From NCBI RefSeq assembly GCF_009931435.1, contig NZ_CP043414.1: DNA of 64,000 bases; one strand, written 5' to 3'. How positions within the stretch are numbered: position 1 is the stretch's first letter; every line of letters starts with the position of its first letter. A model generated the notes under the pieces. That model made no database searches, was not told the origin of the DNA, and worked only from the letters and a program-made list of their open reading frames with translations. This document shows positions 1 through 64,000 of the stretch, one piece after another. A program made the translations under genes and the position numbers. Source of the DNA: Escherichia coli (lineage in GTDB: Bacteria; Pseudomonadota; Gammaproteobacteria; Enterobacterales; Enterobacteriaceae).

Positions 1-15
1 GTACAAGTGTACGCT
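1..15. promoter_or_regulatory. Partial imperfect palindrome (gtacaagtgtac) upstream of fabB, cut by the window edge; candidate FabR-type operator
   Basis: Near-palindromic 12-mer about 50 bp upstream of the fabB ATG; fabB is known to be controlled by FabR/FadR. The site is incomplete at the window edge. Confidence 0.3.
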
Positions 16-62
16 ATTGTGCATTCGAAACTTACTCTATGTGCGACTTACAGAGGTATTGA

Positions 63-1283
63 ATGAAACGTGCAGTGATTACTGGCCTGGGCATTGTTTC
101 CAGCATCGGTAATAACCAGCAGGAAGTCCTGGCATCTCTGCGTGAAGGACGTTCAGGGATCACTTTCTCTCAGGAGCTGAAGGATTCCGGCATGCGTAGC
201 CACGTCTGGGGCAACGTAAAACTGGATACCACTGGCCTCATTGACCGCAAAGTTGTGCGCTTTATGAGCGACGCATCCATTTATGCATTCCTTTCTATGG
301 AGCAGGCAATTGCAGATGCTGGCCTCTCCCCGGAAGCTTATCAGAATAACCCGCGCGTTGGCCTGATTGCAGGTTCTGGCGGCGGTTCCCCGCGTTTCCA
401 GGTGTTCGGCGCTGACGCTATGCGTAGCCCGCGCGGCCTGAAAGCGGTTGGCCCGTATGTGGTCACCAAAGCGATGGCATCTGGCGTTTCTGCCTGCCTC
501 GCCACGCCGTTTAAAATTCACGGCGTTAACTACTCCATCAGCTCCGCGTGTGCGACTTCCGCACACTGTATCGGTAACGCAGTAGAGCAGATCCAACTGG
601 GCAAACAGGACATCGTGTTTGCTGGCGGCGGCGAAGAGCTGTGCTGGGAAATGGCTTGCGAATTCGACGCGATGGGCGCGCTGTCTACTAAATACAACGA
701 CACCCCGGAAAAAGCCTCCCGTACTTACGACGCTCACCGCGACGGTTTCGTTATCGCTGGCGGCGGCGGTATGGTGGTGGTTGAAGAGCTGGAACACGCG
801 CTGGCGCGTGGGGCTCACATCTATGCTGAAATCGTTGGTTACGGCGCAACGTCTGATGGTGCAGACATGGTTGCTCCGTCTGGCGAAGGCGCAGTTCGCT
901 GCATGCAGATGGCGATGCACGGTGTTGATACGCCAATCGACTACCTGAACTCTCACGGTACTTCAACTCCGGTTGGCGACGTGAAAGAGCTGGCGGCTAT
1001 CCGTGAAGTATTCGGTGATAAGAGCCCGGCGATTTCTGCAACCAAAGCAATGACCGGTCACTCTCTGGGCGCTGCGGGTGTGCAGGAAGCTATCTACTCT
1101 CTGCTGATGCTGGAACACGGCTTTATCGCACCGAGCATCAACATTGAAGAGCTGGACGAGCAGGCTGCGGGTCTGAACATTGTGACCGAAACGACCGATC
1201 GCGAACTGACTACCGTTATGTCTAACAGCTTCGGCTTCGGTGGCACCAACGCCACGCTGGTAATGCGTAAGCTGAAAGATTAA
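63..1283 (+). CDS. fabB: 3-oxoacyl-ACP synthase I (KAS I)
   Basis: 406-aa ORF; ketosynthase fold with active-site Cys in [10 protein letters not shown] and the GHSLGAAG motif; gene order matches the K-12 fabB neighbourhood. Confidence 0.95.
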
Positions 1284-1288
1284 TTCGG

Positions 1289-1326
1289 AGTAGGTCGGAT
1301 AAGACGCGTCAGCGTCGCATCCGACG
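1289..1326. repeat. REP (repetitive extragenic palindromic) element
   Basis: gtaggtcggataagacgcg...cgtcgcatccgac, the canonical REP-like palindrome, immediately after the fabB stop. Confidence 0.6.
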
Positions 1327-1344
1327 ATACGCGCTAAAGAAAAA

Positions 1345-1367
1345 GGGAACCCGATGGTTCCCTTTTT
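1345..1367 (+). terminator. Rho-independent terminator of fabB
   Basis: Perfect hairpin gggaacc-cgat-ggttccc followed by ttttt; an A-run upstream makes it potentially bidirectional. Confidence 0.75.
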
Positions 1368-1528
1368 CACATCATTGACAATCGCCGCCTGTTCCAGGCA
1401 AACTTCCCGCTTTGTCGATTTCCTTCTGAAAAGACGTACGCGTTAAATCCTGCCAACGCGTACCGTAACCCTGAAACCAGAGAGATGAGACGGGGAAATT
1501 CCTCGCCTTGCGCTGCATTCTGGAGTAA

Positions 1529-3702
<2,174 letters not shown>

Positions 3703-3800
3703 TACGTATCCTTATACCTGAAATCATCGCAAGTATGCCTGGCCGCGAGATTATGGCACACTTGTCCGGTTAACTCTCGTCTCATACAGGTAACACAAAC

Positions 3801-4937
3801 GTGAAAATCCTTGTTGATGAAAATATGCCTTATGCCCGCGACTTATTTAGCCGTTTGGGTGAGGTGACTGCGGTTCCGGGGCGTCCAATCCCAGTAGCTC
3901 AACTGGCAGATGCGGATGCGCTGATGGTGCGTTCGGTCACGAAAGTGAATGAATCTTTGCTGGCAGGAAAACCCATTAAATTTGTTGGCACAGCCACAGC
4001 GGGAACCGACCATGTCGATGAAGCATGGTTAAAGCAGGCGGGAATTGGTTTTTCCGCAGCACCTGGCTGTAATGCGATTGCGGTGGTGGAATATGTTTTC
4101 TCCTCACTGCTGATGCTTGCTGAACGCGATGGATTTTCACTGCATGAGCGTACCGTGGGGATCGTGGGCGTTGGTAACGTTGGTCGGCGTTTACAGGCGC
4201 GACTGGAAGCGCTGGGGATCAAAACCTTGCTTTGCGATCCGCCGCGTGCCGATCGTGGGGATGAGGGCGATTTCCGTTCGTTGGATGAATTAGTCCAGCA
4301 TGCGGATATCCTGACATTCCATACGCCACTCTTTAAAGACGGACCTTACAAAACGCTGCATCTGGCGGACGAAAAACTGATTCGTAACCTGAAGCCGGGA
4401 GCGATCTTGATTAACGCCTGCCGTGGCGCAGTCGTTGATAATACTGCCCTGTTGACCTGTCTGAATGAAGGTCAGAAGTTAAGCGTAGTGCTGGATGTCT
4501 GGGAAGGCGAACCGGAACTCAACGTAGAATTGCTGAAAAAAGTGGATATCGGCACGCCGCATATTGCGGGCTACACCCTCGAAGGTAAAGCCCGTGGCAC
4601 TACGCAAGTATTTGAAGCGTATAGCAAGTTTATTGGGCATGAGCAACACGTTGCGCTTGATACGTTGCTACCCGCGCCAGAGTTTGGCCGTATTACACTG
4701 CATGGTCCGCTCGATCAACCGACGCTGAAAAGGCTGGTGCATTTGGTGTATGATGTGCGCCGCGATGACGCACCGCTGCGTAAAGTCGCCGGGATACCGG
4801 GTGAGTTCGATAAACTGCGCAAAAACTATCTTGAGCGCCGTGAATGGTCATCTCTGTATGTGATTTGTGATGACGCCAGTGCGGCATCATTGCTGTGTAA
4901 ACTGGGTTTTAACGCCGTTCATCATCCGGCACGTTAA
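3801..4937 (+). CDS. pdxB: Erythronate-4-phosphate dehydrogenase
   Basis: 378-aa ORF with GTG start; D-2-hydroxyacid dehydrogenase NAD-binding motif [12 protein letters not shown]. Confidence 0.9.
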
Positions 4938-5002
4938 TCTCTTCTTCATGCTCTCTGCTGTAATATTGGCAGGGAGCTTTGCTATTTCTGGAGTAAACCA
5001 CC

Positions 5003-6016
5003 ATGTCTGAAGGCTGGAACATTGCCGTCCTGGGCGCAACTGGCGCTGTGGGCGAAGCCCTGCTTGAAACGCTGGCTGAACGTCAGTTCCCGGTTGGGGA
5101 AATTTATGCACTGGCACGTAACGAAAGCGCAGGCGAACAACTGCGCTTTGGTGGTAAGACAATCACCGTGCAGGATGCCGCTGAATTCGACTGGACGCAG
5201 GCACAGCTGGCGTTTTTTGTCGCAGGCAAAGAAGCTACCGCTGCCTGGGTTGAAGAAGCGACCAACTCAGGTTGCCTGGTGATCGACAGCAGCGGATTGT
5301 TTGCTCTCGAACCTGACGTACCGCTGGTGGTGCCGGAAGTTAACCCGTTTGTACTGACCGATTACCGCAACCGAAATGTCATCGCCGTACCGGACAGCCT
5401 GACCAGCCAGCTGTTGGCAGCACTGAAACCGTTAATCGATCAGGGCGGTTTGTCACGTATCAGCGTCACCAGCCTGATTTCTGCCTCCGCCCAGGGTAAA
5501 AAAGCGGTCGATGCGTTAGCGGGGCAGAGTGCTAAATTGCTCAACGGCATTCCGATTGACGAAGAAGATTTCTTCGGGCGTCAACTGGCGTTCAACATGC
5601 TGCCGTTACTGCCGGATAGCGAAGGTAGCGTGCGTGAAGAACGTCGTATCGTTGACGAAGTACGCAAAATCCTGCAAGACGAAGGGCTGATGATTTCGGC
5701 AAGTGTTGTTCAGGCACCGGTATTTTACGGTCATGCCCAGATGGTCAACTTTGAAGCTCTGCGTCCGCTGGCGGCAGAAGAAGCGCGTGATGCGTTTGCC
5801 CAGGGCGAAGATATTGTGCTCTCTGAAGAGAACGAATTCCCGACGCAGGTGGGGGATGCTTCTGGTACGCCGCATCTTTCCGTTGGCTGCGTACGCAATG
5901 ACTACGGTATGCCGGAGCAAGTCCAGTTCTGGTCAGTGGCCGATAACGTTCGCTTTGGCGGCGCGCTGATGGCAGTAAAAATCGCCGAGAAACTGGTGCA
6001 GGAGTATCTGTACTAA
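5003..6016 (+). CDS. usg: USG-1 protein (aspartate-semialdehyde dehydrogenase paralog)
   Basis: 337-aa ORF; N-terminal Rossmann motif [15 protein letters not shown]; stop overlaps the truA start (TAATG). Confidence 0.85.
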
Positions 6017-6828
6017 TGTCCGACCAGCAACAACCGCCAGTTTACAAAATTGCGCTGGGCATTGAGTACGACGGTAGTAAGTATTACGGCTGGCAACGGC
6101 AGAACGAAGTACGCAGTGTGCAGGAGAAGCTGGAAAAGGCGCTCTCCCAGGTGGCGAACGAACCGATCACCGTCTTCTGCGCCGGGCGTACTGACGCAGG
6201 TGTACACGGCACCGGGCAGGTTGTGCATTTCGAAACGACCGCGCAGCGCAAAGACGCTGCGTGGACGTTGGGCGTAAATGCGAATTTACCTGGTGACATC
6301 GCCGTGCGTTGGGTTAAAGCTGTACCTGATGATTTTCATGCTCGATTTAGCGCCACGGCTCGCCGTTATCGCTACATCATCTACAATCATCGGCTGCGTC
6401 CGGCAGTGCTGAGTAAAGGGGTAACCCATTTTTACGAACCGCTGGACGCTGAACGGATGCATCGGGCCGCGCAATGCCTGCTGGGCGAGAATGATTTCAC
6501 CTCGTTCCGTGCGGTGCAGTGCCAGTCCCGAACCCCGTGGCGCAATGTTATGCATATTAACGTCACGCGTCACGGTCCTTATGTGGTGGTAGATATCAAA
6601 GCAAATGCCTTTGTACATCATATGGTGAGGAATATTGTCGGCAGCCTGATGGAAGTCGGTGCCAACAACCAGCCGGAGAGCTGGATAGCAGAACTGCTGG
6701 CAGCAAAGGACAGAACGCTGGCGGCAGCAACGGCAAAAGCGGAAGGGCTGTATCTGGTCGCGGTGGATTACCCTGACCGGTTTGATCTTCCAAAACCGCC
6801 AATGGGCCCGCTATTTCTGGCGGACTAA
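6016..6828 (+). CDS. truA: tRNA pseudouridine(38-40) synthase
   Basis: 270-aa ORF; catalytic motif GRTDAGVHG; translationally coupled to usg. Confidence 0.9.
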
Positions 6829-6910
6829 CGAGAATAAAGCTCGGAAAATTTCAGGCTGTAGCCAACGTAGTTACGGCCTGAAAGATGACGAGTACAAGGC
6901 ATAGGCTAAT

Positions 6911-7570
6911 ATGGACCTGATTTATTTCCTCATCGATTTTATCCTGCACATTGACGTGCATCTGGCAGAACTGGTCGCAGAGTATGGCGTCTGGGTTTAT
7001 GCCATCCTGTTTTTGATTTTGTTCTGTGAAACCGGTCTGGTGGTAACGCCGTTCTTACCGGGAGATTCGCTGCTGTTTGTTGCAGGGGCACTGGCCTCGC
7101 TTGAAACCAACGATCTCAATGTTCATATGATGGTGGTACTGATGTTAATTGCCGCGATTGTTGGTGATGCGGTCAACTACACCATAGGACGGTTGTTCGG
7201 TGAGAAATTATTCAGTAATCCGAACTCGAAAATTTTTCGTCGTAGCTATCTCGACAAAACTCATCAGTTTTATGAAAAACACGGCGGCAAAACCATTATT
7301 CTCGCCCGTTTTGTGCCGATCGTCAGAACGTTTGCCCCCTTTGTTGCAGGGATGGGCCACATGTCGTACCGTCATTTCGCTGCCTATAACGTGATCGGCG
7401 CACTGTTGTGGGTACTGCTTTTTACCTACGCAGGCTATTTCTTCGGTACAATTCCGATGGTTCAGGATAACCTTAAGCTGCTGATCGTCGGGATTATTGT
7501 GGTTTCCATTTTGCCGGGCGTCATCGAAATTATCCGTCACAAACGCGCTGCGGCACGCGCCGCAAAATAA
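6911..7570 (+). CDS. dedA: DedA-family inner membrane protein
   Basis: 219-aa hydrophobic ORF; position upstream of accD. Confidence 0.85.
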
Positions 7571-7725
7571 AAAGTAACTCCGCGGTTCGACCACTTTTTT
7601 ATCCAAAGTTTCGGGCTGTTATGTTTTAATGTGCAACATTCATGGTCTGTTGGGGGCAAAAATGGCATTATGCGTCCCCAAAGATAAAACTGGCATCGAA
7701 CCAGGTTCAGACAGAAAGGTCCCTA

Positions 7726-8640
7726 ATGAGCTGGATTGAACGAATTAAAAGCAACATTACTCCCACCCGCAAGGCGAGCATTCCTGAAGGGGTGTGGACT
7801 AAGTGTGATAGCTGCGGTCAGGTTTTATACCGCGCTGAGCTGGAACGTAATCTTGAGGTCTGTCCGAAGTGTGACCATCACATGCGTATGACAGCGCGTA
7901 ATCGCCTGCATAGCCTGTTAGATGAAGGAAGCCTTGTGGAGCTGGGTAGCGAGCTTGAGCCGAAAGATGTGCTGAAGTTTCGTGACTCCAAGAAATATAA
8001 AGACCGTCTGGCATCTGCGCAGAAAGAAACCGGCGAAAAAGATGCGCTGGTGGTGATGAAAGGCACCCTGTATGGAATGCCGGTTGTCGCTGCGGCATTC
8101 GAGTTCGCCTTTATGGGCGGTTCCATGGGGTCTGTGGTAGGTGCACGTTTCGTACGTGCCGTTGAGCAGGCGCTGGAAGATAACTGCCCGCTGATCTGCT
8201 TCTCCGCCTCTGGTGGCGCACGTATGCAGGAAGCACTGATGTCGCTGATGCAGATGGCGAAAACCTCTGCGGCACTGGCAAAAATGCAGGAGCGCGGCTT
8301 GCCGTACATCTCCGTGCTGACCGACCCGACCATGGGCGGTGTTTCTGCAAGTTTCGCCATGCTGGGCGATCTCAATATTGCTGAACCGAAAGCGTTAATC
8401 GGCTTTGCCGGTCCGCGTGTTATCGAACAGACCGTTCGCGAAAAACTGCCGCCAGGATTCCAGCGCAGTGAATTCCTGATCGAGAAAGGCGCCATCGACA
8501 TGATCGTCCGTCGTCCGGAAATGCGCCTGAAACTGGCGAGCATTCTGGCGAAGTTGATGAATTTGCCAGCGCCGAATCCTGAAGCGCCGCGTGAAGGCGT
8601 AGTGGTGCCACCGGTACCGGATCAGGAACCTGAGGCCTGA
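7726..8640 (+). CDS. accD: Acetyl-CoA carboxylase carboxyltransferase beta subunit
   Basis: The ORF-track 332-aa frame has an upstream extension; start chosen at MSWIERIK (304 aa). N-terminal Zn finger CDSCGQ...CPKCDHH. Confidence 0.9.
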
Positions 8641-8650
8641 TAACTGATAA

Positions 8651-8678
8651 GGGCAGGGCCACTGGCTCTGCCCTTTTG
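8651..8678 (+). terminator. Terminator-like hairpin after accD
   Basis: gggcagggcc...gctctgccc stem followed by tttt. Confidence 0.5.
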
Positions 8679-8709
8679 CTATTCTCACCGTAACGAATCA
8701 GCGGATACC

Positions 8710-9978
8710 ATGATTATCAAACGCACTCCTCAAGCCGCGTCGCCTCTGGCTTCGTGGCTTTCTTATCTGGAAAACCTGCACAGTAAAACTATCGATCTTG
8801 GCCTTGAGCGCGTAAGCCAGGTCGCGGCACGTCTTGGCGTTCTGAAACCAGCGCCATTTGTATTTACCGTTGCGGGTACGAATGGCAAAGGCACCACCTG
8901 CCGTACGCTGGAGTCGATTCTGATGGCGGCAGGGTACAGAGTGGGCGTCTACAGTTCGCCGCATCTGGTGCGTTATACCGAGCGCGTACGTGTGCAGGGC
9001 CAGGAATTGCCGGAATCGGCCCACACAGCCTCTTTTGCGGAGATTGAATCGGCACGCGGTGATATTTCCCTGACCTATTTCGAGTACGGTACGTTGTCGG
9101 CGTTGTGGCTGTTCAAACAGGCACAACTTGACGTGGTGATTCTGGAAGTAGGGCTGGGCGGACGTCTGGATGCAACCAATATTGTCGATGCTGATGTTGC
9201 GGTGGTGACCAGCATTGCGCTGGATCATACCGACTGGTTGGGGCCAGATCGCGAAAGCATTGGTCGTGAGAAAGCAGGGATTTTCCGCAATGAAAAACCG
9301 GCAATTGTCGGAGAGCCTGAAATGCCTTCTACCATTGCTGATGTGGCGCAGGAAAAAGGCGCACTGCTACAACGTCGGGGCGTTGAGTGGAACTATTCCG
9401 TCAGTGACAATGACTGGACGTTCAGCGATGCTTACGGCACGCTGGAAAATCTGCCGTTGCCGCTTGTCCCGCAACCGAATGCCGCAACGGCACTGGCGGC
9501 ACTGCGTGCCAGCGGGCTGGAGGTCAGTGAAAATGCCATTCGCGACGGGATTGCCAGCGCAATTTTGCCGGGACGTTTCCAGATTGTGAGCGAGTCGCCA
9601 CGCGTTATTTTTGATGTCGCGCATAATCCACATGCGGCGGAATATCTCACCGGGCGTATGAAAGCGCTACCGAAAAACGGGCGCGTGCTGGCGGTTATCG
9701 GTATGCTACATGATAAAGATATTGCCGGAACTCTGGCCTGGTTGAAAAGCGTGGTTGATGACTGGTATTGTGCGCCACTGGAAGGGCCGCGCGGTGCCAC
9801 GGCAGAACAACTGCTTGAGCATTTGGGTAACGGCAAATCATTTGATAGCGTGGCGCAGGCATGGGATGCCGCAATGGCGGACGCTAAAGCGGAAGATACC
9901 GTGCTGGTGTGTGGTTCGTTCCACACGGTCGCACATGTCATGGAAGTGATTGACGCGAGGAGAAGCGGTGGCAAGTAA
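8710..9978 (+). CDS. folC: Dihydrofolate synthase / folylpolyglutamate synthase
   Basis: 422-aa ORF; P-loop TVAGTNGKGTT; Mur-ligase-like fold. Confidence 0.9.
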   Translation: MIIKRTPQAASPLASWLSYLENLHSKTIDLGLERVSQVAARLGVLKPAPFVFTVAGTNGKGTTCRTLESILMAAGYRVGVYSSPHLVRYTERVRVQGQELPESAHTASFAEIESARGDISLTYFEYGTLSALWLFKQAQLDVVILEVGLGGRLDATNIVDADVAVVTSIALDHTDWLGPDRESIGREKAGIFRNEKPAIVGEPEMPSTIADVAQEKGALLQRRGVEWNYSVSDNDWTFSDAYGTLENLPLPLVPQPNAATALAALRASGLEVSENAIRDGIASAILPGRFQIVSESPRVIFDVAHNPHAAEYLTGRMKALPKNGRVLAVIGMLHDKDIAGTLAWLKSVVDDWYCAPLEGPRGATAEQLLEHLGNGKSFDSVAQAWDAAMADAKAEDTVLVCGSFHTVAHVMEVIDARRSGGK

Positions 9979-10630
9979 GTTTCAGAATCGGTTAGTGGGT
10001 ACGATCGTGCTGGTGGCGCTGGGGGTGATTGTACTTCCAGGGTTGCTGGACGGGCAGAAAAAGCATTATCAGGATGAGTTCGCGGCAATCCCTCTGGTGC
10101 CGAAAGCGGGCGATCGCGATGAGCCTGATATGATGCCAGCCGCCACCCAGGCGTTGCCGACACAGCCGCCGGAAGGCGCAGCGGAAGAGGTGCGGGCAGG
10201 TGATGCTGCCGCGCCGTCGCTCGATCCGGCCACTATTGCAGCTAATAACACCGAGTTTGAACCGGAACCTGCACCGGTCGCCCCACCGAAGCCGAAACCG
10301 GTGGAACCGCCTAAACCGAAGGTTGAAGCACCACCTGCGCCGAAGCCAGAACCGAAGCCGGTCGTGGAAGAAAAAGCAGCGCCAACGGGTAAAGCTTATG
10401 TTGTGCAACTGGGCGCGCTGAAAAATGCCGATAAAGTGAATGAGATTGTCGGTAAGCTGCGCGGTGCCGGCTATCGGGTTTATACGTCGCCATCCACGCC
10501 GGTGCAGGGTAAAATTACCCGTATTCTGGTTGGGCCAGATGCCTCGAAAGATAAGCTGAAAGGTTCGCTGGGTGAACTCAAGCAGCTTTCTGGCTTAAGT
10601 GGCGTGGTGATGGGCTATACACCGAATTAG
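9968..10630 (+). CDS. dedD: Cell-division SPOR-domain protein DedD
   Basis: The ORF-track frame starts at TTG 9950; likely GTG start at 9968 (VASKFQ...). N-terminal TM helix, Pro/Ala/Lys-rich linker (PKPKPVEPPKPK) and C-terminal SPOR-like domain; overlaps the folC 3' end. Confidence 0.8.
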   Translation: MASKFQNRLVGTIVLVALGVIVLPGLLDGQKKHYQDEFAAIPLVPKAGDRDEPDMMPAATQALPTQPPEGAAEEVRAGDAAAPSLDPATIAANNTEFEPEPAPVAPPKPKPVEPPKPKVEAPPAPKPEPKPVVEEKAAPTGKAYVVQLGALKNADKVNEIVGKLRGAGYRVYTSPSTPVQGKITRILVGPDASKDKLKGSLGELKQLSGLSGVVMGYTPN

Positions 10631-10639
10631 TACGGTTTT

Positions 10640-10988
<349 letters not shown>

Positions 10989-11015
10989 GCCCGATGCTGC
11001 AAAGGCATAAAAAGT

Positions 11016-11050
11016 CGATGGCGTTGAATATTTTTTCAGCGCCATTTTTA
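11016..11050 (+). terminator. Terminator-like hairpin closing the folC-dedD transcription unit
   Basis: ggcgttgaa-tatttttt-cagcgcc hairpin followed by a T-rich tract. Confidence 0.4.
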
Positions 11051-11074
11051 TTGATGCGTGGGAAGGAAATCCCT

Positions 11075-11090
11075 ACGCAAACGTTTTCTT
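11075..11090. promoter_or_regulatory. PurR operator (pur box) of the cvpA-purF operon
   Basis: acgcaaacgttttctt matches the PurR box consensus (aCGCAAACGtTTTCnT), about 57 bp upstream of the cvpA ATG. Confidence 0.7.
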
Positions 11091-11146
11091 TTTCTGTTAG
11101 AATGCGCCCCGAACAGGATGACAGGGCGTAAAATCGTGGGACACAT

Positions 11147-11635
11147 ATGGTCTGGATTGATTACGCCATAATCGCGGTGATTGCTTTTTCCTCTCTGGTT
11201 AGCCTGATCCGCGGCTTTGTTCGTGAAACGTTATCGCTGGTGACATGGGGTTGTGCTTTCTTTGTCGCCAGTCATTACTACACTTACCTGTCAGTCTGGT
11301 TTACGGGCTTTGAAGACGAACTGGTTCGAAATGGGATTGCCATCGCGGTACTGTTTATCGCGACACTGATCGTTGGCGCTATCGTGAACTTCGTGATAGG
11401 TCAGTTGGTTGAGAAAACCCACCTGACGGGCACCGACCGGGTGCTGGGCGTCTGTTTCGGTGCGTTGCGCGGTGTGTTGATTGTTGCTGCCATTCTCTTC
11501 TTTCTCGACTCTTTTACCGGAGTGTCGAAAAGCGAAGACTGGAGCAAATCACAGCTGATCCCGCAGTTCAGTTTTATCATCAGATGGTTTTTTGATTATC
11601 TGCAAAGCTCGTCAAGTTTCTTGCCCAGAGCGTAA
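11147..11635 (+). CDS. cvpA: Colicin V production membrane protein
   Basis: 162-aa hydrophobic ORF immediately upstream of purF. Confidence 0.85.
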   Translation: MVWIDYAIIAVIAFSSLVSLIRGFVRETLSLVTWGCAFFVASHYYTYLSVWFTGFEDELVRNGIAIAVLFIATLIVGAIVNFVIGQLVEKTHLTGTDRVLGVCFGALRGVLIVAAILFFLDSFTGVSKSEDWSKSQLIPQFSFIIRWFFDYLQSSSSFLPRA

Positions 11636-11671
11636 GTGCTCTGAGATGTGGCTTAACGAGGAAAAAGACGT

Positions 11672-13189
11672 ATGTGCGGTATTGTCGGTATCGCCGGTGT
11701 TATGCCGGTTAACCAGTCGATTTATGATGCCTTAACGGTGCTTCAGCATCGCGGTCAGGATGCCGCCGGCATCATCACCATTGATGCCAATAACTGCTTC
11801 CGTTTGCGTAAAGCGAACGGGCTGGTGAGCGATGTCTTCGAAGCTCGCCATATGCAGCGTTTGCAGGGCAATATGGGCATTGGTCATGTGCGTTACCCCA
11901 CGGCTGGTAGCTCCAGCGCCTCTGAAGCGCAGCCGTTTTACGTTAACTCCCCGTATGGCATCACGCTTGCCCACAACGGCAATCTGACCAACGCTCACGA
12001 GTTGCGTAAAAAACTGTTTGAAGAAAAACGCCGCCACATCAACACCACTTCCGACTCGGAAATTCTGCTTAATATCTTCGCCAGCGAGCTGGACAACTTC
12101 CGCCACTACCCGCTGGAAGCCGACAACATCTTCGCCGCCATTGCTGCTACAAACCGCTTAATCCGCGGCGCGTATGCCTGTGTGGCGATGATTATCGGCC
12201 ACGGTATGGTGGCTTTCCGCGATCCTAACGGTATTCGTCCGCTGGTACTGGGGAAACGTGATATCGACGACAATCGCACAGAATATATGGTCGCTTCCGA
12301 AAGCGTTGCGCTCGATACCCTGGGCTTTGAGTTCCTGCGTGATGTCGCCCCAGGCGAGGCGATTTACATCACTGAAGAAGGGCAGCTGTTTACCCGTCAG
12401 TGCGCTGACAACCCGGTCAGCAATCCGTGCCTGTTCGAGTATGTTTACTTTGCCCGACCAGACTCGTTCATCGACAAAATTTCCGTTTACAGCGCGCGTG
12501 TGAATATGGGCACCAAGCTGGGCGAGAAAATTGCTCGTGAATGGGAAGATCTGGATATCGACGTGGTGATCCCAATTCCGGAAACCTCTTGTGATATCGC
12601 GCTGGAAATCGCCCGTATTCTGGGCAAACCGTACCGCCAGGGCTTTGTGAAAAACCGCTATGTTGGCCGCACGTTTATCATGCCGGGCCAGCAGCTGCGT
12701 CGTAAGTCCGTGCGCCGTAAACTGAACGCCAACCGCGCTGAATTCCGCGATAAAAACGTCCTGCTGGTCGATGACTCCATCGTGCGTGGTACTACTTCTG
12801 AGCAGATTATCGAGATGGCGCGTGAAGCCGGAGCGAAGAAAGTTTACCTCGCTTCTGCGGCACCGGAAATTCGCTTCCCGAACGTTTACGGGATTGATAT
12901 GCCAAGCGCCACGGAGCTTATCGCCCACGGTCGTGAAGTGGATGAAATTCGCCAGATCATCGGTGCTGATGGTTTGATTTTCCAGGATCTGAATGATCTG
13001 ATCGAAGCCGTCCGTGCGGAAAACCCGGATATCCAGCAGTTTGAATGCTCGGTGTTCAACGGCGTTTACGTCACCAAAGATGTTGATCAGGGCTACCTCG
13101 ATTTCCTTGATACTTTACGTAATGACGACGCTAAAGCCGTGCAACGTCAGAACGAAGTGGAAAATCTCGAAATGCATAACGAAGGATGA
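11672..13189 (+). CDS. purF: Amidophosphoribosyltransferase
   Basis: 505-aa ORF; N-terminal MCGIVGI (Ntn Cys nucleophile); PRPP-binding motif [13 protein letters not shown]. Confidence 0.95.
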
Positions 13190-13283
13190 TGACTTCGCTC
13201 AGGGTGCCGGTCTGGCACCCTGACTTGCAACTCCCGCCGAAATCCTGCAAAGTCTGGCTGCAAGTCTGACAGGGCAACTATTT

Positions 13284-13853
13284 ATGAAACGACTTATTGT
13301 GGGCATCAGCGGTGCCAGCGGCGCGATTTATGGCGTGCGTTTATTACAGGTTCTGCGTGATGTCGCAGATGTTGAAACGCATCTGGTAATGAGCCAGGCC
13401 GCGCGCCAGACCTTATCCCTTGAAACGGATTTCTCCCTGCGTGATGTGCAGGCATTAGCCGATGTCACGCACGATGCGCGCGATATTGCCGCCAGCATCT
13501 CTTCCGGTTCTTTCCAGACGTTGGGGATGGTGATTTTACCCTGTTCAATCAAAACCCTGTCCGGCATTGTGCATAGCTATACGGATGGCTTACTGACCCG
13601 TGCGGCAGATGTGGTGCTGAAAGAGCGTCGCCCGCTGGTGCTCTGCGTGCGTGAAACACCGTTGCACTTAGGCCACCTGCGTTTAATGACTCAGGCGGCA
13701 GAAATCGGTGCGGTAATTATGCCTCCCGTTCCGGCATTTTATCATCGCCCACAATCCCTTGATGATGTGATAAATCAGACGGTTAACCGTGTTCTTGACC
13801 AGTTTGCGATAAATCTACCCGAAGATCTCTTTGCCCGCTGGCAGGGCGCATAA
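13284..13853 (+). CDS. ubiX: Flavin prenyltransferase UbiX
   Basis: 189-aa ORF; flavoprotein motif GISGASGAIYG. Confidence 0.9.
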   Translation: MKRLIVGISGASGAIYGVRLLQVLRDVADVETHLVMSQAARQTLSLETDFSLRDVQALADVTHDARDIAASISSGSFQTLGMVILPCSIKTLSGIVHSYTDGLLTRAADVVLKERRPLVLCVRETPLHLGHLRLMTQAAEIGAVIMPPVPAFYHRPQSLDDVINQTVNRVLDQFAINLPEDLFARWQGA

Positions 13854-13861
13854 CTCCGCTG

Positions 13862-13884
13862 TTGCCCTGTTTCAGGGCAATTTT
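13862..13884 (+). terminator. Rho-independent terminator after ubiX
   Basis: ttgccctg-ttt-cagggcaa hairpin followed by tttt. Confidence 0.6.
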
Positions 13885-14044
13885 GCAACCGCGATCAAAT
13901 CCTCAACATTTTGTTCCTGCCATTCAATCTAAACGCTGCGATCCAACCGCCATACCTGCTATCTTCAACTTCAGGACAATAATGCAACGTCTTATTAACA
14001 TATTTAACGTTGAATGTTACTGTTGTCGTCAAGATGGCATAAGA

Positions 14045-14060
14045 CCTGCATGAACGAGCC
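14045..14060 (+). promoter_or_regulatory. Candidate sigma54 (-24/-12) promoter of argT
   Basis: tggcat-aagac-ctgca fits the TGGCAC-N5-TTGCA spacing, about 58 bp upstream of the argT ATG; argT is nitrogen-regulated in enterics. Confidence 0.45.
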
Positions 14061-14117
14061 TGCAAACACACAACACAATACACAATATAAAAAAGCCATT
14101 TCACTTGAGGGTTATGT

Positions 14118-14900
14118 ATGAAGAAGTCGATTCTCGCTCTGTCTTTGTTAGTCGGGATTTCCGCAGCAGCTTCCAGCTACGCGGCACTGCCGGAGACGGT
14201 ACGTATCGGAACGGATACCACCTATGCACCGTTCTCATCGAAAGATGCCAAAGGTGACTTTGTTGGCTTTGATATCGATCTCGGTAACGAGATGTGCAAA
14301 CGGATGCAGGTGAAATGTACCTGGGTTGCCAGTGACTTTGACGCGCTGATCCCCTCACTGAAAGCGAAAAAGATCGACGCCATTATTTCGTCGCTCTCCA
14401 TTACGGATAAACGTCAGCAGGAGATTGCCTTCTCCGACAAACTGTACGCCGCAGACTCTCGTCTGATTGCTGCCAAAGGTTCACCGATTCAGCCAACGCT
14501 GGATTCACTGAAAGGTAAACATGTTGGTGTGCTGCAGGGATCAACCCAGGAAGCGTATGCCAATGATAACTGGCGCAGTAAGGGTGTCGATGTGGTGGCC
14601 TATGCTAACCAGGATTTGGTCTATTCCGATCTGGCTGCAGGACGCCTGGATGCCGCTCTGCAAGATGAGGTTGCTGCCAGCGAAGGTTTCCTCAAGCAAC
14701 CTGCCGGTAAAGATTTCGCTTTTGCAGGCCCTTCAGTGAAAGACAAAAAATACTTCGGTGACGGCACCGGTGTCGGGCTACGTAAAGATGATGCTGAACT
14801 GACGGCTGCGTTTAATAAGGCGCTTGGCGAGCTGCGTCAGGACGGCACCTACGACAAGATGGCGAAAAAGTATTTCGACTTTAATGTCTACGGTGACTGA
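14118..14900 (+). CDS. argT: Lysine/arginine/ornithine-binding periplasmic protein
   Basis: 260-aa ORF with signal peptide; about 70% identical to the adjacent hisJ paralog. Confidence 0.9.
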
Positions 14901-15117
14901 TACGTCGCAGGGAAGCTGTACCTGATGGAATGATCATGGTGCACGCCAGGTTTGTTGCACTATCGTGGTGCATTAAAATGCATACTTAAGCATTTTTAAT
15001 GAAAAATAATACGTCTAACGGGGCGGGATATTTTGCCTTGATGGTCAATTTTATGGCACGATAAGTGTAACAAACCTGTAAATATTCCCTATAAAAAGAC
15101 TGTCAGTTGAGGACATT

Positions 15118-15900
15118 ATGAAAAAACTGGTGCTATCGCTCTCTCTGGTTCTGGCCTTCTCCAGCGCAACGGCGGCGTTTGCTGCGATTCCGCAAAACAT
15201 CCGCATCGGTACCGATCCGACCTATGCGCCATTTGAATCAAAAAATTCACAAGGTGAACTGGTTGGCTTCGACATCGATCTGGCGAAGGAATTGTGCAAA
15301 CGCATCAATACGCAATGTACGTTTGTCGAAAACCCGCTGGATGCGTTAATCCCGTCCTTAAAAGCGAAGAAGATTGACGCCATCATGTCATCGCTTTCCA
15401 TTACGGAAAAACGTCAGCAGGAAATTGCCTTCACCGACAAACTGTACGCTGCCGACTCTCGTCTGGTAGTGGCGAAAAATTCCGACATTCAGCCGACAGT
15501 CGAGTCGCTGAAAGGCAAGCGCGTAGGCGTATTGCAGGGCACCACCCAGGAGACGTTCGGTAACGAACACTGGGCACCAAAAGGCATTGAAATCGTCTCT
15601 TATCAGGGGCAGGACAACATTTATTCTGACCTGACTGCCGGACGTATTGATGCCGCATTCCAGGATGAGGTCGCCGCCAGCGAAGGTTTCCTCAAACAAC
15701 CCGTCGGTAAAGATTACAAATTCGGTGGCCCGTCTGTTAAAGATGAAAAACTGTTTGGCGTAGGTACCGGCATGGGTCTGCGTAAAGAAGATAACGAATT
15801 GCGCGAGGCACTGAACAAAGCCTTTGCCGAAATGCGCGCTGACGGTACTTACGAGAAATTAGCGAAAAAGTACTTCGATTTTGATGTTTATGGTGGTTAA
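15118..15900 (+). CDS. hisJ: Histidine-binding periplasmic protein
   Basis: 260-aa ORF with signal peptide ([22 protein letters not shown]); followed by hisQMP. Confidence 0.9.
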
Positions 15901-15924
15901 TCGCCATCGGTGAAAGAAAGCCCG

Positions 15925-15948
15925 CTCCCTTCGGGTAACCGGAGGGAG
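15925..15948 (+). other. Intercistronic RNA hairpin between hisJ and hisQ
   Basis: ctcccttcgg-gtaa-ccggagggag: 10-bp stem (one G-U) with a GNRA-type loop. Confidence 0.6.
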
Positions 15949-15989
15949 ACAAGAGGCGGTAATTCACCACACACGACAGGACAGGCAGC

Positions 15990-16676
15990 ATGTTGTATGG
16001 GTTTTCAGGTGTTATTTTACAGGGTGCGCTCGTCACGCTGGAGCTGGCGATCAGCTCTGTAGTGCTCGCTGTAATCATCGGTTTAATTGGCGCTGGCGGT
16101 AAGCTCTCGCAAAATCGGTTTTCGGGACTGATTTTTGAAGGGTATACCACGCTGATTCGTGGCGTGCCGGATTTAGTGTTGATGCTGCTGATTTTCTACG
16201 GTTTGCAGATTGCGCTAAACACGGTGACGGAGGCGATGGGCGTCGGGCAGATTGATATCGATCCGATGGTCGCAGGTATTATCACGCTCGGTTTTATCTA
16301 CGGTGCTTACTTCACCGAAACGTTTCGTGGCGCGTTTATGGCAGTGCCAAAAGGACATATAGAGGCGGCAACGGCGTTTGGTTTTACTCGTGGGCAAGTG
16401 TTTCGGCGGATTATGTTTCCGGCGATGATGCGTTACGCCCTGCCAGGCATTGGCAACAACTGGCAGGTGATCCTCAAATCTACCGCCCTGGTTTCGTTAC
16501 TTGGCCTGGAAGATGTGGTCAAAGCCACGCAACTGGCAGGCAAAAGTACCTGGGAACCGTTCTATTTCGCCATCGTCTGTGGCGTGATTTACCTGGTTTT
16601 CACCACCGTTTCCAATGGTGTGCTGCTGTTCCTTGAGCGCCGCTACTCCGTGGGTGTGAAGAGGGCTGACCTGTGA
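15990..16676 (+). CDS. hisQ: Histidine/basic amino acid ABC transporter permease
   Basis: 228-aa hydrophobic ORF; stop overlaps the hisM start. Confidence 0.9.
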   Translation: MLYGFSGVILQGALVTLELAISSVVLAVIIGLIGAGGKLSQNRFSGLIFEGYTTLIRGVPDLVLMLLIFYGLQIALNTVTEAMGVGQIDIDPMVAGIITLGFIYGAYFTETFRGAFMAVPKGHIEAATAFGFTRGQVFRRIMFPAMMRYALPGIGNNWQVILKSTALVSLLGLEDVVKATQLAGKSTWEPFYFAIVCGVIYLVFTTVSNGVLLFLERRYSVGVKRADL

Positions 16677-17389
16677 TCGAAATCTTACATGAATACTGGA
16701 AACCACTGCTGTGGACCGACGGTTATCGCTTTACTGGCGTGGCGATCACCCTGTGGCTGCTGATTTTGTCGGTAGTGATAGGCGGAGTCCTGGCGCTGTT
16801 TCTGGCGATTGGTCGCGTCTCCAGCAATAAATACATCCAGTTTCCAATCTGGTTATTTACTTATATTTTTCGCGGTACACCGCTGTATGTTCAATTGCTG
16901 GTGTTCTATTCCGGCATGTACACGCTGGAGATTGTTAAGGGTACCGAGTTCCTTAACGCCTTTTTCCGCAGTGGCCTGAATTGTACTGTGCTGGCGCTGA
17001 CGCTTAACACCTGTGCTTACACCACCGAGATTTTTGCCGGAGCAATCCGTTCGGTACCGCACGGAGAAATTGAAGCCGCCAGAGCCTATGGCTTTTCGAC
17101 CTTTAAAATGTATCGCTGCATTATTTTGCCTTCAGCGCTGCGTATTGCGTTACCGGCCTACAGTAATGAAGTAATCCTGATGCTGCACTCTACTGCGCTG
17201 GCGTTTACGGCCACGGTGCCGGATCTGCTGAAAATAGCTCGTGATATTAACGCCGCCACGTATCAACCTTTTACCGCCTTCGGTATCGCCGCGGTGCTCT
17301 ATTTAATCATCTCTTATGTCCTGATCAGTCTGTTCCGCAAAGCGGAAAAACGCTGGTTGCAGCATGTGAAACCTTCTTCAACGCACTGA
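16673..17389 (+). CDS. hisM: Histidine/basic amino acid ABC transporter permease
   Basis: 238-aa hydrophobic ORF, paralogous to hisQ. Confidence 0.9.
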
Positions 17390-17396
17390 GAATACG

Positions 17397-18170
17397 ATGT
17401 CCGAGAATAAATTAAACGTTATCGATTTGCACAAACGCTACGGCGAACACGAAGTGCTGAAAGGGGTCTCACTGCAAGCGAATGCCGGTGATGTCATAAG
17501 TATCATCGGATCGTCGGGATCGGGGAAAAGTACCTTTCTGCGCTGCATTAACTTCCTCGAAAAACCGAGCGAAGGATCGATCGTCGTTAACGGCCAGACG
17601 ATCAATCTGGTGCGCGATAAAGACGGTCAACTCAAAGTCGCCGATAAAAATCAGCTGCGCTTACTGCGCACACGCCTGACGATGGTATTCCAGCACTTCA
17701 ATCTCTGGAGCCATATGACGGTGCTGGAAAACGTCATGGAAGCGCCGATTCAGGTGTTAGGCCTGAGCAAGCAGGAAGCGCGCGAGCGGGCGGTGAAGTA
17801 TCTGGCGAAAGTCGGGATAGACGAACGTGCGCAGGGGAAATACCCGGTGCATCTGTCCGGTGGTCAGCAACAGCGTGTTTCCATCGCGCGGGCGCTGGCG
17901 ATGGAACCGGAAGTTTTACTGTTTGATGAACCTACCTCGGCGCTCGATCCTGAACTGGTAGGCGAAGTGCTGCGTATTATGCAGCAACTGGCAGAAGAGG
18001 GAAAAACCATGGTGGTGGTGACTCACGAAATGGGCTTTGCTCGCCATGTTTCTACTCACGTCATTTTTCTCCATCAGGGGAAAATAGAGGAAGAAGGCGC
18101 GCCGGAGCAGTTATTTGGCAACCCGAAAAGCCCTCGTCTGCAACAGTTCCTTAAGGGATCGCTGAAATAA
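17397..18170 (+). CDS. hisP: Histidine/basic amino acid ABC transporter ATPase
   Basis: 257-aa ORF; Walker [13 protein letters not shown] signature [15 protein letters not shown], Walker [12 protein letters not shown]. Confidence 0.95.
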
Positions 18171-18177
18171 CTCCCCC

Positions 18178-18207
18178 TCCGGTGGCTAACGCTGCCGGAG
18201 TATTTTC
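18178..18207 (+). terminator. Terminator-like hairpin after hisP
   Basis: ctccgg...ccggag stem followed by a T-rich tract. Confidence 0.45.
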
Positions 18208-18366
18208 AAGGGAAATTTGCGAGTCCGTTTCCGCTGAAATGTAAAAGTTGCAGTCCGCTAAAAATACTTCTGAATTCGCTGTCCAAAGATAAAAACTGCC
18301 TGCTGCATTGGGTGTAAATCGTGGTTATTGTCGCGTCATCTTAAATTTGAGGGGTGACGGAACGCC

Positions 18367-19257
18367 ATGACAATATCGACAACTTCCACGCCGCATGATG
18401 CGGTATTTAAATCTTTTTTACGCCATCCAGACACCGCGCGGGATTTTATTGATATTCATCTTCCCGCGTCGCTGCGCAAACTGTGTGATTTAACGACGCT
18501 CAAACTGGAACCAAACAGTTTTATTGATGAAGATCTGCGGCAATATTATTCCGACCTCTTGTGGTCTGTGAAAACGCAGGAGGGAGCGGGTTATATTTAT
18601 GTGGTGATAGAGCACCAAAGTAAGCCGGAGGAATTAATGGCTTTTCGCATGATGCGCTATTCCATCGCGGCGATGCAAAACCATCTGGATGCAGGCTATA
18701 AAGAGCTTCCATTGGTGATCCCAATGCTGTTTTATCATGGTTGCAGAAGTCCTTATCCTTATTCACTCTGCTGGCTTGATGAATTTGCCGAGCCTGCTAT
18801 AGCCCGCAAAATATATTCATCGGCTTTTCCGCTGGTGGATATTACCGTGGTGCCGGATGACGAGATTATGCAACATCGCAAAATGGCGCTGTTGGAGTTA
18901 ATTCAGAAACATATTCGTCAGCGCGATCTGTTGGGATTAGTCGACCAAATTGTTTCGCTGCTAGTTACAGGGAACACTAATGACAGACAGCTAAAAGCCC
19001 TGTTTAATTACGTATTACAAACGGGAGATGCCCAGCGTTTCCGTGCATTTATTGGTGAGATAGCGGAACGAGCACCACAAGAAAAGGAGAAACTGATGAC
19101 CATTGCTGACAGATTACGTGAAGAAGGCGCAATGCAGGGCAAACACGAAGAAGCTCTGCGTATTGCTCAGGAGATGCTGGAAAAAGGATTTGACCACGAA
19201 GTCATCCTGACGCTGACCCGACTTTCACCAGACGACCTAATCGCGCAAAGCCACTAA
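18367..19257 (+). CDS. rpnB: Rpn-family (YhgA-like, transposase_31 / PD-(D/E)xK) recombination-promoting nuclease
   Basis: 296-aa ORF; N-terminal nuclease-like core (D...VIEHQSK) and a charged helical C-terminal tail; position matches yfcI/rpnB. Confidence 0.8.
19096..19257 (+). CDS. Candidate nested in-frame small ORF (53 aa) within the rpnB 3' end
   Basis: Strong SD aaggag (19084-19089) spaced 6 nt from an in-frame ATG at 19096; would encode [53 protein letters not shown]. Confidence 0.35.
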
Positions 19258-19304
19258 TCCTGTAACACCGGGAATTAACTGGCGGATGTTTGCAGTACAC
19301 CACA

Positions 19305-20198
19305 TCAGTGAACAACATCCGCCAGCGCTTCTTCTAAATCGTACCAGCGAAACGCAAAACCCGCTTCTTCCAGCCGTTTAGGCAATGCTCGTTGTCCACC
19401 TAATACCAGTACTGAAGATTCGCCCATTAACAGTCGAATAGCGGTCGCGGGGACGCGCAAAATGGCCGGGCGATGCAGCGCATGACCGAGCGCATGGGCA
19501 AATTGTTCATTGCGTACCGGGTAGGGCGAAACCATATTAAACGGCCCGCGCAGCTCGTTATCCAGCAGCCAGAGAATACCGTTGACCATATCATCGATAT
19601 GAATCCAGGCCAGATACTGCCGACCGGAGCCAATCGGCCCGCCCAGGCCAAGACGAAACGGCGGCAGCATTTTACCGAGGATCCCGCCGTCCGGTGCCAG
19701 CACCACGCCGGTACGCAGCAGGCACACACGTGTTTTGTCGCTTTGCGCCCGACAGGCAATCTCTTCCCAACGAGCGCAGAGTTTGTGGGTAAATTCGTTA
19801 TGCGGCGGTTCCTCTTCGGTAACCACCACTTCACCTAAGTCGCCATAATAGCCCGTTGCCGAACCGGAAATGAGTACCGACGGCGGCGTGTCGCTGGCAT
19901 TAATTACATCGACCAGTTTTTGCGTGATATTCCAGCGGCTTTGGCAGAGACGATCTTTTTGCTCGTGAGTCCAGCGTTTATCGGCAATCGGTTCTCCAGC
20001 CAGGTTGATTACCGCATCAACGCCATTGAGGTTGCTTTGATCTGCAAGCCCTTGCCATAGTGTCACCCGGGGGCCGAGAGCGGAACTGGCTTTCTGCGGG
20101 TTACGTGTCACTACCGTGATTTGATGGCCCAGCTCCAGCAAACGTGGAATCAAATGGCGACCAATTAATCCCGTCCCTCCGGTGATCACTATGTTCAT
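19305..20198 (-). CDS. yfcH: NAD-dependent epimerase/dehydratase-family protein (TIGR01777-like)
   Basis: 297-aa ORF; Rossmann motif [12 protein letters not shown]. Confidence 0.8.
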
Positions 20199-20218
20199 GC
20201 AGCCTCCCGATATGGCGG

Positions 20219-20581
20219 TTAACGCTGCCAGCTTAAGGTCATGGATACCGAATCAGCGTAGCGCAGCGCGTGCAGTTTATCGATCTCTACTTCAGCATAC
20301 GTTACCCAGTGATGTTCACGTGCGATATCGAGCACATCCTGAGTTAATTTCTCCAGCAAAGAGAAACGGTTATTCTCTACGTGCTGAATAATGTTTTTCG
20401 TTACGGTGCGATAATTCAGCGCATCGTTGATATCTTCGCTGGTGCGCGCTTTATCGGCGGGGTAGTGGATCGTCACGTTGATAACTATATCCTGACGGTT
20501 GTTAATTTCTTCTTCCTTAATTCCGATAAACGTACGTAAACGAAGGTTCTTTATACGAATAATAGCGGCAGGTTGTGCCAT
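20219..20581 (-). CDS. folX: Dihydroneopterin triphosphate 2'-epimerase
   Basis: 120-aa ORF, FolB/FolX-size protein; gene order. Confidence 0.85.
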
Positions 20582-20637
20582 TGCAGGTTCTCCGTTGTTT
20601 TACTTAGGATTAAATAATACACGAGAACCTGTTTCTG

Positions 20638-22114
<1,477 letters not shown>

Positions 22115-22117
22115 TGA

Positions 22118-22672
22118 GTGATGAAACTGATGTTTGCATCGGACATTCATGGGTCGTTACCGGCGACGGAACGTGTTCTGGAGTTGTTTGCCCAAAGCGG
22201 TGCCCAGTGGCTGGTGATCCTTGGCGACGTGTTGAATCACGGCCCGCGTAATGCTTTACCGGAGGGTTACGCGCCAGCCAAAGTCGCTGAACGGCTTAAT
22301 GAAGTGGCACATAAAGTTATCGCTGTGCGCGGCAACTGCGACAGCGAAGTGGATCAAATGCTGCTGCATTTCCCAATAACCGCGCCGTGGCAACAGGTAT
22401 TACTGGAAAAACAACGTCTGTTTTTGACGCATGGTCATCTATTTGGTCCGGAAAATCTGCCCGCTTTAAACCAGAACGATGTGCTGGTGTACGGTCATAC
22501 CCATTTGCCAGTGGCAGAACAGCGGGGGGAGATATTCCACTTCAACCCCGGCTCGGTGAGTATTCCGAAAGGCGGTAATCCGGCGAGTTATGGCATGCTG
22601 GATAATGACGTACTGAGTGTAATCGCACTCAATGATCAAAGTATCATTGCGCAGGTCGCGATTAATCCGTAA
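22118..22672 (+). CDS. yfcE: Metallophosphoesterase (phosphodiesterase)
   Basis: 184-aa ORF; calcineurin-like motifs ASDIHGS and GDVLNHG. Confidence 0.8.
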   Translation: MMKLMFASDIHGSLPATERVLELFAQSGAQWLVILGDVLNHGPRNALPEGYAPAKVAERLNEVAHKVIAVRGNCDSEVDQMLLHFPITAPWQQVLLEKQRLFLTHGHLFGPENLPALNQNDVLVYGHTHLPVAEQRGEIFHFNPGSVSIPKGGNPASYGMLDNDVLSVIALNDQSIIAQVAINP

Positions 22673-22729
22673 TTTACCCACAACTCAAAATGCGCCGTAA
22701 GAGCGCCAGAAAAAGAAGGTTTCCTGATA

Positions 22730-23272
22730 ATGGAACAGCGTCGTTTGGCAAGTACTGAATGGGTGGATATTGTCAATGAAGAGAATGAAGTCATTGCACA
22801 AGCCAGCCGGGAACAAATGCGGGCACAGTGTCTGCGTCATCGTGCAACTTACATCGTCGTGCATGATGGCATGGGCAAAATTCTGGTCCAGCGTCGTACC
22901 GAGACAAAAGACTTTTTACCCGGCATGTTAGATGCGACCGCAGGCGGTGTGGTCCAGGCCGATGAGCAACTGCTGGAGTCCGCGCGTCGCGAAGCGGAAG
23001 AAGAGTTGGGCATTGCCGGTGTCCCCTTTGCCGAGCACGGGCAGTTCTATTTCGAAGATAAAAATTGCCGTGTCTGGGGCGCGTTGTTCAGTTGTGTCTC
23101 GCACGGTCCCTTCGCCCTACAGGAAGATGAAGTCAGTGAAGTTTGCTGGCTGACGCCGGAAGAAATCACCGCACGCTGCGATGAGTTCACTCCAGACTCG
23201 CTGAAAGCGCTGGCGTTGTGGATGAAGCGCAATGCCAAAAATGAAGCCGTAGAGACTGAAACGGCAGAATGA
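22730..23272 (+). CDS. yfcD: Nudix hydrolase
   Basis: 180-aa ORF; Nudix box [24 protein letters not shown]. Confidence 0.85.
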
Positions 23273-23276
23273 AAAA

Positions 23277-23296
23277 AGAGCCGCAATTGCGGCTCT
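23277..23296. terminator. Bidirectional terminator between yfcD and yfcC
   Basis: Perfect palindrome agagccgcaattgcggctct flanked by an A-run on the plus strand (T-run on the minus strand). Confidence 0.7.
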
Positions 23297-23304
23297 TAAC
23301 ATTT

Positions 23305-24825
23305 TTAGTGGTAGCCCATCAACTGAGCACCGATAACCACGACGCTGGACATAATAAACAGCAGTCCAAGCAGTGTCGCGCCCACCTTCAGCCAGTTACG
23401 GAAGTCCACCCGACAAACACCGAGCGTTGCCATTAACGAAGCCGAGGTCGGGTAAATGATGTGACTGAAGCCATCACCAAACTGGAACGCCAGCACGGTA
23501 ACCTGACGGTTAACACCGACCAGATCGCCAAGCGGTGCCAGTAACGGCATGGTTAACGCCGCCTGACCAGAACCGGATGTCACGAAGAAATTAAATACCG
23601 CCTGGAAGAGCAACATAAACCAGGCTGCAACTGCGTTATCCAGACCGCTAATGGCATTGGCAATGCTGTTTAGAATGGTATTTAACACACTGGCATCACC
23701 CGCTTCACCGTTACCGACCAGCAACAAAATCCCTTTGGCGAAACCCACCAGTAGGGCAGGGGCGATCATCATTCGCGCCCCTTCGGTGAAGGATGAAGCC
23801 ATGGTATTAACCGTCATACCGTTTAGGCGGAAAACAACGCCGATGATGCCAATAACTAGCCCCATCGTGAAGAACTGGCTGGCTATTTCTGGAATAAACC
23901 AGGCATTGACGATAACGCCCCAAATTACCCAGATCATGACGGCGGTTAAAACAATCAATACCAGCCAGTCACCAAAGGTAAATGGACGCTGTTCTACATC
24001 CGCCTGTTTTTCGCGGAAGAAACGATCGGACTCATGAACGCGTGACAACAGCGGATTCTTTTTCACCCGCGAGGCGTACACCATAGTGAAGACCAGACCA
24101 ATCAGAGTAGAGATTACCCATACCACGATGCGCAAACCGGAGCCAGAAAGCACCGGAACACCAGCGATCCCCTGAGCAACAACCACACAAAACGGGTTCA
24201 TCCACGAACTGGCAAAACCGATTTGCGTGGCGATATAAGTCACCAGGACGGTGGTAATACTGTCATAGCCCAGCCGGACCATTAGCGGTGCGATGATAAT
24301 GGCAAAGGCGACGGCCTCTTCCCCCATACCAAATACCGCGCCGCCAAGTGAAAAGAGAATAAACAAGGCAGGGATAAAGAGAATTTCATTCCCGCGTGTA
24401 TGCCGAATAAGTGCCAGGATGCCGTTATCAATGGTTCCTGTACGCATCACGATGCCAAACGCGCCGCCAATCACCAGCATAAACATGATGATGCCAACGG
24501 CTGTCCCGTATTTCGATCCTGAGGTTAATCCTTCAAACGGGAAATTCATCAGGCCCGGGCGTTCATCGCCCGTCGAGAACAGTTGCACGCGGTGATACTC
24601 AGGTTCGCCCGCCTCGTTAGTCAGAATGCGAAATGAGTGCGGATCTACGACTTTGCGTGTTTTTGTTTGACCATCAACCTGATACTGCACTTCCTGACTG
24701 TCAAACATCCCCACCGGAACTACCCAGGTGGCAAGGCTGGTTAAAATAGCAACAAAAAAGATAATCACCAGCGTATCGGGCATTGCCCATCTTCTGGTTG
24801 GTTTGGATTCAGTGATTGCGGACAT
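23305..24825 (-). CDS. yfcC: YfcC-family inner membrane transporter
   Basis: The ORF-track frame is 513 aa; start chosen at the second in-frame Met (MSAITESK, 506 aa). Polytopic membrane protein. Confidence 0.8.
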   Translation of the reverse strand: MSAITESKPTRRWAMPDTLVIIFFVAILTSLATWVVPVGMFDSQEVQYQVDGQTKTRKVVDPHSFRILTNEAGEPEYHRVQLFSTGDERPGLMNFPFEGLTSGSKYGTAVGIIMFMLVIGGAFGIVMRTGTIDNGILALIRHTRGNEILFIPALFILFSLGGAVFGMGEEAVAFAIIIAPLMVRLGYDSITTVLVTYIATQIGFASSWMNPFCVVVAQGIAGVPVLSGSGLRIVVWVISTLIGLVFTMVYASRVKKNPLLSRVHESDRFFREKQADVEQRPFTFGDWLVLIVLTAVMIWVIWGVIVNAWFIPEIASQFFTMGLVIGIIGVVFRLNGMTVNTMASSFTEGARMMIAPALLVGFAKGILLLVGNGEAGDASVLNTILNSIANAISGLDNAVAAWFMLLFQAVFNFFVTSGSGQAALTMPLLAPLGDLVGVNRQVTVLAFQFGDGFSHIIYPTSASLMATLGVCRVDFRNWLKVGATLLGLLFIMSSVVVIGAQLMGYH

Positions 24826-24944
24826 AGCGCAGATATTCCCTTGCACAAAACAAAGTGGTAAGTATGCAAAGTGAGATGGCGCAATTCATTGATGCAGCGC
24901 AGTTAAGCAAGATAATCAGAAAGGATTAATGCAATTTAAGAGAA

Positions 24945-25004
24945 TAAAAAACCGGAAATAGTGACTATTTCCGGTTCAGGTATCCGCAGCGCAAAGCTGC
25001 GGAT
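24945..25004 (-). terminator. pta terminator region (two hairpins)
   Basis: atccgcagcgcaaagctgcggat directly after the pta stop, then accggaaatagtgactatttccggt followed by a T-run on the minus strand. Confidence 0.65.
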
Positions 25005-25014
25005 GATGACGAGA

Positions 25015-27159
25015 TTACTGCTGCTGTGCAGACTGAATCGCAGTCAGCGCGATGGTGTAGACGATATCGTCAACCAGTGCGCCACGGGACAGATCGTTAA
25101 CCGGCTTGCGCATACCCTGCAGCATCGGCCCGATGGAGATCAGATCGGCAGAACGTTGTACCGCTTTGTATGTGGTGTTACCGGTGTTCAGATCCGGGAA
25201 GATGAACACGGTAGCGCGACCAGCAACCGGAGAATTCGGCGCTTTGGATTTCGCAACGTCAGCCATTACCGCAGCGTCGTACTGCAGCGGACCGTCGATC
25301 ATCAGGTCAGGACGTTTTTCCTGCGCCAGACGAGTTGCTTCGCGAACTTTCTCTACGTCGCTACCTGCACCAGAAGTACCGGTGGAGTAGGAGAGCATTG
25401 CAACGCGCGGTTCGATACCGAAGGCCGCGGCGGAATCAGCGGACTGAATCGCGATTTCTGCCAGCTGTTCTGCGGTCGGATCCGGGTTGATCGCACAGTC
25501 ACCGTAAACGTAAACCTGTTCCGGCAGCAGCATGAAGAACACGGAAGATACCAGGGAGCTACCCGGTGCAGTTTTGATCAGCTGCAGCGGCGGACGAATG
25601 GTGTTTGCGGTGGTGTGAACAGCACCGGAAACCAGACCGTCAACTTCATCCTGTTCCAGCATCAGCGTACCGAGAACCACGTTGTCTTCCAGCTGTTCGC
25701 GGGCAACGGTTTCGGTCATGCCTTTGTTCTTACGCAGTTCAACCAGGCGGCCAACATAGCTTTCGCGAACCACTTCTGGATCGACAATTTCAATGCCAGC
25801 ACCCAGCTCTACGCCCTGAGATGCTGCAACGCGGTTGATCTCAGCCGGGTTACCCAGCAGTACGCAAGTTGCGATACCACGTTCAGCACAGATAGCGGCT
25901 GCTTTAACGGTACGCGGTTCGTCACCTTCCGGCAGCACGATACGTTTGCCCGCTTTGCGCGCCAGTTCGGTCAGCTGATAACGGAACGCTGGCGGAGACA
26001 GACGACGGCTGCGCTCGGAAGTGGCAGTCAGAGAGTCAATCCAGTCAGCGTTGATGTAGTTAGCAACGTATTCCTGAACTTTCTCGATACGCTCGTGATC
26101 GTCAACCGGAACTTCGAGGTTGAAGCTCTGCAGGCTCAGAGAAGTCTGCCAGGTGTTGGTATTCACCATAAATACCGGAAGGCCGGTAGCGAAAGCACGT
26201 TCGCACAGTTTGGAAATGCGCGCGTCCATTTCGTAGCCGCCAGTCAGCAGCAGGGCACCGATTTCTACGCCGTTCATGGCAGCCAGGCAAGCTGCAACCA
26301 GTACGTCAGGACGGTCTGCGGAAGTTACCAGCAGAGAACCGGCACGGAAGTGCTCCAGCATGTGCGGAATGCTGCGTGCGCAGAAAGTGACGGATTTAAC
26401 GCGGCGAGTATTGATGTCGCCTTCGTTGATGATGGTGGCGTTCAGGTGGCGAGCCATATCGATCGCACGGGTCGCGATCAGATCAAAGCTCCACGGCACC
26501 GCGCCGAGAACCGGCAGCGGGCTGGATTCTTGCAGCTTCGCCGGATCAACATTGTTTACTTTTGCTTTGGAAGAGTCGTCGAAAATCTCGGACAGATCCG
26601 GGCGAGTACGACCCTGTTCATCAACCGGTGCGTTCAGTTTGTTAACGATAACGCCAGTGATGTTGGTGTTTTTTGCACCACCGAAGCTGTTGCGAGTCAG
26701 TTCGATACGCTCTTTCAGCTGTTCCGGGGTGTCAGTGCCCTGAGACATAACGAAGACGATTTCCGCGTTCAGCGTTTTAGCGATTTCGTAGTTCAGAGAC
26801 TGGGCAAACTGATGCTTACGTGTCGGGACCAGACCTTCAACCAGAACGACTTCAGCGTCTTTGGTGTTAGCGTGGTAGTTCGCGACGATCTCTTCCATCA
26901 GCACATCTTTCTGATTGCTGGAAAGCAGACCTTCAACGTAGCTCATTTTCAGTGGTTCAGCGGCTGTCGTGGTGGAAGAGTTCGCACGCACGATAGTCGT
27001 GGTCTGATCGGGCGCATCGCCACCGGTACGCGGCTGAGCGATAGGTTTGAAAACGCTCAGACGAACGCCTTTGCGTTCCATTGCACGGATCACGCCAAGG
27101 CTGACGCTGGTCAGACCGACGCTGGTTCCGGTAGGGATCAGCATAATAATACGGGACAC
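25015..27159 (-). CDS. pta: Phosphate acetyltransferase
   Basis: 714-aa ORF; three-domain Pta with a C-terminal PTA_PTB catalytic domain; adjacent to ackA. Confidence 0.95.
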
Positions 27160-27233
27160 GGTTTATCCTCTTTCGTTACCGCCGGTTTGGCGGGTTACAA
27201 AACAGCACCGCCAGCTGAGCTGGCGGTGTGGAA

Positions 27234-28436
27234 TCAGGCGGTCAAGCGGCAGGCGTCTTGCGCGATAACCAGCTCTTCGTTGGTCGGGATCACAACAGCA
27301 GGGCGGGTGCCTTCTTTGTTGATGAAACCAGATTTGCCGAAACGTGCAGCCAGGTTGCGCTCATGATCAACTTCAAAGCCCAGCACGCCCAGTTTGCCCA
27401 GAGACAGTTCACGAACCATCGCGGCATTTTCACCGATACCACCGGTGAATACAACAGCGTCCAGACGACCATCCATCAGCGCGGTGTAGGCACCGATGTA
27501 TTTCGCCAGACGGTGGCAGTAAACGTCCATTGCGCGCTTCGCGTCTTCTTTTGTCGCGTAGTTGTCTTCAACATAACGGCAGTCGCTGGTGACTTCGGTC
27601 AGACCCAGCAGGCCAGACTCTTTGGTCAGCATTTTGTTGATTGCGTCAACGCTCATGCCCAGAGTGTCGTGCAGGTGGAAGATGATCGCAGGATCGATAT
27701 CGCCAGAGCGAGTACCCATTACCAGACCTTCCAGCGGGGTCAGACCCATAGAGGTGTCAACGCATTTACCGTTGCGGATAGCAGAAACGGAACCACCGTT
27801 ACCCAGGTGGCAGGTGATGATGTTCAGCTCTTCTACCGGTTTGTTCAGCATTTTTGCCGCTTCCTGGGTTACATAGAAGTGGCTGGTGCCGTGCGCGCCG
27901 TAACGACGGATGCCATGCTCTTTGTACAGGTTGTGCGGCAGGGCGTAGAGGTAAGACTCTTCCGGCATAGTCTGGTGGAACGCGGTGTCAAATACAGCAA
28001 CGTTTTTGTCTTTCAGCTGAGGGAAAGATTTCAGTGCTTCTTCGATACCGATCAGGTGAGCCGGGTTGTGCAGCGGTGCAAAAGAAGCTGCATCTTTGAT
28101 ACCCTGAATAACAGACTCATCGATCACTACGGAGCTGGTATACTTTTCGCCGCCGTGTACGATACGGTGACCGATAGCGGTCAGCTGCGCAGACAGTTCT
28201 GGTTTTTGTGCCAGAATAGTATTAACGATAAAGTTGAGCGCTTCGCTGTGAGCGGCGCCTGCACCTAAAGCCGCTTCCTGTTTATTGCCGTCCATTTTCC
28301 ATTTGATACGTGCTTCGGGCAGGTGGAAACATTCGGCTAAACCAGAAAGGTACTCTTCACCATTCACTGCATCGATGATTGCAAATTTCAGTGAAGAACT
28401 ACCGCAGTTCAGAACCAGTACTAACTTACTCGACAT
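27234..28436 (-). CDS. ackA: Acetate kinase
   Basis: 400-aa ORF; N-terminal [17 protein letters not shown]-fold motif. Confidence 0.95.
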
Positions 28437-28773
28437 GGAAGTACCTATAATTGATACGTGGCTAAAAAAACGTCAGGGAGCCATAGAGCGTAGCGCATGA
28501 TGACACTGACATTTATGATTAACATCATGCACTGCAAATTTTTTTTGCATGATGGAAGAAATATCTTGAGTCTATGCCATTTTGCGTAATTTTCAGCCAA
28601 TGGCATAATGTATATGAATTTGACGACTCAATGAATATGTACTACTTAGGCCTTCAGGCTGCTAAAGGATACCTGATAGTGGGTATGGAAGACAAAATGT
28701 TTTGAACGTTGTCCCGCTGAGTTGTGAATTTGCACAAATTTTTGAATCTTTATATGTGAAGTTGAGGTGAAGC

Positions 28774-29229
28774 ATGTCAACGCCGGATAATCGTTCTGTT
28801 AATTTTTTTAGCTTGTTTCGCCGGGGACAGCATTACTCAAAGACGTGGCCGCTGGAAAAACGCCTTGCCCCGGTCTTTGTCGAAAATCGCGTTATCAAGA
28901 TGACGCGCTATGCGATCCGTTTTATGCCGCCAATCGCCGTATTTACTCTCTGCTGGCAGATTGCCCTGGGCGGTCAACTGGGCCCGGCAGTTGCCACTGC
29001 GCTGTTCGCCTTAAGTTTACCCATGCAAGGACTATGGTGGCTGGGCAAGCGTTCTGTAACGCCATTACCTCCTGCAATCCTTAACTGGTTTTATGAAGTT
29101 CGCGGTAAATTGCAAGAGTCTGGACAGGTGTTGGCACCCGTTGAAGGCAAGCCTGATTACCAGGCATTAGCTGACACGCTTAAGCGTGCCTTCAAACAAC
29201 TGGATAAAACTTTCCTTGATGATTTGTAA
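28774..29229 (+). CDS. yfbV: UPF0208-family membrane protein
   Basis: 151-aa ORF with two hydrophobic segments; divergent from ackA. Confidence 0.8.
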
Positions 29230-29233
29230 TTGA

Positions 29234-29806
<573 letters not shown>

Positions 29807-29816
29807 GGAGGCCCAT

Positions 29817-30467
29817 GTGCGGTGCAAAGGTTTTCTGTTTGATCTTGATGGAACGCTGGTGGACTCCCTGCCTGCGGTAGAACGGGCGTGGAGCAACTGG
29901 GCCAGACGTCATGGGTTAGCGCCGGAAGAGGTGCTGGCTTTCATTCACGGTAAACAGGCCATCACCTCTTTGCGCCATTTTATGGTGGGCAAATCCGAGG
30001 CAGACATTGCTGCCGAATTTACGCGTCTGGAGCAAATCGAGGCCACGGAAACCGAAGGTATTACCGCGCTTCCGGGGGCAATCGCCTTACTCAATCATCT
30101 GAATAAAGCAGGTATTCCGTGGGCCATTGTGACGTCTGGCTCCATGCCGGTAGCGCGAGCGCGCCATAAAATAGCGGGGCTTCCCGCGCCAGAGGTGTTT
30201 GTAACCGCTGAGCGAGTGAAGCGCGGAAAACCAGAACCTGATGCGTATCTGTTAGGCGCGCAGCTGCTGGGGCTTGCGCCGCAGGAATGTGTGGTGGTGG
30301 AAGATGCTCCCGCTGGCGTGCTTTCAGGCCTGGCGGCGGGTTGTCATGTAATTGCGGTTAACGCTCCGGCAGATACCCCGCGCCTGAATGAGGTCGATTT
30401 AGTCCTCCACAGTCTGGAGCAAATTACTGTGACCAAACAGCCAAATGGCGATGTTATTATTCAGTGA
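29817..30467 (+). CDS. hxpA: HAD-family sugar-phosphate phosphatase
   Basis: GTG start 7 nt after SD gaggagg; HAD motif I FLFDLDGTLVDS; 216 aa. The upstream ORF-track extension overlaps yfbU and is not used. Confidence 0.8.
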   Translation: MRCKGFLFDLDGTLVDSLPAVERAWSNWARRHGLAPEEVLAFIHGKQAITSLRHFMVGKSEADIAAEFTRLEQIEATETEGITALPGAIALLNHLNKAGIPWAIVTSGSMPVARARHKIAGLPAPEVFVTAERVKRGKPEPDAYLLGAQLLGLAPQECVVVEDAPAGVLSGLAAGCHVIAVNAPADTPRLNEVDLVLHSLEQITVTKQPNGDVIIQ

Positions 30468-30485
30468 AACACCTGATCATGATTT

Positions 30486-30510
30486 AGCCCCGTCTCGTCG
30501 GGGCTTTTTT
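30486..30510 (+). terminator. Rho-independent terminator after hxpA/yfbT
   Basis: agccccg-tctcgt-cggggct hairpin followed by tttttt. Confidence 0.75.
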
Positions 30511-30553
30511 ATGGCAGAATCAAGTCATCCCCCTCAATTAACAAGGATAAGTT

Positions 30554-32386
30554 GTGAACGGTGAATTGATTTGGGTTCTTTCATTACTGGCCGTTGCCAT
30601 CGTCTTGTTTGCGACGGGCAGAGTGCGTATGGATGCGGTCGCTTTGTTTGTTATTGTCGCGTTTGCATTAAGCGGAACGCTGACGGTCCCCGAAGTATTT
30701 TCCGGCTTTTCCGATCCTAACGTTGTCCTGATTGCCGCCTTGTTCATTATTGGCGATGGTTTGGTCCGTACCGGTGTTGCCACCGTAATGGGGACATGGC
30801 TGGTCAAAGTGGCAGGCAACAGTGAAATCAAAATGTTGGTTTTGTTGATGCTGACCGTCGCGGGGCTTGGCGCGTTTATGAGTTCAACCGGCGTTGTCGC
30901 TATCTTTATTCCCGTAGTGTTAAGCGTTGCCATGCGTATGCAAACGTCGCCGTCGCGCCTGATGATGCCGTTAAGTTTTGCCGGGCTGATAAGCGGCATG
31001 ATGACGCTGGTGGCGACGCCGCCGAACCTGGTAGTCAACAGTGAATTGCTGCGTGAAGGCTATCATGGTTTTAGTTTCTTTAGCGTAACACCTATTGGCC
31101 TGGTCGTGCTGGTGCTGGGTATTTTGTATATGTTAGTGATGCGTTTCATGCTGAAAGGGGATACCCAGACCCCACAGCGCGAAGGCTGGACGCGTCGAAC
31201 CTTTCGCGATCTTATTCGTGAATATCGACTGACCGGGCGTGCGCGTCGTCTGGCTATTCGCCCCGGTTCGCCAATGATTGGTCAACGGCTGGACGATCTC
31301 AAATTACGTGAGCGTTATGGCGCTAACGTCATCGGTGTTGAACGCTGGCGGCGTTTTCGTCGCGTTATCGTGAATGTTAACGGGGTTTCTGAATTTCGCG
31401 CGCGTGACGTTTTGCTTATTGATATGTCTGCGGCTGATGTCGATCTCCGGCAATTTTGTAGTGAGCAGTTGCTGGAGCCGATGGTACTACGCGGCGAGTA
31501 TTTTTCTGACCAGGCACTTGATGTGGGCATGGCAGAGATTTCATTAATTCCTGAGTCAGAACTTATTGGTAAATCGGTGCGCGAAATTGGTTTTCGTACC
31601 CGCTACGGACTGAATGTGGTGGGGCTAAAGCGCAATGGCGAGGCGATGGAAGGTTCGCTGGCGGATGAGCCTCTGCTGCTGGGCGATATCATCCTGGTTG
31701 TAGGTAACTGGAAACTGATCGGTATGCTGGCAAAACAGGGGCGTGACTTTGTGGCGCTGAACTTACCCGAAGAGGTGAGTGAAGCATCGCCAGCACACAG
31801 TCAGGCACCTCATGCCATTTTTTGCCTGGTGTTGATGGTAGCGTTAATGCTTACCGATGAAATCCCTAATCCTGTTGCCGCTATCATCGCCTGCCTGCTG
31901 ATGGGGAAATTCCGTTGTATCGATGCTGAAAGCGCCTATAAATCCATTCACTGGCCGAGCATTATTTTGATCGTTGGGATGATGCCGTTTGCTGTGGCAT
32001 TACAGAAAACGGGAGGTGTCGCGCTGGCGGTGAAAGGGCTGATGGACATTGGCGGCGGTTACGGGCCACATATGATGCTGGGTTGTTTGTTTGTCTTGTC
32101 GGCGGTTATTGGGCTATTTATCTCTAATACCGCAACGGCAGTGTTGATGGCTCCGATTGCGCTGGCTGCTGCCAAAACGATGGGTGTGTCGCCTTATCCA
32201 TTTGCGATGGTCGTGGCGATGGCAGCATCCGCCGCCTTTATGACACCGGTTTCTTCACCTGTTAACACACTGGTTTTAGGCCCGGGAAATTACAGCTTCA
32301 GTGACTTTGTGAAGTTGGGGGTACCGTTCACCATTATCGTGATGGCGGTTTGTGTGGTGATGATCCCGATGCTGTTTCCGTTTTGA
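30554..32386 (+). CDS. yfbS: Anion-permease-family transporter with central TrkA-C domains
   Basis: 610-aa ORF; hydrophobic N- and C-terminal halves flanking a soluble central region. Confidence 0.85.
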
Positions 32387-32391
32387 CAAGA

Positions 32392-32430
32392 GCCTGATGT
32401 CGCATCCGGCGCTTATTGCCTGATGCGACG
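32392..32430. repeat. REP element between yfbS and yfbR
   Basis: gcctgatgtcgcatccggcg...gcctgatgcgacgc REP-type palindromes. Confidence 0.6.
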
Positions 32431-32444
32431 CAGACTCCGGCTGC

Positions 32445-33044
32445 TTACAGCGGTGAATCCTGGCTAATCTCATCGAGCGAAAGATGGAAGCTGGGAACAA
32501 AGACTTCCATGAAGTAGTCCATCTCCTGGCTGCGGCGCGCTTCAAGCGTCGCTTCCAGTCGCGTTTTTGCCAGCAAGAATTCATTATTTCCCGCCGCGAG
32601 TTCTTCCAGACATTTCAGATATGCACACAGTGCATCTGCCTGTTTCACCAGAGATTTCTCTTCATCGCTGTATGCATGCTCGTCAATTAACGGCGCAAAA
32701 ATATCCTGCAGCTCTTCCGGAACCATATCGACCAGTTTTTGCTGAGCGATTTTTTCAATAGCCTTGTATTCCTGAGCGATTTGCGAATTGAAGTATTTCA
32801 CCGGGGTAGGGAGATCGCCGGTAAGCACTTCTGAGGCATCGTGGTACATCGCCAGTAAAGCGATACGTTCGGCGTTGACATTACCGCCAAATTTACGATT
32901 TTTGATAGCTGCCAGCGCATGGGCGACCATCGCTACCTGCAAACTGTGTTCGGACACATTTTCCGTCCGCACGTTGCGCATTAGCGGCCAGCGGTTAATG
33001 AGTTTCAGGCGGGAGAGATGGGCAAAAAAATGGCTCTGTTTCAT
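32445..33044 (-). CDS. yfbR: 5'-deoxynucleotidase (HD domain)
   Basis: 199-aa ORF; HD motif [13 protein letters not shown]. Confidence 0.85.
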
Positions 33045-33127
33045 AGTGACCTTACGTATGATGACATCATCAGGTCATTGTGGCGGGATAACACTGCCGG
33101 ATGCAATCTCCGGCAGTGAAATTAAGA

Positions 33128-34345
33128 TTACAGCTGATGATAACCAGAAAGGAAACGCGCGAACTTACTCAAAGACAGCTCGATATCATCAACACGTGGT
33201 AGTGTGACAATGCGGAAGTGATCCGGCCACGGCCAGTTGAATGCTGTCCCTTGAACCAGCAGGACTTTTTCCTGCAACAGGAAATCCAGCACCATTTTCT
33301 GGTCGTCGTGAATGTTAAAGCGTTTAGCGTCGATTTTCGGGAACATATACAGCGCACCGCGCGGTTTCACGCAGGAAACGCCCGGAATGTCGTTGATCAA
33401 TTCCCACGCGCGGTTACGCTGCTCATAAAGACGCCCGCCGGGAGTAATAAATTCACTGATGCTCTGATAACCGCCTAGTGCTGTCTGAATGGCGTGTTGC
33501 GCAGGAACGTTAGCACACAGGCGCATTGAAGCCAGCATTTCCAGACCTTCGATGTAACCTTTGGCGTGTTTTTTCGGCCCGTTCAACACCATCCACCCCT
33601 GACGGAAGCCTGCAACGCGGTACGTTTTCGACAATCCGTTAAAGGTAATGGTCAGCAGATCAGGTGCCAGCGGCGCAATTGAGTGATGCTCAGCGTCGTC
33701 GTAGAGAATTTTGTCATAAATTTCATCGGCGAAGATAATGAGATTATGCTGACGTGCAATCTCCACTATCTCCATTAAAAGCTCTTTGGAATATACCGCG
33801 CCGGTTGGGTTATTTGGGTTGATAATAACGATCCCACGCGTACGAGGCGTAATTTTAGCGCGAATATCATCAAGGTCCGGGAACCAGTCAGAGGATTCAT
33901 CGCAAAGATAATGCACCGCTTTACCGCTGGAGAGCGAAACCGCTGCGGTCCATAGTGGGTAATCAGGTGCAGGAACCAACATTTCGTCCCCGCTGTTCAG
34001 CAATGCCTGCATTGCCTGAACGATAAGCTCCGATACACCATTGCCGATGTAAATATCTTCCACGGTAACATCACGCATGCCACGAGCCTGGTAGTGCTGC
34101 ATGATGGCTTTACGCGCGGAGTAAAGCCCTTTGGAATCGCAATACCCTTGAGCGGTAGGCAGGTTGCGAATCACGTCAACGAGGATTTCATCTGGCGCGT
34201 CAAAACCGAACGGGGCAGGGTTGCCGATGTTCAGTTTCAGTACCTTGTTACCTTCTTCTTCCAGGCGTTTTGCTTCTTTCAGCACCGGACCACGGATGTC
34301 GTAACAGACATTCTCTAATTTGCTGGATTTTTCAATGGGGGACAT
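33128..34345 (-). CDS. alaA: Glutamate-pyruvate aminotransferase (alanine transaminase)
   Basis: 405-aa ORF; class I/II PLP aminotransferase with the lysine motif in NGLSKTYRVAGFRQGW. Confidence 0.9.
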   Translation of the reverse strand: MSPIEKSSKLENVCYDIRGPVLKEAKRLEEEGNKVLKLNIGNPAPFGFDAPDEILVDVIRNLPTAQGYCDSKGLYSARKAIMQHYQARGMRDVTVEDIYIGNGVSELIVQAMQALLNSGDEMLVPAPDYPLWTAAVSLSSGKAVHYLCDESSDWFPDLDDIRAKITPRTRGIVIINPNNPTGAVYSKELLMEIVEIARQHNLIIFADEIYDKILYDDAEHHSIAPLAPDLLTITFNGLSKTYRVAGFRQGWMVLNGPKKHAKGYIEGLEMLASMRLCANVPAQHAIQTALGGYQSISEFITPGGRLYEQRNRAWELINDIPGVSCVKPRGALYMFPKIDAKRFNIHDDQKMVLDFLLQEKVLLVQGTAFNWPWPDHFRIVTLPRVDDIELSLSKFARFLSGYHQL

Positions 34346-35261
34346 GAATCTTGACCTTTTTTGCTGTTATCGCCACTCCCTGCCGTGGAAGTCAGCTTAG
34401 AACAATGTACTCCCCCAGGACGGCGTTTTGAAGGTCTGCAGAATAAGATTTTGCCAGAGGGGAAGACTCGATTGTGCTGTTAATAACTTAATAATGGCAA
34501 AATAATGAGGTGTATATGCTTAGTAATTAATGTTATGTAGTGAATTGTTCTGATTCTTAATTGTGAGTGTGGTTTTTTTATCTGTAAGATAATTGTTTGA
34601 AAATGCCTCGTTTAAGAATTCACTAATGAATCGTGATGATGATATTTCCGCATTACGGAGAGTTTAACAGCGTGATGATTTCCGAGGTGTCGTAATGGGT
34701 GCAAGGTGTGAAACTATTGTTAAGCGGGATTAATGAATGAGGATGATGCTAATTAATTATTATTTAATATTCAAAAAGGTTTTGTTGTGCTTATTAATAA
34801 TAGAAGATTACTTTGCCTAACATAACATAACTTTGCATCAGATAATTCGCAATGACCCTTATAAATAAAAGGTTTTTGGGGTAAAATGCTCGCATAAATG
34901 ACGGATCCCTGCTCTTGATGCCGCCTCACCATTGCTGTTTGTACGTGTTCGCGTATGACCAGCGATGCTGCACGAGAGTGGAACAAGGACTCACATTTAC
35001 ATTTATACAAACACGCGCATGTCATAAATACAAAAGAGTGAGTAACTTAATAGATATGCGATTCCTGAAGATATATTCTGTGATCTACTTCAGGCATTAT
35101 AACGGAACAATGTGAGTCGCTTTTTTAGTGCAACTCATATGCATTTTTACTTTCGTCCGGGTTCCGGATGAAACTGCCAGGGAGGCACATTACAAATGGA
35201 ATTGCTTGTTTGTGTGTGCACAGCATTAACCAGCTCAGTACGAGCCGCCAGTAAGTGATAA

Positions 35262-36203
<942 letters not shown>

Positions 36204-36246
36204 TCGACGGACCATAGATAATTTCTAAGACAATAGTGTAAAAACG

Positions 36247-36287
36247 AGCCGCTGGGGGTGTTTTAAACCCCAGCGGCTTTTTTTTAG
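36247..36287 (+). terminator. Rho-independent terminator of lrhA
   Basis: agccgctggggg...ccccagcggct stem followed by 9 T. Confidence 0.8.
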
Positions 36288-36832
36288 TAAAAAGCCTTCC
36301 TCGTATCGTGCAGAACGCACAAAACTGTTCATTTTTCAATCACCAGAGATTCACGTCCCGAACGCACAAATAATCGCCTGAAAAAAATCACCTGCTACAA
36401 TGATGTTAAAAAATACGTAAATTTGTTGCTGCGTTTTTGTTATGGAATGACAAAAGCGTGTCACAGATCAAGAAAATACTCTCTTTTGGGGGGAGGAATC
36501 GACACAAATTCCTGTCAAAATAGACCCGTATTTTTTCCATTGCTTCACAACGGACACGATTCAACAACATCTAATTATCCTGGAGTCGTCAAGGATCTGG
36601 GGTGAAAGGGCATTAAATGCTAATAGTGTTGATATTATGTAAACTAATGTGAAGAAACTTTTGTTAAAGTTGACAAAAGGTTATAGAAAGGAGTAAAAGA
36701 CCACATCAATTAGCTGTATAAAAGAGTTTCTACAGTGATTGTAAGGTTTTTTTTATTCCTCCCCATGAATCGATGTGGCGTCCATCTGCCGTGAAGAGCA
36801 GTGAATCTGGCGCTACTTTTGATGAGTAAGCA

Positions 36833-37276
36833 ATGAGTATGTCAACATCCACTGAAGTCATCGCTCATCACTGGGCATTCGCTATCTTTCTTATCGTTGC
36901 CATTGGCCTGTGTTGCCTGATGCTGGTAGGCGGTTGGTTTTTAGGCGGTCGCGCACGCGCGAGGTCGAAAAACGTTCCGTTTGAATCCGGTATCGACTCG
37001 GTCGGCTCCGCCCGCTTACGCCTGTCCGCCAAGTTTTATCTGGTGGCCATGTTCTTCGTTATCTTCGACGTTGAAGCGCTGTATCTGTTCGCATGGTCAA
37101 CCTCTATCCGCGAAAGCGGCTGGGTAGGCTTTGTGGAAGCTGCAATTTTTATTTTTGTGTTACTGGCTGGTCTGGTTTATCTGGTGCGTATTGGCGCGCT
37201 GGACTGGACGCCCGCGCGTTCACGCCGCGAGCGTATGAACCCGGAAACGAACAGTATCGCTAATCGTCAACGCTAA
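36833..37276 (+). CDS. nuoA: NADH-quinone oxidoreductase subunit A
   Basis: 147-aa membrane ORF; first gene of a 13-gene nuo cluster. Confidence 0.9.
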
Positions 37277-37291
37277 CCGCGAGGCATTAAG

Positions 37292-37954
37292 ATGGATTAT
37301 ACGCTCACCCGCATAGATCCCAACGGTGAGAACGACCGTTACCCCCTGCAAAAGCAGGAGATCGTAACCGACCCTCTGGAGCAAGAAGTTAACAAAAACG
37401 TGTTTATGGGCAAGCTCAATGACATGGTTAACTGGGGTCGTAAAAACTCAATTTGGCCGTATAACTTCGGTCTTTCCTGCTGTTACGTTGAGATGGTGAC
37501 TTCGTTTACCGCGGTGCATGACGTGGCACGTTTTGGCGCAGAAGTATTGCGTGCTTCGCCGCGTCAGGCTGACCTGATGGTGGTTGCAGGAACCTGCTTT
37601 ACCAAAATGGCACCGGTTATTCAGCGTCTGTATGACCAGATGCTGGAACCAAAATGGGTTATCTCAATGGGGGCCTGTGCCAACTCTGGCGGTATGTACG
37701 ATATTTATTCCGTTGTGCAGGGCGTTGATAAATTCATCCCGGTTGATGTGTATATCCCGGGCTGCCCGCCACGTCCTGAAGCGTACATGCAGGCACTGAT
37801 GCTGTTGCAGGAATCTATCGGTAAAGAACGTCGTCCGCTCTCCTGGGTGGTTGGCGATCAGGGCGTTTATCGCGCCAATATGCAATCAGAGCGCGAACGC
37901 AAGCGCGGTGAACGCATTGCCGTTACCAACCTGCGTACACCTGACGAGATTTAA
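37292..37954 (+). CDS. nuoB: NADH-quinone oxidoreductase subunit B
   Basis: 220-aa ORF; Fe-S cluster N2 cysteine motifs ([20 protein letters not shown]). Confidence 0.95.
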
Positions 37955-38047
37955 TTTGCGCCTGTCGGCAAAGGGATTTTTCTTCGCTTATTCCTAAATC
38001 TATTTCGCGAAGCTTACTGCGCCGACAGTCACCACGGACCATTTGCA

Positions 38048-39850
38048 ATGGTGAACAATATGACCGACTTAACCGCGCAAGAACCCGCCTGGCAGACCCG
38101 CGATCATCTTGATGATCCGGTGATTGGCGAACTGCGCAACCGTTTTGGGCCGGATGCCTTTACTGTTCAGGCGACTCGCACCGGGGTTCCCGTTGTGTGG
38201 ATCAAGCGTGAACAATTACTGGAAGTGGGTGATTTCTTAAAGAAACTGCCGAAACCTTACGTCATGCTGTTTGACTTACACGGCATGGACGAACGTCTGC
38301 GCACACACCGCGAAGGGTTACCTGCCGCGGATTTTTCCGTTTTCTACCATCTGATTTCTATCGATCGTAACCGCGACATCATGCTGAAGGTGGCGCTGGC
38401 AGAAAACGACCTGCACGTACCGACCTTCACCAAGCTGTTCCCGAACGCTAACTGGTATGAGCGTGAAACCTGGGATCTGTTTGGCATTACTTTCGATGGT
38501 CACCCCAATTTGCGCCGCATCATGATGCCGCAAACCTGGAAAGGTCACCCGCTGCGTAAAGATTACCCGGCGCGCGCTACCGAATTCTCGCCGTTTGAGC
38601 TGACCAAAGCCAAACAGGATCTGGAGATGGAAGCCCTGACCTTCAAACCGGAAGAGTGGGGGATGAAGCGTGGCACCGAAAATGAAGACTTCATGTTCCT
38701 CAACCTCGGTCCGAACCACCCGTCGGCGCACGGTGCTTTCCGTATCGTTTTGCAACTCGATGGCGAAGAGATTGTCGACTGCGTACCAGACATCGGTTAC
38801 CACCATCGTGGTGCGGAGAAAATGGGCGAGCGCCAGTCATGGCACAGCTACATTCCGTATACCGACCGTATCGAATATCTCGGTGGCTGTGTTAACGAGA
38901 TGCCGTATGTACTGGCGGTAGAGAAACTGGCCGGGATCACCGTGCCGGATCGCGTTAACGTCATTCGCGTAATGCTTTCTGAGCTGTTCCGCATCAACAG
39001 CCACCTGCTGTATATCTCGACCTTTATTCAGGACGTCGGCGCGATGACGCCAGTGTTCTTCGCCTTTACCGATCGTCAGAAAATTTACGATCTGGTGGAA
39101 GCAATCACTGGTTTCCGTATGCACCCGGCGTGGTTCCGTATTGGCGGCGTAGCGCACGACCTGCCGCGCGGCTGGGATCGCCTGCTGCGTGAGTTCCTCG
39201 ACTGGATGCCGAAACGTCTGGCGTCTTATGAGAAAGCGGCGCTGCAAAACACCATTTTGAAAGGCCGTTCCCAGGGCGTAGCCGCCTACGGCGCGAAAGA
39301 GGCGCTGGAGTGGGGCACCACTGGTGCTGGTTTGCGTGCTACCGGGATCGACTTCGATGTGCGTAAGGCGCGCCCTTATTCTGGCTATGAAAACTTCGAC
39401 TTTGAAATCCCGGTTGGTGGTGGTGTTTCTGACTGCTACACCCGCGTAATGCTGAAAGTGGAAGAACTGCGTCAGAGTCTGCGCATTCTTGAGCAGTGCC
39501 TCAACAACATGCCGGAAGGCCCGTTCAAAGCGGATCACCCGCTGACCACGCCGCCGCCGAAAGAGCGCACGCTGCAACATATCGAAACCCTGATCACCCA
39601 CTTCCTGCAAGTGTCGTGGGGGCCGGTGATGCCTGCCAATGAATCTTTCCAGATGATTGAGGCGACCAAAGGGATCAACAGTTACTACCTGACCAGCGAC
39701 GGCAGCACTATGAGTTATCGCACCCGTATCCGTACGCCGAGTTATGCGCATTTGCAGCAAATTCCGGCGGCGATCCGCGGCAGCCTGGTGTCTGACCTGA
39801 TTGTTTATCTGGGCAGTATCGATTTTGTTATGTCAGATGTGGACCGCTAA
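38048..39850 (+). CDS. nuoC: NADH-quinone oxidoreductase subunit C/D (fused)
   Basis: 600-aa ORF; size and order consistent with the fused NuoCD of enterobacteria. Confidence 0.9.
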
Positions 39851-39852
39851 TT

Positions 39853-40353
39853 ATGCACGAGAATCAACAACCACAAACCGAGGCTTTTGAGCTGAGTGCG
39901 GCTGAGCGTGAAGCGATTGAGCACGAGATGCACCACTACGAAGACCCGCGTGCGGCGTCCATTGAAGCGCTGAAAATCGTTCAGAAACAGCGTGGATGGG
40001 TGCCAGACGGCGCGATCCACGCGATCGCTGACGTTCTGGGTATTCCCGCAAGTGATGTCGAAGGCGTGGCTACTTTCTACAGCCAGATCTTCCGCCAGCC
40101 GGTTGGTCGCCATGTGATCCGTTATTGCGACAGCGTGGTCTGTCACATTAACGGTTACCAGGGCATTCAGGCGGCACTGGAGAAAAAACTGAACATCAAA
40201 CCAGGGCAAACGACGTTTGACGGTCGCTTTACGCTGCTGCCAACTTGCTGCCTGGGGAACTGTGATAAAGGGCCAAACATGATGATCGATGAGGACACTC
40301 ACGCGCATCTGACCCCGGAAGCGATTCCTGAACTGCTGGAGCGGTATAAATGA
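39853..40353 (+). CDS. nuoE: NADH-quinone oxidoreductase subunit E
   Basis: 166-aa ORF; 2Fe-2S thioredoxin-like Cys motifs (CDSVVCH ... [10 protein letters not shown]); stop overlaps the nuoF start. Confidence 0.9.
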
Positions 40354-41687
40354 AAAACATTATCCGTACTCCCGAAACGCATCCGCTGACCTGGCGTCTG
40401 CGTGATGACAAACAGCCAGTGTGGCTGGACGAATATCGCAGCAAAAACGGTTACGAAGGAGCGCGTAAGGCGCTGACCGGACTGTCTCCGGACGAGATCG
40501 TCAATCAGGTTAAAGACGCTGGCCTGAAAGGGCGCGGCGGTGCGGGCTTTTCGACTGGTCTGAAGTGGAGCCTGATGCCGAAAGACGAATCCATGAACAT
40601 CCGTTACCTGCTGTGTAACGCCGATGAAATGGAGCCGGGCACCTATAAAGACCGCCTGCTGATGGAGCAACTGCCGCACCTGCTGGTGGAAGGTATGCTC
40701 ATTTCCGCATTTGCGCTGAAAGCTTATCGTGGCTACATCTTCCTGCGTGGCGAATATATTGAAGCGGCAGTGAATCTGCGCCGCGCCATTGCCGAAGCGA
40801 CCGAAGCGGGTCTGCTTGGCAAAAACATTATGGGAACAGGGTTCGATTTCGAACTGTTCGTCCATACCGGGGCAGGGCGCTACATCTGCGGGGAAGAAAC
40901 AGCGTTAATCAACTCCCTGGAAGGGCGTCGTGCTAACCCACGCTCGAAACCCCCCTTCCCGGCAACCTCCGGCGTATGGGGCAAACCGACCTGTGTCAAC
41001 AACGTCGAAACCCTGTGTAACGTTCCGGCGATCCTCGCTAACGGCGTGGAGTGGTATCAGAACATCTCGAAAAGTAAAGATGCTGGCACCAAGCTGATGG
41101 GCTTCTCCGGTCGGGTGAAAAATCCGGGCCTGTGGGAACTGCCGTTCGGCACTACCGCACGCGAGATCCTCGAAGATTACGCCGGTGGTATGCGTGACGG
41201 CCTGAAATTCAAAGCCTGGCAGCCAGGCGGTGCGGGCACTGACTTCCTGACCGAAGCGCACCTTGACCTGCCGATGGAATTCGAAAGTATCGGTAAAGCG
41301 GGCAGCCGTCTGGGTACGGCGCTGGCGATGGCGGTTGATCACGAGATCAACATGGTGTCGCTGGTACGAAACCTGGAAGAATTTTTCGCCCGTGAGTCCT
41401 GCGGCTGGTGTACGCCGTGCCGCGACGGTTTGCCGTGGAGCGTGAAAATTCTGCGCGCGCTGGAGCGTGGCGAAGGTCAGCCGGGCGATATCGAAACACT
41501 TGAGCAACTGTGTCGATTCTTGGGGCCGGGTAAAACTTTCTGTGCCCACGCACCTGGTGCAGTGGAGCCGTTACAGAGCGCCATCAAATATTTCCGCGAA
41601 GAATTTGAGGCGGGAATCAAACAGCCGTTCAGCAATACCCATTTGATTAATGGGATTCAGCCGAACCTGCTGAAAGAGCGCTGGTAA
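40350..41687 (+). CDS. nuoF: NADH-quinone oxidoreductase subunit F
   Basis: 445-aa ORF; NADH/FMN-binding [13 protein letters not shown]; 4Fe-4S motif CGWCTPC. Confidence 0.95.
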
Positions 41688-41739
41688 CCGAATTTCGATT
41701 AACGCTCAGTCTCTGACTGAGAAAACTGGAAGCATGCTA

Positions 41740-44466
41740 ATGGCTACAATTCATGTAGACGGCAAAGAATACGAGGTCAACGGAGCGGACAACCTGCTGG
41801 AAGCTTGTCTGTCTCTGGGCCTTGATATTCCTTACTTTTGCTGGCATCCGGCGCTGGGAAGCGTCGGTGCTTGCCGCCAGTGTGCGGTGAAGCAATACCA
41901 AAACGCGGAAGACACGCGTGGTCGCCTGGTGATGTCCTGTATGACACCGGCTTCCGATGGCACCTTTATTTCCATTGACGACGAAGAAGCGAAACAGTTC
42001 CGTGAAAGCGTGGTCGAGTGGTTGATGACCAACCACCCGCACGATTGTCCGGTATGTGAAGAGGGCGGTAACTGCCATCTTCAGGATATGACCGTGATGA
42101 CCGGACACAGCTTCCGTCGCTACCGTTTCACCAAACGTACCCACCGCAATCAGGATCTGGGGCCGTTCATCTCTCACGAAATGAACCGTTGCATCGCCTG
42201 CTACCGCTGCGTGCGTTACTACAAAGATTACGCTGACGGTACAGATCTGGGCGTTTACGGTGCACATGACAACGTCTACTTCGGTCGCCCGGAAGACGGC
42301 ACCCTGGAAAGCGAATTCTCCGGTAACCTGGTCGAAATTTGCCCGACCGGCGTATTCACCGACAAAACGCACTCCGAGCGTTATAACCGTAAATGGGATA
42401 TGCAGTTTGCGCCGAGCATCTGCCAGCAATGTTCCATCGGCTGTAACATCAGCCCCGGCGAGCGTTATGGCGAACTGCGTCGTATCGAAAACCGTTACAA
42501 CGGTACGGTAAACCACTACTTCCTCTGCGACCGAGGTCGTTTCGGTTACGGCTACGTCAACCTGAAAGATCGTCCGCGTCAGCCAGTACAGCGTCGTGGC
42601 GATGATTTCATTACCCTCAACGCCGAGCAGGCAATGCAGGGCGCGGCAGATATTCTGCGTCAGTCGAAGAAAGTCATCGGCATCGGTTCTCCGCGTGCCA
42701 GCGTGGAAAGCAACTTTGCGCTGCGTGAGCTGGTGGGCGAAGAAAACTTCTATACCGGTATCGCTCACGGTGAGCAGGAACGTCTGCAACTGGCACTAAA
42801 AGTGCTGCGTGAAGGCGGCATTTATACTCCGGCTCTGCGCGAAATCGAATCTTATGATGCGGTACTGGTGCTGGGCGAAGACGTTACCCAGACCGGCGCG
42901 CGCGTTGCGCTGGCAGTGCGTCAGGCGGTGAAAGGTAAAGCACGCGAAATGGCGGCAGCACAGAAAGTGGCTGACTGGCAGATTGCGGCAATCCTCAACA
43001 TTGGCCAACGTGCGAAGCATCCGCTGTTTGTGACTAACGTTGATGACACCCGTCTGGATGATATCGCGGCGTGGACTTACCGCGCACCGGTTGAAGATCA
43101 GGCGCGTTTAGGTTTTGCCATTGCCCATGCTCTGGATAACTCCGCGCCAGCGGTTGACGGTATCGAGCCTGAACTGCAAAGCAAAATCGACGTCATCGTG
43201 CAGGCACTGGCAGGTGCGAAGAAACCGTTAATTATCTCCGGGACGAACGCTGGTAGCGCTGAAGTGATTCAGGCAGCGGCTAACGTGGCGAAAGCCCTGA
43301 AAGGTCGCGGCGCTGACGTCGGTATCACCATGATTGCCCGTTCCGTCAACAGCATGGGGCTGGGCATTATGGGCGGTGGATCGCTTGAAGAAGCGTTAAC
43401 CGAACTGGAAACCGGACGCGCCGACGCGGTGGTGGTGCTGGAAAACGATCTGCATCGTCACGCTTCCGCTACCCGCGTGAATGCTGCGCTGGCGAAAGCG
43501 CCGCTGGTGATGGTGGTTGACCATCAACGCACGGCGATCATGGAAAACGCCCATCTGGTGCTTTCTGCCGCCAGCTTTGCTGAAAGCGACGGTACGGTGA
43601 TCAACAATGAAGGCCGTGCCCAACGTTTCTTCCAGGTTTACGATCCGGCTTATTACGACAGCAAAACTGTGATGCTGGAAAGCTGGCGCTGGCTGCACTC
43701 GCTGCACAGCACCCTACTGAGCCGTGAAGTGGACTGGACGCAGCTCGACCATGTGATTGACGCTGTTGTGGCGAAAATCCCGGAACTGGCAGGTATCAAA
43801 GATGCTGCGCCGGATGCGACATTCCGTATTCGTGGTCAGAAACTGGCCCGTGAGCCGCACCGTTACAGTGGTCGTACCGCCATGCGCGCCAACATCAGCG
43901 TTCATGAGCCGCGTCAGCCGCAGGATATTGACACCATGTTCACCTTCTCGATGGAGGGTAACAACCAGCCGACCGCGCACCGTTCGCAAGTGCCGTTTGC
44001 CTGGGCGCCGGGCTGGAACTCCCCGCAGGCGTGGAACAAATTCCAGGACGAAGTGGGCGGCAAACTGCGCTTTGGCGATCCGGGCGTGCGTCTGTTTGAA
44101 ACCAGCGAAAACGGTCTGGATTACTTCACCAGCGTACCGGCACGCTTCCAGCCGCAGGAAGGGAAATGGCGTATCGCGCCGTACTACCACCTGTTTGGCA
44201 GCGATGAATTGTCACAGCGTGCCCCGGTCTTCCATAGCCGTATGCCGCAACCGTACATCAAACTCAACCCAGCGGATGCCGCGAAGTTGGGAGTGAACGC
44301 GGGTACACGCGTCTCCTTTAGTTACGATGGCAACACGGTCACGCTGCCGGTTGAAATCGCCGAAGGACTGACGGCAGGGCAGGTGGGCTTGCCGATGGGC
44401 ATGTCCGGTATTGCTCCGGTGCTGGCTGGCGCGCATCTTGAGGATCTCAAGGAGGCACAACAATGA
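41740..44466 (+). CDS. nuoG: NADH-quinone oxidoreductase subunit G
   Basis: The ORF-track frame starts at 41734; the ATG at 41740 has better SD spacing (908 aa). N-terminal Fe-S cysteine clusters. Confidence 0.9.
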
Positions 44467-45440
44467 GTTGGATATCACCGGAACTGATTGAGATCCTGCT
44501 GACCATCCTCAAAGCGGTGGTGATCCTGCTGGTAGTTGTCACCTGCGGGGCATTCATGAGCTTTGGCGAACGTCGCCTGCTGGGTCTGTTCCAGAACCGT
44601 TACGGACCTAACCGTGTTGGCTGGGGCGGTTCGCTCCAGCTGGTCGCGGACATGATCAAAATGTTCTTTAAAGAAGACTGGATCCCGAAATTCTCGGATC
44701 GCGTCATCTTTACCCTGGCACCGATGATTGCCTTTACCTCGCTGCTGCTGGCCTTTGCGATTGTGCCAGTCAGTCCGGGTTGGGTAGTTGCCGACCTGAA
44801 CATCGGGATTTTGTTCTTCCTGATGATGGCAGGTCTGGCGGTTTACGCGGTGCTGTTTGCGGGCTGGTCAAGTAACAACAAATACTCGCTGCTGGGTGCG
44901 ATGCGTGCTTCTGCGCAGACCCTGAGCTACGAAGTGTTCCTCGGGCTTTCCCTGATGGGCGTGGTGGCGCAGGCCGGTTCATTCAACATGACCGACATCG
45001 TTAACAGCCAGGCGCACGTGTGGAACGTCATCCCGCAATTCTTTGGTTTTATTACCTTTGCCATCGCGGGCGTGGCGGTGTGTCACCGTCACCCGTTTGA
45101 CCAGCCGGAAGCCGAGCAGGAACTGGCGGATGGTTACCACATTGAATATTCCGGCATGAAGTTCGGTCTGTTCTTCGTGGGCGAATACATCGGGATTGTG
45201 ACCATCTCCGCATTGATGGTGACGCTGTTCTTCGGTGGCTGGCAAGGCCCGTTCTTACCGCCATTCATCTGGTTCGCGCTGAAAACCGCGTTCTTTATGA
45301 TGATGTTCATTTTGATTCGTGCGTCGTTACCGCGTCCGCGTTATGACCAGGTAATGTCCTTCGGCTGGAAAATCTGCCTGCCGCTGACGCTGATCAACTT
45401 GCTGGTAACGGCGGCTGTCATTCTCTGGCAGGCGCAATAA
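44463..45440 (+). CDS. nuoH: NADH-quinone oxidoreductase subunit H
   Basis: 325-aa polytopic membrane ORF; overlaps the nuoG stop. Confidence 0.9.
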
Positions 45441-45454
45441 GGGGCACTAAGACC

Positions 45455-45997
45455 ATGACCTTAAAAGAATTGTTAGTAGGTTTCGGCACCCAGGTTCGTA
45501 GTATCTGGATGATCGGCCTGCACGCGTTCGCCAAACGCGAAACGCGAATGTACCCGGAAGAGCCGGTCTATCTGCCGCCCCGTTATCGTGGTCGCATCGT
45601 TCTGACCCGCGACCCGGATGGCGAAGAGCGTTGCGTAGCCTGTAACCTCTGCGCGGTCGCCTGCCCGGTCGGCTGTATCTCGCTGCAAAAAGCAGAAACC
45701 AAAGACGGTCGCTGGTATCCGGAATTTTTCCGCATCAACTTCTCACGCTGCATTTTCTGTGGTCTGTGCGAAGAAGCCTGTCCGACCACGGCGATTCAGT
45801 TAACCCCGGATTTCGAAATGGGGGAATACAAGCGCCAGGATCTGGTTTATGAGAAAGAGGATCTGCTGATCTCCGGTCCGGGCAAATACCCGGAATATAA
45901 CTTCTACCGGATGGCAGGTATGGCAATCGACGGCAAAGATAAGGGCGAAGCAGAGAACGAAGCCAAGCCTATCGACGTCAAGAGCCTGTTACCGTAA
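45455..45997 (+). CDS. nuoI: NADH-quinone oxidoreductase subunit I
   Basis: 180-aa ORF; two 4Fe-4S ferredoxin motifs [12 protein letters not shown] and [12 protein letters not shown]. Confidence 0.95.
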
Positions 45998-46008
45998 GGA
46001 GAGGGGCA

Positions 46009-46563
46009 ATGGAGTTCGCTTTTTATATCTGTGGCCTGATAGCCATACTTGCGACCTTGCGAGTGATCACCCATACCAATCCGGTACACGCATTGCTGTA
46101 CCTGATTATTTCGCTGCTGGCGATTTCCGGGGTGTTCTTCTCACTGGGCGCTTACTTCGCCGGTGCGCTGGAAATTATCGTCTACGCGGGTGCCATTATG
46201 GTGCTGTTCGTGTTCGTGGTGATGATGCTCAACCTGGGCGGTTCGGAAATCGAACAGGAACGCCAGTGGCTGAAACCGCAGGTGTGGATTGGTCCGGCAA
46301 TTTTGTCAGCCATCATGCTGGTGGTGATTGTTTACGCCATTCTCGGTGTTAACGATCAGGGTATCGACGGTACGCCAATCAGTGCTAAAGCAGTGGGTAT
46401 TACGCTGTTCGGGCCTTACGTACTGGCGGTGGAACTGGCTTCTATGCTGCTGCTGGCTGGTCTGGTTGTGGCCTTCCACGTCGGTCGTGAAGAGCGTGCG
46501 GGTGAAGTGCTGAGCAATCGTAAAGACGACAGCGCGAAAAGAAAAACGGAGGAGCACGCATGA
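46009..46563 (+). CDS. nuoJ: NADH-quinone oxidoreductase subunit J
   Basis: 184-aa membrane ORF. Confidence 0.9.
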
Positions 46564-46862
46564 TCCCCTTACAACATGGACTGATCCTCGCGGCAATCTT
46601 ATTCGTTCTTGGCTTAACCGGTCTGGTTATCCGTCGCAATCTGCTCTTTATGCTGATTGGTCTGGAAATCATGATTAACGCCTCTGCGCTGGCCTTTGTG
46701 GTCGCCGGAAGCTACTGGGGTCAGACCGACGGTCAGGTGATGTACATTCTCGCCATCAGCCTCGCGGCGGCGGAAGCGAGTATCGGCCTTGCGCTGCTGC
46801 TGCAACTTCACCGTCGTCGCCAGAACCTGAACATCGATTCAGTAAGTGAGATGCGCGGATGA
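46560..46862 (+). CDS. nuoK: NADH-quinone oxidoreductase subunit K
   Basis: 100-aa membrane ORF; overlaps nuoJ and nuoL. Confidence 0.9.
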
Positions 46863-48700
46863 ACATGCTTGCCTTAACCATTATTTTGCCATTGATTGGC
46901 TTCGTCTTGCTGGCGTTCTCCCGTGGGCGCTGGTCTGAAAATGTCTCGGCGATCGTGGGCGTAGGCTCTGTGGGCCTGGCGGCGCTGGTAACCGCCTTTA
47001 TCGGCGTTGACTTCTTCGCTAACGGCGAGCAGGCATACAGCCAGCCGCTGTGGACATGGATGTCGGTAGGCGACTTTAACATCGGTTTCAATCTGGTGCT
47101 GGACGGCCTGTCGCTGACCATGCTCTCGGTGGTCACCGGTGTCGGTTTCCTTATTCACATGTACGCCTCCTGGTATATGCGTGGTGAAGAGGGCTACTCT
47201 CGCTTCTTCGCCTACACCAACCTGTTCATCGCCAGCATGGTGGTTCTGGTTCTTGCCGACAACCTGCTGCTGATGTACCTCGGCTGGGAAGGCGTGGGCC
47301 TGTGCTCCTATCTGTTGATCGGTTTCTATTACACCGATCCGAAGAATGGCGCAGCGGCAATGAAAGCGTTTGTCGTGACCCGTGTGGGTGACGTGTTCCT
47401 CGCTTTCGCGCTGTTCATTCTCTACAACGAACTGGGCACCCTGAACTTCCGTGAAATGGTGGAACTGGCACCCGCGCACTTTGCTGACGGCAATAACATG
47501 CTGATGTGGGCGACGCTGATGCTGCTGGGCGGTGCGGTTGGTAAATCTGCGCAGCTACCGTTGCAGACATGGCTTGCCGACGCGATGGCTGGCCCGACAC
47601 CTGTCTCCGCGCTGATCCACGCCGCAACGATGGTAACCGCGGGTGTCTACCTGATCGCCCGTACCCACGGCCTGTTCCTGATGACACCAGAAGTTCTGCA
47701 TCTGGTGGGTATTGTCGGGGCAGTTACGCTGCTGCTGGCCGGTTTTGCCGCGCTGGTACAGACCGACATCAAACGTGTTCTCGCTTACTCCACCATGAGC
47801 CAGATTGGCTACATGTTCCTTGCGCTTGGCGTACAGGCATGGGATGCGGCGATTTTCCACTTGATGACCCACGCGTTCTTTAAAGCGCTGCTGTTCCTGG
47901 CATCCGGTTCCGTCATTCTGGCCTGCCATCACGAACAGAACATCTTCAAGATGGGCGGTCTGCGTAAATCTATTCCGCTGGTTTATCTCTGCTTCCTGGT
48001 GGGTGGTGCAGCACTGTCGGCACTGCCGCTGGTTACTGCGGGCTTCTTCAGTAAGGATGAGATCCTCGCTGGTGCGATGGCGAATGGTCATATCAATCTG
48101 ATGGTGGCAGGTCTGGTCGGTGCGTTTATGACCTCTCTCTACACCTTCCGTATGATTTTCATCGTCTTCCACGGGAAAGAACAAATTCACGCTCACGCCG
48201 TGAAAGGGATTACTCACAGCCTGCCGCTGATTGTGCTGCTGATCCTTTCCACCTTCGTTGGCGCACTGATTGTACCGCCGCTGCAGGGCGTGCTTCCGCA
48301 AACTACGGAACTGGCGCACGGCAGCATGTTGACCCTGGAAATTACCTCTGGCGTGGTCGCGGTGGTTGGTATTCTGCTGGCAGCCTGGCTGTGGCTGGGT
48401 AAACGTACTCTGGTGACCTCCATCGCCAACAGTGCGCCGGGCCGTCTGCTGGGTACCTGGTGGTACAACGCCTGGGGCTTTGACTGGCTGTACGACAAAG
48501 TGTTCGTCAAGCCGTTCCTGGGTATTGCCTGGTTGCTGAAACGCGATCCGCTGAACTCAATGATGAACATCCCGGCTGTCCTTTCCCGCTTTGCAGGTAA
48601 AGGTCTGCTGTTAAGCGAGAACGGTTATCTGCGCTGGTATGTGGCATCCATGAGCATCGGTGCGGTCGTGGTGCTGGCACTGTTGATGGTACTGCGTTGA
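46859..48700 (+). CDS. nuoL: NADH-quinone oxidoreductase subunit L
   Basis: 613-aa antiporter-like membrane ORF. Confidence 0.9.
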
Positions 48701-48738
48701 GTTAAGGATTGTGGGCTTGCCCCTGGGCATATAAGAAC

Positions 48739-48775
48739 GTAGGTCGGATAAGCCGCCTTCGCGGCGCATCCGACA
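48739..48775. repeat. REP element in the nuoL-nuoM intercistronic gap
   Basis: gtaggtcggataagccgccttcgcggcgcatccgaca, a canonical REP palindrome inside the operon. Confidence 0.7.
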
Positions 48776-48865
48776 CTACAACCACAATCCGAAGAGAATT
48801 TTCTGTCGTGAGAATTCGTTGAAAATCCGGTCCTGACGGGACTTTTACAAGGAATAAAGATCGCC

Positions 48866-50395
48866 ATGTTACTACCCTGGCTAATATTAATTCCCTTTAT
48901 CGGCGGCTTCCTGTGCTGGCAGACCGAACGCTTTGGCGTCAAGGTGCCGCGCTGGATCGCGCTGATCACCATGGGATTGACGCTGGCGCTGTCGCTGCAA
49001 CTGTGGTTGCAGGGCGGTTATTCACTGACGCAATCCGCCGGAATTCCGCAGTGGCAGTCTGAATTCGACATGCCGTGGATCCCGCGTTTTGGTATCTCTA
49101 TCCATCTCGCCATTGACGGGCTATCGCTGCTGATGGTCGTGCTGACCGGTCTGCTCGGTGTGCTGGCGGTACTCTGTTCGTGGAAAGAGATCGAAAAATA
49201 TCAGGGCTTCTTCCACCTCAACCTGATGTGGATCCTGGGCGGCGTTATCGGCGTGTTCCTTGCCATCGACATGTTCCTGTTCTTCTTCTTCTGGGAAATG
49301 ATGCTGGTGCCGATGTACTTCCTGATCGCACTGTGGGGGCATAAAGCCTCTGACGGTAAAACGCGTATCACGGCGGCAACCAAGTTCTTCATTTACACCC
49401 AGGCGAGTGGTCTGGTGATGCTGATCGCCATCCTGGCGCTGGTTTTTGTTCACTACAATGCGACTGGCGTCTGGACCTTCAACTATGAAGAGCTGCTGAA
49501 TACGCCAATGTCTAACGGCGTGGAATATTTGCTGATGCTGGGCTTCTTCATCGCATTTGCGGTGAAAATGCCGGTGGTTCCGCTGCATGGCTGGCTGCCG
49601 GATGCGCACTCCCAGGCTCCGACCGCCGGTTCCGTTGACCTCGCGGGGATCTTGCTGAAAACTGCCGCTTACGGTTTGCTGCGTTTCTCCCTGCCGCTGT
49701 TCCCGAACGCGTCGGCAGAGTTTGCACCAATCGCTATGTGGCTGGGTGTTATCGGCATCTTCTACGGTGCGTGGATGGCCTTCGCCCAGACCGATATCAA
49801 ACGTCTGATCGCCTACACCTCGGTTTCCCACATGGGCTTCGTGCTGATTGCTATCTACACCGGCAGCCAGTTAGCCTACCAGGGCGCGGTCATTCAGATG
49901 ATTGCTCACGGCTTGTCGGCGGCGGGTCTGTTTATTCTCTGCGGTCAGCTTTATGAGCGTATCCATACCCGCGATATGCGCATGATGGGCGGTCTGTGGA
50001 GCAAAATGAAATGGCTGCCAGCACTGTCACTGTTCTTTGCGGTGGCAACGCTTGGGATGCCGGGCACCGGTAACTTCGTCGGCGAATTTATGATTCTGTT
50101 CGGCAGCTTCCAGGTTGTCCCGGTGATTACCGTTATCTCTACCTTTGGGCTGGTCTTTGCATCTGTTTATTCGCTGGCGATGTTGCATCGCGCTTACTTC
50201 GGTAAAGCGAAAAGCCAGATTGCCAGCCAGGAACTGCCAGGGATGTCGCTGCGTGAGCTGTTTATGATCCTGTTGCTGGTGGTGCTGCTGGTACTGCTGG
50301 GCTTCTATCCGCAGCCGATTCTGGATACCTCGCACTCCGCGATTGGCAATATCCAGCAGTGGTTTGTTAATTCCGTTACTACTACAAGGCCGTAA
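48866..50395 (+). CDS. nuoM: NADH-quinone oxidoreductase subunit M
   Basis: 509-aa antiporter-like membrane ORF. Confidence 0.9.
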   Translation: MLLPWLILIPFIGGFLCWQTERFGVKVPRWIALITMGLTLALSLQLWLQGGYSLTQSAGIPQWQSEFDMPWIPRFGISIHLAIDGLSLLMVVLTGLLGVLAVLCSWKEIEKYQGFFHLNLMWILGGVIGVFLAIDMFLFFFFWEMMLVPMYFLIALWGHKASDGKTRITAATKFFIYTQASGLVMLIAILALVFVHYNATGVWTFNYEELLNTPMSNGVEYLLMLGFFIAFAVKMPVVPLHGWLPDAHSQAPTAGSVDLAGILLKTAAYGLLRFSLPLFPNASAEFAPIAMWLGVIGIFYGAWMAFAQTDIKRLIAYTSVSHMGFVLIAIYTGSQLAYQGAVIQMIAHGLSAAGLFILCGQLYERIHTRDMRMMGGLWSKMKWLPALSLFFAVATLGMPGTGNFVGEFMILFGSFQVVPVITVISTFGLVFASVYSLAMLHRAYFGKAKSQIASQELPGMSLRELFMILLLVVLLVLLGFYPQPILDTSHSAIGNIQQWFVNSVTTTRP

Positions 50396-50401
50396 ATCGC
50401 C

Positions 50402-51859
50402 ATGACAATAACTCCACAAAACCTGATCGCACTGCTACCGTTGCTGATCGTCGGCTTGACGGTGGTGGTTGTGATGCTCTCCATTGCGTGGCGACGCAAT
50501 CATTTCCTCAACGCTACGATCTCGGTTATTGGGCTTAACGCGGCGCTGGTTTCGCTCTGGTTTGTCGGCCAGGCGGGCGCTATGGACGTTACGCCGCTGA
50601 TGCGCGTTGATGGTTTCGCCATGCTTTACACCGGGCTGGTATTGTTGGCGAGCCTCGCCACCTGTACTTTCGCCTACCCGTGGCTTGAAGGCTATAACGA
50701 CAACAAGGACGAGTTCTACCTGTTGGTGTTAATTGCCGCGCTGGGCGGGATCCTGCTGGCGAATGCCAACCATCTGGCGTCTCTGTTCCTCGGTATTGAA
50801 CTGATCTCTTTGCCGCTGTTTGGCCTGGTCGGTTACGCTTTCCGCCAGAAACGTTCGCTGGAAGCCAGTATCAAATACACTATCCTTTCTGCCGCAGCGT
50901 CTTCTTTCCTGCTGTTCGGTATGGCGCTGGTGTATGCGCAGTCTGGCGACCTGTCGTTTGTCGCGCTGGGTAAAAACCTCGGCGACGGTATGCTCAACGA
51001 GCCGCTGTTGCTGGCAGGTTTCGGCCTGATGATTGTTGGCCTTGGCTTCAAACTCTCTCTGGTGCCGTTCCACCTGTGGACGCCAGACGTATACCAGGGC
51101 GCGCCTGCGCCGGTTTCCACTTTCCTGGCGACGGCGAGCAAAATCGCTATCTTCGGCGTGGTGATGCGTCTGTTCCTTTACGCACCAGTGGGCGACAGCG
51201 AAGCGATTCGCGTGGTGCTGGCGATTATCGCCTTTGCCTCTATCATCTTCGGTAACCTGATGGCGCTGAGCCAGACCAATATCAAACGTCTGCTCGGTTA
51301 CTCATCTATCTCTCACCTCGGCTATCTGCTGGTGGCGCTGATTGCGCTGCAAACTGGCGAGATGTCGATGGAAGCGGTAGGGGTTTACCTGGCCGGTTAT
51401 CTGTTCAGCAGCCTCGGCGCGTTCGGCGTGGTCAGCCTGATGTCCAGCCCGTATCGTGGCCCGGATGCTGATTCCCTGTTCTCTTACCGCGGTCTGTTCT
51501 GGCATCGTCCGATCCTCGCGGCAGTGATGACGGTGATGATGCTGTCACTGGCGGGTATCCCAATGACGCTGGGCTTTATCGGTAAGTTCTATGTGCTGGC
51601 GGTCGGTGTCCAGGCACACTTGTGGTGGCTGGTGGGTGCGGTGGTTGTCGGTTCGGCAATCGGCCTCTACTACTACCTGCGCGTAGCGGTGAGCTTATAC
51701 CTGCACGCCCCGGAGCAACCGGGTCGCGACGCACCGTCAAACTGGCAGTACAGCGCGGGTGGTATCGTGGTGCTGATCTCTGCACTGTTGGTACTGGTGC
51801 TGGGTGTATGGCCGCAACCGCTGATTAGCATTGTGCGGTTAGCAATGCCGCTGATGTAA
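50402..51859 (+). CDS. nuoN: NADH-quinone oxidoreductase subunit N
   Basis: 485-aa antiporter-like membrane ORF; last gene of the nuo operon. Confidence 0.9.
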
Positions 51860-51883
51860 GCTGTCAGTTCGTAAGTCAGAAAG

Positions 51884-51910
51884 CCGCCGACAAGTTCGGC
51901 GGTTTTTTTT
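51884..51910 (+). terminator. Rho-independent terminator of the nuo operon
   Basis: ccgccga-caagt-tcggcgg hairpin followed by 8 T. Confidence 0.8.
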
Positions 51911-51926
51911 GGTGCCCTGACCCCCA

Positions 51927-52430
51927 TCACCCAACAATAACCGTCAGCGCATGATTCCCTTGCCGCAGCATACGTCGATACGCGCTAATCAGCTTTTCCA
52001 TATCGAGCATGATCGAAGCAAAGAGTTGCCCCTCTAACTCTTCTGAAAAGGTTACTCCCGGATAAATCTCCATTTCATTGAGTCGTTTAATGGAAAACTG
52101 TTTACGCAGCACATTTCGGTCAAGAGCTTCCAGTCGGTCGATTGTCGCGGCTAACTCCTGATTCCAGGTCAATCCCAGGAATCCATCTATGCCATCTTCG
52201 AGGCTGTGTTCACCAAGCACGGCACGACTCAGCGGATCATTCTTCGCGGGATCAAAAGCAGAGGTGCCTGTCAGCCCAAAGTGTAAAAAATCCCAGCGTT
52301 TATCAATATCCAGTCGGCGTAATCCTGAAAGCGTGTCATGTATATTATCCATCAAAGGTTTTTGAGTAGACTCAAGAAGTTGGTTAATCTTTTCTGAGTC
52401 AATTTCTGCAAAATAGCCAATCATTCCCAT
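51927..52430 (-). CDS. yfbM: DUF1877-family protein
   Basis: 167-aa ORF; size and position consistent with yfbM. It lies 67 bp from the nuoN stop in this strain. Confidence 0.7.
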   Translation of the reverse strand: MGMIGYFAEIDSEKINQLLESTQKPLMDNIHDTLSGLRRLDIDKRWDFLHFGLTGTSAFDPAKNDPLSRAVLGEHSLEDGIDGFLGLTWNQELAATIDRLEALDRNVLRKQFSIKRLNEMEIYPGVTFSEELEGQLFASIMLDMEKLISAYRRMLRQGNHALTVIVG

Positions 52431-52532
52431 TTTATTTTCCTCCGTTGAATTTCATGTTTCGCATCTTAAAACAGACGAGGGAAAATAAAATGTACATGTC
52501 GCTTTTTCTGGACCCGCCTCGAGAAATTTTTA

Positions 52533-53510
52533 TTATTTACTGTTGTATAACAAAGTTATAACCCCATCCACTACCTGAGCCATTTTCTGATAATTCAATC
52601 TGTCTGCGGTATCACCGGGCAAGTGGTATTGTTTATTACGATAAAAAGCGGTGTCGGTAATCATTACGGCGGGAATATCGTGTTGCCAATAATTAAGGTG
52701 ATCAGAGAAATCAATACCGGGAATAAACCCTGGGGCATTCATAGAATAAACAGATAAATCCTGAGATGACAACAATGCCGCTTTTAGCTGACGAACGGCG
52801 TTGATATCCTGCATTCTGCCGACCACGGCAATAAAGTCTCCCCGATCGGGATAAAGCCAGGACATTGCCGGGTAAGGGTAATCCTGACTACCAGGCGCAG
52901 AGTCGTAATAGCCAATCATCTCCAGCGCTATCATTAATCTAACTGGACGCTCAAGCGAAGCTGCATGTACCGCGCTCCCCATTTCATCGCTACGAAAGAA
53001 GGGCGGTTCTTCCGACGCATAGGCGACCAGCTGCACGCCAGTTTTCGGTGCTTGCTGCTGTAACAAACGTGCCAGTTCGAGTAATCCTGCCACGCCGCTG
53101 GCGTTATCATCCGCGCCCGGCGTATAGGTCAATTGATCGTTTTCATAACTGCTGACAGAATCATAGTGCGCACCAATAATAATCAGCGGTCCATCGGCAG
53201 GACCATAATCAGCAACAATGTTTTTGTAGGGACCTCCCGTAATGGGGACGTCCTGCGCGGTAACGCTGGCACCGCTACTGATAAAGACCTCTTTTATATA
53301 TTCTGCGGACCTTTTCAGATTATCAATATTGTCGGCACTACGGGGATGCACAGTTTGTGTAAGATAACGAACTGTTTTTTCTAATTGCTCAGGACTTGTG
53401 TGTCGGGGCGTTGGCGGTAATGCATTGACCCAGGGTTGGTAAAAAATAATCAGAGGGAGTGAAAACAGAATTAATATAATAAAAGCAAAGTTTATTTTTT
53501 TCATATGCAA
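52533..53510 (-). CDS. yfbL: Secreted M28-family (aminopeptidase-like) zinc peptidase
   Basis: 325-aa ORF with N-terminal signal/anchor (MHMKKINFAFIILILFSLPLIIF); M28 motifs IIGAHYDS and ASEEPPFF. Confidence 0.8.
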   Translation of the reverse strand: MHMKKINFAFIILILFSLPLIIFYQPWVNALPPTPRHTSPEQLEKTVRYLTQTVHPRSADNIDNLKRSAEYIKEVFISSGASVTAQDVPITGGPYKNIVADYGPADGPLIIIGAHYDSVSSYENDQLTYTPGADDNASGVAGLLELARLLQQQAPKTGVQLVAYASEEPPFFRSDEMGSAVHAASLERPVRLMIALEMIGYYDSAPGSQDYPYPAMSWLYPDRGDFIAVVGRMQDINAVRQLKAALLSSQDLSVYSMNAPGFIPGIDFSDHLNYWQHDIPAVMITDTAFYRNKQYHLPGDTADRLNYQKMAQVVDGVITLLYNSK

Positions 53511-53641
53511 ATTATTAATGGGTTGCGTTATTGAATCATTATTTGTTATAGGTTTCGATATTGTATTTTATTAAGATTAGCAGGATTATACAAAGAGTAT
53601 ATTTTATGTCTGGTGCCTGAGTTTATTTAAAAGGATTTTAT

Positions 53642-64000: not shown

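Follow-up and report, generated by a model that had tools for sequence, protein, structure and literature searches.

The 16-bp sequence ACGCAAACGTTTTCTT, located upstream of cvpA at positions 11075–11090 of the window (the whole 64-kb stretch of Escherichia coli DNA analysed here), is almost certainly the classical 'purF operator' of cvpA-purF-ubiX, a real and functional PurR site that is already known. For the strain from which the window derives, this assignment rests on sequence identity with E. coli K-12. The preliminary description of this DNA had put forward a near-consensus PurR box at this place, the co-repression of cvpA and purF as one operon and, with it, a tie between CvpA and purine regulation. 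The letters of the box were found exactly as claimed, and each of the three points is already in the literature. The features on which the analysis bears are as follows (all on the + strand).

11017–11046, +: intrinsic-terminator-like hairpin followed by a T run, 3′ of dedD (terminator scan)
11075–11090, +: PurR operator (PUR box), ACGCAAACGTTTTCTT; imperfect palindrome of 16 bp centred on CG, covering roughly −35 to −20 in the cvpA promoter
11095–11103, +: putative extended −10 element TGtTAGAAT, read from the sequence (TG at 11095–11096, hexamer TAGAAT at 11098–11103)
11104–11109, +: G+C-rich discriminator GCGCCC between the −10 element and the start, strongly conserved, with C at the start
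11110–11111, +: transcription start of cvpA promoter p1 (Mendoza-Vargas et al. 2009)
11147–11635, +: cvpA, inner-membrane protein (colicin V production protein), first gene of the operon (NCBIfam NF008100)
11672–13189, +: purF, amidophosphoribosyltransferase (TIGR01134, 543 bits against a cut-off of 350)
13284–13853, +: ubiX, flavin prenyltransferase (NF004685, 310 bits), third gene of the unit according to the literature

The PurR box, its operon and the surrounding locus

Compared with the palindromic PUR-box consensus ACGCAAACGTTTGCGT, the 16-mer agrees at 14 of 16 positions. More specifically, its left half-site ACGCAAAC is perfect and its central AAACGTTT is intact, and the right half-site GTTTTCTT departs from GTTTGCGT through T replacing G at box positions 13 and 15 (11087 and 11089 in the window). 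The box begins 72 nt upstream of the cvpA ATG (11147) and is the sole place in the 64 kb, on either strand, that comes within three mismatches of ACGCAAACGTTTGCGT. A position weight matrix (PWM) was derived from Table 1 of Cho et al. 2011 (PMC3159470), using the 27 PurR motifs that remain once the cvpA site is removed to avoid circularity. With this leave-one-out matrix the box scored 22.0 bits, which is the highest score in the window on both strands and lies within the range of 12.0–25.3 bits spanned by the 27 ChIP training motifs; such a scan had been suggested in the preliminary description as a check. Among 300 null sequences as long as the window, generated with a first-order Markov model, only 3 contained any site reaching 22.0 bits. 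The second-best match scored 13.2 bits (465–480, itself a training site) and the best non-training site 13.0 bits, and the scan revealed no second PurR site above 13.2 bits elsewhere in the window, such as a roadblock inside cvpA or purF. The sequence at 465–480, ACCAAAGCGATGGCAT, is the motif that Cho et al. 2011 assigned to a weak 'fabB-mnmC' ChIP region; it sits about 400 nt into the fabB coding sequence (ORF 63–1283, beta-ketoacyl-ACP synthase I, 805 bits) and is not intergenic.

The same site has been bound experimentally. In K-12, Cho et al. 2011 (PMC3159470) reported a PurR ChIP-chip peak at cvpA-purF-ubiX whose motif, AAGAAAACGTTTGCGT, is identical to the window 16-mer read on the opposite strand. 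This peak (log2 1.77) was seen in the adenine-added condition only (PMC3159470), which fits the dependence of PurR on its corepressor hypoxanthine and is not evidence against binding. Cho et al. class the cvpA-purF-ubiX site among the previously characterised PurR sites, place such sites generally between the −35 and −10 elements, where they act on initiation, and count purF among the genes directly repressed by PurR (PMC3159470). The cvpA-purF regulatory fragment of EHEC is shifted by PurR and is a standard gel-shift target (Robertson et al. 2018, PMC5829826). Maciag et al. 2011 (PMC3141248), citing Rolfes & Zalkin 1988, assign cvpA, purF and ubiX to a single PurR-controlled operon, and cvpA is elsewhere given as 'repressed by PurR' (PMC9501238). 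When transcriptomes were decomposed into independent components, cvpA-purF fell into the purine-responsive 'Pur-1' iModulon (PMC8376909). The tie between CvpA and purine regulation is thus supported by the PurR-regulon and Pur-1 literature, and the link itself is not new: later papers trace it to Makaroff & Zalkin 1985, Rolfes & Zalkin 1988 and Fath et al. 1989. Structures of PurR have been solved (1PNR and relatives), and a paper on a 'PurR-guanine-purF operator complex' appears among the references of the cited literature. The purR gene lies outside the window and is very probably present in the source strain, being found in 5424 of 5426 complete E. coli genomes.

The chromosomal gene order around the box is accD-folC-dedD-cvpA-purF-ubiX-argT. 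The cvpA reading frame codes for 162 residues and matches NF008100 with 331 bits (cut-off 264), in agreement with the RefSeq annotation of near-identical E. coli loci. According to the literature, both colicin V production and resistance to deoxycholate require CvpA. PurF catalyses the first committed step of de novo purine synthesis. The three genes lie on the same strand with gaps of 36 nt between the cvpA stop and purF and of 94 nt between purF and ubiX, and scans of both gaps found no terminator-like or promoter-like match. The proposed co-repression of cvpA and purF as an operon is supported by the 36-nt gap without a terminator, together with the description of cvpA-purF-ubiX as one unit under PurR; co-transcription itself, and the membership of ubiX in the operon, are taken from the literature.

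The locus is part of the E. coli chromosome. A 1.1-kb query was at least 80% covered at one place in 5131 of the 5426 complete genomes (with dedD, cvpA and purF annotated), and the 121 nt around the box were present once in 5425 genomes, with at least 99% identity in 5281 of them. The window and K-12 MG1655 agree at every base of the box and of the stretch from there to the cvpA ATG, and upstream there is one substitution, at 11059. The dedD-cvpA spacer (10631–11146) measures 516 bp against 258 bp in MG1655 (+258 bp). Positions 10638–11000 of this spacer hold a tandem array of four REP-type units with start-to-start distances of 76, 91 and 91 nt, where MG1655 has one unit. Three of these units (10678–10748, 10769–10839 and 10860–10930) match Rfam naRNA4 (RF02564), a REP-derived nucleoid-associated RNA, with 79–81 bits against a gathering threshold of 59.5. 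REP copy number differs among E. coli strains, and many BLAST matches break into two pieces at the array.

Between the array and the box, the hairpin at 11017–11046 consists of a 12-bp stem and a 6-nt loop followed by TTTTTATT. It folds with −18 kcal/mol (z = −4.15; 0 of 200 shuffles as good), and its mean column identity is 0.905 in Enterobacteriaceae; it is not kept in more distant genera. This hairpin is probably the dedD terminator, which would insulate the cvpA promoter from upstream transcription. A K-12 intergenic probe (IG2428784_2429041, about 10889–11146 in the window) was found by Maciag et al. 2011 (PMC3141248) to be transcribed in vitro antisense to cvpA, and is among the probes whose signal differed between sigma-S and sigma-70 RNA polymerase (ratio 1.71).

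Promoter anatomy, repression and the leader

For cvpA (b2313), Mendoza-Vargas et al. 2009 (PMC2760140) give −37 from the start codon as the known start of p1, which Makaroff 1985 determined by nuclease mapping, and report −36 from their own data. With the ATG at 11147, these values put the start at 11110/11111 in the window and the box at about −35 to −20. The hexamer TAGAAT then lies at about −12 to −7, 7–8 nt 5′ of the published start, and both its position and its conservation suggest that TGtTAGAAT serves as the −10 element. The end of the box is separated from TAGAAT by 7 bp and from the TG of the extended −10 by 4 bp. The cvpA promoter has no good −35 hexamer; the box covers the −35 region and the larger part of the spacer. 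A generic sigma-70 −35/−10 scan of 10500–11800 found no promoter, a blank that we attribute to the poor −35 region and the extended nature of the −10 element; since a mapped start exists, it is not taken to mean that the promoter is missing. G+C-rich discriminators are typical of promoters that ppGpp/DksA inhibits, and the cvpA-purF promoter might also respond to the stringent response via GCGCCC.

With purines plentiful PurR, a repressor of the LacI/GalR family, takes up hypoxanthine or guanine as corepressor, a requirement that is stated in the literature. The PurR dimer then occupies the imperfect palindrome, its monomers sitting on the half-sites to either side of the central CG step. In structures of PurR bound to DNA, the two half-sites are each read by one monomer, and the central CpG step, which is intact in the cvpA box, is opened up by the hinge helices. 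Bound PurR would fill the space of RNA polymerase at −35 to −20 and so block initiation, and all three genes of the transcript (cvpA, purF and ubiX) would be lowered jointly. As the box is located immediately 5′ of the extended −10, bound PurR should exclude RNA polymerase, a steric effect to which both the geometry and the general literature on pur promoters point.

Control at the level of the leader RNA was also considered. A hairpin between GCGCCC (11104–11109) and GGGCGT (11124–11129), with seemingly compensatory changes in a few taxa, was rejected because the mapped start comes only after its 5′ arm and because both the fold and the covariation are weak: the fold was no better than that of shuffles (z = 0.00), and across 86 sequences the covariation score, with two pairs changing on both sides, was matched by 121 of 500 shuffles. 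The 36–37-nt leader contains a GGA within ACAGGATG (11113–11120) and, about 20 nt further on, GGGA at 11138–11141 in the ribosome-binding region. These two GGA motifs, the first of which is kept in most taxa, are reminiscent of CsrA targets; a full-text literature search for CsrA with cvpA returned nothing relevant, which leaves CsrA-type control unsupported. An Rfam scan for riboswitches and other cis-regulatory RNAs (10400–13400, E ≤ 1) gave only the REP-derived naRNA4 in the repeat array, with no match in the cvpA leader or between the genes.

Conservation and alternative explanations

A scan with one genome per species yielded 80 loci with close CvpA relatives, all in Enterobacteriaceae, of which 79 had enough upstream DNA. 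The best upstream PWM match was the identical 16-mer in 78 of these 79, at 70–75 nt from the ATG, and the remaining locus differed by a single substitution. Column conservation within the family was 0.999 for the box, 0.998 from the box to the −10 element and 0.39 further upstream. Six more distant Enterobacterales (Photorhabdus, Xenorhabdus, Dickeya, Serratia, Pantoea and Sodalis) were added via protein search. All six keep the order folC-dedD-cvpA-purF-ubiX and carry a box that is identical or at most two bases off, with diverged flanks. Within these genera, the block 11076–11103, which comprises the box and the extended −10 (CGCAAACGTTTTC[T/G]TTTTCTGTTAGAAT), is fixed. The spacing between the box and the −10 element is likewise fixed, and the ATG follows at 70 to 87 nt across the Enterobacterales examined (71 to 87 nt in the six genera). 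TGtTAGAAT is nearly invariant in the 86 Enterobacterales sequences, the exception being one locus (L072) with TATTAT. Three box positions deserve separate mention. Sodalis has G at position 1. At position 13, the non-consensus T is found in 86 of 86 Enterobacterales sequences and also in a Haemophilus influenzae prediction. Position 15 separates Photorhabdus, Xenorhabdus and Sodalis, which have the consensus G, from Enterobacteriaceae, Pantoea, Serratia and Dickeya, which have T.

As the box overlaps the promoter core, conservation alone does not separate PurR binding from promoter constraint. The block could in principle be conserved merely as a core promoter, made of the −35 region and the spacer of an extended −10 promoter, its likeness to a PUR box having no function. 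The near invariance of the whole of 11072–11110, beyond the box alone, and the overlap of the box with −35 and spacer positions are what this reading would predict. Spacers and non-consensus −35 regions, however, are not normally kept base for base across families, and such a reading leaves aside the 22 bits obtained with a matrix made from other PurR sites, the adenine-dependent occupancy by PurR in vivo in K-12 and the gel shift of the fragment in vitro. Furthermore, the T-to-G change that Photorhabdus, Xenorhabdus and Sodalis show at position 15 brings the box closer to the PurR consensus. We therefore consider a purely promoter-based conservation very improbable. Still more remote is a chance match without function: some 16-mer with at most two mismatches to the consensus occurred in 6 of 100 dinucleotide-preserving shuffles of the window (mean 0.06 matches), but the position in the promoter of a purine operon, the identity with an experimentally bound site and the invariance in 78 of 79 species rule this out.

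Accepting the box as a PurR operator, it might control cvpA alone, with purF transcribed mainly from a promoter of its own in or after cvpA and no co-repression as an operon. An EHEC strain with an in-frame cvpA deletion still grows without purines, as expected if purF has a separate promoter, but a non-polar deletion inside an operon predicts the same outcome. The blank scans of the 36-nt gap argue against a separate promoter, as do the treatment of cvpA-purF-ubiX as one unit and the polarity of cvpA mutations on purF, the latter as related in literature citing Fath et al. 1989. In addition, the cvpA box is the only strong PurR site near purF, a well-established PurR-repressed gene, and the cvpA-purF linkage is tight in all six of the other Enterobacterales genera. 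Independent control of purF is thus hardly to be expected, and joint repression of the operon from the cvpA box is the reading that we retain.

Comparison with known operators and significance

The purF operator of E. coli K-12 shares with the window the same 16 bp, the flanks up to the ATG, the downstream genes and the transcription start. K-12 differs only upstream, through its single REP unit in place of four and the substitution at 11059; operator and promoter are without difference. The other E. coli PUR boxes (such as purT, purHD, purL, purMN, purC and purEK) likewise follow the form ACGNAAACGTTTGCNT, with 16 bp in an imperfect palindrome around a central CG; most of them overlap the −35 to −10 region as the cvpA box does, and a score of 22.0 bits is typical of them. 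The purT box reads ACGAAAACGTTTGCGT, whereas the right half-site of the cvpA box has T for G at positions 13 and 15. The cvpA box lies at a promoter, in contrast to the purB and purR sites, which are inside reading frames and act as roadblocks (PMC3159470), and to the carAB PurR site, which is far upstream at −128.5. Outside Enterobacterales, the prediction mentioned above for H. influenzae (Pasteurellales; Sinha et al. 2013) concerns the same gene pair and the same 16-mer, AAGAAAACGTTTGCGT, at 82 nt from the ORF, and is a computational one. Other operators of the LacI/GalR family, such as lacO, are likewise short palindromes that are bound by dimers and overlap or adjoin the promoter. The hinge helices of these repressors insert at the central step and bend the DNA. 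LacI is released by its inducer, whereas PurR requires its corepressor in order to bind.

The purF operator and PurR form one of the best-studied bacterial repressor-operator pairs, for which crystal structures of the complex of PurR with purF operator DNA exist besides ChIP-chip and gel-shift data, and the site described here is textbook biology; finding it again adds nothing new on purine regulation or on CvpA. The conserved co-transcription of cvpA with purF is a puzzle that the literature has already recognised. It is conceivable, though we hold it rather unlikely, that the imperfection of the operator (T at position 13, with fixed spacing) is itself under selection, either because the weak right half-site also serves as promoter spacer or because its weakness would keep repression leaky. 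The purine pathway also feeds thiamine synthesis. If leaky repression were true, a basal supply of the PurF product would be kept when purines are abundant, which would refine a known system.

Follow-up and report, generated by a model that had tools for sequence, protein, structure and literature searches.

RNA polymerase holoenzyme containing sigma-54 forms a closed complex on promoters with a GG/GC core, and an AAA+ enhancer-binding protein is required for the opening of the DNA. Among such promoters, glnAp2 possesses two high-affinity NtrC boxes at -108 and -140, and glnHp2 combines NtrC boxes with an IHF site. The argT promoter, argTp, shares with glnAp2 and glnHp2 the -24 GG/-12 GC core, a closed complex that needs phosphorylated NtrC (NtrC-P) and ATP, and membership of the Ntr regulon. 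In Escherichia, argTp differs from both, since the 200 bp that precede it contain neither an NtrC box with at most one mismatch nor an IHF consensus.

The closest described systems are the argT promoters of E. coli K-12 (argTp in EcoCyc/RegulonDB; OS22) and of Salmonella Typhimurium (argT, STM2355), which carry the same 17-mer as the present locus, ATGGCATAAGACCTGCA, between the same neighbours, ubiX upstream and argT-hisJQMP downstream. In K-12 this sequence is the sigma-54 ChIP-seq site OS22, with a fold above threshold of 12 (PMC4591121), and in Salmonella LT2 the same 17-mer is a sigma-54 ChIP-chip site (PMC3844500). When a constitutive activator was present, Salmonella argT showed a 3.5-fold sigma-54-dependent expression (WT/delta-rpoN), and it was counted among the four sigma-54 operons known from experiments, NtrC being named as its activator (PMC3844500). 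Furthermore, argTp was a target of the purified RpoN holoenzyme in gSELEX, with peak heights of 61% and 55% (PMC8743547). Occupancy of this exact sequence by sigma-54 is established.

Related cases are the class I/II sites of Schaefer 2015 and Salmonella glmY/glmZ, at which, as at argT, the sigma-54 footprint overlaps a sigma-70-type initiation region and the two holoenzymes compete. The argT site differs in that it occupies +6 to +22 relative to the sigma-70-like start, hence downstream of it, and does not fully cover the -35/-10 region.

Position, sequence and conservation of the argT core element

The window, i.e. the whole stretch of 64,000 nucleotides (64 kb) that was analysed, carries cvpA, purF, ubiX, argT, hisJ and hisQMP in this order on the + strand according to the open reading frame list, as does K-12 MG1655. 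The following features define the region of interest:

13284-13853, + strand: ubiX, an open reading frame matching the UbiX NCBIfam equivalog model.
14034-14050, + strand: the sigma-54 core promoter argTp, ATGGCATAAGACCTGCA, identified by sequence, position weight matrix (PWM), ChIP identity and conservation.
14118-14900, + strand: the argT coding sequence (lysine/arginine/ornithine periplasmic binding protein, 260 aa), identified by its open reading frame, an NCBIfam equivalog and the RefSeq annotation under BLAST matches.
15118-15900, + strand: hisJ, an open reading frame matching the HisJ NCBIfam equivalog with 599 bits (cut-off 459).

The ArgT protein matched the equivalog NF011586 with 583 bits (cut-off 440). 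The spacer between ubiX and argT comprises 264 nt, and the argT upstream region (291 bp) is 98% identical to that of K-12, from which it departs by seven substitutions in the spacer and by an argT leader that is one T shorter. When complete E. coli genomes were searched with a 601-bp query, 5,425 of 5,426 were matched, with ubiX and argT annotated beneath the matches. Over the stretch 13700-14300, an identity of at least 99% was reached in just 7 of these 5,425 genomes, most of them falling between 95 and 99%, and the closest match (99.8%) was a goat isolate. The small number of near-identical genomes points to a somewhat divergent and uncommon E. coli lineage as the source of the window.

The element itself, TGGCATAAGACCTGCA, was found at 14035-14050 on the + strand and reads TGGCAT-N5-CTGCA, with AAGAC as the five spacer bases. 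Its GG (14036-14037, positions -25/-24) and its GC (14048-14049, positions -13/-12) are exactly 10 bp apart, so that the sigma54-type GG/GC spacing claimed in the earlier note was borne out. Two positions depart from the TGGCAC-N5-TTGCA consensus, namely C to T at -22 and T to C at -15. The motif is intergenic and lies in the ubiX-argT spacer on the same strand as argT, at a plausible distance for a start site, its first and last bases being 83 and 67 nt upstream of the argT ATG (14118). The earlier note had rightly recognised a motif here but had placed it at 14045-14060, about 10 bases away from the true site, an interval which covers just the -12 half (CTGCA, 14046-14050). The distance of 58 bp to argT that accompanied this placement had to be abandoned; 58 is the distance in K-12 between the predicted start site and the argT ATG (Bonocora 2015, Table 1; PMC4591121).

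For a quantitative comparison, a sigma-54 PWM was built from the 41 other intergenic E. coli sites defined by ChIP-seq by Bonocora et al. 2015, argT being left out. The scan for RpoN sites that had been proposed as a check gave argTp a score of 15.0 bits, the second best among 127,968 positions of the window, and this value is in the middle of the range covered by the 42 ChIP-defined intergenic sites.

The same matrix was applied to a cross-species set, for which a single genome of each species was scanned for the argT codons that encode GTDTTYAPF. This set comprises 46 loci of Enterobacteriaceae, including Escherichia, Salmonella, Citrobacter, Pseudocitrobacter, Kluyvera, Buttiauxella, Cedecea and others. 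At all 46 loci, the top PWM match in the 520 nt upstream was situated 162-181 nt before the GTDTTYAPF landmark, and every one of these matches had the form TGGCA[TC]-N5-[CA]TGCA with differing spacer bases. When 15 genus-level representatives were aligned, all nine positions of the core (TGGCA and TGCA) were 100% identical, while the identity averaged 70% in the motif spacer and 67% in the rest of the ubiX-argT spacer region. The motif is thus deeply conserved, and the 46-species result agrees with a published S5 table in which the motif is conserved out to Yersinia, Serratia and Dickeya.

We consider it very probable that the motif is the known promoter itself, that is to say the already documented nitrogen-regulated sigma-54 promoter of argT. 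Since argTp is already a catalogued member of the Ntr/sigma-54 regulon, its importance beyond a correct annotation is slight.

Nitrogen control and the overlapping sigma-70-like promoter

Nitrogen induction of argTp has been reported to be lost upon deletion of glnG (ntrC) and restored by complementation. The -24/-12 motif cannot by itself identify the activator, and the assignment of NtrC is experimental and does not come from the sequence. In N-starved cells, an NtrC ChIP-seq signal was recorded over the argTp core promoter; this peak (5.4-fold) was the weakest of its table and was called by hand, by eye (PMC4066584). In a glnK mutant, which contains more NtrC-P, an argTp-lacZ fusion was 2.4-fold up, the range being 2.4- to 3.2-fold when argT mRNA is included (PMC4958250). 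Finally, argT has been summarised as sigma-54/NtrC-dependent and hisJQMP as sigma-70/ArgR-regulated (PMC6640053). The NtrC-dependent, nitrogen-regulated expression of argT from a sigma-54 promoter proposed in the earlier note is therefore supported by the literature (NtrC ChIP-seq, the glnK mutant and PMC6640053), and the link of argT expression to sigma-54 and NtrC is established.

According to the mechanism that we propose, RNA polymerase-sigma-54 would bind the GG (14036-37) and the GC (14048-49) and give a stable closed complex. Under N limitation, phosphorylated NtrC would contact sigma-54, and ATP hydrolysis would open argTp. Transcription would then proceed from near 14061 and yield an argT mRNA with a 57-nt C/A-rich leader under the control of the sRNA GcvB. 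As long as NtrC is inactive, the parked holoenzyme would also occlude a sigma-70-like promoter whose start is situated about 5 nt upstream of the motif. The features concerned are listed below:

13956-13965, + strand: CTGCTATCTT, an invariant block situated at about -100 relative to the sigma-54 start and in the form of a TGn-extended -10 element.
13995-14029, + strand: a putative sigma-70-like promoter, with a -35 TTAACA (13995-14000), a 17-bp spacer, a TG-extended -10 TACTGT (14015-14023) and a start at about 14029.
14061, + strand: the transcription start predicted for sigma-54 by the rule of Bonocora 2015, counted 19 nt downstream from the motif centre (14042).
14062-14117, + strand: the argT 5' leader, with a C/A-rich tract at about 14064-14084 (core ACACAACA) and a Shine-Dalgarno sequence GAGGG (14107-14111).

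The sigma-54 motif has been described as occupying positions +6 to +22 of a sigma-70-like argT start (PMC4551910, Table S3), which places this start near 14029, about 5 nt upstream of the motif. The hexamers TTAACA and TACTGT are our proposal from the letters of the window. A simple sigma-70 scan called no promoter upstream of argT because the -10 matches the consensus at just 3 of 6 positions. Within the putative -35, TAACA (13996-14000) was invariant in the 15 genus-level representatives, as was the block CTGnTATCTT (13956-13965), and neither of them matched the NtrC or the IHF consensus. An inverted repeat, TAACAT-N12-ATGTTA, was also noticed at 13996-14019, just upstream of the sigma-54 core, both in the window and in K-12; it is probably fortuitous, as it is not kept in Salmonella or Citrobacter.

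The overlap raises the possibility that the main function of the site is repression that depends on sigma-54, with a silent holoenzyme acting as a roadblock that limits sigma-70 transcription and with sigma-54 activation being minor. In N-replete medium, the argT reads obtained with rpoN amounted to 23% of those of the vector-only delta-rpoN strain and, in vitro, sigma-54 lowered the sigma-70 abortive transcripts by 10-60%, the motif being placed at +6 to +22 (PMC4551910). The concept of sigma-54 as a repressor is stated in general terms in PMC8743547, and GcvB interaction datasets contain many argT reads from LB cultures (PMC9299463). On the other hand, the induction of argT linked to nitrogen and NtrC is documented, and the invariant GG/GC with its canonical spacing across genera fits a productive promoter. 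Moreover, the repressor and activator roles are compatible and do not exclude each other. A predominantly repressive site thus appears possible but rather doubtful, and a nitrogen-regulated promoter is the reading that we retain.

The same data bear on the idea, put forward in the earlier note, that unchanged expression in an rpoN mutant would speak against the promoter. This idea is incomplete, argT being higher without rpoN in N-rich medium (PMC4551910). An rpoN mutant can show this behaviour because the bound sigma-54 holoenzyme blocks the overlapping sigma-70-like promoter, so that a test of the rpoN mutant in N-rich medium would mislead. It also follows from the higher argT level without rpoN that much of the basal argT expression is sigma-54-independent.

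Besides, argTp has been employed as a sigma-54 promoter for pathway expression and engineering, and when 12 promoters were compared, the highest activity was that of a cloned argTp fragment of 198 bp corresponding to 13863-14060 (PMC7045595). The sigma-70-like promoter could supply part of the activity of this fragment, which starts exactly at the palindrome of the ubiX terminator (13863) and ends at the equivalent of 14060 (PMC7045595).

As concerns the transcription start, the leader predicted here has 57 nt, not the 58 of K-12, because of the T that is missing from it. A literature search found no mapped argT 5' end (primer extension, dRNA-seq) near 14061, and the EcoCyc status of E. coli argTp was 'predicted', without experimental confirmation, as of Bonocora 2015. 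Position 14061 is accordingly given as a predicted start. In the leader, the C/A tract, which we take to be the GcvB site known from Sharma et al. 2007, includes the hexamer ACAACA (14069-14074), invariant across genera in the 15 representatives. Since argT is a verified or conserved target of the GcvB R1 seed (PMC9299463), this targeting and the invariant ACACAACA tract fit a start located upstream of the tract.

NtrC boxes around argT and hisJ

An NtrC box was defined as TGCACC-N5-GGTGCA, typically located 100-150 bp upstream of the promoter. In a mismatch scan of 13855-14060, no NtrC box with one mismatch or fewer was detected, so that Escherichia argTp departs from the canonical upstream-enhancer arrangement. 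An IHF site between a putative enhancer and argTp was likewise rejected, as no IHF consensus with at most one mismatch was found in 13855-14060. The sequences that come into consideration are the following:

13861-13888, + strand: the ubiX intrinsic terminator, GUUGCCCUG-UUU-CAGGGCAAU followed by UUUU, with a folding energy of -15.5 kcal/mol (z = -2.9).
14956-14972, + strand: TGCACTATCGTGGTGCA, an NtrC box free of mismatches between argT and hisJ; no other sequence of the 64-kb window matches perfectly.
15053-15069, + strand: a decayed sigma-54-like element, ATGGCACGATAAGTGTA, before hisJ, with a PWM score of 12.8 bits (rank 9) and GT for GC at -12.

The best NtrC look-alike in 13855-14075 was the terminator palindrome, with 2 mismatches and its centre at -190, the next best having 4 mismatches. 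This palindrome, TGCCCTGTTTCAGGGCA, occupies 13863-13879 within the ubiX terminator; it was not adopted as an NtrC site, its 2 mismatches being symmetric (box positions 4 and 14) and the sequence folding as a terminator, the stem of which is kept in Pseudocitrobacter with compensatory end changes.

In related genera the situation is different. Pseudocitrobacter and Buttiauxella possess NtrC boxes with 1-2 mismatches in a segment bounded by the ubiX stop codon and the terminator, some 200 bp ahead of the -24 element. The box in that segment has the form TGCRCCAnnnTGGTGCW, as was seen when positions 13854-13862 of the window were compared with the loci L005, L023 and L020. Escherichia is devoid of this segment of about 25 bp, and Salmonella and Citrobacter retain a half-site only.

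The nearest perfect box is that of the argT-hisJ spacer, about 0.9 kb downstream of argTp. Boxes with 0-1 mismatches are positionally conserved in this spacer in most genera and, in K-12, the same box lies under a 23.7-fold NtrC ChIP-seq peak that was assigned to hisJQMP (PMC4066584). Escherichia argTp might have lost an upstream NtrC enhancer of its own and depend instead on the hisJ-proximal box, re-used as a remote downstream enhancer. We regard this as unlikely, because the short cloned argTp fragment is active on its own.

NtrC is able to act from remote or weak sites and, reportedly since the work of Reitzer and Magasanik in 1986, does so at kilobase distances. For this reason, the missing upstream box lowers the claim of a canonical architecture only; it affects the delivery of activation and not the identity of the promoter. 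In Escherichia, the sequence does not reveal the site from which NtrC would serve argTp.

A further possibility would be that argTp is sigma-54-dependent but driven by an enhancer-binding protein other than NtrC. Such an activator would agree with the lack of a recognisable NtrC box upstream of Escherichia argTp, with the weak NtrC ChIP signal at argT and with the main text of the gSELEX paper, in which argT and hisJ appear in the RpoN target tables only (PMC8743547). It is nevertheless very improbable, as argT is induced with the Ntr regulon, is classed as an NtrC target and responds to the deletion of glnK, and as boxes close to the NtrC consensus are present in related genera some 200 bp ahead of the -24 element. 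NtrC is consequently retained as the activator of argTp.

Downstream of argT, the predicted start of the hisJ element (15080) is 116 nt downstream of the centre of the NtrC box at 14956-14972. In Pseudocitrobacter and in most species of each of Citrobacter, Kluyvera and Buttiauxella, the orthologous elements scored 17.7-18.5 bits, while the -12 region contains GT in Escherichia and reads CCGCA in Salmonella. The hisJ element is absent from the E. coli sigma-54 ChIP-seq lists, and its Salmonella counterpart is given as predicted in a footnote, which mentions evidence against activity ('not an active promoter'). This looks like the lineage-specific decay of a second NtrC/sigma-54 promoter, of which the NtrC box is still perfect and occupied.

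The earlier note had also proposed that the argT promoter is separate from that of hisJ. The separation holds in the sense that hisJQMP is sigma-70/ArgR-regulated (PMC6640053), but NtrC binding is not confined to argT, being stronger at the argT-hisJ spacer (23.7-fold) than at argTp (5.4-fold) (PMC4066584). An A/T-rich tract that separates the NtrC box from the hisJ core (TTAAAATGCATACTTAAGCATTTTTAATGAAAAATAAT, 14975-15016) coincides with the literature location of two ARG boxes, through which ArgR represses hisJQMP. That the regions upstream of argT and of hisJ are paralogous was unsupported: the best local alignment score, 21, was reached by 92 of 1000 shuffled sequences, and MAFFT did not place the two -24/-12 elements in register.

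Chance expectation of the motif

The 64-kb window contains a single occurrence of the degenerate pattern TGGCAY-N5-YTGCA, as against 0.27 expected, and 23 of 100 shuffles contain at least one. A random sequence of 64 kb is expected to contain, both strands taken together, about 1.07 PWM matches as good as argTp; at least one was present in 71% of the simulations. The motif alone is therefore not significant in 64 kb and is no better than chance. When the search is limited to the 264-nt ubiX-argT spacer and to the correct strand, the chance expectation falls to about 0.002, as estimated from the rate of the PWM simulation. Apart from argTp, the six best PWM matches of the window comprise those at 3440, 60573, 42790, 62509 and 53059, none of which is contained in the published ChIP tables.

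As about one equally good match arises by chance per 64 kb, the sequence alone does not establish argTp, the reality of which rests on the cross-species footprint and on the published ChIP data. That the motif near argT is itself a chance match, as the expected match per random 64 kb, the 23% of shuffles with the degenerate pattern and the lack of ChIP counterparts for the other five top matches could suggest, is ruled out by these data, since the identical sequence is occupied by sigma-54 in two species and in vitro, and since the core is invariant, the spacer variable and the position fixed in 46 species. For genome scans, this means that a lone sigma-54 consensus match in 64 kb carries no significance and that position and conservation are the evidence.

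None of the 20 best PWM matches of the window is situated at about 11050-11146, upstream of cvpA. In K-12, a weak gSELEX peak of the RpoN holoenzyme (31-32%) was recorded upstream of cvpA-purF-ubiX (PMC8743547).

Follow-up and report, generated by a model that had tools for sequence, protein, structure and literature searches.

The inverted repeat found between argT and hisJ in the chromosome of E. coli is very probably the DNA dyad of the already described ArgR operator of hisJ (hisJQMP), and not an RNA element. Since this operator is known, the repeat adds nothing new on hisJ control in E. coli K-12; the preliminary description of the site, made by a reader without tools, had picked out a documented operator and guessed both its class and its regulator rightly. 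The DNA analysed, referred to below as the window, is the whole stretch of 64 kb (64,000 nucleotides) and comes from E. coli. Its segment 14701-15400 is 100% identical to strain 2017-02-2CC, and a comparison with 5,425 complete genomes gave 95-99% identity in nearly all of them.

The repeat (Table 1) lies in the argT-hisJ spacer of 217 bp, in which three differences from K-12 MG1655 are seen: T is replaced by A at 14909, ATC (3 bp) is deleted near 14932, and G is replaced by A at 14975. The left arm (cattaaaatgc) is followed by an 8-nt spacer (atacttaa, 14982-14989) and by the right arm (gcatttttaatg), which carries one extra T and ends 117 bp before the hisJ ATG. The arms, the 8-bp spacer and the single indel are all seen in the sequence as first described, and the distance of about 120 bp from hisJ also stands; the start of the repeat, given then as 14970, was one base early. 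A repeat of this quality appeared in 10 of the 2000 sequences obtained by dinucleotide shuffling of the spacer, that is, more rarely than would be expected by chance. When repeats were counted as at least 11 Watson-Crick pairs with no more than one single-base bulge and a loop of 3-10, eight were present in the whole window, compared to 0-3 in whole-window shuffles.

Table 1. Features of the argT-hisJ region in window coordinates; negative positions are relative to the hisJ sigma70 start site
Feature	Position	Strand	Sequence	Remarks
argT	14118-14900			gene 5' of the intergenic region
NtrC site	14956-14972		TGCACTATCGTGGTGCA	zero mismatches to TGCACY-N5-GGTGCA
Alternative ARG register	14967-15004		ggTGCATtaaaATGCAta + ct + TAAGCATTTTTAATGAAA	boxes 14967-14984 + 14987-15004, offset 10 bp
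Inverted repeat	14971-15001			arms 14971-14981 + 14990-15001; -98 to -68; dyad 14985.5
ARG box, promoter-distal	14977-14994		aaTGCATacttAAGCAtt	centre -83.5; 12.6 bits
ARG box, promoter-proximal	14998-15015		aaTGAAAaataATACGtc	centre -62.5; 7.3 bits (weak); 3 bp after the distal box
Neighbouring stem-loop	15013-15046	+		arms 15013-15027 + 15032-15046, loop 15028-15031; directly 3' of the repeat, overlaps the -35
hisJ sigma70 -35 (inferred from the start site)	15033-15038	+	TTGCCT	18-bp spacer to CACGAT
sigma54-type element	15054-15069	+	TGGCACGATAAGTGTA	-24 intact; -12 'GC' -> 'GT' in Escherichia
hisJ sigma70 -10 (weak)	15057-15062	+	CACGAT	-12 to -7
hisJ transcription start site	15069	+		window position of the start site in the PMC3415461 supplement
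hisJ	15118-15900			ATG at 15118; hisQMP next

We built a symmetric ARG-box matrix of 18 columns from 20 boxes of ten K-12 operators, with hisJ excluded. The tandem training boxes were located with the textbook consensus in the K-12 control regions of carA, argE/argC, argR, argA, argG, argD, argI, argF, artJ, and artP; the recovered sites include the known carA, argF, and argR operators. Under this matrix, the basis of which is small (only 20 sites), left-out known operators score 21-39 bits as pairs. The whole 64 kb was then scanned with both spacings (2 bp and 3 bp). All three best double boxes of the window were found at this locus, with 27.5, 20.0, and 16.2 bits, and pairs elsewhere reached at most 14.8 bits. 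The first-ranked pair (15.9 + 11.6 bits) occupies the alternative register of Table 1 and has a 2-bp spacer, as in the argR operator; the second-ranked is the pair at 14977-15015, with a 3-bp spacer; the third-ranked covers 14967-15005. The two leading scores, set against the range of the left-out operators, give the locus a tandem ARG-box profile, and both of its spacings are those of ARG boxes. Four single boxes start at 14967, 14977, 14987, and 14998, i.e. 10-11 bp apart, and score 15.9, 12.6, 11.6, and 7.3 bits, respectively. The allele of the window favours the register with the 2-bp spacer and not the published one with 3 bp.

The dyad of the repeat coincides with the dyad of the distal ARG box. 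Five pentamers resembling ARG half-sites (TGCAT, ATGCA/TGCAT, AAGCA, ATGAA/TGAAA, and ATACG) are spread over 14969-15013 at intervals of ~9.5-11.5 bp. Because TGCA is self-complementary and the centres of the boxes are A/T runs, the array takes on the appearance of a long inverted repeat with its centre in the distal box. Judged from the sequence, the repeat is the palindrome of one ARG box, lengthened outward by the half-sites of its neighbours. The same pair count applied to known ArgR operators returns inverted repeats of 4-8 pairs.

Position 14975, inside the left arm, is A in this strain and G in K-12. For the surrounding 49-mer, the K-12 form is found identical in 5325 of 5405 E. coli genomes (98.5%), while the form of the window is present in 29 (~0.5%). 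With the G allele the strict count falls to 6 pairs, compared to 11 with A, so the full-length 11-pair repeat is due to the rare A. The same base lifts the ARG-like box at 14967-14984 from 9.0 bits (K-12 allele) to 15.9 bits, and the pair from 19.9 to 27.5 bits. Thus, the full length of the repeat hinges on an allele carried by about one in two hundred E. coli genomes, which goes beyond the textbook picture of this operator.

According to PMC6640053 (citing Caldara et al. 2007), the control region of hisJ contains two 18-bp ARG boxes bound by ArgR, with 3 bp between them and 17 bp between the pair and the downstream -35 element; repression of hisJ by ArgR is weak, direct, and arginine-dependent, and does not involve steric exclusion. 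An ArgR ChIP-exo peak at hisJ has been reported (PMC4381063), as the preliminary description had proposed to check, and the same paper mentions an upstream region that stabilises ArgR binding. For K-12, these two papers report ArgR binding in vitro and in vivo together with arginine-dependent repression. The hisJ start site is listed at 2424859 (NC_000913.2, minus strand) together with the sequence upstream of it, ...GGCACGATAAGTGTA, and a leader of 49 nt (PMC3415461 supplementary file 2); the start-site table of PMC2760140 has no hisJ entry. Since the start site at 15069 places the -35 element exactly 17 nt after the end of the proximal box at 15015, the geometry fits the published description of the footprint. 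TTTGCC at the -35 is kept in nearly all genera of our alignment. Both ARG boxes are near the promoter, upstream of the usual promoter overlap. Three independent pieces of evidence led us to infer that the published ArgR boxes are those at 14977-14994 and 14998-15015. Of the regulators proposed at the outset as candidates (ArgR, Lrp, NtrC, and Nac), it is therefore ArgR that matches, by first rank under an independent matrix and by the published 17-bp spacing to the -35. The initial preference for a protein-binding site over a terminator was well founded: the ARG matrix ranks this spot first, and the repeat gives no RNA signals (see below).

A model of repression can be outlined on this basis. 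Arginine-bound hexameric ArgR binds upstream of the weak sigma70 promoter (-35 at 15033, -10 at 15057, start at 15069) and would contact four half-sites in one or the other of the two registers, which are offset by 10 bp, while its remaining subunits could touch the flanking half-site. The bend induced by ArgR may then disturb upstream contacts of RNA polymerase at this weak promoter. As the literature has it, hisJQMP is repressed weakly, probably via DNA distortion and not via exclusion of RNA polymerase.

The locus and the species are the same as those of the E. coli hisJ operator treated in PMC4381063 and PMC6640053, and once the boxes are placed, as we do here, at 14977-15015, the operator in the window shows essentially no difference from that of K-12 except for the rare A14975. 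Canonical ArgR operators (argF, argI, carAB P2, argECBH, artJ, artP) are also tandem imperfect palindromes (wnTGAATwwwwATTCAnw) with a 3-bp spacer, and score 21-39 bits compared to 20-27 bits for the hisJ double boxes. However, they overlap the -35/-10 elements and act by steric exclusion, whereas the hisJ site is located upstream (-92 to -54) and its repression is weak. The hisJ boxes further differ from the canonical ones in their TGCAT/AAGCA variants, in a C at position 9, which is normally A/T, and in having two overlapping registers.

The astCADBE promoter combines an NtrC enhancer, ArgR sites, and a sigma54 promoter, with ArgR acting as a co-activator. The order of elements is the same at hisJ: NtrC sites, ArgR-type sites, and then a TGGCAC-N5-nTGCA promoter. 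We found the astC sigma54 promoter (TGGCACGAACCCTGCA), and the ARG-like sites of astC reach only 4-6 bits with our repression-trained matrix. In contrast to co-activation at astC, the effect documented for hisJ is that a sigma70 promoter is weakly repressed; the sigma54 -12 element of Escherichia is degenerate. The regulatory region of Salmonella dhuA (hisJ) reportedly contains an NtrC binding site as well. In the orthologous spacer of two Salmonella loci of our set, the NtrC sites, the TGCATACTTAA core, ATGCAAAA, and a canonical sigma54 promoter are kept. Compared to E. coli, the NtrC site and the core of Salmonella are ~24 bp further apart, the best ARG pair is in the other register (13 bits), the -12 element is intact, and the downstream hairpin is much stronger (-25 kcal/mol). 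hisJ and astC have been named together as sigma54 targets that are also under ArgR (bioRxiv 10.1101/276808).

A scan with one genome per species returned 80 loci, and argT is directly upstream of hisJ at every locus with enough upstream sequence. In the alignment of the spacers the NtrC half-sites are conserved, and a block TGCATA[CG]TTAAGC...ATGCAAAA, corresponding to 14979-15006 of the window, is near-invariant. Its core, TGCATA[CG]TTAAGC (14979-14991), is near-invariant in ~55 species, and T3, G4, A6, T7, A12, and C15 of the distal box, the most informative ARG positions, show no variation over 53 species, and the flanks diverge. Within the window the core is present as a single copy, with 3-mismatch matches at chance level. 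Non-consensus bases of the distal box are also kept across genera (C/G at position 9, A13, G14), and the consensus position 16 varies; C or G at position 9 was never seen among the 20 known boxes. Of the proximal box, the left half alone is conserved outside Escherichia. Genera keeping the block have their best double box mostly in the 14977-15015 register, at a distance of 75-77 nt from the downstream TGGCAC, and the double scores are 15-26 bits in Escherichia versus mostly 4-15 bits elsewhere (lower in a few taxa), below the range of known operators. Of the conservation anticipated for a functional repeat, only part is seen: the operator is almost invariant within E. coli (49-mer identical in 98.5% of genomes) and the core of the distal box is kept in 53 species, but the proximal box is kept by half and the outer stem is not kept between genera. 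ArgR would account well for the E. coli site and only partly for the family-wide conservation, and the conserved non-consensus bases of the core suggest a constraint beyond ArgR.

Three loci without the block (Dryocola, Cedecea, and Enterobacter sp. R1) contain another ARG-like pair, TTTGAATATATTCTTAAC cgg GCTGGATAAAAATGCAGT, of 18-19 bits, ~157-173 nt upstream of TGGCA. This different pair hints at turnover of the ArgR site and not at its loss. No promoter was recognised inside the conserved core on either strand, since no acceptable -35/-10 spacing was seen by eye and a sigma70 scan returned none.

At the position aligned with the sigma54-type element, which in the window shares bases with the sigma70 -10 and with the start site, other genera mostly have the canonical TGGCACGATAACTGCA, and Escherichia does not. 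From the comparison of ~60 species, the sigma54 promoter would be an ancestral feature that has become degenerate in Escherichia, i.e. an NtrC/sigma54 promoter of hisJ seems to have decayed in this lineage. One may speculate that the core and the ATGCAAAA segment form an architectural site for ArgR (or for ArgR with another factor) placed, across Enterobacteriaceae, downstream of the NtrC enhancer and upstream of a canonical sigma54 promoter, as at astC, and that Escherichia was rewired in a lineage-specific way from co-activation at sigma54 to weak repression of the overlapping sigma70 promoter; we regard this as rather unlikely. The steps in Escherichia would have been decay of the -12 element (TGC to TGT), loss of ~24 bp beside the NtrC site, and strengthening of the ARG boxes. 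If true, NtrC-driven expression of hisJQMP could depend on arginine via the architectural ArgR site. Elsewhere in the window, a sigma54 promoter of argT (TGGCATAAGACCTGCA) is seen at 14034-14049, ~70 bp before the argT ATG, in line with an NtrC-dependent argT promoter. A sigma70-type argT start site is located further upstream, with a 146-nt leader (PMC3415461).

The conserved non-consensus bases, together with the weakness of the partner box outside Escherichia, could also mean that the core is a site of another protein (Lrp, IHF, ArgP, or some other factor) or that it bends the DNA that separates the NtrC enhancer from the sigma54 promoter, the ARG resemblance being secondary. The core is found ~60-100 bp upstream of TGGCAC, the usual place of architectural proteins at other sigma54 promoters. 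Still, no fit was seen between the core and the consensus of IHF, CRP, PurR, or NtrC in a comparison by eye, and a pattern search of 14901-15117 found no match to the Nac core ATA-N9-TAT, so Nac can be dropped from the initial list of candidates. The core also occurs just once in the window. As to Lrp, hisJ is listed among its direct activated sigma54 targets by ChIP-seq (bioRxiv 10.1101/276808), which conflicts with a published single-copy hisJ promoter-lacZ fusion, where the loss of Lrp was without effect; the latter result speaks against Lrp as the regulator behind the repeat. With binding of ArgR at the hisJ promoter documented experimentally (PMC4381063 and PMC6640053), a primary role of another protein appears unlikely, and ArgR remains our preferred occupant of the site.

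NtrC, the remaining candidate, does have a site here, next to the repeat. The NtrC site of Table 1 is the sole zero-mismatch match to the NtrC dyad in the window; it shares 6 bp with the ARG-like box 14967-14984 and 2 bp with the left arm of the repeat. It falls under the published NtrC ChIP-seq peak for hisJQMP (2424941-2425021, U00096.2), which spans approximately 14910-14987 of the window, and in many genera GGTGCA half-sites are located directly upstream of the conserved block. All this would be compatible with the repeat being part of the NtrC enhancer, e.g. a low-affinity or 'governor' site serving nitrogen and not arginine control. However, the repeat misfits TGCACY-N5-GGTGCA, its TGCA and AGCA being 3 bp too close, no match with two or fewer mismatches covers 14975-15001, the right arm is outside the ChIP-seq peak, and the fit to ARG boxes is far better. 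We consider an NtrC identity of the repeat very unlikely: the NtrC site adjoins it and overlaps its left arm, and the repeat itself is not an NtrC site.

The ArgR operator preferred here nevertheless shares bases with the NtrC site, which could let the arginine and nitrogen signals compete, or else cooperate. The leftmost ARG half-site is common to both, and arginine and nitrogen control would meet on the same DNA; an interplay of ArgR and NtrC at these overlapping sites could follow from their arrangement. Escherichia does not have the ~24 bp that are found in other genera (loci L006-L081 of the scan) between the NtrC GGTGCA and the TGCATA core, at the 14973/14974 junction. As a consequence of this absence, the NtrC site abuts and overlaps the ARG boxes. 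A direct repeat, ATCATGGTGCA / ATCGTGGTGCA, at 14933-14943 and 14962-14972 (29 bp apart) represents two right half-sites for NtrC, of which the upstream one is paired with a poor left half and, in K-12, flanked by the extra ATC.

The alternative first considered for the repeat was a terminator or attenuator, i.e. an RNA hairpin that would fold in argT read-through and terminate, attenuate, direct processing, or stabilise a 3'-end. The region is upstream of the hisJ start site and so is transcribed only by argT read-through, and argT-hisJQMP is described as a single operon in some papers. The repeat folds somewhat better than shuffles (z ~ -2 to -4) in Escherichia and several Citrobacter species, and a T:A / G:C / A:T change between E. 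coli, Citrobacter, and Salmonella seemed compensatory by eye. However, the stem is AT-rich (3 of 11 pairs are G-C), with -8.2 kcal/mol and z of -1.8, and 14 of 200 shuffles fold as well or better. As was noted from the beginning, there is no adjacent T-run; none is present on either strand, the stem being followed by GAAAAATAAT, so the repeat is not a G+C-rich stem with a U-tract, and a terminator scan makes no call. RNAalifold predicts 0 pairs on 53 species. When the E. coli structure is imposed on the same 53 species, paired cells amount to 62.6% versus 62.4% in shuffles, and the covariation score is 0.166 versus 0.175 in shuffles, with 356 of 500 shuffles reaching it. The mean folding z across 60 distinct sequences is -0.8, values below -2 being found mainly in Escherichia and Citrobacter, and z is near 0 in Enterobacter, Klebsiella, and Kosakonia though the core sequence is kept there. 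Rfam returns only matches with E of at least 3, far below gathering scores, and so assigns no family. The same tests are positive for a neighbouring hairpin, which indicates that they have power on this data set. Fold, U-tract, covariation, and Rfam tests thus lend no support to a terminator or attenuator, and folding of the repeat as a functional RNA hairpin seems highly improbable. The apparent compensatory change failed the formal covariation count; the upstream GCAT is often part of an NtrC half-site, and the downstream ATGC is part of the conserved ATGCAAAA block.

That the repeat is a palindrome that arose by chance in an AT-rich spacer and has no role by itself is hardly credible, although the 11-pair form needs one rare base, the common G allele leaves 6 pairs, and the outer stem diverges between genera: few shuffles match its quality (see above), its inner part is under strong purifying selection, and it coincides with a documented operator, so that chance may hold in part for the outer 4 bp of the stem and is refuted for the core by conservation and the ArgR data.

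A conserved RNA structure signature is carried not by the ArgR repeat but by the hairpin next to it (15013-15046). Over 49 species of Enterobacteriaceae, its paired cells amount to 74.7% versus 68.8% in shuffles, and cells changed on both sides number 58 versus 36.7; neither value was reached in any of 500 shuffles. Its covariation score of 0.273 exceeds all 500 shuffles (0.202), and controls slid along the alignment gave no more than 0.131. Folding z averages -3.1. Many G-U pairs give the + strand RNA a higher stability than that of the - strand in 57 of 61 species (Wilcoxon p ~1e-10), and this bias means that the hairpin would form in transcripts coming from argT. The files of PMC7815308 contain no entry with RNA 3'-end data for it. 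If transcription of argT and hisJ is separated by any element, it is this hairpin, and not the repeat, that may be considered the candidate argT 3' hairpin, leaky terminator, or attenuator. Its energy ranges from -21 to -31 kcal/mol in Salmonella, Citrobacter, and Pseudescherichia, and the E. coli version, with -12, is degenerate. Only in Escherichia does a U-rich tail (CAAUUUUAU) come after the hairpin.

Follow-up and report, generated by a model that had tools for sequence, protein, structure and literature searches.

A short intercistronic hairpin between hisJ and hisQ of Escherichia coli as a probable 3' protective structure, in a spacer filled by different stem-loops across Enterobacteriaceae

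The genes of histidine transport lie on the plus strand of the window, that is, the whole 64,000-nt stretch of E. coli DNA (contig NZ_CP043414.1) that was analysed. Between 11.6 and 19.3 kb of the window, the gene order is purF, ubiX, argT, hisJ, hisQ, hisM, hisP and rpnB. The features around the hisJ-hisQ boundary are collected in Table 1. Of 5426 complete E. coli genomes, 5425 matched a 701-nt probe over this boundary, which is 97.7% identical to K-12 and 99.7% to a goat isolate. The spacer itself is present once per genome in 5425 of the 5426 genomes, at 99% identity or more in 4399, and is 100% identical to that of K-12, whereas identity is 97.7% over the surrounding 701 nt; the spacer is therefore more conserved than the flanking codons. 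Identity of at least 99% across all 701 nt (15600-16300) is reached in just 4 of 5425 E. coli genomes, which makes the source strain somewhat unusual.

Table 1. Features at the hisJ-hisQ boundary (window positions)
Feature	Position	Strand	Description	Basis
hisJ CDS	15118..15900	+	Histidine-binding periplasmic protein; upstream cistron, stabilised	260-aa ORF; annotation in K-12 and the closest genome
hisJ stop codon	15898-15900	+		
hisJ-hisQ intercistronic spacer	15901..15989	+	89 nt	ORF ends
Extended structure	15909..15968	+	Outer helices around the core hairpin in the unprocessed transcript	MFE of the spacer
Core hairpin	15925..15948	+	Proposed 3'-exonuclease barrier	Fold; Dar & Sorek S6 Table; covariation in 39 sequences
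Single-stranded tail	15949..15954	+	6 nt, ACAAGA; published Term-seq end of the stable hisJ RNA at 15954	S6 Table sequence identity
CA-rich stretch	15963..15989	+	Nearly invariant (TTCACCACACACGACAGGACAGGCAGC), with the hisQ ribosome-binding region	Conserved across genera (alignments A2, A3, A6)
hisQ CDS	15990..16676	+	Permease; leading cistron of the hisQMP segment, which is less stable	228-aa ORF; annotation

The core hairpin reads CTCCCTTCGG-GTAA-CCGGAGGGAG, with the 5' arm at 15925-15934, the loop at 15935-15938 and the 3' arm at 15939-15948. It starts 24 nt past the hisJ stop codon, and hisQ begins 41 nt beyond the stem. The original prediction had described a 10-bp stem with a GUAA loop in the 89-nt gap between the two genes, and the sequence, the ORF ends and the fold all agree with this description: the stem consists of 10 contiguous base pairs, including one U·G wobble (15931·15942), and the GUAA loop fits the GNRA pattern. 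The calculation of folding energy, which had been proposed as a check, returned a minimum free energy of -18.6 kcal/mol, with the hairpin occupying 0.92 of the ensemble (z = -4.23) and none of 200 dinucleotide shuffles folding as well. Two weaker outer helices, 15920-15924/15950-15957 and 15909-15914/15963-15968, surround the core in the fold of the spacer and bring the best enclosed hairpin to -30.3 kcal/mol, and the predicted fold leaves the ribosome-binding region of hisQ (15969-15989) unpaired. On the opposite strand, the core folds more weakly because the U·G pair turns into a C·A mismatch there. Downstream of the hairpin, the tail ACAAGAGGCG lacks a T-run, with no T among the 8 nt past the stem, and a terminator scan of the plus strand made no call at the hairpin site. 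An intrinsic (Rho-independent) terminator was thus rejected, since the hairpin is GC-rich but is followed by no U-tract. The plus strand of the window has 22 hairpins of comparable class, where shuffled sequence yields about 3, so most of them are non-random, although they are not rare.

Several other structures were noted in the same region. A hairpin at 13199-13223, in the TCAGGGTGCCGG-TCT-GGCACCCTGA region between purF and ubiX, folds at -19.5 kcal/mol, starts 10 nt past the purF stop and has no U-tract behind it (CTTGCAACTC); judged by this predicted fold, it may be another intercistronic protective structure. The argT-hisJ intergenic region (14898-15120) holds a 217-nt spacer that folds at -75.1 kcal/mol (z -5.6), carries a 15-nt inverted repeat (14947-14961 / 15064-15078) around about 100 nt, and differs from K-12 by a 3-nt indel and two substitutions. 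Within it, TGCACTATCGTGGTGCA (14956-14972) resembles an NtrC site, and TGGCACGATAAGTGTA (15054-15069) resembles the -24/-12 pattern of a sigma-54 promoter. Beyond the permease genes, 7 nt past the hisP stop, a hairpin at 18177-18200 (CTCCGGTGGC-TAAC-GCTGCCGGAG) is followed by TATTTTCAAG and is likely the operon terminator.

Membership in a known repeat or RNA family was also considered for the hisJ-hisQ hairpin. The REP consensus was taken to be GCCKGATGCGRCGY-N5-RCGYCTTATCMGGCCTAC, and a search of the whole window with up to 3 mismatches yielded no match, nor is the hairpin at all like this consensus in sequence; a search for the hairpin itself, again with up to 3 mismatches, found only its single copy in the window. 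Membership in the REP or BIME class was accordingly rejected on the missing consensus match and on the single copy per genome in 5425 E. coli genomes, and a dispersed repeat family was rejected on the presence of one copy per genome and per window. An Rfam scan of 13800-18500 at E <= 10 returned nothing at the hairpin site.

Published transcriptome data bear directly on this boundary. In E. coli BW25113, whose spacer, as in K-12, is identical in sequence to that of the window, Dar & Sorek 2018 (PLoS Genet 14:e1007354) recorded time courses of RNA decay under rifampicin together with RNA-seq and Term-seq data. In their S3 Table, hisJ|hisQ appears as a pair that decays differentially within the operon hisP-hisM-hisQ-hisJ-argT, the upstream gene being the stabilised one. 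For hisJ over hisQ, they give a half-life ratio of 3.72, without a standard deviation, and a ratio of 5.83 +/- 2.81 for steady-state mRNA; their re-analysis of the Moffitt 2016 data in the same table gives a half-life ratio of just 1.39. In the S6 Table of the same study, hisJ|hisQ is among 26 E. coli "3' protective structures", with a Term-seq 3' end at 2419431 (BW25113). The upstream sequence given there, GGCTAATCGCCATCGGTGAAAGAAAGCCCGCTCCCTTCGGGTAACCGGAGGGAGACAAGA, is reported to fold into a 10-bp stem with a 4-nt loop at -19.9 kcal/mol, and the 60-nt published sequence ends in ...CTCCCTTCGGGTAACCGGAGGGAGACAAGA / ...GGAGGGAGACAAGA. As the spacer is identical to that of K-12, the published 3' end corresponds to window position 15954, 6 nt past the stem. 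Two of the observations that had been proposed to decide the matter, a mapped RNA 3' end at the hairpin and a step in RNA-seq coverage across it, are thus already available for BW25113, the former as the Term-seq end and the latter as the steady-state ratio. According to Dar & Sorek 2018, structures of this kind lack U-tracts, and bicyclomycin-sensitive termination at such sites is not significant; their analysis had left out any operon known to undergo Rho termination or containing an internal intrinsic terminator. The histidine transporter is also named by these authors among the ABC systems in which the gene of the binding protein is selectively stabilised. In Salmonella SL1344, their S5 Table gives a hisJ/hisQ mRNA ratio of 4.77 and places the 3' end directly past the second REP of the spacer.

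Further RNA ends and structures from these sources fall elsewhere in the window or operon. The weak folX|yfcH "3' protective structure" of the S6 Table of Dar & Sorek 2018 (-10.6 kcal/mol) corresponds, with 2 mismatches, to window 20052-20099 on the minus strand, inside yfcH. In the portion of the Adams et al. 2021 tables that was available, bicyclomycin-sensitive (Rho-dependent) 3' ends are recorded inside argT (2427233) and hisP (2423859). The same portion, which possibly lacks the full list of 3' ends, contains no entry for hisJ or hisQ and none near 2425950. It also records a very abundant RNA 3' end 34 nt 5' of argT (K-12 2427825, minus strand), which these authors assign to the class "upstream ORF"; by its offset from the argT start at 14118, this end lies at about window 14084.

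To place the hairpin in an evolutionary frame, loci were collected across Enterobacteriaceae by a HisQ-based scan, which gave 80 loci, one per species, and every hisJ-hisQ spacer was extracted. Spacer lengths range from 57 to 289 nt, and a strong stem-loop is present in all 80. In the 60 distinct non-REP spacers, the best enclosed hairpin ranges from -17 to -33 kcal/mol, and a U-tract behind the hairpin was found in none. The median contiguous stem measures 9 bp, compared with about 5.5 in dinucleotide shuffles, of which 281 of 6000 (4.7%) reached the observed length. The stems themselves fall into distinct types: CUCCCUUCGG in Escherichia, CUCCCUCCUGC in some Citrobacter, CCCCUCCC in Enterobacter, Lelliottia, Kosakonia and others, CCAUCGCGCGC in Klebsiella and Raoultella, CCCAUCG with a variable top in Kluyvera, and GCGCCCCGG in Atlantibacter, with additional types in Pluralibacter, Pseudocitrobacter and Superficieibacter. 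Many genera carry a simple hairpin alone, with no extended helix.

Sampled E. coli variants are changed in the loop or the outer helix, and none of them in the 10-bp stem; the loop is GCUA at the E. coli locus L004, GUAU in E. coli TUM13754 and AAGAGC in E. albertii, while other genera have 3-9 unrelated nucleotides. Given this variation within Escherichia, the GNRA identity is incidental and not a conserved property, and the emphasis that had been laid on the GNRA loop, although true of the window sequence, does not carry over to the homologues.

Covariation was evaluated in two sets of spacers. For the Klebsiella/Kluyvera/Pluralibacter type, 19 spacers were aligned with MAFFT over a 12-pair stem. 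In this set, 88.9% of the cells are paired, against 30-55% when the partners are slid; both sides have changed in 8 of the 12 pairs, and the covariation score of 0.47 (0.05-0.17 when slid) was reached by none of 500 shuffles. For the Escherichia/Citrobacter/Enterobacter type, MAFFT set the 3' arms of Escherichia and Enterobacter one column off and RNAalifold recovered part of the stem, and the 39 sequences were realigned with a covariance model. Fitting to the model structure pushes the pair counts of this alignment upward; 92.8% of its cells are paired, both sides have changed in 9 of the 14 pairs, and its covariation score was reached by none of 500 shuffles. The outer helix 15920-15924/15950-15957, in whose 3' strand the mapped end at 15954 falls, also covaries between the Escherichia/Citrobacter and Enterobacter types (UA/CG, GC/CG), and this covariation of the inner of the two outer helices may reflect a single evolutionary event. 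Counts of G·U versus A·C over the two alignments (22 vs 16 and 16 vs 6) at best weakly favour the sense strand. Taken as comparative sequence evidence, the covariation supports selection on an RNA structure across Enterobacteriaceae.

Two individual spacers depart from these patterns. In E. coli TUM14697 (NZ_CP128888.1), an IS4-like element, ISEc13, is inserted within the hairpin at the equivalent of 15930/15931, between the 5' arm and the loop, so that just TCGGGTAACCGGAGGGAG... is left beside hisQ; this is a natural disruption allele. In a genome labelled Citrobacter freundii M-21, the spacer is 289 nt long (2212-2500), and opens with an Atlantibacter-type hairpin (GCGCCCCG...CGGGGCG) followed by an extra, highly structured insert of about 190 nt (-105 kcal/mol overall). 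The HisQ of this locus is just 88% identical to the query, which may cast doubt on the species label.

Salmonella and many Citrobacter lack the simple hairpin and carry one or two REP elements (…GCCTTATCCGGCCTAC…) in its place; the inserts of both genera contain ...CTTATCCGGCCTAC.... Conserved flanks bound the slot, with GATAAAGCCC on the upstream side and AAAAGAGGC…CACCACACACGACAGGACAGGCAGCATG on the downstream side. A REP pair in the hisJ-hisQ intercistronic region of Salmonella typhimurium was reportedly described by Higgins and colleagues in 1982 (Nature 298:760) and by Stern, Prossnitz and Ames in 1988 (Mol Microbiol 2:141). The REPs found here in Salmonella and Citrobacter are this classical hisJ-hisQ REP locus, and the E. 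coli hairpin is their counterpart in position and, by the Term-seq data, in function, without being a REP. The contents of the slot thus comprise at least five unalignable, lineage-specific hairpins together with captured single or paired REPs, which is a turnover of stems.

The downstream part of the spacer is subject to another form of control. Miyakoshi et al. 2021 reported that the small RNA GcvB represses a hisJ-hisQ intra-operonic fusion via its R1 seed. The CA-rich stretch at the 3' end of the spacer is probably the site of this repression of hisQ. A duplex between K-12 GcvB R1 and the spacer is predicted at 15955-15994 with -24.1 kcal/mol, a value that 6% of random windows equal; because this is just marginally above random windows, the placement on the CA-rich stretch is a matter of inference. 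Prediction with full-length GcvB gave a long duplex with the spacer that was no better than background.

These lines of evidence converge on the interpretation that the hairpin is, with good probability, a 3' protective structure between two cistrons, carried by the sense (mRNA) strand, which acts as an exonuclease barrier and lengthens the life of hisJ mRNA. It displays the marks of the protective stem-loop class that were tested, namely stability at the 3' boundary of hisJ, the lack of a U-tract and a structure under selection. In the proposed mechanism, argT/hisJ-hisQMP would be transcribed as a polycistron, and the hisQMP portion would be cut endonucleolytically, presumably by RNase E, somewhere 3' of the hairpin, a cut that GcvB pairing at the ribosome-binding region of hisQ may help. 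PNPase and RNase II, which degrade in the 3'-to-5' direction, would then work their way across the weak outer helices until the GC-rich 10-bp stem halted them, a few nucleotides short of it on the 3' side. What remains would be a translatable hisJ mRNA with its end at about 15954, outliving hisQMP, and the outcome would be hisJ mRNA several-fold above hisQMP mRNA, contributing to a large excess of the binding protein over the membrane transporter. Among type I ABC importers, the binding protein is in 10-200-fold excess (PMC12094219). That the hairpin is the cause of the stabilisation we infer from what is, in E. coli, a correlation, and the acting nucleases and the site of the initiating cleavage are likewise conjectural. 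The central claim of the original prediction, that an intercistronic barrier to 3' exonucleases raises hisJ over hisQMP, is therefore supported by the Term-seq end, the mRNA ratio, the half-life ratio and the covariation; it falls short of proof because the half-life ratio of 3.72 comes without a standard deviation, the Moffitt-derived ratio is 1.39 and causality in E. coli is correlative.

An alternative source of the difference would be partial termination or attenuation at or just past the hairpin, either by a non-canonical hairpin-dependent route or by Rho-dependent termination with subsequent trimming back, so that less hisQMP is made. A steady-state ratio (5.83) that exceeds the half-life ratio (3.72, with no standard deviation; 1.39 from the Moffitt data) would leave room for this or for another mechanism, and trimmed Rho-dependent ends likewise sit just past stable hairpins (PMC6061677). 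Against this stand the lack of a U-tract behind the stem, in the window as in the homologous spacers, and the start of hisQ just 41 nt past the stem, a distance that offers Rho little untranslated RNA on which to load. Dar & Sorek 2018 had moreover excluded known terminators and saw no significant bicyclomycin effect at these sites, and the available tables of Adams et al. 2021 give bicyclomycin-sensitive ends in hisP and argT but none at hisJ-hisQ. Since the half-life datasets disagree (3.7 vs 1.4) and half-life and abundance differ, partial termination keeps a small probability and is considered unlikely.

It is less likely still that the structure chiefly serves hisQ, by keeping its initiation and GcvB region single-stranded, or that hisQMP is uncoupled from hisJ by RNase III-type processing at the extended, interrupted helix of about 21 bp. 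The ribosome-binding region at 15969-15989 is indeed unpaired in the predicted fold and nearly invariant, GcvB regulation of hisQ via the spacer has been published, and the outer helix covaries. The mapped 3' end, however, lies directly behind the core stem, as an exonuclease block predicts; many genera have only the simple hairpin and no extended helix; REP elements, which are known 3' stabilisers, substitute at the same position; and evidence of RNase III cleavage is lacking. The least credible reading, with a very slight chance of being right, is that of a functionless relic or a DNA-level element, such as a degenerate REP, the remnant of a mobile element or a protein-binding palindrome. 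REPs do fill the same slot in Salmonella and Citrobacter, and an IS4-family element sits inside the hairpin in one E. coli strain, but the window has no REP consensus match with up to 3 mismatches and the hairpin is single-copy per genome. Compensatory changes keep the pairing across genera, the U·G pair suits RNA on the sense strand only, and an RNA 3' end maps to the hairpin.

If the hairpin is an exonuclease barrier for hisJ mRNA, its arrangement with the CA-rich stretch allows a further, rather doubtful suggestion. The spacer might be an evolutionarily modular switch of two parts, a slot between conserved flanks where unrelated stem-loops would have taken each other's place again and again with their task unchanged, and an invariant CA-rich GcvB site, in which a GcvB-triggered cut frees the hairpin-capped hisJ mRNA. 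The coupling of GcvB to the release of this mRNA by way of the hairpin is speculation; if true, GcvB would set the HisJ:HisQMP ratio instead of simply repressing the operon.

The protective reading explains how one promoter can yield far more periplasmic binding protein than membrane transporter, with a small RNA structure setting the relative lifetimes of the mRNAs. This principle has been known since the 1980s from malEFG and from Salmonella's operon for histidine transport. The E. coli hisJ hairpin is itself an already known element, catalogued in 2018, and confirming it brings nothing biologically new; the comparative data across Enterobacteriaceae are the only addition, and one of modest use. 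These indicate that position is conserved and not sequence, with unrelated hairpins and domesticated REP elements interchangeable in the spacer, which makes the hisJ-hisQ spacer a clean case, provided by nature, of selection that acts solely on RNA structure and a convenient system for asking how strong a stem must be to halt exonucleases.

The hairpin can finally be set beside systems that are already understood. A Rho-independent terminator likewise ends in a GC-rich stem-loop at the RNA 3' end, but no U-tract stands behind the hisJ hairpin (ACAAGAGG), and transcription must go on into hisQMP. In the gal operon, the hairpin at the 3' end of galE stops exonucleolytic trimming and gives a stable promoter-proximal mRNA and polar expression, as proposed for hisJ; there, according to PMC11925234, precursor 3' ends have been shown to come from RNase E cleavage as well as from Rho termination, whereas for hisJ the initiating cut by RNase E is presumed. 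The malE-malF REP stabiliser (Newbury et al. 1987, via PMC5927463) also follows a binding-protein gene that comes first in an ABC-importer operon, and there the 3' stem-loop blocks 3'-5' exonucleases after endonucleolytic cleavage, so that the mRNA of the binding protein accumulates (PMC5927463), which is the reading favoured for hisJ. The malE-malF structure consists of REP sequences and is backed by direct mutational evidence, whereas the hisJ hairpin of E. coli contains no REP and its causal role is putative. The REP pair of Salmonella typhimurium shares both the operon and the position between the flanks GATAAAGCCC ... AAAAGAGGC, and it resembles the E. coli hairpin in behaviour, with hisJ mRNA 4.8 times as abundant as hisQ mRNA and a 3' end past the structure; it differs in belonging to the dispersed REP family, whereas the 24-nt hairpin of E. 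coli is unique. The closest likeness is to the 26 "3' protective structures" of Dar & Sorek 2018, one of which is the E. coli hisJ hairpin itself, with the same sequence, fold and 3' end; most of these structures sit inside the downstream ORF, whereas the hisJ|hisQ hairpin is intergenic.

Follow-up and report, generated by a model that had tools for sequence, protein, structure and literature searches.

The AAGGAG hexamer and the ATG following it near the 3' end of rpnB, in the stretch of Escherichia coli DNA analysed here (64,000 nucleotides, hereafter the window), form with a probability of roughly 0.9 in our estimate the internal translation initiation site (iTIS) of rpnB from which the antitoxin RpnB-S is made. 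The feature is already known, and our finding is a re-identification of the published RpnB-S internal start (2019-2023). According to the mechanism that we favour, ribosomes would bind AAGGAG at 19084 and initiate at the ATG at 19096 and, judging from K-12 data, they would do so largely on a shorter and more abundant transcript that begins inside rpnB. The product would be RpnB-S, a helical protein of 53 residues corresponding to the C-terminal tail of the full-length RpnB-L. It would bind RpnB-L via the oligomerisation domain common to both proteins and hold this DNA-damaging nuclease inactive; one gene would thereby encode a toxin together with its cognate antitoxin. Hypervariable stretches in the tail would decide which RpnS pairs with which RpnL, and RpnB-L and RpnB-S would co-evolve because their codons are shared.

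The anatomy of the site can be read directly from the window, where the sequence around the Shine-Dalgarno (SD) hexamer and the ATG is caagaaAAGGAGaaactgATGaccatt. The features concerned are the following.

19084-19089, + strand: Shine-Dalgarno AAGGAG belonging to the internal start (codons K240-E241)
19096-19098, + strand: ATG of the iTIS, in frame, Met244 of RpnB-L and Met1 of RpnB-S
19096-19257, + strand: nested ORF rpnB-S as translated, 53 aa plus stop, putative intragenic antitoxin (function taken from the K-12 orthologue; PMC10400941)

AAGGAG and ATG are separated by a spacer of 6 nt (aaactg, 19090-19095). The ATG lies 729 nt (19096-18367, i.e. 243x3) behind the first letter of the ORF at 18367..19257, which makes it codon 244 and places it in frame. 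The stop codon of the 53-aa frame occupies 19255-19257, and RpnB-S has exactly the sequence with which full-length RpnB ends, its C-terminal tail. The original prediction, made from the letters alone, had named the AAGGAG, the 6-nt gap, the in-frame ATG at 19096 and the 53-aa product, and on re-reading every coordinate and number in it proved correct. In the RefSeq records inspected RpnB-S is unannotated and a single rpnB CDS is listed, which is a point for annotation.

The gene that harbours this start and its main domain are situated as follows.

18367-19257, + strand: rpnB (yfcI), full-length ORF of 296 aa, RpnB-L, toxic recombination-promoting nuclease (after the rpnB annotation in matching E. 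coli genomes)
18388-18993, + strand: YhgA-like N-terminal domain, residues 8-209 (Pfam PF04754 Transposase_31, E=2e-91, profile positions 1-202 of 203)

The rpnB product also matches the NCBIfam model of the Rpn family (TIGR01784) with 191 bits, the cut-off being 52. The YhgA-like domain of Rpn proteins is a PD-(D/E)XK nuclease (PMC10400941), and the long product, as judged from these profile matches, is predicted to carry the nuclease domain in a full-length family match. The gene lies between hisP and the convergent yfcH, as it does in annotated E. coli genomes, and its neighbours (hisJQMP, yfcH, folX and yfcG) are housekeeping genes. The window as a whole is a segment of an Escherichia chromosome that runs from fabB through hisJQMP, pta and nuo to menF/elaD.

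Two further regions of the window deserve mention in their own right. Positions 10675-10981, in the dedD-cvpA intergenic region, contain four identical REP-like elements (GTCGGATGCGGCGTGAACGCCTTATCCGACCTAC, - strand) with an exact period of 91 nt, which are probably the reason why the first 25 kb of the window match at many additional places in each genome. At the other end, positions 50001-64000 reach a best identity of only 97.4% among 5426 complete E. coli genomes, whereas elsewhere the window reaches about 99%. For this region the top matches fall into two to three pieces that span 2.5-4.7 kb more than the query, and therefore point to an indel or a divergent segment around yfbK/elaD/menF.

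The gene rpnB is present in 4755 of the 5426 complete E. coli genomes and its flanks in 5425 of them; the approximately 670 genomes without rpnB represent a clean presence/absence polymorphism. Two features are to be listed here.

18277-19278, + strand: presence/absence segment of 1002 bp, comprising the region upstream of rpnB, the gene and 21 nt past its stop codon (comparison with strain R14)
19279-19325, no strand assigned: perfect 12-bp inverted repeat CTGGCGGATGTT / AACATCCGCCAG with a loop of 23 nt, between rpnB and the convergent yfcH (repeat search)

In strain R14, which is without rpnB, 27 nt replace the 1002-bp segment between the hisP terminator and the hairpin on the yfcH side; at these junctions no flanking repeats caught the eye. 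The inverted repeat begins at the right edge of the segment, is kept in the empty site of R14, and overlaps the 3' end of yfcH. It is possibly a terminator shared by rpnB and yfcH; a terminator scan made no call at 19279-19325. Damaged copies of the gene exist as well. The rpnB gene most similar to that of the window (NZ_AP027764.1, L002 301-1191, 99.8%) contains a premature stop at W136, with the SD, the ATG and the 53-aa ORF intact, and in NZ_CP103623.1 (L006 1-2006) an ISVsa5 insertion splits rpnB while the 3' part remains. Both alleles may represent a decay of the toxin that leaves an "orphan" RpnB-S behind.

The function of the internal start has been worked out in K-12. All five rpn genes show Ribo-RET peaks at internal starts that are in frame (Meydan et al. 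2019, 10.1101/520783), and Zhong et al. (2023, PNAS 120:e2307382120; PMC10400941) found an Onc112/retapamulin signal at the internal start of K-12 rpnB (their Fig. 2C), so that the initiation-site mapping suggested with the original prediction already has a positive answer in that strain. Chromosomal SPA tags combined with immunoblots detected small RpnS proteins from all five rpn genes, RpnB-S included, and dRNA-seq located transcription starts inside all rpn genes, from which short and more abundant transcripts arise (PMC10400941). When both iTIS and RBS of K-12 rpnB are mutated, the gene inhibits growth to a greater extent than its wild-type form does (PMC10400941). The experimental checks named with the original prediction were published in 2019 and 2023. 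When provided in trans, RpnB-S lowers the RpnB-dependent induction of dinD-lacZ (SOS), but not the RpnA-dependent one, and a stop codon at D29 of RpnB-S abolishes this suppression (PMC10400941). Likewise, RpnA-S does not neutralise RpnB, nor RpnB-S RpnA (PMC10400941). Translation from the iTIS, antitoxin activity and specificity are in this way established for K-12 RpnB-S by the work of others, whereas a physical complex and the inhibition of cleavage in a test with isolated components (in vitro) were demonstrated for RpnA only: RpnA-S associates with RpnA-L and prevents it from cutting DNA in vitro, the crystal structure of RpnA-S shows a dimeric three-helix bundle, and alkaline pH dissociates the RpnA complex (PMC10400941). 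A commentary by Koonin (PMC10400984) describes the Rpn system as an antitoxin within a toxin. The nested small protein countering a toxic Rpn nuclease, as originally predicted for the window, agrees with these rpnB experiments (PMC10400941), and the identical SD-ATG context suggests by analogy that they would hold for the window too.

This analogy depends on the published start being the same ATG as that at 19096, and the sequence comparison indicates that it is. In K-12 rpnB the SD, the spacer and the ATG are letter for letter those of the window. We pinned the published iTIS by means of the residue label "D29" and of alignments with RpnA. Counting from M244 (MTIADRL...), residue 29 of the K-12 protein is Asp, and since the label "D29" fits K-12 only when counted from M244, the published start is taken to be M244. 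The other candidate would be the next in-frame ATG within the tail, at 19132 (Met256), which would yield a small protein of 41 aa. A start at this codon is next to impossible in our view and was rejected: its predicted anti-SD pairing is weak (-4.8 vs -8.7 kcal/mol at M244), with M256 taken as the first residue, position 29 would be Thr, residue 1 of RpnA-S aligns with M244, and in the long alleles of the gene the Met itself is replaced (GRNDGLIL), so that it is not conserved.

The comparison with RpnA leads to the start at M244 as well. In the alignment with the NCBIfam RpnA profile, residue 1 of the 53-aa product falls on position 244, the Met that was exchanged in RpnA by M244L, and AAG-GAG of the window encodes K240-E241, the same residue numbers as in the mutated RBS of RpnA-S; on the chromosome, RpnA-S is lost when RBS and iTIS are mutated by K240R+E241D+M244L (PMC10400941). 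A phmmer search aligned residues 1-52 of RpnB-S with residues 1-48 of RpnA-S (7TH0_A) from end to end (E=9.1e-5). An AF2 single-sequence model of the RpnB-S monomer is all-helical (pLDDT 82), and the top PDB match of this model in Foldseek is again 7TH0 (probability 0.94, TM 0.62/0.70, 43% identity), a match that falls short of statistical significance (E=0.33, rmsd 8.4 A). As support by itself the structural match is weak, and it should be regarded as consistent with homology rather than probative. Taken with the sequence alignments and the model, RpnB-S appears to be a small helical protein homologous to RpnA-S.

How much does the motif say by itself? The window contains five instances of AAGGAG followed by ATG at a distance of 4-9 nt (AAGGAG-N4-9-ATG), whereas dinucleotide-preserving shuffles contain 2.08 +/- 1.34, and 3 of 100 shuffles reach five, which is only weakly in excess of chance. 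It could be argued on this basis that AAGGAG is an incidental SD-like hexamer made up by the Lys-Glu codons of a conserved peptide (QEKEKLM), which would at most cause ribosomes to pause and would yield no separate protein in this strain; after all, chance would produce some two such motifs in 64 kb, and a second SD with ATG in the same gene, discussed below, scores higher and yet is a lineage-specific synonymous variant, showing that such signals can arise incidentally. However, K-12, with identical context, does make RpnB-S, as evidenced by profiling peaks, tagged protein and loss upon mutation of RBS and iTIS. Moreover, the SD is invariant in the aligned alleles, though the synonymous codons AAA and GAA would remove it, and the other four matches in the window all head long ORFs. 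The K-12 experiments on the identical context exclude this reading in practice, and we regard it as extremely improbable.

The four remaining matches stand at the heads of ORFs of 153-403 aa, each with an in-frame stop located upstream by 4-22 codons, and look like ordinary gene starts because of this position at the head of a long ORF shortly behind a stop. The rpnB site is the only match in the window that is buried inside a reading frame. Its SD is predicted to pair with the anti-SD at -8.7 kcal/mol, compared with -8.5 kcal/mol at the annotated start of rpnB, and ranks second in this respect among all in-frame ATG, GTG and TTG codons of the gene. RNA folding of the 120 nt around the iTIS revealed a region no more structured than its shuffles (z=+1.03), in the centroid structure of which SD and AUG are mostly unpaired. 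An Rfam search of window positions 17000-21000 gave no match. A scan for the sigma-70 consensus near the iTIS found no convincing promoter; the sole candidate on the + strand, at 18568-18597 with 9/12 matches, lies about 500 nt upstream of the iTIS. The case for the internal start rests on conservation and on published experiments, not on the motif count.

The best-ranked anti-SD pairing in rpnB belongs to another in-frame signal, GGAGG separated by 5 nt from an ATG at 18637 (18627-18639), which is Met91 (-9.5 kcal/mol). This SD needs a synonymous GAG, which of the six sequences compared only the window and its nearest relative possess; the codon reads GAA in the remaining four of the five other alleles, namely K-12, O157:H7 and the two long ones. 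An internal start at M91 was rejected as probably incidental, given that its SD depends on this lineage-specific synonymous codon.

The SD at 19084 is, in contrast to that of M91, invariant in all six aligned sequences. Of the 4755 genomes with rpnB, 3926 agree with the window in all 35 nt across the SD and the start (19074-19108), and the other 829 have one mismatch there; in one long allele that was inspected, the mismatch is a synonymous ACC/ACT difference in codon 2. The small ORF behind this start is much more variable. Compared with the window, its 162 nt have an identity of at least 95% in 890 genomes, of 80-90% in 3293 and of 60-80% in 572, and most rpnB-positive genomes have a tail identity of 79-89%. 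The variability of the tail includes two blocks.

19126-19137, + strand: variable block 1, RpnB-S residues 11-14 (GAMQ), with a length polymorphism of four residues (allele alignment)
19180-19215, + strand: variable block 2, RpnB-S residues 29-40, a diverged allelic segment (comparison with K-12)

In block 1, alleles of 903 bp have GRNDGLIL (RpnB-S residues 11-18) in place of the GAMQ of the 891-bp alleles, a difference of 12 nt. According to Zhong et al., the pairing specificity of RpnL and RpnS is set by how many four-residue repeats the first helix contains, and they placed these repeats 8-20 residues after the initiating Met (PMC10400941). The indel of block 1 is inside the published range, and it is a single four-residue step in which no obvious tandem repeat is seen.

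Block 2 accounts for all of the amino-acid difference between the window and K-12 RpnB-S, with nine of 53 residues exchanged (in K-12 this block reads DRGLDRELVMMV). Relative to K-12, codons 1-243 have a dN of 0.005 and a dS of 0.105, i.e. the N-terminal part is strongly conserved; the small ORF has a dN of 0.094 and a dS of 0.233, and codons 272-284, which cover block 2, reach 0.49 and 0.74, respectively. That both values are very high in block 2 suggests old alleles that were imported or recombine. The tail protein of the window is identical to that of the O157:H7 allele, and this type is carried by roughly a fifth of the rpnB-positive genomes. At least three combinations of the two blocks exist in E. 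coli: short with EKGF (window and O157:H7), short with DRGL (K-12) and long with DRGL. One may speculate that the two blocks assort independently and that block 2 also sets pairing, in which case recombination would keep specificity types that do not neutralise each other. We put this forward as a tentative idea that is somewhat unlikely at present; if true, specificity classes in block 2 would extend the published repeat-number rule.

Despite the nine substitutions, we infer, by analogy with K-12 RpnB-S, that the window allele behaves in the same way. A relationship of the tail to pentatricopeptide-type (PPR) proteins was likewise considered: window positions 19132-19218 (RpnB-S residues 13-41) resemble the designer PPR consensus GKLDEALKLFEEMVEKGIKPDVVTY with about 44% identity, and designer PPR proteins in the PDB give E-values down to 6e-33. 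These E-values are sums over about ten identical repeats, each of which contributes 4-7 bits with the full-length query, and all repeats match a single helix-turn-helix in the RpnB-S query. PPR kinship was rejected, as the Pfam PPR score is 14.3 bits against a cut-off of 25 and the E-values are inflated by the repeats; what is left is the resemblance of a helix hairpin.

Another possibility is that RpnB-S is indeed made but does not chiefly act as an antitoxin in phage defence: it might be a regulatory or structural subunit of an RpnB hetero-oligomer whose housekeeping role concerns recombination or the metabolism of DNA, or else be left over from a toxin in decay. Zhong et al. themselves left housekeeping roles for Rpn open, and protection from (T-even) phage was demonstrated for the plasmid-encoded RpnP2 only, not for RpnB (PMC10400941). 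The housekeeping genes on either side of rpnB would fit such a role, as would the allele of the closest genome, in which a stop at W136 precedes an intact SD and small ORF, and that of another strain, in which an IS insertion has left the 3' part. On the other hand, removal of RpnB-S in K-12 raises the toxicity of RpnB, and RpnB-S in trans suppresses specifically the SOS response induced by RpnB, which is antitoxin behaviour by definition. As the main function of RpnB-S a role of this kind is very unlikely; it is possible as an addition to the demonstrated neutralisation, not as its replacement.

The original prediction had called Rpn nucleases "toxic or defence-related". Toxicity is borne out for RpnB in K-12, while for defence the protection from phage demonstrated so far concerns the plasmid system RpnP2; by analogy, the RpnB system may defend against phage, too. 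The locus itself was not assigned to a defence system: rpnB has housekeeping neighbours, and in a PADLOC scan (2023 library, which may lack Rpn) no model matches the gene. The principle of a gene-within-gene antitoxin is important, and its occurrence in the chromosome of another E. coli adds no new biology. Our comparison touches on a small question, namely whether the block of residues 29-40 forms specificity classes among natural rpnB alleles.

Among the known systems, RpnB-L/RpnB-S of K-12 is the closest. It is the orthologue at the same position (hisP-rpnB-yfcH), with 96.1% nucleotide identity and 296 codons, and shares the SD, spacer and ATG, the start at Met244 and residues 1-28 and 41-53 of RpnB-S. 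The proteins differ by the nine substitutions of the window in residues 29-40 of RpnB-S and by three in the N-terminal 243 residues. RpnA-S (PDB 7TH0) is a homologue from a paralogous gene, with about 43% identity and with RBS and start at K240, E241 and M244; being a paralogue and not an orthologue, it shows no cross-neutralisation with RpnB. In the RpnA-S crystal one long helix mediates dimerisation, whereas our monomer model of RpnB-S breaks the first helix at residues 13-16, a break that may be an artefact of modelling a monomer from a single sequence. The plasmid system RpnP2-LS of ECOR13 has the same gene-within-gene architecture of toxin and antitoxin. In contrast to the chromosomal rpnB with its housekeeping neighbours, it is plasmid-borne, and it is the only member of the family with demonstrated protection from T-even phages. 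Outside the Rpn family, ArcB-C (Meydan et al. 2019) likewise arises from an in-frame iTIS near the 3' end of its host gene, which releases the host protein's C-terminal domain as a free product. However, ArcB-C is a phosphotransfer domain that complements the function of its parent, whereas RpnS proteins antagonise theirs.

Follow-up and report, generated by a model that had tools for sequence, protein, structure and literature searches.

Fixed-spacing conserved blocks and a covarying leader hairpin in the lrhA-nuoA control region of Escherichia coli

The window analysed here is a 64-kb stretch of an Escherichia coli chromosome, in which the open reading frames of lrhA (35265-36203) and nuoA (36833-37276) are separated by 629 bp at 36204-36832; an earlier sequence-only reading had given this interval as ~630 bp. 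The same lrhA and nuoA ends are found in the RefSeq annotation of strain 2013C-4282, which is 99.8% identical. The AT-richness remarked on in that reading is evident from the base composition: the gap has 38.8% GC vs. 52.0% for the whole window, and 200-nt windows within it range from 35.5 to 42%, compared with 50-57% for the flanking genes. The first 50 kb contain 47 intergenic gaps with a median length of 65 bp; this one ranks second in size and is the largest between genes on the same strand. The K-12 counterpart, in which RefSeq annotates nothing, is 630 bp long and differs from the window at 13 of 630 positions. The gap was found in 5423 of 5426 complete E. coli genomes, in a single copy each.

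The gap is very probably the long-studied control region of the E. coli nuoA-N (NADH dehydrogenase I) operon. It represents the same locus as the K-12 region described by Bongaerts 1995, Wackwitz 1999 and Park 2013: exact copies of the ArcA site sequences and of the +1 primer occur in the window, and nothing essential differs, the few substitutions including one in the -10-like TAAAAG (K-12: TAAAAA) of a promoter predicted from SELEX. The proposal of a complex multi-factor promoter agrees with the published regulators and with two ArcA ChIP-seq sites; together with the proposal of a leader, it restates published knowledge and is already known. The regulators suggested in the sequence-only reading are those of the published list, and its interpretation therefore holds nothing new. 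As first stated, the finding carries no new consequence: this is a textbook respiratory operon integrated by ArcA, NarL, FNR, IHF, Fis, CpxR and RyhB. New here are the length of the gap and the spacing of its near-invariant blocks, both fixed across ~80 Enterobacteriaceae species, and an evolutionarily conserved, covarying leader hairpin upstream of nuoA at known RNA 3' ends. The features of the region are:

36204-36832, plus strand: lrhA-nuoA intergenic region, 629 bp, 38.8% GC
36246-36287, plus strand: predicted intrinsic, bidirectional-looking lrhA terminator, stem GAGCCGCTGGGG / CCCCAGCGGCTC, then T8
36404-36446, plus strand: upstream ArcA region "nuoA2", with TGTTA-like direct repeats; exact 43-nt match to the Park 2013 supplement (PMC3798270)
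36447-36481, no strand assigned: block B, ATGACAAAAGCGTGTCACAGATCAAGAAAATACTC, near-invariant
36488-36523, no strand assigned: conserved G-rich box and inverted repeat GGAAT-N8-ATTCC, then TGTCAAAATAG
36550-36568, plus strand: block D, ACGGACACGATTCAACAAC, mean identity 0.95, ending 2 nt before the distal start
36570, plus strand: distal nuo start, 263-nt leader, placed from the Park 2013 ArcA offsets and the Chareyre 2019 primer
36626-36656, plus strand: downstream ArcA region "nuoA1"; exact 31-nt match to the Park 2013 supplement (PMC3798270)
36657-36716, no strand assigned: 60-nt invariant core, with near-palindrome CTTTTGTTAAAGTTGACAAAAG (36658-36679), TTGACA (36670-36675) and AGGAGTA (36689-36695)
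36731-36743, plus strand: proximal promoter, -10 TACAGT (36731-36736), start ~36743 placed from the second Park 2013 offset set, 90-nt leader
36756-36764, plus strand: pyrimidine-rich leader box UUCCUCCCC, resembling the 16S rRNA anti-Shine-Dalgarno sequence
36775-36816, plus strand: conserved leader hairpin, outer helix 36775-36782 with 36809-36816, inner CUGCC 36786-36790 with G.GCAG 36796-36801
36817-36823, plus strand: U tract UUUU GAU, carrying published RNA 3' ends 36819 and 36823
36822-36844, plus strand: RyhB pairing site, spanning the ribosome-binding site and both candidate start codons
36833-36841, plus strand: ATG AGT ATG, annotated nuoA start at 36833 and second in-frame ATG at 36839

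The strong hairpin at 36246-36287 indicates that ~85 bp of the gap are lrhA 3' sequence and not nuo control. Its predicted RNA fold has an energy of -27.9 kcal/mol, it was also found as an inverted repeat, and in the alignment its stem is retained with altered sequence in Klebsiella and Kosakonia; a consensus terminator scan missed it because the loop exceeds the limit of the scan. The main lrhA 3' end in K-12 Term-seq corresponds to window position 36234, 12 nt upstream of the hairpin. This hairpin is absent from the sequence-only reading.

According to the summary of Bongaerts 1995 and Wackwitz 1999 given in PMC1905917, ArcA represses nuo, NarL activates it, FNR and IHF repress it weakly, and Fis stimulates it. 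The upstream ArcA region lies 387-429 bp upstream of the nuoA ATG and contains two conserved cores, TGTTAAAAAA and TTGTTGC. The downstream ArcA region contains GTAAACTAATGTGAA (36639-36653; GTAAA-N5-GTGAA), whose resemblance to the CpxR consensus GTAAA-N5-GTAAA is suggestive of a candidate CpxR site; CpxR binding at the nuo promoter has been reported (PMC8831704; bioRxiv 10.1101/2024.10.18.618624).

The Park 2013 ArcA offsets (+57..+77 / -178..-146 and -117..-97 / -351..-319) fit only starts at 36570 and 36743, and the 3' part of PBAD-nuoA-F, a primer designed from the nuo +1 by Chareyre 2019, begins at 36570. The long leader proposed earlier thus takes two forms, of 263 nt and 90 nt, as measured from starts that were obtained through these published offsets and the primer; the secondary sources for both starts probably share one database origin. 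A lone start beside nuoA with no regulator in the upstream 500 bp, named in the sequence-only reading as the outcome that would speak against it, is contradicted, because published data give ArcA occupancy and offsets that imply two starts. A consensus promoter scan detected no sigma-70-like site within the gap. It was silent at block D, which has no good sigma-70 -10 hexamer, and the distal start, lacking a convincing -10 hexamer, may therefore be a processing site. At the proximal promoter, the A at position 2 and the T at position 6 of the nACAGT hexamer are retained in most genera. Genomic SELEX showed binding of the lrhA-nuoA spacer by RNA polymerase holoenzymes containing RpoD, RpoH or RpoF, and RpoD holoenzyme SELEX placed a TTGACA-18-TAAAAA promoter in this spacer (Shimada 2014). 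We searched by eye for sigma-32 and sigma-28 promoters and rejected the candidates: CCCCATGA at 36761 is sigma-32 -10-like, and neither -10 nor -35 is retained outside Enterobacteriaceae.

Our alignments show that the region is organized as strongly conserved blocks held at constant distances. The gap is about 623-634 bp long in most of ~80 Enterobacteriaceae species; an lrhA-like gene followed by nuoA, with a gap of 637-707 bp, also occurs in Yersinia, Serratia, Erwinia, Dickeya, Pectobacterium, Mixta and Chimaeribacter, and the same conserved blocks are recognisable in these seven other Enterobacterales genera. Among 81 Enterobacteriaceae sequences, the conserved blocks are 0.92-0.95 identical, compared with 0.59 at four-fold degenerate nuoA sites and 0.32-0.50 in the spacers, which comprise ~115 bp (36287-36402) and three shorter stretches. 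The non-conserved stretches of the gap also keep their length: one block-to-block distance across such a stretch is 87 nt in 66 of 81 sequences, and another distance is 62 nt in 76 of 81. Such fixed spacing across the family points to a phased nucleoprotein assembly. The resulting base-resolution map, in which ~200 of the 629 bp are strongly constrained, may be useful for work on nuo regulation.

Over 36448-36480 of block B, the 81 sequences agree with the window at a mean identity of 0.94, vs. 0.59 at four-fold degenerate nuoA sites, and the block can also be made out in Yersinia, Serratia, Erwinia, Mixta, Dickeya and Pectobacterium; we read in it a candidate ATCAA FNR-type half-site and a possible TACTCTC NarL-like heptamer (TACCCCT in other families). 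The G-rich/inverted-repeat block (mean identity 0.81 over 36487-36523) lies 23 nt from block B in 80 of 80 sequences, and its own two halves are 21 nt apart in all 80 as well. Block D is retained as ACTGACACGATTTAGC in other Enterobacterales families. The invariant core has a mean identity of 0.92 across the 81 sequences and has hardly changed in Yersinia, Serratia, Erwinia and Mixta, genera that carry a perfect version of the palindrome. Its AGGAGTA (36689-36695) reads on the opposite strand as TACTCCT, a perfect NarL heptamer, and is thus suggestive of a candidate NarL site. An RNA hairpin formed by the palindrome was considered and rejected: arm changes in E. sichuanensis and Pseudenterobacter are uncompensated at the RNA level, and the constraint therefore acts on DNA. 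The blocks at 36447-36481 and 36657-36716 match no regulator site among those whose positions were obtained.

The leader shared by both transcripts contains a hairpin with strong comparative support. Its consensus was derived with RNAalifold from 64 sequences, in which 98.7% of the alignment cells are paired, vs. 16-51% when the partners are slid; changes on both sides of a pair occur in 45 cells vs. 10.2 in shuffles, and none of 500 shuffles reached 45. When seven genera were added, only 2 of 228 cells of the six core pairs were unpaired, both in Dickeya, with pairs varying as GC/GU/AU, GC/AU/GU and CG/UA/UG; the compensatory changes probably stem from only ~3-4 independent lineages. All 38 species tested fold the hairpin, with energies between -10 and -17.5 kcal/mol (-15.3 kcal/mol for E. 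coli), and it is the sole hit of its covariance model in the 64-kb window, at 85 bits. Upstream of it, 36756-36790 has a mean identity of 0.92; the pyrimidine-rich box reads UCCUUCCC in other families, and its CCCAUGAA part is predicted to be unpaired with a probability >0.9 in the 36743-36823 fragment. Rfam returned nothing in 36204-36832 at the gathering threshold, and at an E-value threshold of 1 it gave chance-level hits only, all over the lrhA terminator. For the leaders as wholes, comparison with shuffles gave a better fold for the 291-nt long leader (z = -2.87) and no improvement for the 118-nt short leader (z = +0.61); single-sequence energy is therefore uninformative for the leader hairpin.

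Three other leader pairings were rejected. Four outer base pairs that would extend the hairpin (36770-36773 with 36819-36822) do not form in many species. The pairing of GGGGAGGAAT (36490-36499) with ATTCCTCCCC (36755-36764) is perfectly complementary, but its paired fraction is 94.3% vs. a shuffle mean of 94.4%; it shows zero both-side changes, and its 5' arm lies upstream of both starts. The anti-terminator CCACAUC (36701-36707) with GAUGUGG (36772-36778), possible in the long leader only, has its third pair unpaired in 12 of 35 sequences and a compensatory change in Klebsiella alone, and is unsupported.

The hairpin is followed by UUUU and then GAUG (5 U in 8 nt), with 3-6 U across species and a median of 5 in 8 nt; a simple terminator scan made no call here. 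The Term-seq data of Adams 2021 place RNA 3' ends at this very position. The end at K-12 2405086, 14 nt upstream of the ATG, has 282,730 reads, a Rho score of 0.82 ("No") and an intrinsic-terminator score of 11.56; the end at 2405082, 10 nt upstream of the ATG, has 475,924 and 124,622 reads in other conditions. The Adams 2021 61-mer matches the window exactly at 36773, and the two ends map to 36819 and 36823. A drop in transcript downstream of the leader 3' end was not seen, coverage without bicyclomycin being 259 upstream vs. 609 downstream, a comparison that is a weak test because the 800-nt upstream window takes in untranscribed DNA. With this coverage and a run of just four U, the hairpin does not appear to terminate efficiently. 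The coincidence of evolutionary support for the hairpin with strong Term-seq 3' ends may be useful to nuo researchers.

Two accounts of these 3' ends need to be weighed. The hairpin and U tract could form a working intrinsic attenuator, the released 77-81-nt RNA (36743 to 36819/36823) being a leader-derived sRNA, an account that we consider rather unlikely. Its shape would be of the Hfq type, with a single-stranded pyrimidine-rich seed, a terminator hairpin and a U tail; the U tract coincides exactly with the 3' ends, which have high reads in three conditions, are Rho-independent and have the high terminator score given above; and the stem covaries next to a conserved CU box whose CCCAUGAA is predicted to be unpaired. 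However, there are just four consecutive U, downstream coverage (609) is no lower than upstream (259), K-12 RefSeq annotates no ncRNA at the locus and Rfam holds no family for it, a literature search found no Northern blot, Hfq-binding or target data, and the CU box varies between families (CCUCCCC vs. CCUUCCC), which is unusual in a seed sequence. It is equally doubtful that the 90-nt leader would act either by an attenuator releasing an abundant ~80-nt RNA whose anti-SD-like CU box UUCCUCCCC functions in trans, or by regulated read-through; if true, regulated read-through would be a control step for Complex I independent of the known transcription factors and of RyhB. It is somewhat more plausible, yet still on the unlikely side, that the hairpin is a structural module of the mRNA, either an Hfq dock beside the RyhB target or a barrier shielding the 5' fragment once RNase E has cleaved near the ribosome-binding site, and that the 3' ends are decay products. 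Between the end of the hairpin and the RyhB duplex region (36822-36844) lie 5 nt, Hfq and RNase E could plausibly act at the A/U-rich UUUUGAUGAGUAAG, two close 3' ends (36819 and 36823) suggest trimming over a precise stop, and read-through is high. An Hfq site beside a stem-loop reportedly serves RyhB control in sodB mRNA, as described by Geissmann and Touati in 2004, which would favour the same account. Nevertheless, abundant 3' ends occur in LB medium, a condition of normally low RyhB, and the terminator score is far above the 3.0 threshold.

Two further readings concern the gap as a whole, and both are highly improbable. One is a small protein gene, for which the window offers a 60-aa ORF, a 54-aa minus-strand ORF and a 9-codon leader uORF whose ATG (36765) lies in a highly conserved stretch. 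The 60-aa ORF at 36423-36605 on the plus strand is, as the sequence-only reading had it, the sole ORF of at least 60 aa in the gap and lacks a Shine-Dalgarno sequence; it starts with TTG. We rejected it as a gene: frameshifts and stops appear already in Citrobacter and Salmonella, and it spans conserved DNA blocks and the distal start. Intact copies of the 60-aa, 54-aa and 9-codon frames occur in only 1, 3 and 5 of 81 sequences, respectively; several genera have GTG, TTA or TTT in place of the leader ATG; no candidate has a Shine-Dalgarno sequence; and the nucleotide-level conservation shows no three-base periodicity. The other reading takes the gap as mostly neutral spacer in which a simple nuoA-proximal promoter alone matters. 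The ~115 bp and three shorter stretches of low conservation (0.32-0.50) and the failure to detect a consensus promoter would fit it, but blocks up to 430 bp upstream are 0.92-0.95 identical across genera that are almost saturated at neutral sites, length is maintained even in the non-conserved stretches, and ArcA is bound 387-429 bp upstream of the ATG, so this reading is already contradicted.

We thus favour the reading of the gap as an integrated control region, with the following layout. The ~85 bp lrhA 3' end with its terminator-like hairpin is followed by ~115 bp of poorly conserved AT-rich spacer and then by a ~430-bp array of blocks at fixed spacing, bound by ArcA at the two mapped places and, per the literature, by NarL, FNR, IHF, Fis and CpxR. 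This array would drive two promoters, with starts at 36570 and ~36743, whose transcripts would have in common a 90-nt leader; this leader comprises the pyrimidine-rich box, the hairpin and the short U tract behind it, and a weak ribosome-binding site overlapped by the RyhB site. Initiation responds to oxygen, nitrate, growth phase and envelope stress; iron starvation acts post-transcriptionally through RyhB; and the most likely role of the leader hairpin is to halt or protect some of the transcripts shortly upstream of nuoA.

This arrangement is comparable to the other multi-regulator respiratory promoters, those of cydAB, cyoABCDE, ndh and sdhCDAB, which likewise have several close ArcA regions upstream; Park 2013 (PMC3798270) groups cyo, nuo and pdhR together in this respect. 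CpxR repression is common to nuo and cyo, and RyhB control to nuo and sdh. The nuo region differs in being longer and in its two putative starts, which are separated by 173 nt and flank an ArcA site; its block spacing is very rigid across genera, spacing having been measured for nuo alone among these operons. As for the leader, its ends are included, as Rho-independent ends with a high terminator score, among the 5' UTR 3' ends of Adams 2021, a set that contains attenuators and leader-derived sRNAs; nuo is absent from the main text of that study and the "characterised element" column is empty for this site, and covariation is what we add here. The nuoG RNA motif (RF01748), at 41690-41732 in the window, is likewise a small conserved hairpin in the nuo operon and an enterobacterial cis element, but it differs from the leader hairpin in sequence, structure and position (the nuoF-nuoG junction), and the leader hairpin has no match to it.

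RyhB pairing at the nuo ribosome-binding site has been demonstrated by compensatory mutations (Chareyre 2019, PMC6497325), and our best RyhB-core duplex within 36570-36900 falls at 36822-36844, with an energy of -18.7 kcal/mol. Of the two candidate start codons that this duplex covers, the first ATG is replaced by TAG or AAG in Serratia, Erwinia, Dickeya, Pectobacterium, Mixta and Chimaeribacter, whereas the second (36839) is retained in all genera.

The control region between lrhA and nuoA, upstream of the nuoA-N operon, is real, was correctly interpreted from the sequence and is already known; a covarying RNA hairpin in the nuo leader, at mapped RNA 3' ends, adds a modest lead. Expected to be about 630 bp, AT-rich and non-coding, the gap measures 629 bases (36204-36832) at 38.8% GC, compared with 52.0% for the window, and is matched in 5423 of 5426 complete E. 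coli genomes, in one copy each and always on the chromosome. In the closest match, strain 2013C-4282 (99.8% identity), the RefSeq annotation holds no feature between the two genes; K-12 MG1655 has the same layout with a gap of 630 bp. Among the 47 intergenic gaps of the first 50 kb (median 65 bp) it ranks second in size and is the largest between same-strand genes. The largest overall is the divergent alaA-lrhA gap (34346-35264; 919 bp), which is strongly enriched in AT, with 29-35% GC around 34500-34900. In Shimada 2014 the lrhA-alaA spacer, given as 920 bp, is called a long, multi-factor one.

Features of the lrhA-nuoA region, in window coordinates
35265-36203, lrhA (RefSeq annotation of 2013C-4282)
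36404-36446, ArcA ChIP-seq site, exact match to a supplement sequence of Park 2013 (PMC3798270)
36448-36480, conserved block, mean identity to the window 0.94
36477-36483 and 36689-36695, candidate NarL-like heptamers, from sequence reading
36488-36523, conserved block, mean identity 0.81 over 36487-36523
36550-36568, conserved block, mean identity 0.95
36626-36656, ArcA ChIP-seq site, exact match to a supplement sequence of Park 2013 (PMC3798270)
36639-36653, candidate CpxR-like GTAAA-N5-GTGAA, likewise from sequence reading
36657-36716, conserved block, mean identity 0.92
36756-36790, conserved block, mean identity 0.92
36775-36782 with 36809-36816, outer helix of the leader hairpin, in the shared 90-nt leader
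CUGCC with G.GCAG, inner helix of the same hairpin, in the same leader
36833-37276, nuoA (RefSeq annotation of 2013C-4282)

We fetched nuoA neighbourhoods from 80 species-level Enterobacteriaceae genomes and aligned the gaps (81 sequences). The sole ORF of at least 60 aa, already singled out in the sequence-only reading (36423-36605; TTG start, no Shine-Dalgarno sequence), is intact in 1 of the 81 sequences, a minus-strand 54-aa ORF in 3, and a 9-codon leader ORF (ATG at 36765, replaced by GTG, TTA or TTT in several genera) in 5. These counts speak against all three as genes, and the gap, judged by this alignment, is non-coding as claimed.

Published work bears out a complex multi-factor promoter, and the regulators proposed for it are the published ones: anaerobic repression via ArcA, nitrate-dependent activation via NarL, weak repression by FNR and IHF, and stimulation by Fis in early exponential phase (Bongaerts 1995 and Wackwitz 1999, as summarised in PMC1905917). 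CpxR is reported to bind the nuo promoter, and genomic SELEX places RpoD, RpoH and RpoF holoenzyme peaks within the spacer. The ArcA ChIP-seq data of Park 2013 (PMC3798270) show two regions upstream of nuo, with sequences in the supplement and offsets from two starts (+57..+77 and -178..-146; -117..-97 and -351..-319). All four ranges are recovered exactly with starts at 36570 and 36743, putting the leader lengths at 263 and 90 nt. Independently of the ArcA offsets, the primer that Chareyre 2019 (PMC6497325) used to amplify nuo "from its +1" has a nuo part starting at 36570. Both starts are inferred via secondary sources, which may have one database origin; the distal one (36570) has no convincing -10 hexamer and so could be a processing site. 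The possibly long leader suggested earlier agrees with these offsets and this primer, and two ArcA regions and two probable starts contradict the alternative of a single nuoA-adjacent start with no regulator occupancy in the 500 bp upstream.

Most of the 80 species keep the gap at 623-634 bp, and conservation across it is strongly uneven: the blocks compare with identities of 0.59 at nuoA four-fold degenerate sites and 0.32-0.50 in the spacers between blocks. Inter-block distances are near constant (23 and 21 nt in 80/80 sequences, 62 nt in 76/81 and 87 nt in 66/81), and the 87-nt interval contains about 40 nt of non-conserved sequence. Such constant spacing across non-conserved DNA would fit a phased nucleoprotein assembly; the title of Zhang 2004 describes multiple Fis binding and an effect on nuo promoter DNA topology. 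The LysR-gene/nuoA order, a gap of 637-707 bp and most blocks extend to Yersinia, Serratia, Erwinia, Dickeya, Pectobacterium, Mixta and Chimaeribacter; in Leminorella most blocks are absent, as is the LysR-gene neighbour. In those non-Enterobacteriaceae families the near-palindrome at 36658-36679 is a perfect 9+2+9 inverted repeat. Its arm changes show no RNA-type compensation, which argues against an RNA hairpin; we therefore read the palindrome and the surrounding 60-nt invariant core as a putative DNA-level protein-binding sequence.

Gaps of 937, 748 and 747 bp, compared with about 630, in Intestinirhabdus alba, Kosakonia oryziphila and a Buttiauxella agrestis assembly suggest insertions into the region. 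A contig titled Chryseobacterium sp. 18061 (CACSKA010000019.1) carries a typical Enterobacteriaceae locus with every conserved block and is nearly identical to a contig that the same study assigned to Citrobacter sp. 18056; contamination or mislabelling of the assembly is the probable cause. The gap is unusually variable within E. coli, with 1043 genomes sharing just 90-95% identity with the window. Of the 35 differences in strain AH21C062, 14 are bunched between 36603 and 36659, over and beside the downstream ArcA site; a recombination patch could account for this, as could control of that site that is relaxed or diversifying.

RNAalifold on 64 distinct sequences predicts the leader hairpin, with 98.7% of alignment cells paired, compared with 16-51% after shifting the 3' partners by 1-3 columns. 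Both-side changes occupy 45 cells, compared with 10.2 in column shuffles (0 of 500 as high), and with seven distant genera added the six core pairs are unpaired in 2 of 228 cells, both from Dickeya. These core pairs occur as GC/GU/AU, GC/AU/GU and CG/UA/UG.

Stem variants of the leader hairpin
GUGGCG/CGCUAC, Escherichia
GUGAUG/UAUCAC, Enterobacter group
GUGGUG/CGCCAC, Buttiauxella, Yersinia, Serratia
GUAGCG/UGCUAC, Kluyvera
GUGGUGU/ACACCAC, Erwinia

Independent compensatory events are probably few, in three or four lineages, so the covariation support is solid, not overwhelming. Folding recovers the hairpin in each of 38 species (-10 to -17.5 kcal/mol), with a U-rich tail after it (median 5 U in 8 nt). 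Its covariance model finds a single match in the 64-kb window (36765-36832, 85 bits) and, in the seven distant genera, one apiece upstream of nuoA, with no match in Leminorella; an Rfam search of the hairpin matched no family. Another conserved hairpin in the operon, the nuoG RNA motif (RF01748), lies at the nuoF-nuoG junction (41690-41732; 50.3 bits, gathering score 33).

The hairpin sits at RNA 3' ends listed in the Term-seq data of Adams 2021 (PMC7815308), which does not discuss nuo. One 3' end, at K-12 2405086, lies 14 nt before the nuoA ATG (LB, OD 0.4; 282,730 reads; Rho score 0.82, "No"; intrinsic-terminator score 11.56), and another, at 2405082, 10 nt before it (under other conditions, 475,924 and 124,622 reads). 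The 61-mer of the latter site has an exact counterpart in the window, beginning at 36773, so the ends map to 36819 and 36823: on the UUUU that follows the stem and just past it. The most likely outcome is some mixture of readings that includes a partial intrinsic attenuator; an efficient terminator is argued against by the run of just four U and by reported coverage that is not lower downstream (609) than upstream (259).

The hairpin might instead be a structural module, docking Hfq beside the RyhB site or shielding the 5' fragment left when the RNA is cut near the ribosome-binding site, a reading we hold tentatively. Compensatory mutations proved that RyhB pairs across the ribosome-binding site and start codon of nuoA (PMC6497325), and in our scan of 36570-36900 the best RyhB-core duplex falls at 36822-36844 (-18.7 kcal/mol). 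Rather unlikely, in our view, is a leader-derived small RNA, about 80 nt long, that would end with the hairpin and have as its seed the CU box at 36756-36764, which is conserved and predicted to be largely unpaired.

At the flanking genes, Serratia, Erwinia, Dickeya, Pectobacterium, Mixta and Chimaeribacter have TAG or AAG in place of the annotated nuoA ATG (36833), and a second in-frame ATG at 36839 is retained in all genera; the latter may be the true start, making NuoA two residues shorter. The main lrhA 3' end by K-12 Term-seq corresponds to 36234, 12 nt upstream of a strong terminator-like hairpin (36246-36287), and no 3' end falls in the T tract of that hairpin among the K-12 rows listed; as an A tract and a T tract flank it, it could also terminate antisense transcription. 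Within the operon, the nuoL-nuoM gap spans 230 bp (48701-48930) and the other junctions are tight; a passage of PMC10349824 mentions a rifampicin-sensitive termination event inside nuo, conserved in Klebsiella. In the dedD-cvpA region (10678-10930), three tandem naRNA4 (RF02564) matches, 79-81 bits and 91 nt apart, look like a REP/BIME-type repeat cluster.

Follow-up and report, generated by a model that had tools for sequence, protein, structure and literature searches.

A gene-free nuoN-yfbM junction is the common allele of a presence/absence polymorphism in Escherichia coli

At a long-standing presence/absence polymorphism next to the nuo operon, the Escherichia coli DNA analyzed here (a stretch of 64,000 nucleotides, the window) very probably has the common allele, the one without genes. 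In this allele only 67 bp, made up of the predicted nuo terminator and a spacer, lie between nuoN and yfbM, and the alleles of the site have probably been exchanged by recombination in its flanks. The difference from K-12 is an ordinary pan-genome presence/absence polymorphism that is already known in kind. K-12 cannot be taken as a neutral reference at this site: only about one-sixth of complete E. coli genomes have its accessory genes yfbN, yfbO, and yfbP, and a nuoN without them alongside is the norm, a finding that matters little alone. The junction does offer a variable site that is small and clearly delimited, with the nuo terminator as its fixed edge, and that could be used as a neutral insertion locus or a lineage marker. 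It would be of some interest to learn how Escherichia has come to retain both the empty and the islet allele, and what the three uncharacterized proteins do.

The gene nuoN (50402-51859, + strand) is the last of the nuo (NADH dehydrogenase I) operon. It encodes a 485-aa product that matches the NCBIfam NuoN model (NF004439) with 947 bits over residues 1-485, and ends in a TAA stop at 51857-51859. Convergent with it, yfbM (51927-52430, - strand) encodes a 167-aa protein with a Pfam DUF1877 domain (PF08974, E 4.5e-34) and a match to PDB entry 1RYL, ‘hypothetical protein yfbM’ (E 4e-107); homologues under the survey matches described below are named ‘YfbM family protein’ by PGAP. The TGA stop of yfbM, read on the complement, occupies 51927-51929. 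These stop positions leave exactly 67 bp between the two genes (51860-51926), as the initial annotation had stated. In order, the junction consists of 23 nt of 3′ UTR, a hairpin, a T8 run, and a 16-nt spacer (GGTGCCCTGACCCCCA) abutting the yfbM stop; the earlier statement that the yfbM stop directly follows the nuoN terminator is thus borne out, with this spacer separating the two. GC content drops at the junction in an exact step from 57.6% to 42.8%, and falls as low as 33% in elaD. The genes yfbM, yfbL (52533-53510, - strand), yfbK (53642-55369, + strand), and elaD (55440-56654, - strand), the last three assigned from NCBIfam/Pfam matches and synteny with K-12, form a lower-GC block (51927-56654, 33-47% GC) that extends from nuoN to rbn. 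An Rfam scan of both strands from 51500 to 52700 returned no known RNA family, only sub-threshold matches to sroD (19.8 bits; gathering score 50), ryfA, and Fluoride.

Most likely, the 67 bp end transcription of the nuo operon through a rho-independent terminator, as read from an intrinsic-terminator-like element on the + strand at 51883-51910. Its hairpin starts 24 nt past the nuoN stop and has an 8-bp GC-rich stem closed by a 5-nt loop (stem GCCGCCGA, loop CAAGT, stem TCGGCGGT; 51883-51903), followed by T8 at 51903-51910. Folding of the + strand hairpin gives -18.6 kcal/mol (z = -4.98 against shuffled sequences) with U8 next to it, and folding of its 74-nt context gives -26.4 kcal/mol (z = -4.09). 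The element shows two properties of intrinsic terminators: a stem-loop followed by a U-run, and a position after the operon that is conserved in relatives. The layout of the nuoN terminator recurs in five further genera or species. Cronobacter, Kosakonia, Superficieibacter, and E. whittamii each have an A-run, a GC hairpin, T7, and ATGG 3′ of nuoN and keep the motif GGCGGTTTTTTTATGG, and a hairpin with A-run and T-run follows nuoN in all non-Escherichia genera compared. A consensus promoter/terminator scan called no terminator site at the junction; given the folding results, this miss at 51883-51910 is probably a false negative, the hairpin having escaped the scan probably because A-U pairing lengthens its stem into the U-run.

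Bidirectional intrinsic terminators between convergent genes are an established class. The junction resembles them in having one GC-rich hairpin between convergent stops, flanked by an A-run and a T-run and able to fold on both strands. The upstream AGAAA run (51878-51882) can pair with the U-run, and the hairpin thus forms on the - strand too (-12.9 kcal/mol, z = -3.25). This near-symmetrical hairpin, framed by the A-run and the T-run, probably helps to stop yfbM transcription arriving from the opposite direction. The junction differs from the class in that its - strand tail (CUUUCUGA) is U-poor, with only 4 U in 8 nt; a role as the yfbM terminator is therefore plausible, and the case for it weaker than for nuo.

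In the RefSeq annotation of K-12 MG1655 the order is yfbM (b2272), yfbN (b2273), yfbO (b2274), yfbP (b2275), and nuoN (b2276). The placement given in the initial annotation is thereby confirmed: nuoN does not adjoin yfbM in K-12. Alignment of the window with K-12 by BLAST yields two collinear blocks, 50001-51907 on the nuoN side (97.6% identity) and 51926-54000 on the yfbM side (97.0%). Between them K-12 has an islet of 2,561 bp with 39.8% GC, and the window has 18 bp (TTTGGTGCCCTGACCCCC, 51908-51925); BLAST and a direct reading of both K-12 junctions agree that homology to K-12 ends at 51907 and restarts at 51926. Flank genes, orientations, the nuoN hairpin, and the yfbM stop are common to both intervals, and the flanks are 96.7-97.6% identical (nuoN itself 97.6% at the DNA level). 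The K-12 interval differs in carrying three genes and the remnant of a SMI1/KNR4-family gene in place of the 18 bp, and in having its T-run cut to T5. The three genes are indeed missing here, as had been proposed, and are not displaced elsewhere in the window: islet DNA gave no blastn match anywhere in its 64 kb, and tblastn with YfbN, YfbO, and YfbP over the same sequence reached at best E 0.15.

Three probes, namely a 1.1-kb junction segment, a 131-nt junction segment, and the K-12 islet, were run against 5,426 complete E. coli genomes to survey the distribution of the two states. The 1.1-kb probe falls at a single place, with nuoN and yfbM contiguous, in 4,309 genomes. The 131-nt probe, which reaches across the two stop codons, matches without interruption in 4,212 of the 5,426 (77.6%); its two halves lie at separate places in about 1,158 further genomes, and about 50 are without one half. 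Matches to the islet probe occur in 1,015 genomes, with at least 80% of the islet covered in 946 and at least 99% identity in 985, which puts the K-12-type islet in roughly 950-1,000 genomes (about 17-18%). This islet allele is near-clonal and includes K-12 derivatives, HB101, J53, and some wild strains. Among the alleles of E. coli the gene-free junction is in the majority and the K-12 islet in the minority, and the survey excludes a short junction confined to the lineage of the window.

Two diverged islet variants together account for about 27 genomes. UID2309220013 carries a two-gene islet of 1,626 bp (37% GC, 84.5% identical to the K-12 islet) with yfbO-like and yfbN-like genes and without yfbP. 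Fourteen genomes, for example PapRG-06-5, carry a 2,053-bp variant with an extra, frameshifted SMI1/KNR4-family gene beside yfbM (5380-6093 of the extracted locus). Insertion sequences also reach the site. IS200C (IS200/IS605 family) lies right after the T-run, at a position equivalent to about 51910/51911, in strains U1 (2515-3217 of the extracted locus) and Ec-U14-1 (about 2582-3300); the gap of about 100 genomes between the two junction probes (4,309 against 4,212) suggests that this insertion is recurrent or is inherited within one lineage. Further rare states are an ISEc22 element (IS66 family) within yfbM and IS-bounded deletions that remove yfbM through elaD or yfbP through yfbK. At least seven configurations thus exist at or next to the junction among complete E. 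coli genomes. The initial annotation had spoken of a strain-specific indel hot spot; because of these configurations ‘hot spot’ is a reasonable description, while ‘strain-specific’ fails against a gene-free junction shared by 4,212 genomes.

The short junction extends to other members of the genus. Most Escherichia species sampled have it, their terminator being the one seen in the window and their short spacer related to its spacer: E. whittamii, an Escherichia species only 90% identical to the window, and E. albertii, in four genomes of which the gap is 63 bp. Escherichia sp. MOD1-EC7003 is the exception, with an islet allele in which an intact 191-aa SMI1/KNR4-like ORF (about 6504-7220 of the extracted locus) lies beside yfbM. 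The draft contig of the E. albertii type strain NBRC 107761 (NZ_BBMY01000086.1) stops about 11 nt beyond the yfbM stop, inside the junction. An insertion in that strain was considered and rejected in favor of an assembly break, closed E. albertii genomes having the ordinary 63-bp junction.

Beyond Escherichia, the nuoN terminator is the fixed edge of a nuoN-rbn interval whose content varies across genera of the Enterobacteriaceae. Cronobacter, Kosakonia, and GCA_022846635 have no yfbM-yfbL-yfbK-elaD block between nuoN and rbn; these two genes are direct neighbors in Cronobacter sakazakii (52-bp gap) and GCA_022846635 (57-bp gap), and a cheV-like gene separates them in Kosakonia. Klebsiella oxytoca has a fimbrial chaperone-usher operon directly 3′ of nuoN (8659-15458 of the extracted locus). 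Two small Phage_integrase-family genes bracket this operon, in an arrangement that resembles a fim switch. Superficieibacter sp. HKU1 has the order rbn, cheV-like gene, yfbK, yfbL, yfbP homolog, yfbN homolog, and nuoN; its yfbP and yfbN homologs (6001-7649 of the extracted locus) are swapped relative to K-12, and yfbM and yfbO are missing. Amino acid identity between Superficieibacter and K-12 is 62% for YfbP, 47% for YfbN, 74% for Rbn, 72% for ElaA, 70% for YfbK, 68% for YfbL, and 95% for NuoN.

That conserved core genes can enclose regions of genome plasticity, also called integration hot spots, is a general concept of pan-genome studies in E. coli and the Enterobacteriaceae. The nuoN-yfbM site resembles such regions in its fixed core flanks (nuoN on one side and rbn-elaA-elaB on the other), in low-GC content that varies by strain and genus, and in its repeated IS insertions. 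It differs in being without a tRNA, an integrase, or a phage attachment site, and in the very small size of its modules (0-2.6 kb). Recombinase genes at the nuoN-rbn interval were found only in K. oxytoca among the genera compared.

In minority Escherichia lineages, K-12 among them, the small AT-rich islet occupies the position between the T-run and the yfbM stop. Its GC content is 37-40%, against 56% in nuo. The left boundary in K-12 reads GGTTTTT|CTGAAAAAG and the right one CAAGCTAT|ATCACCC, and direct reading of the islet ends revealed neither inverted repeats nor a target-site duplication. The islet also lacks a tRNA and holds no transposase or integrase: its genes are yfbN, yfbO, and yfbP only, and Pfam and PADLOC detected no mobility domains in them. 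An origin of the K-12 islet as a mobile element (IS, transposon, or integrative island) was considered and rejected, as a mobility gene, repeats, and a duplication are all missing. In the fuller islet variants a possible 5-bp microhomology (ATGGT/ATTGT) is too short to count. Homology of the empty-site spacer to the right end of the islet in the MOD1-EC7003 and 14-genome alleles was likewise set aside, the agreement amounting to 7 of 8 positions of ATTGTGCT against ATGGTGCT, too short for significance.

Since the islet ends are without transposase, integrase, inverted repeats, and target-site duplication, homologous recombination in the conserved flanks is the most economical mechanism by which empty and islet alleles would move between lineages. 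The missing mobility signatures, together with mosaic flanks, indicate that the alleles have probably been exchanged in this way.

The islet encodes YfbP, with an N-terminal beta domain and TPR-like repeats, along with YfbO, YfbN and, in the fuller variants, a SMI1/KNR4-family protein. An AlphaFold2 model of YfbP (pLDDT 93) has an N-terminal four-strand domain followed by C-terminal helical repeats. A Foldseek search of the PDB with this model returned generic TPR matches only (TM-scores 0.25-0.30), and therefore no function can be inferred for YfbP. A SUKH-like N-terminus was tried for YfbP and rejected, with an hhalign probability of 0.2% and with TPR as the sole Pfam match across 46 homologs. 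Homologs of YfbP are patchily distributed, with 65% identity in Leminorella, 62% in Superficieibacter, and 36-46% in Bacteroidota, Janthinobacterium, and Iodobacter. YfbN has a marginal Pfam match to a UBA-like domain at its N-terminus, and YfbO matches no domain or PDB entry. Sequence searches of the PDB with YfbN, YfbO, and YfbP gave nothing significant, and a PADLOC search for defence systems assigned none of YfbN, YfbO, YfbP, YfbM, YfbL, and YfbK to a family. The additional ORF of the fuller variants stays below threshold against SUKH_5/SMI1_KNR4 (E 0.01-0.02), and its family assignment follows the PGAP name, SMI1/KNR4 family protein. A literature search for yfbN, yfbO, yfbP, yfbM, and DUF1877 found incidental mentions only and no functional study.

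The absence of the three genes does not by itself show a loss in the lineage of the window, as the evidence points in both directions: the empty site is phylogenetically broad, and the islet is old as well. Two histories can be set against each other, each possible and each short of probable. The gene-free junction may, tentatively, be a derived deletion, with yfbN and yfbP as old residents of the interval and the lineage of the window, in common with most Escherichia, having inherited an islet-deleted allele or received one through recombination. Superficieibacter sp. HKU1 speaks for this history, with yfbP and yfbN homologs between yfbL and nuoN whose divergence is in the range of that of Rbn, ElaA, YfbK, and YfbL; yet the gene order there differs, yfbP and yfbN being swapped and yfbM and yfbO missing, and Cronobacter, Kosakonia, and GCA_022846635 are without the whole block. 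Within Escherichia, pairwise identity among the three islet alleles is 78-86%, which makes them far more diverged than their flanks (93-97%). The alleles can also be arranged as a decay series, from a SMI1/KNR4-family gene (in MOD1-EC7003 and the 14-genome variant) to the K-12 yfbN-yfbM spacer, which at 272 bp is a remnant of that gene (7439-7710 of the extracted locus), and on to the loss of yfbP in UID2309220013. Against a derived deletion, four Escherichia species share the empty state, the divergent E. albertii among them. The K-12-type and UID2309220013-type alleles, moreover, are without the empty-site spacer, which has no homology to the right end of the islet in either, and therefore a simple deletion from those alleles cannot yield the empty one.

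The opposite history is conceivable in the same guarded sense. The gene-free junction would be ancestral for Escherichia, and the islet would have been inserted once 3′ of the nuoN terminator and spread by recombination to K-12-like and a few other lineages. The broad phylogenetic spread of the empty site and its majority status are consistent with such an origin, as is the conservation of the terminator and TTTTTTTATGG in genera that have nuoN beside rbn. The AT-richness of the islet, the patchy occurrence of YfbP, and the near-clonality of the K-12 allele (985 genomes at 99% identity or above) point the same way. A single insertion nevertheless leaves unexplained the synteny in Superficieibacter and the 14-22% divergence between islet alleles that share one site, two of these alleles being from E. 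coli.

A more far-reaching idea, which is unlikely, is that the position 3′ of the nuoN terminator acts as an integrase-free exchange point across the Enterobacteriaceae. The islet would then be ancient and cross-species, kept by selection in minority lineages (for instance as orphan factors with an immunity-like or protein-binding role), and would not reflect recent horizontal transfer. An assembly artefact or collapse peculiar to the window sequence, an idea prompted solely by the truncated E. albertii type-strain contig, has a negligible chance of explaining the short junction, as the same junction is present in thousands of closed genomes and an independent assembly (GCA_044679585.1) differs by 2 mismatches over 8,504 bp across it (99.98% identical).

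The window itself is, on sequence similarity, from a somewhat divergent Escherichia lineage without a representative among closed genomes, because the complete RefSeq E. coli genomes reach at most 97.4% identity to it across the junction kilobase (51400-52500) and at most 98.9% across 15 kb of nuo (36000-51000). Exact copies of its proteins occur on about 170-190 contigs, which NCBI labels E. coli or ‘MULTISPECIES Escherichia’.

The lower-GC block on the yfbM side of the junction is itself patchy in E. coli. The gene yfbK is missing in Z0117EC0005 and U1, and elaD in UID2309220013. In Z0117EC0005 yfbL is a pseudogene, and most of yfbL is missing in E. whittamii. In Shigella flexneri many shortened DUF1877/YfbM forms of 95-107 aa occur, which suggests that yfbM is decaying in that lineage.
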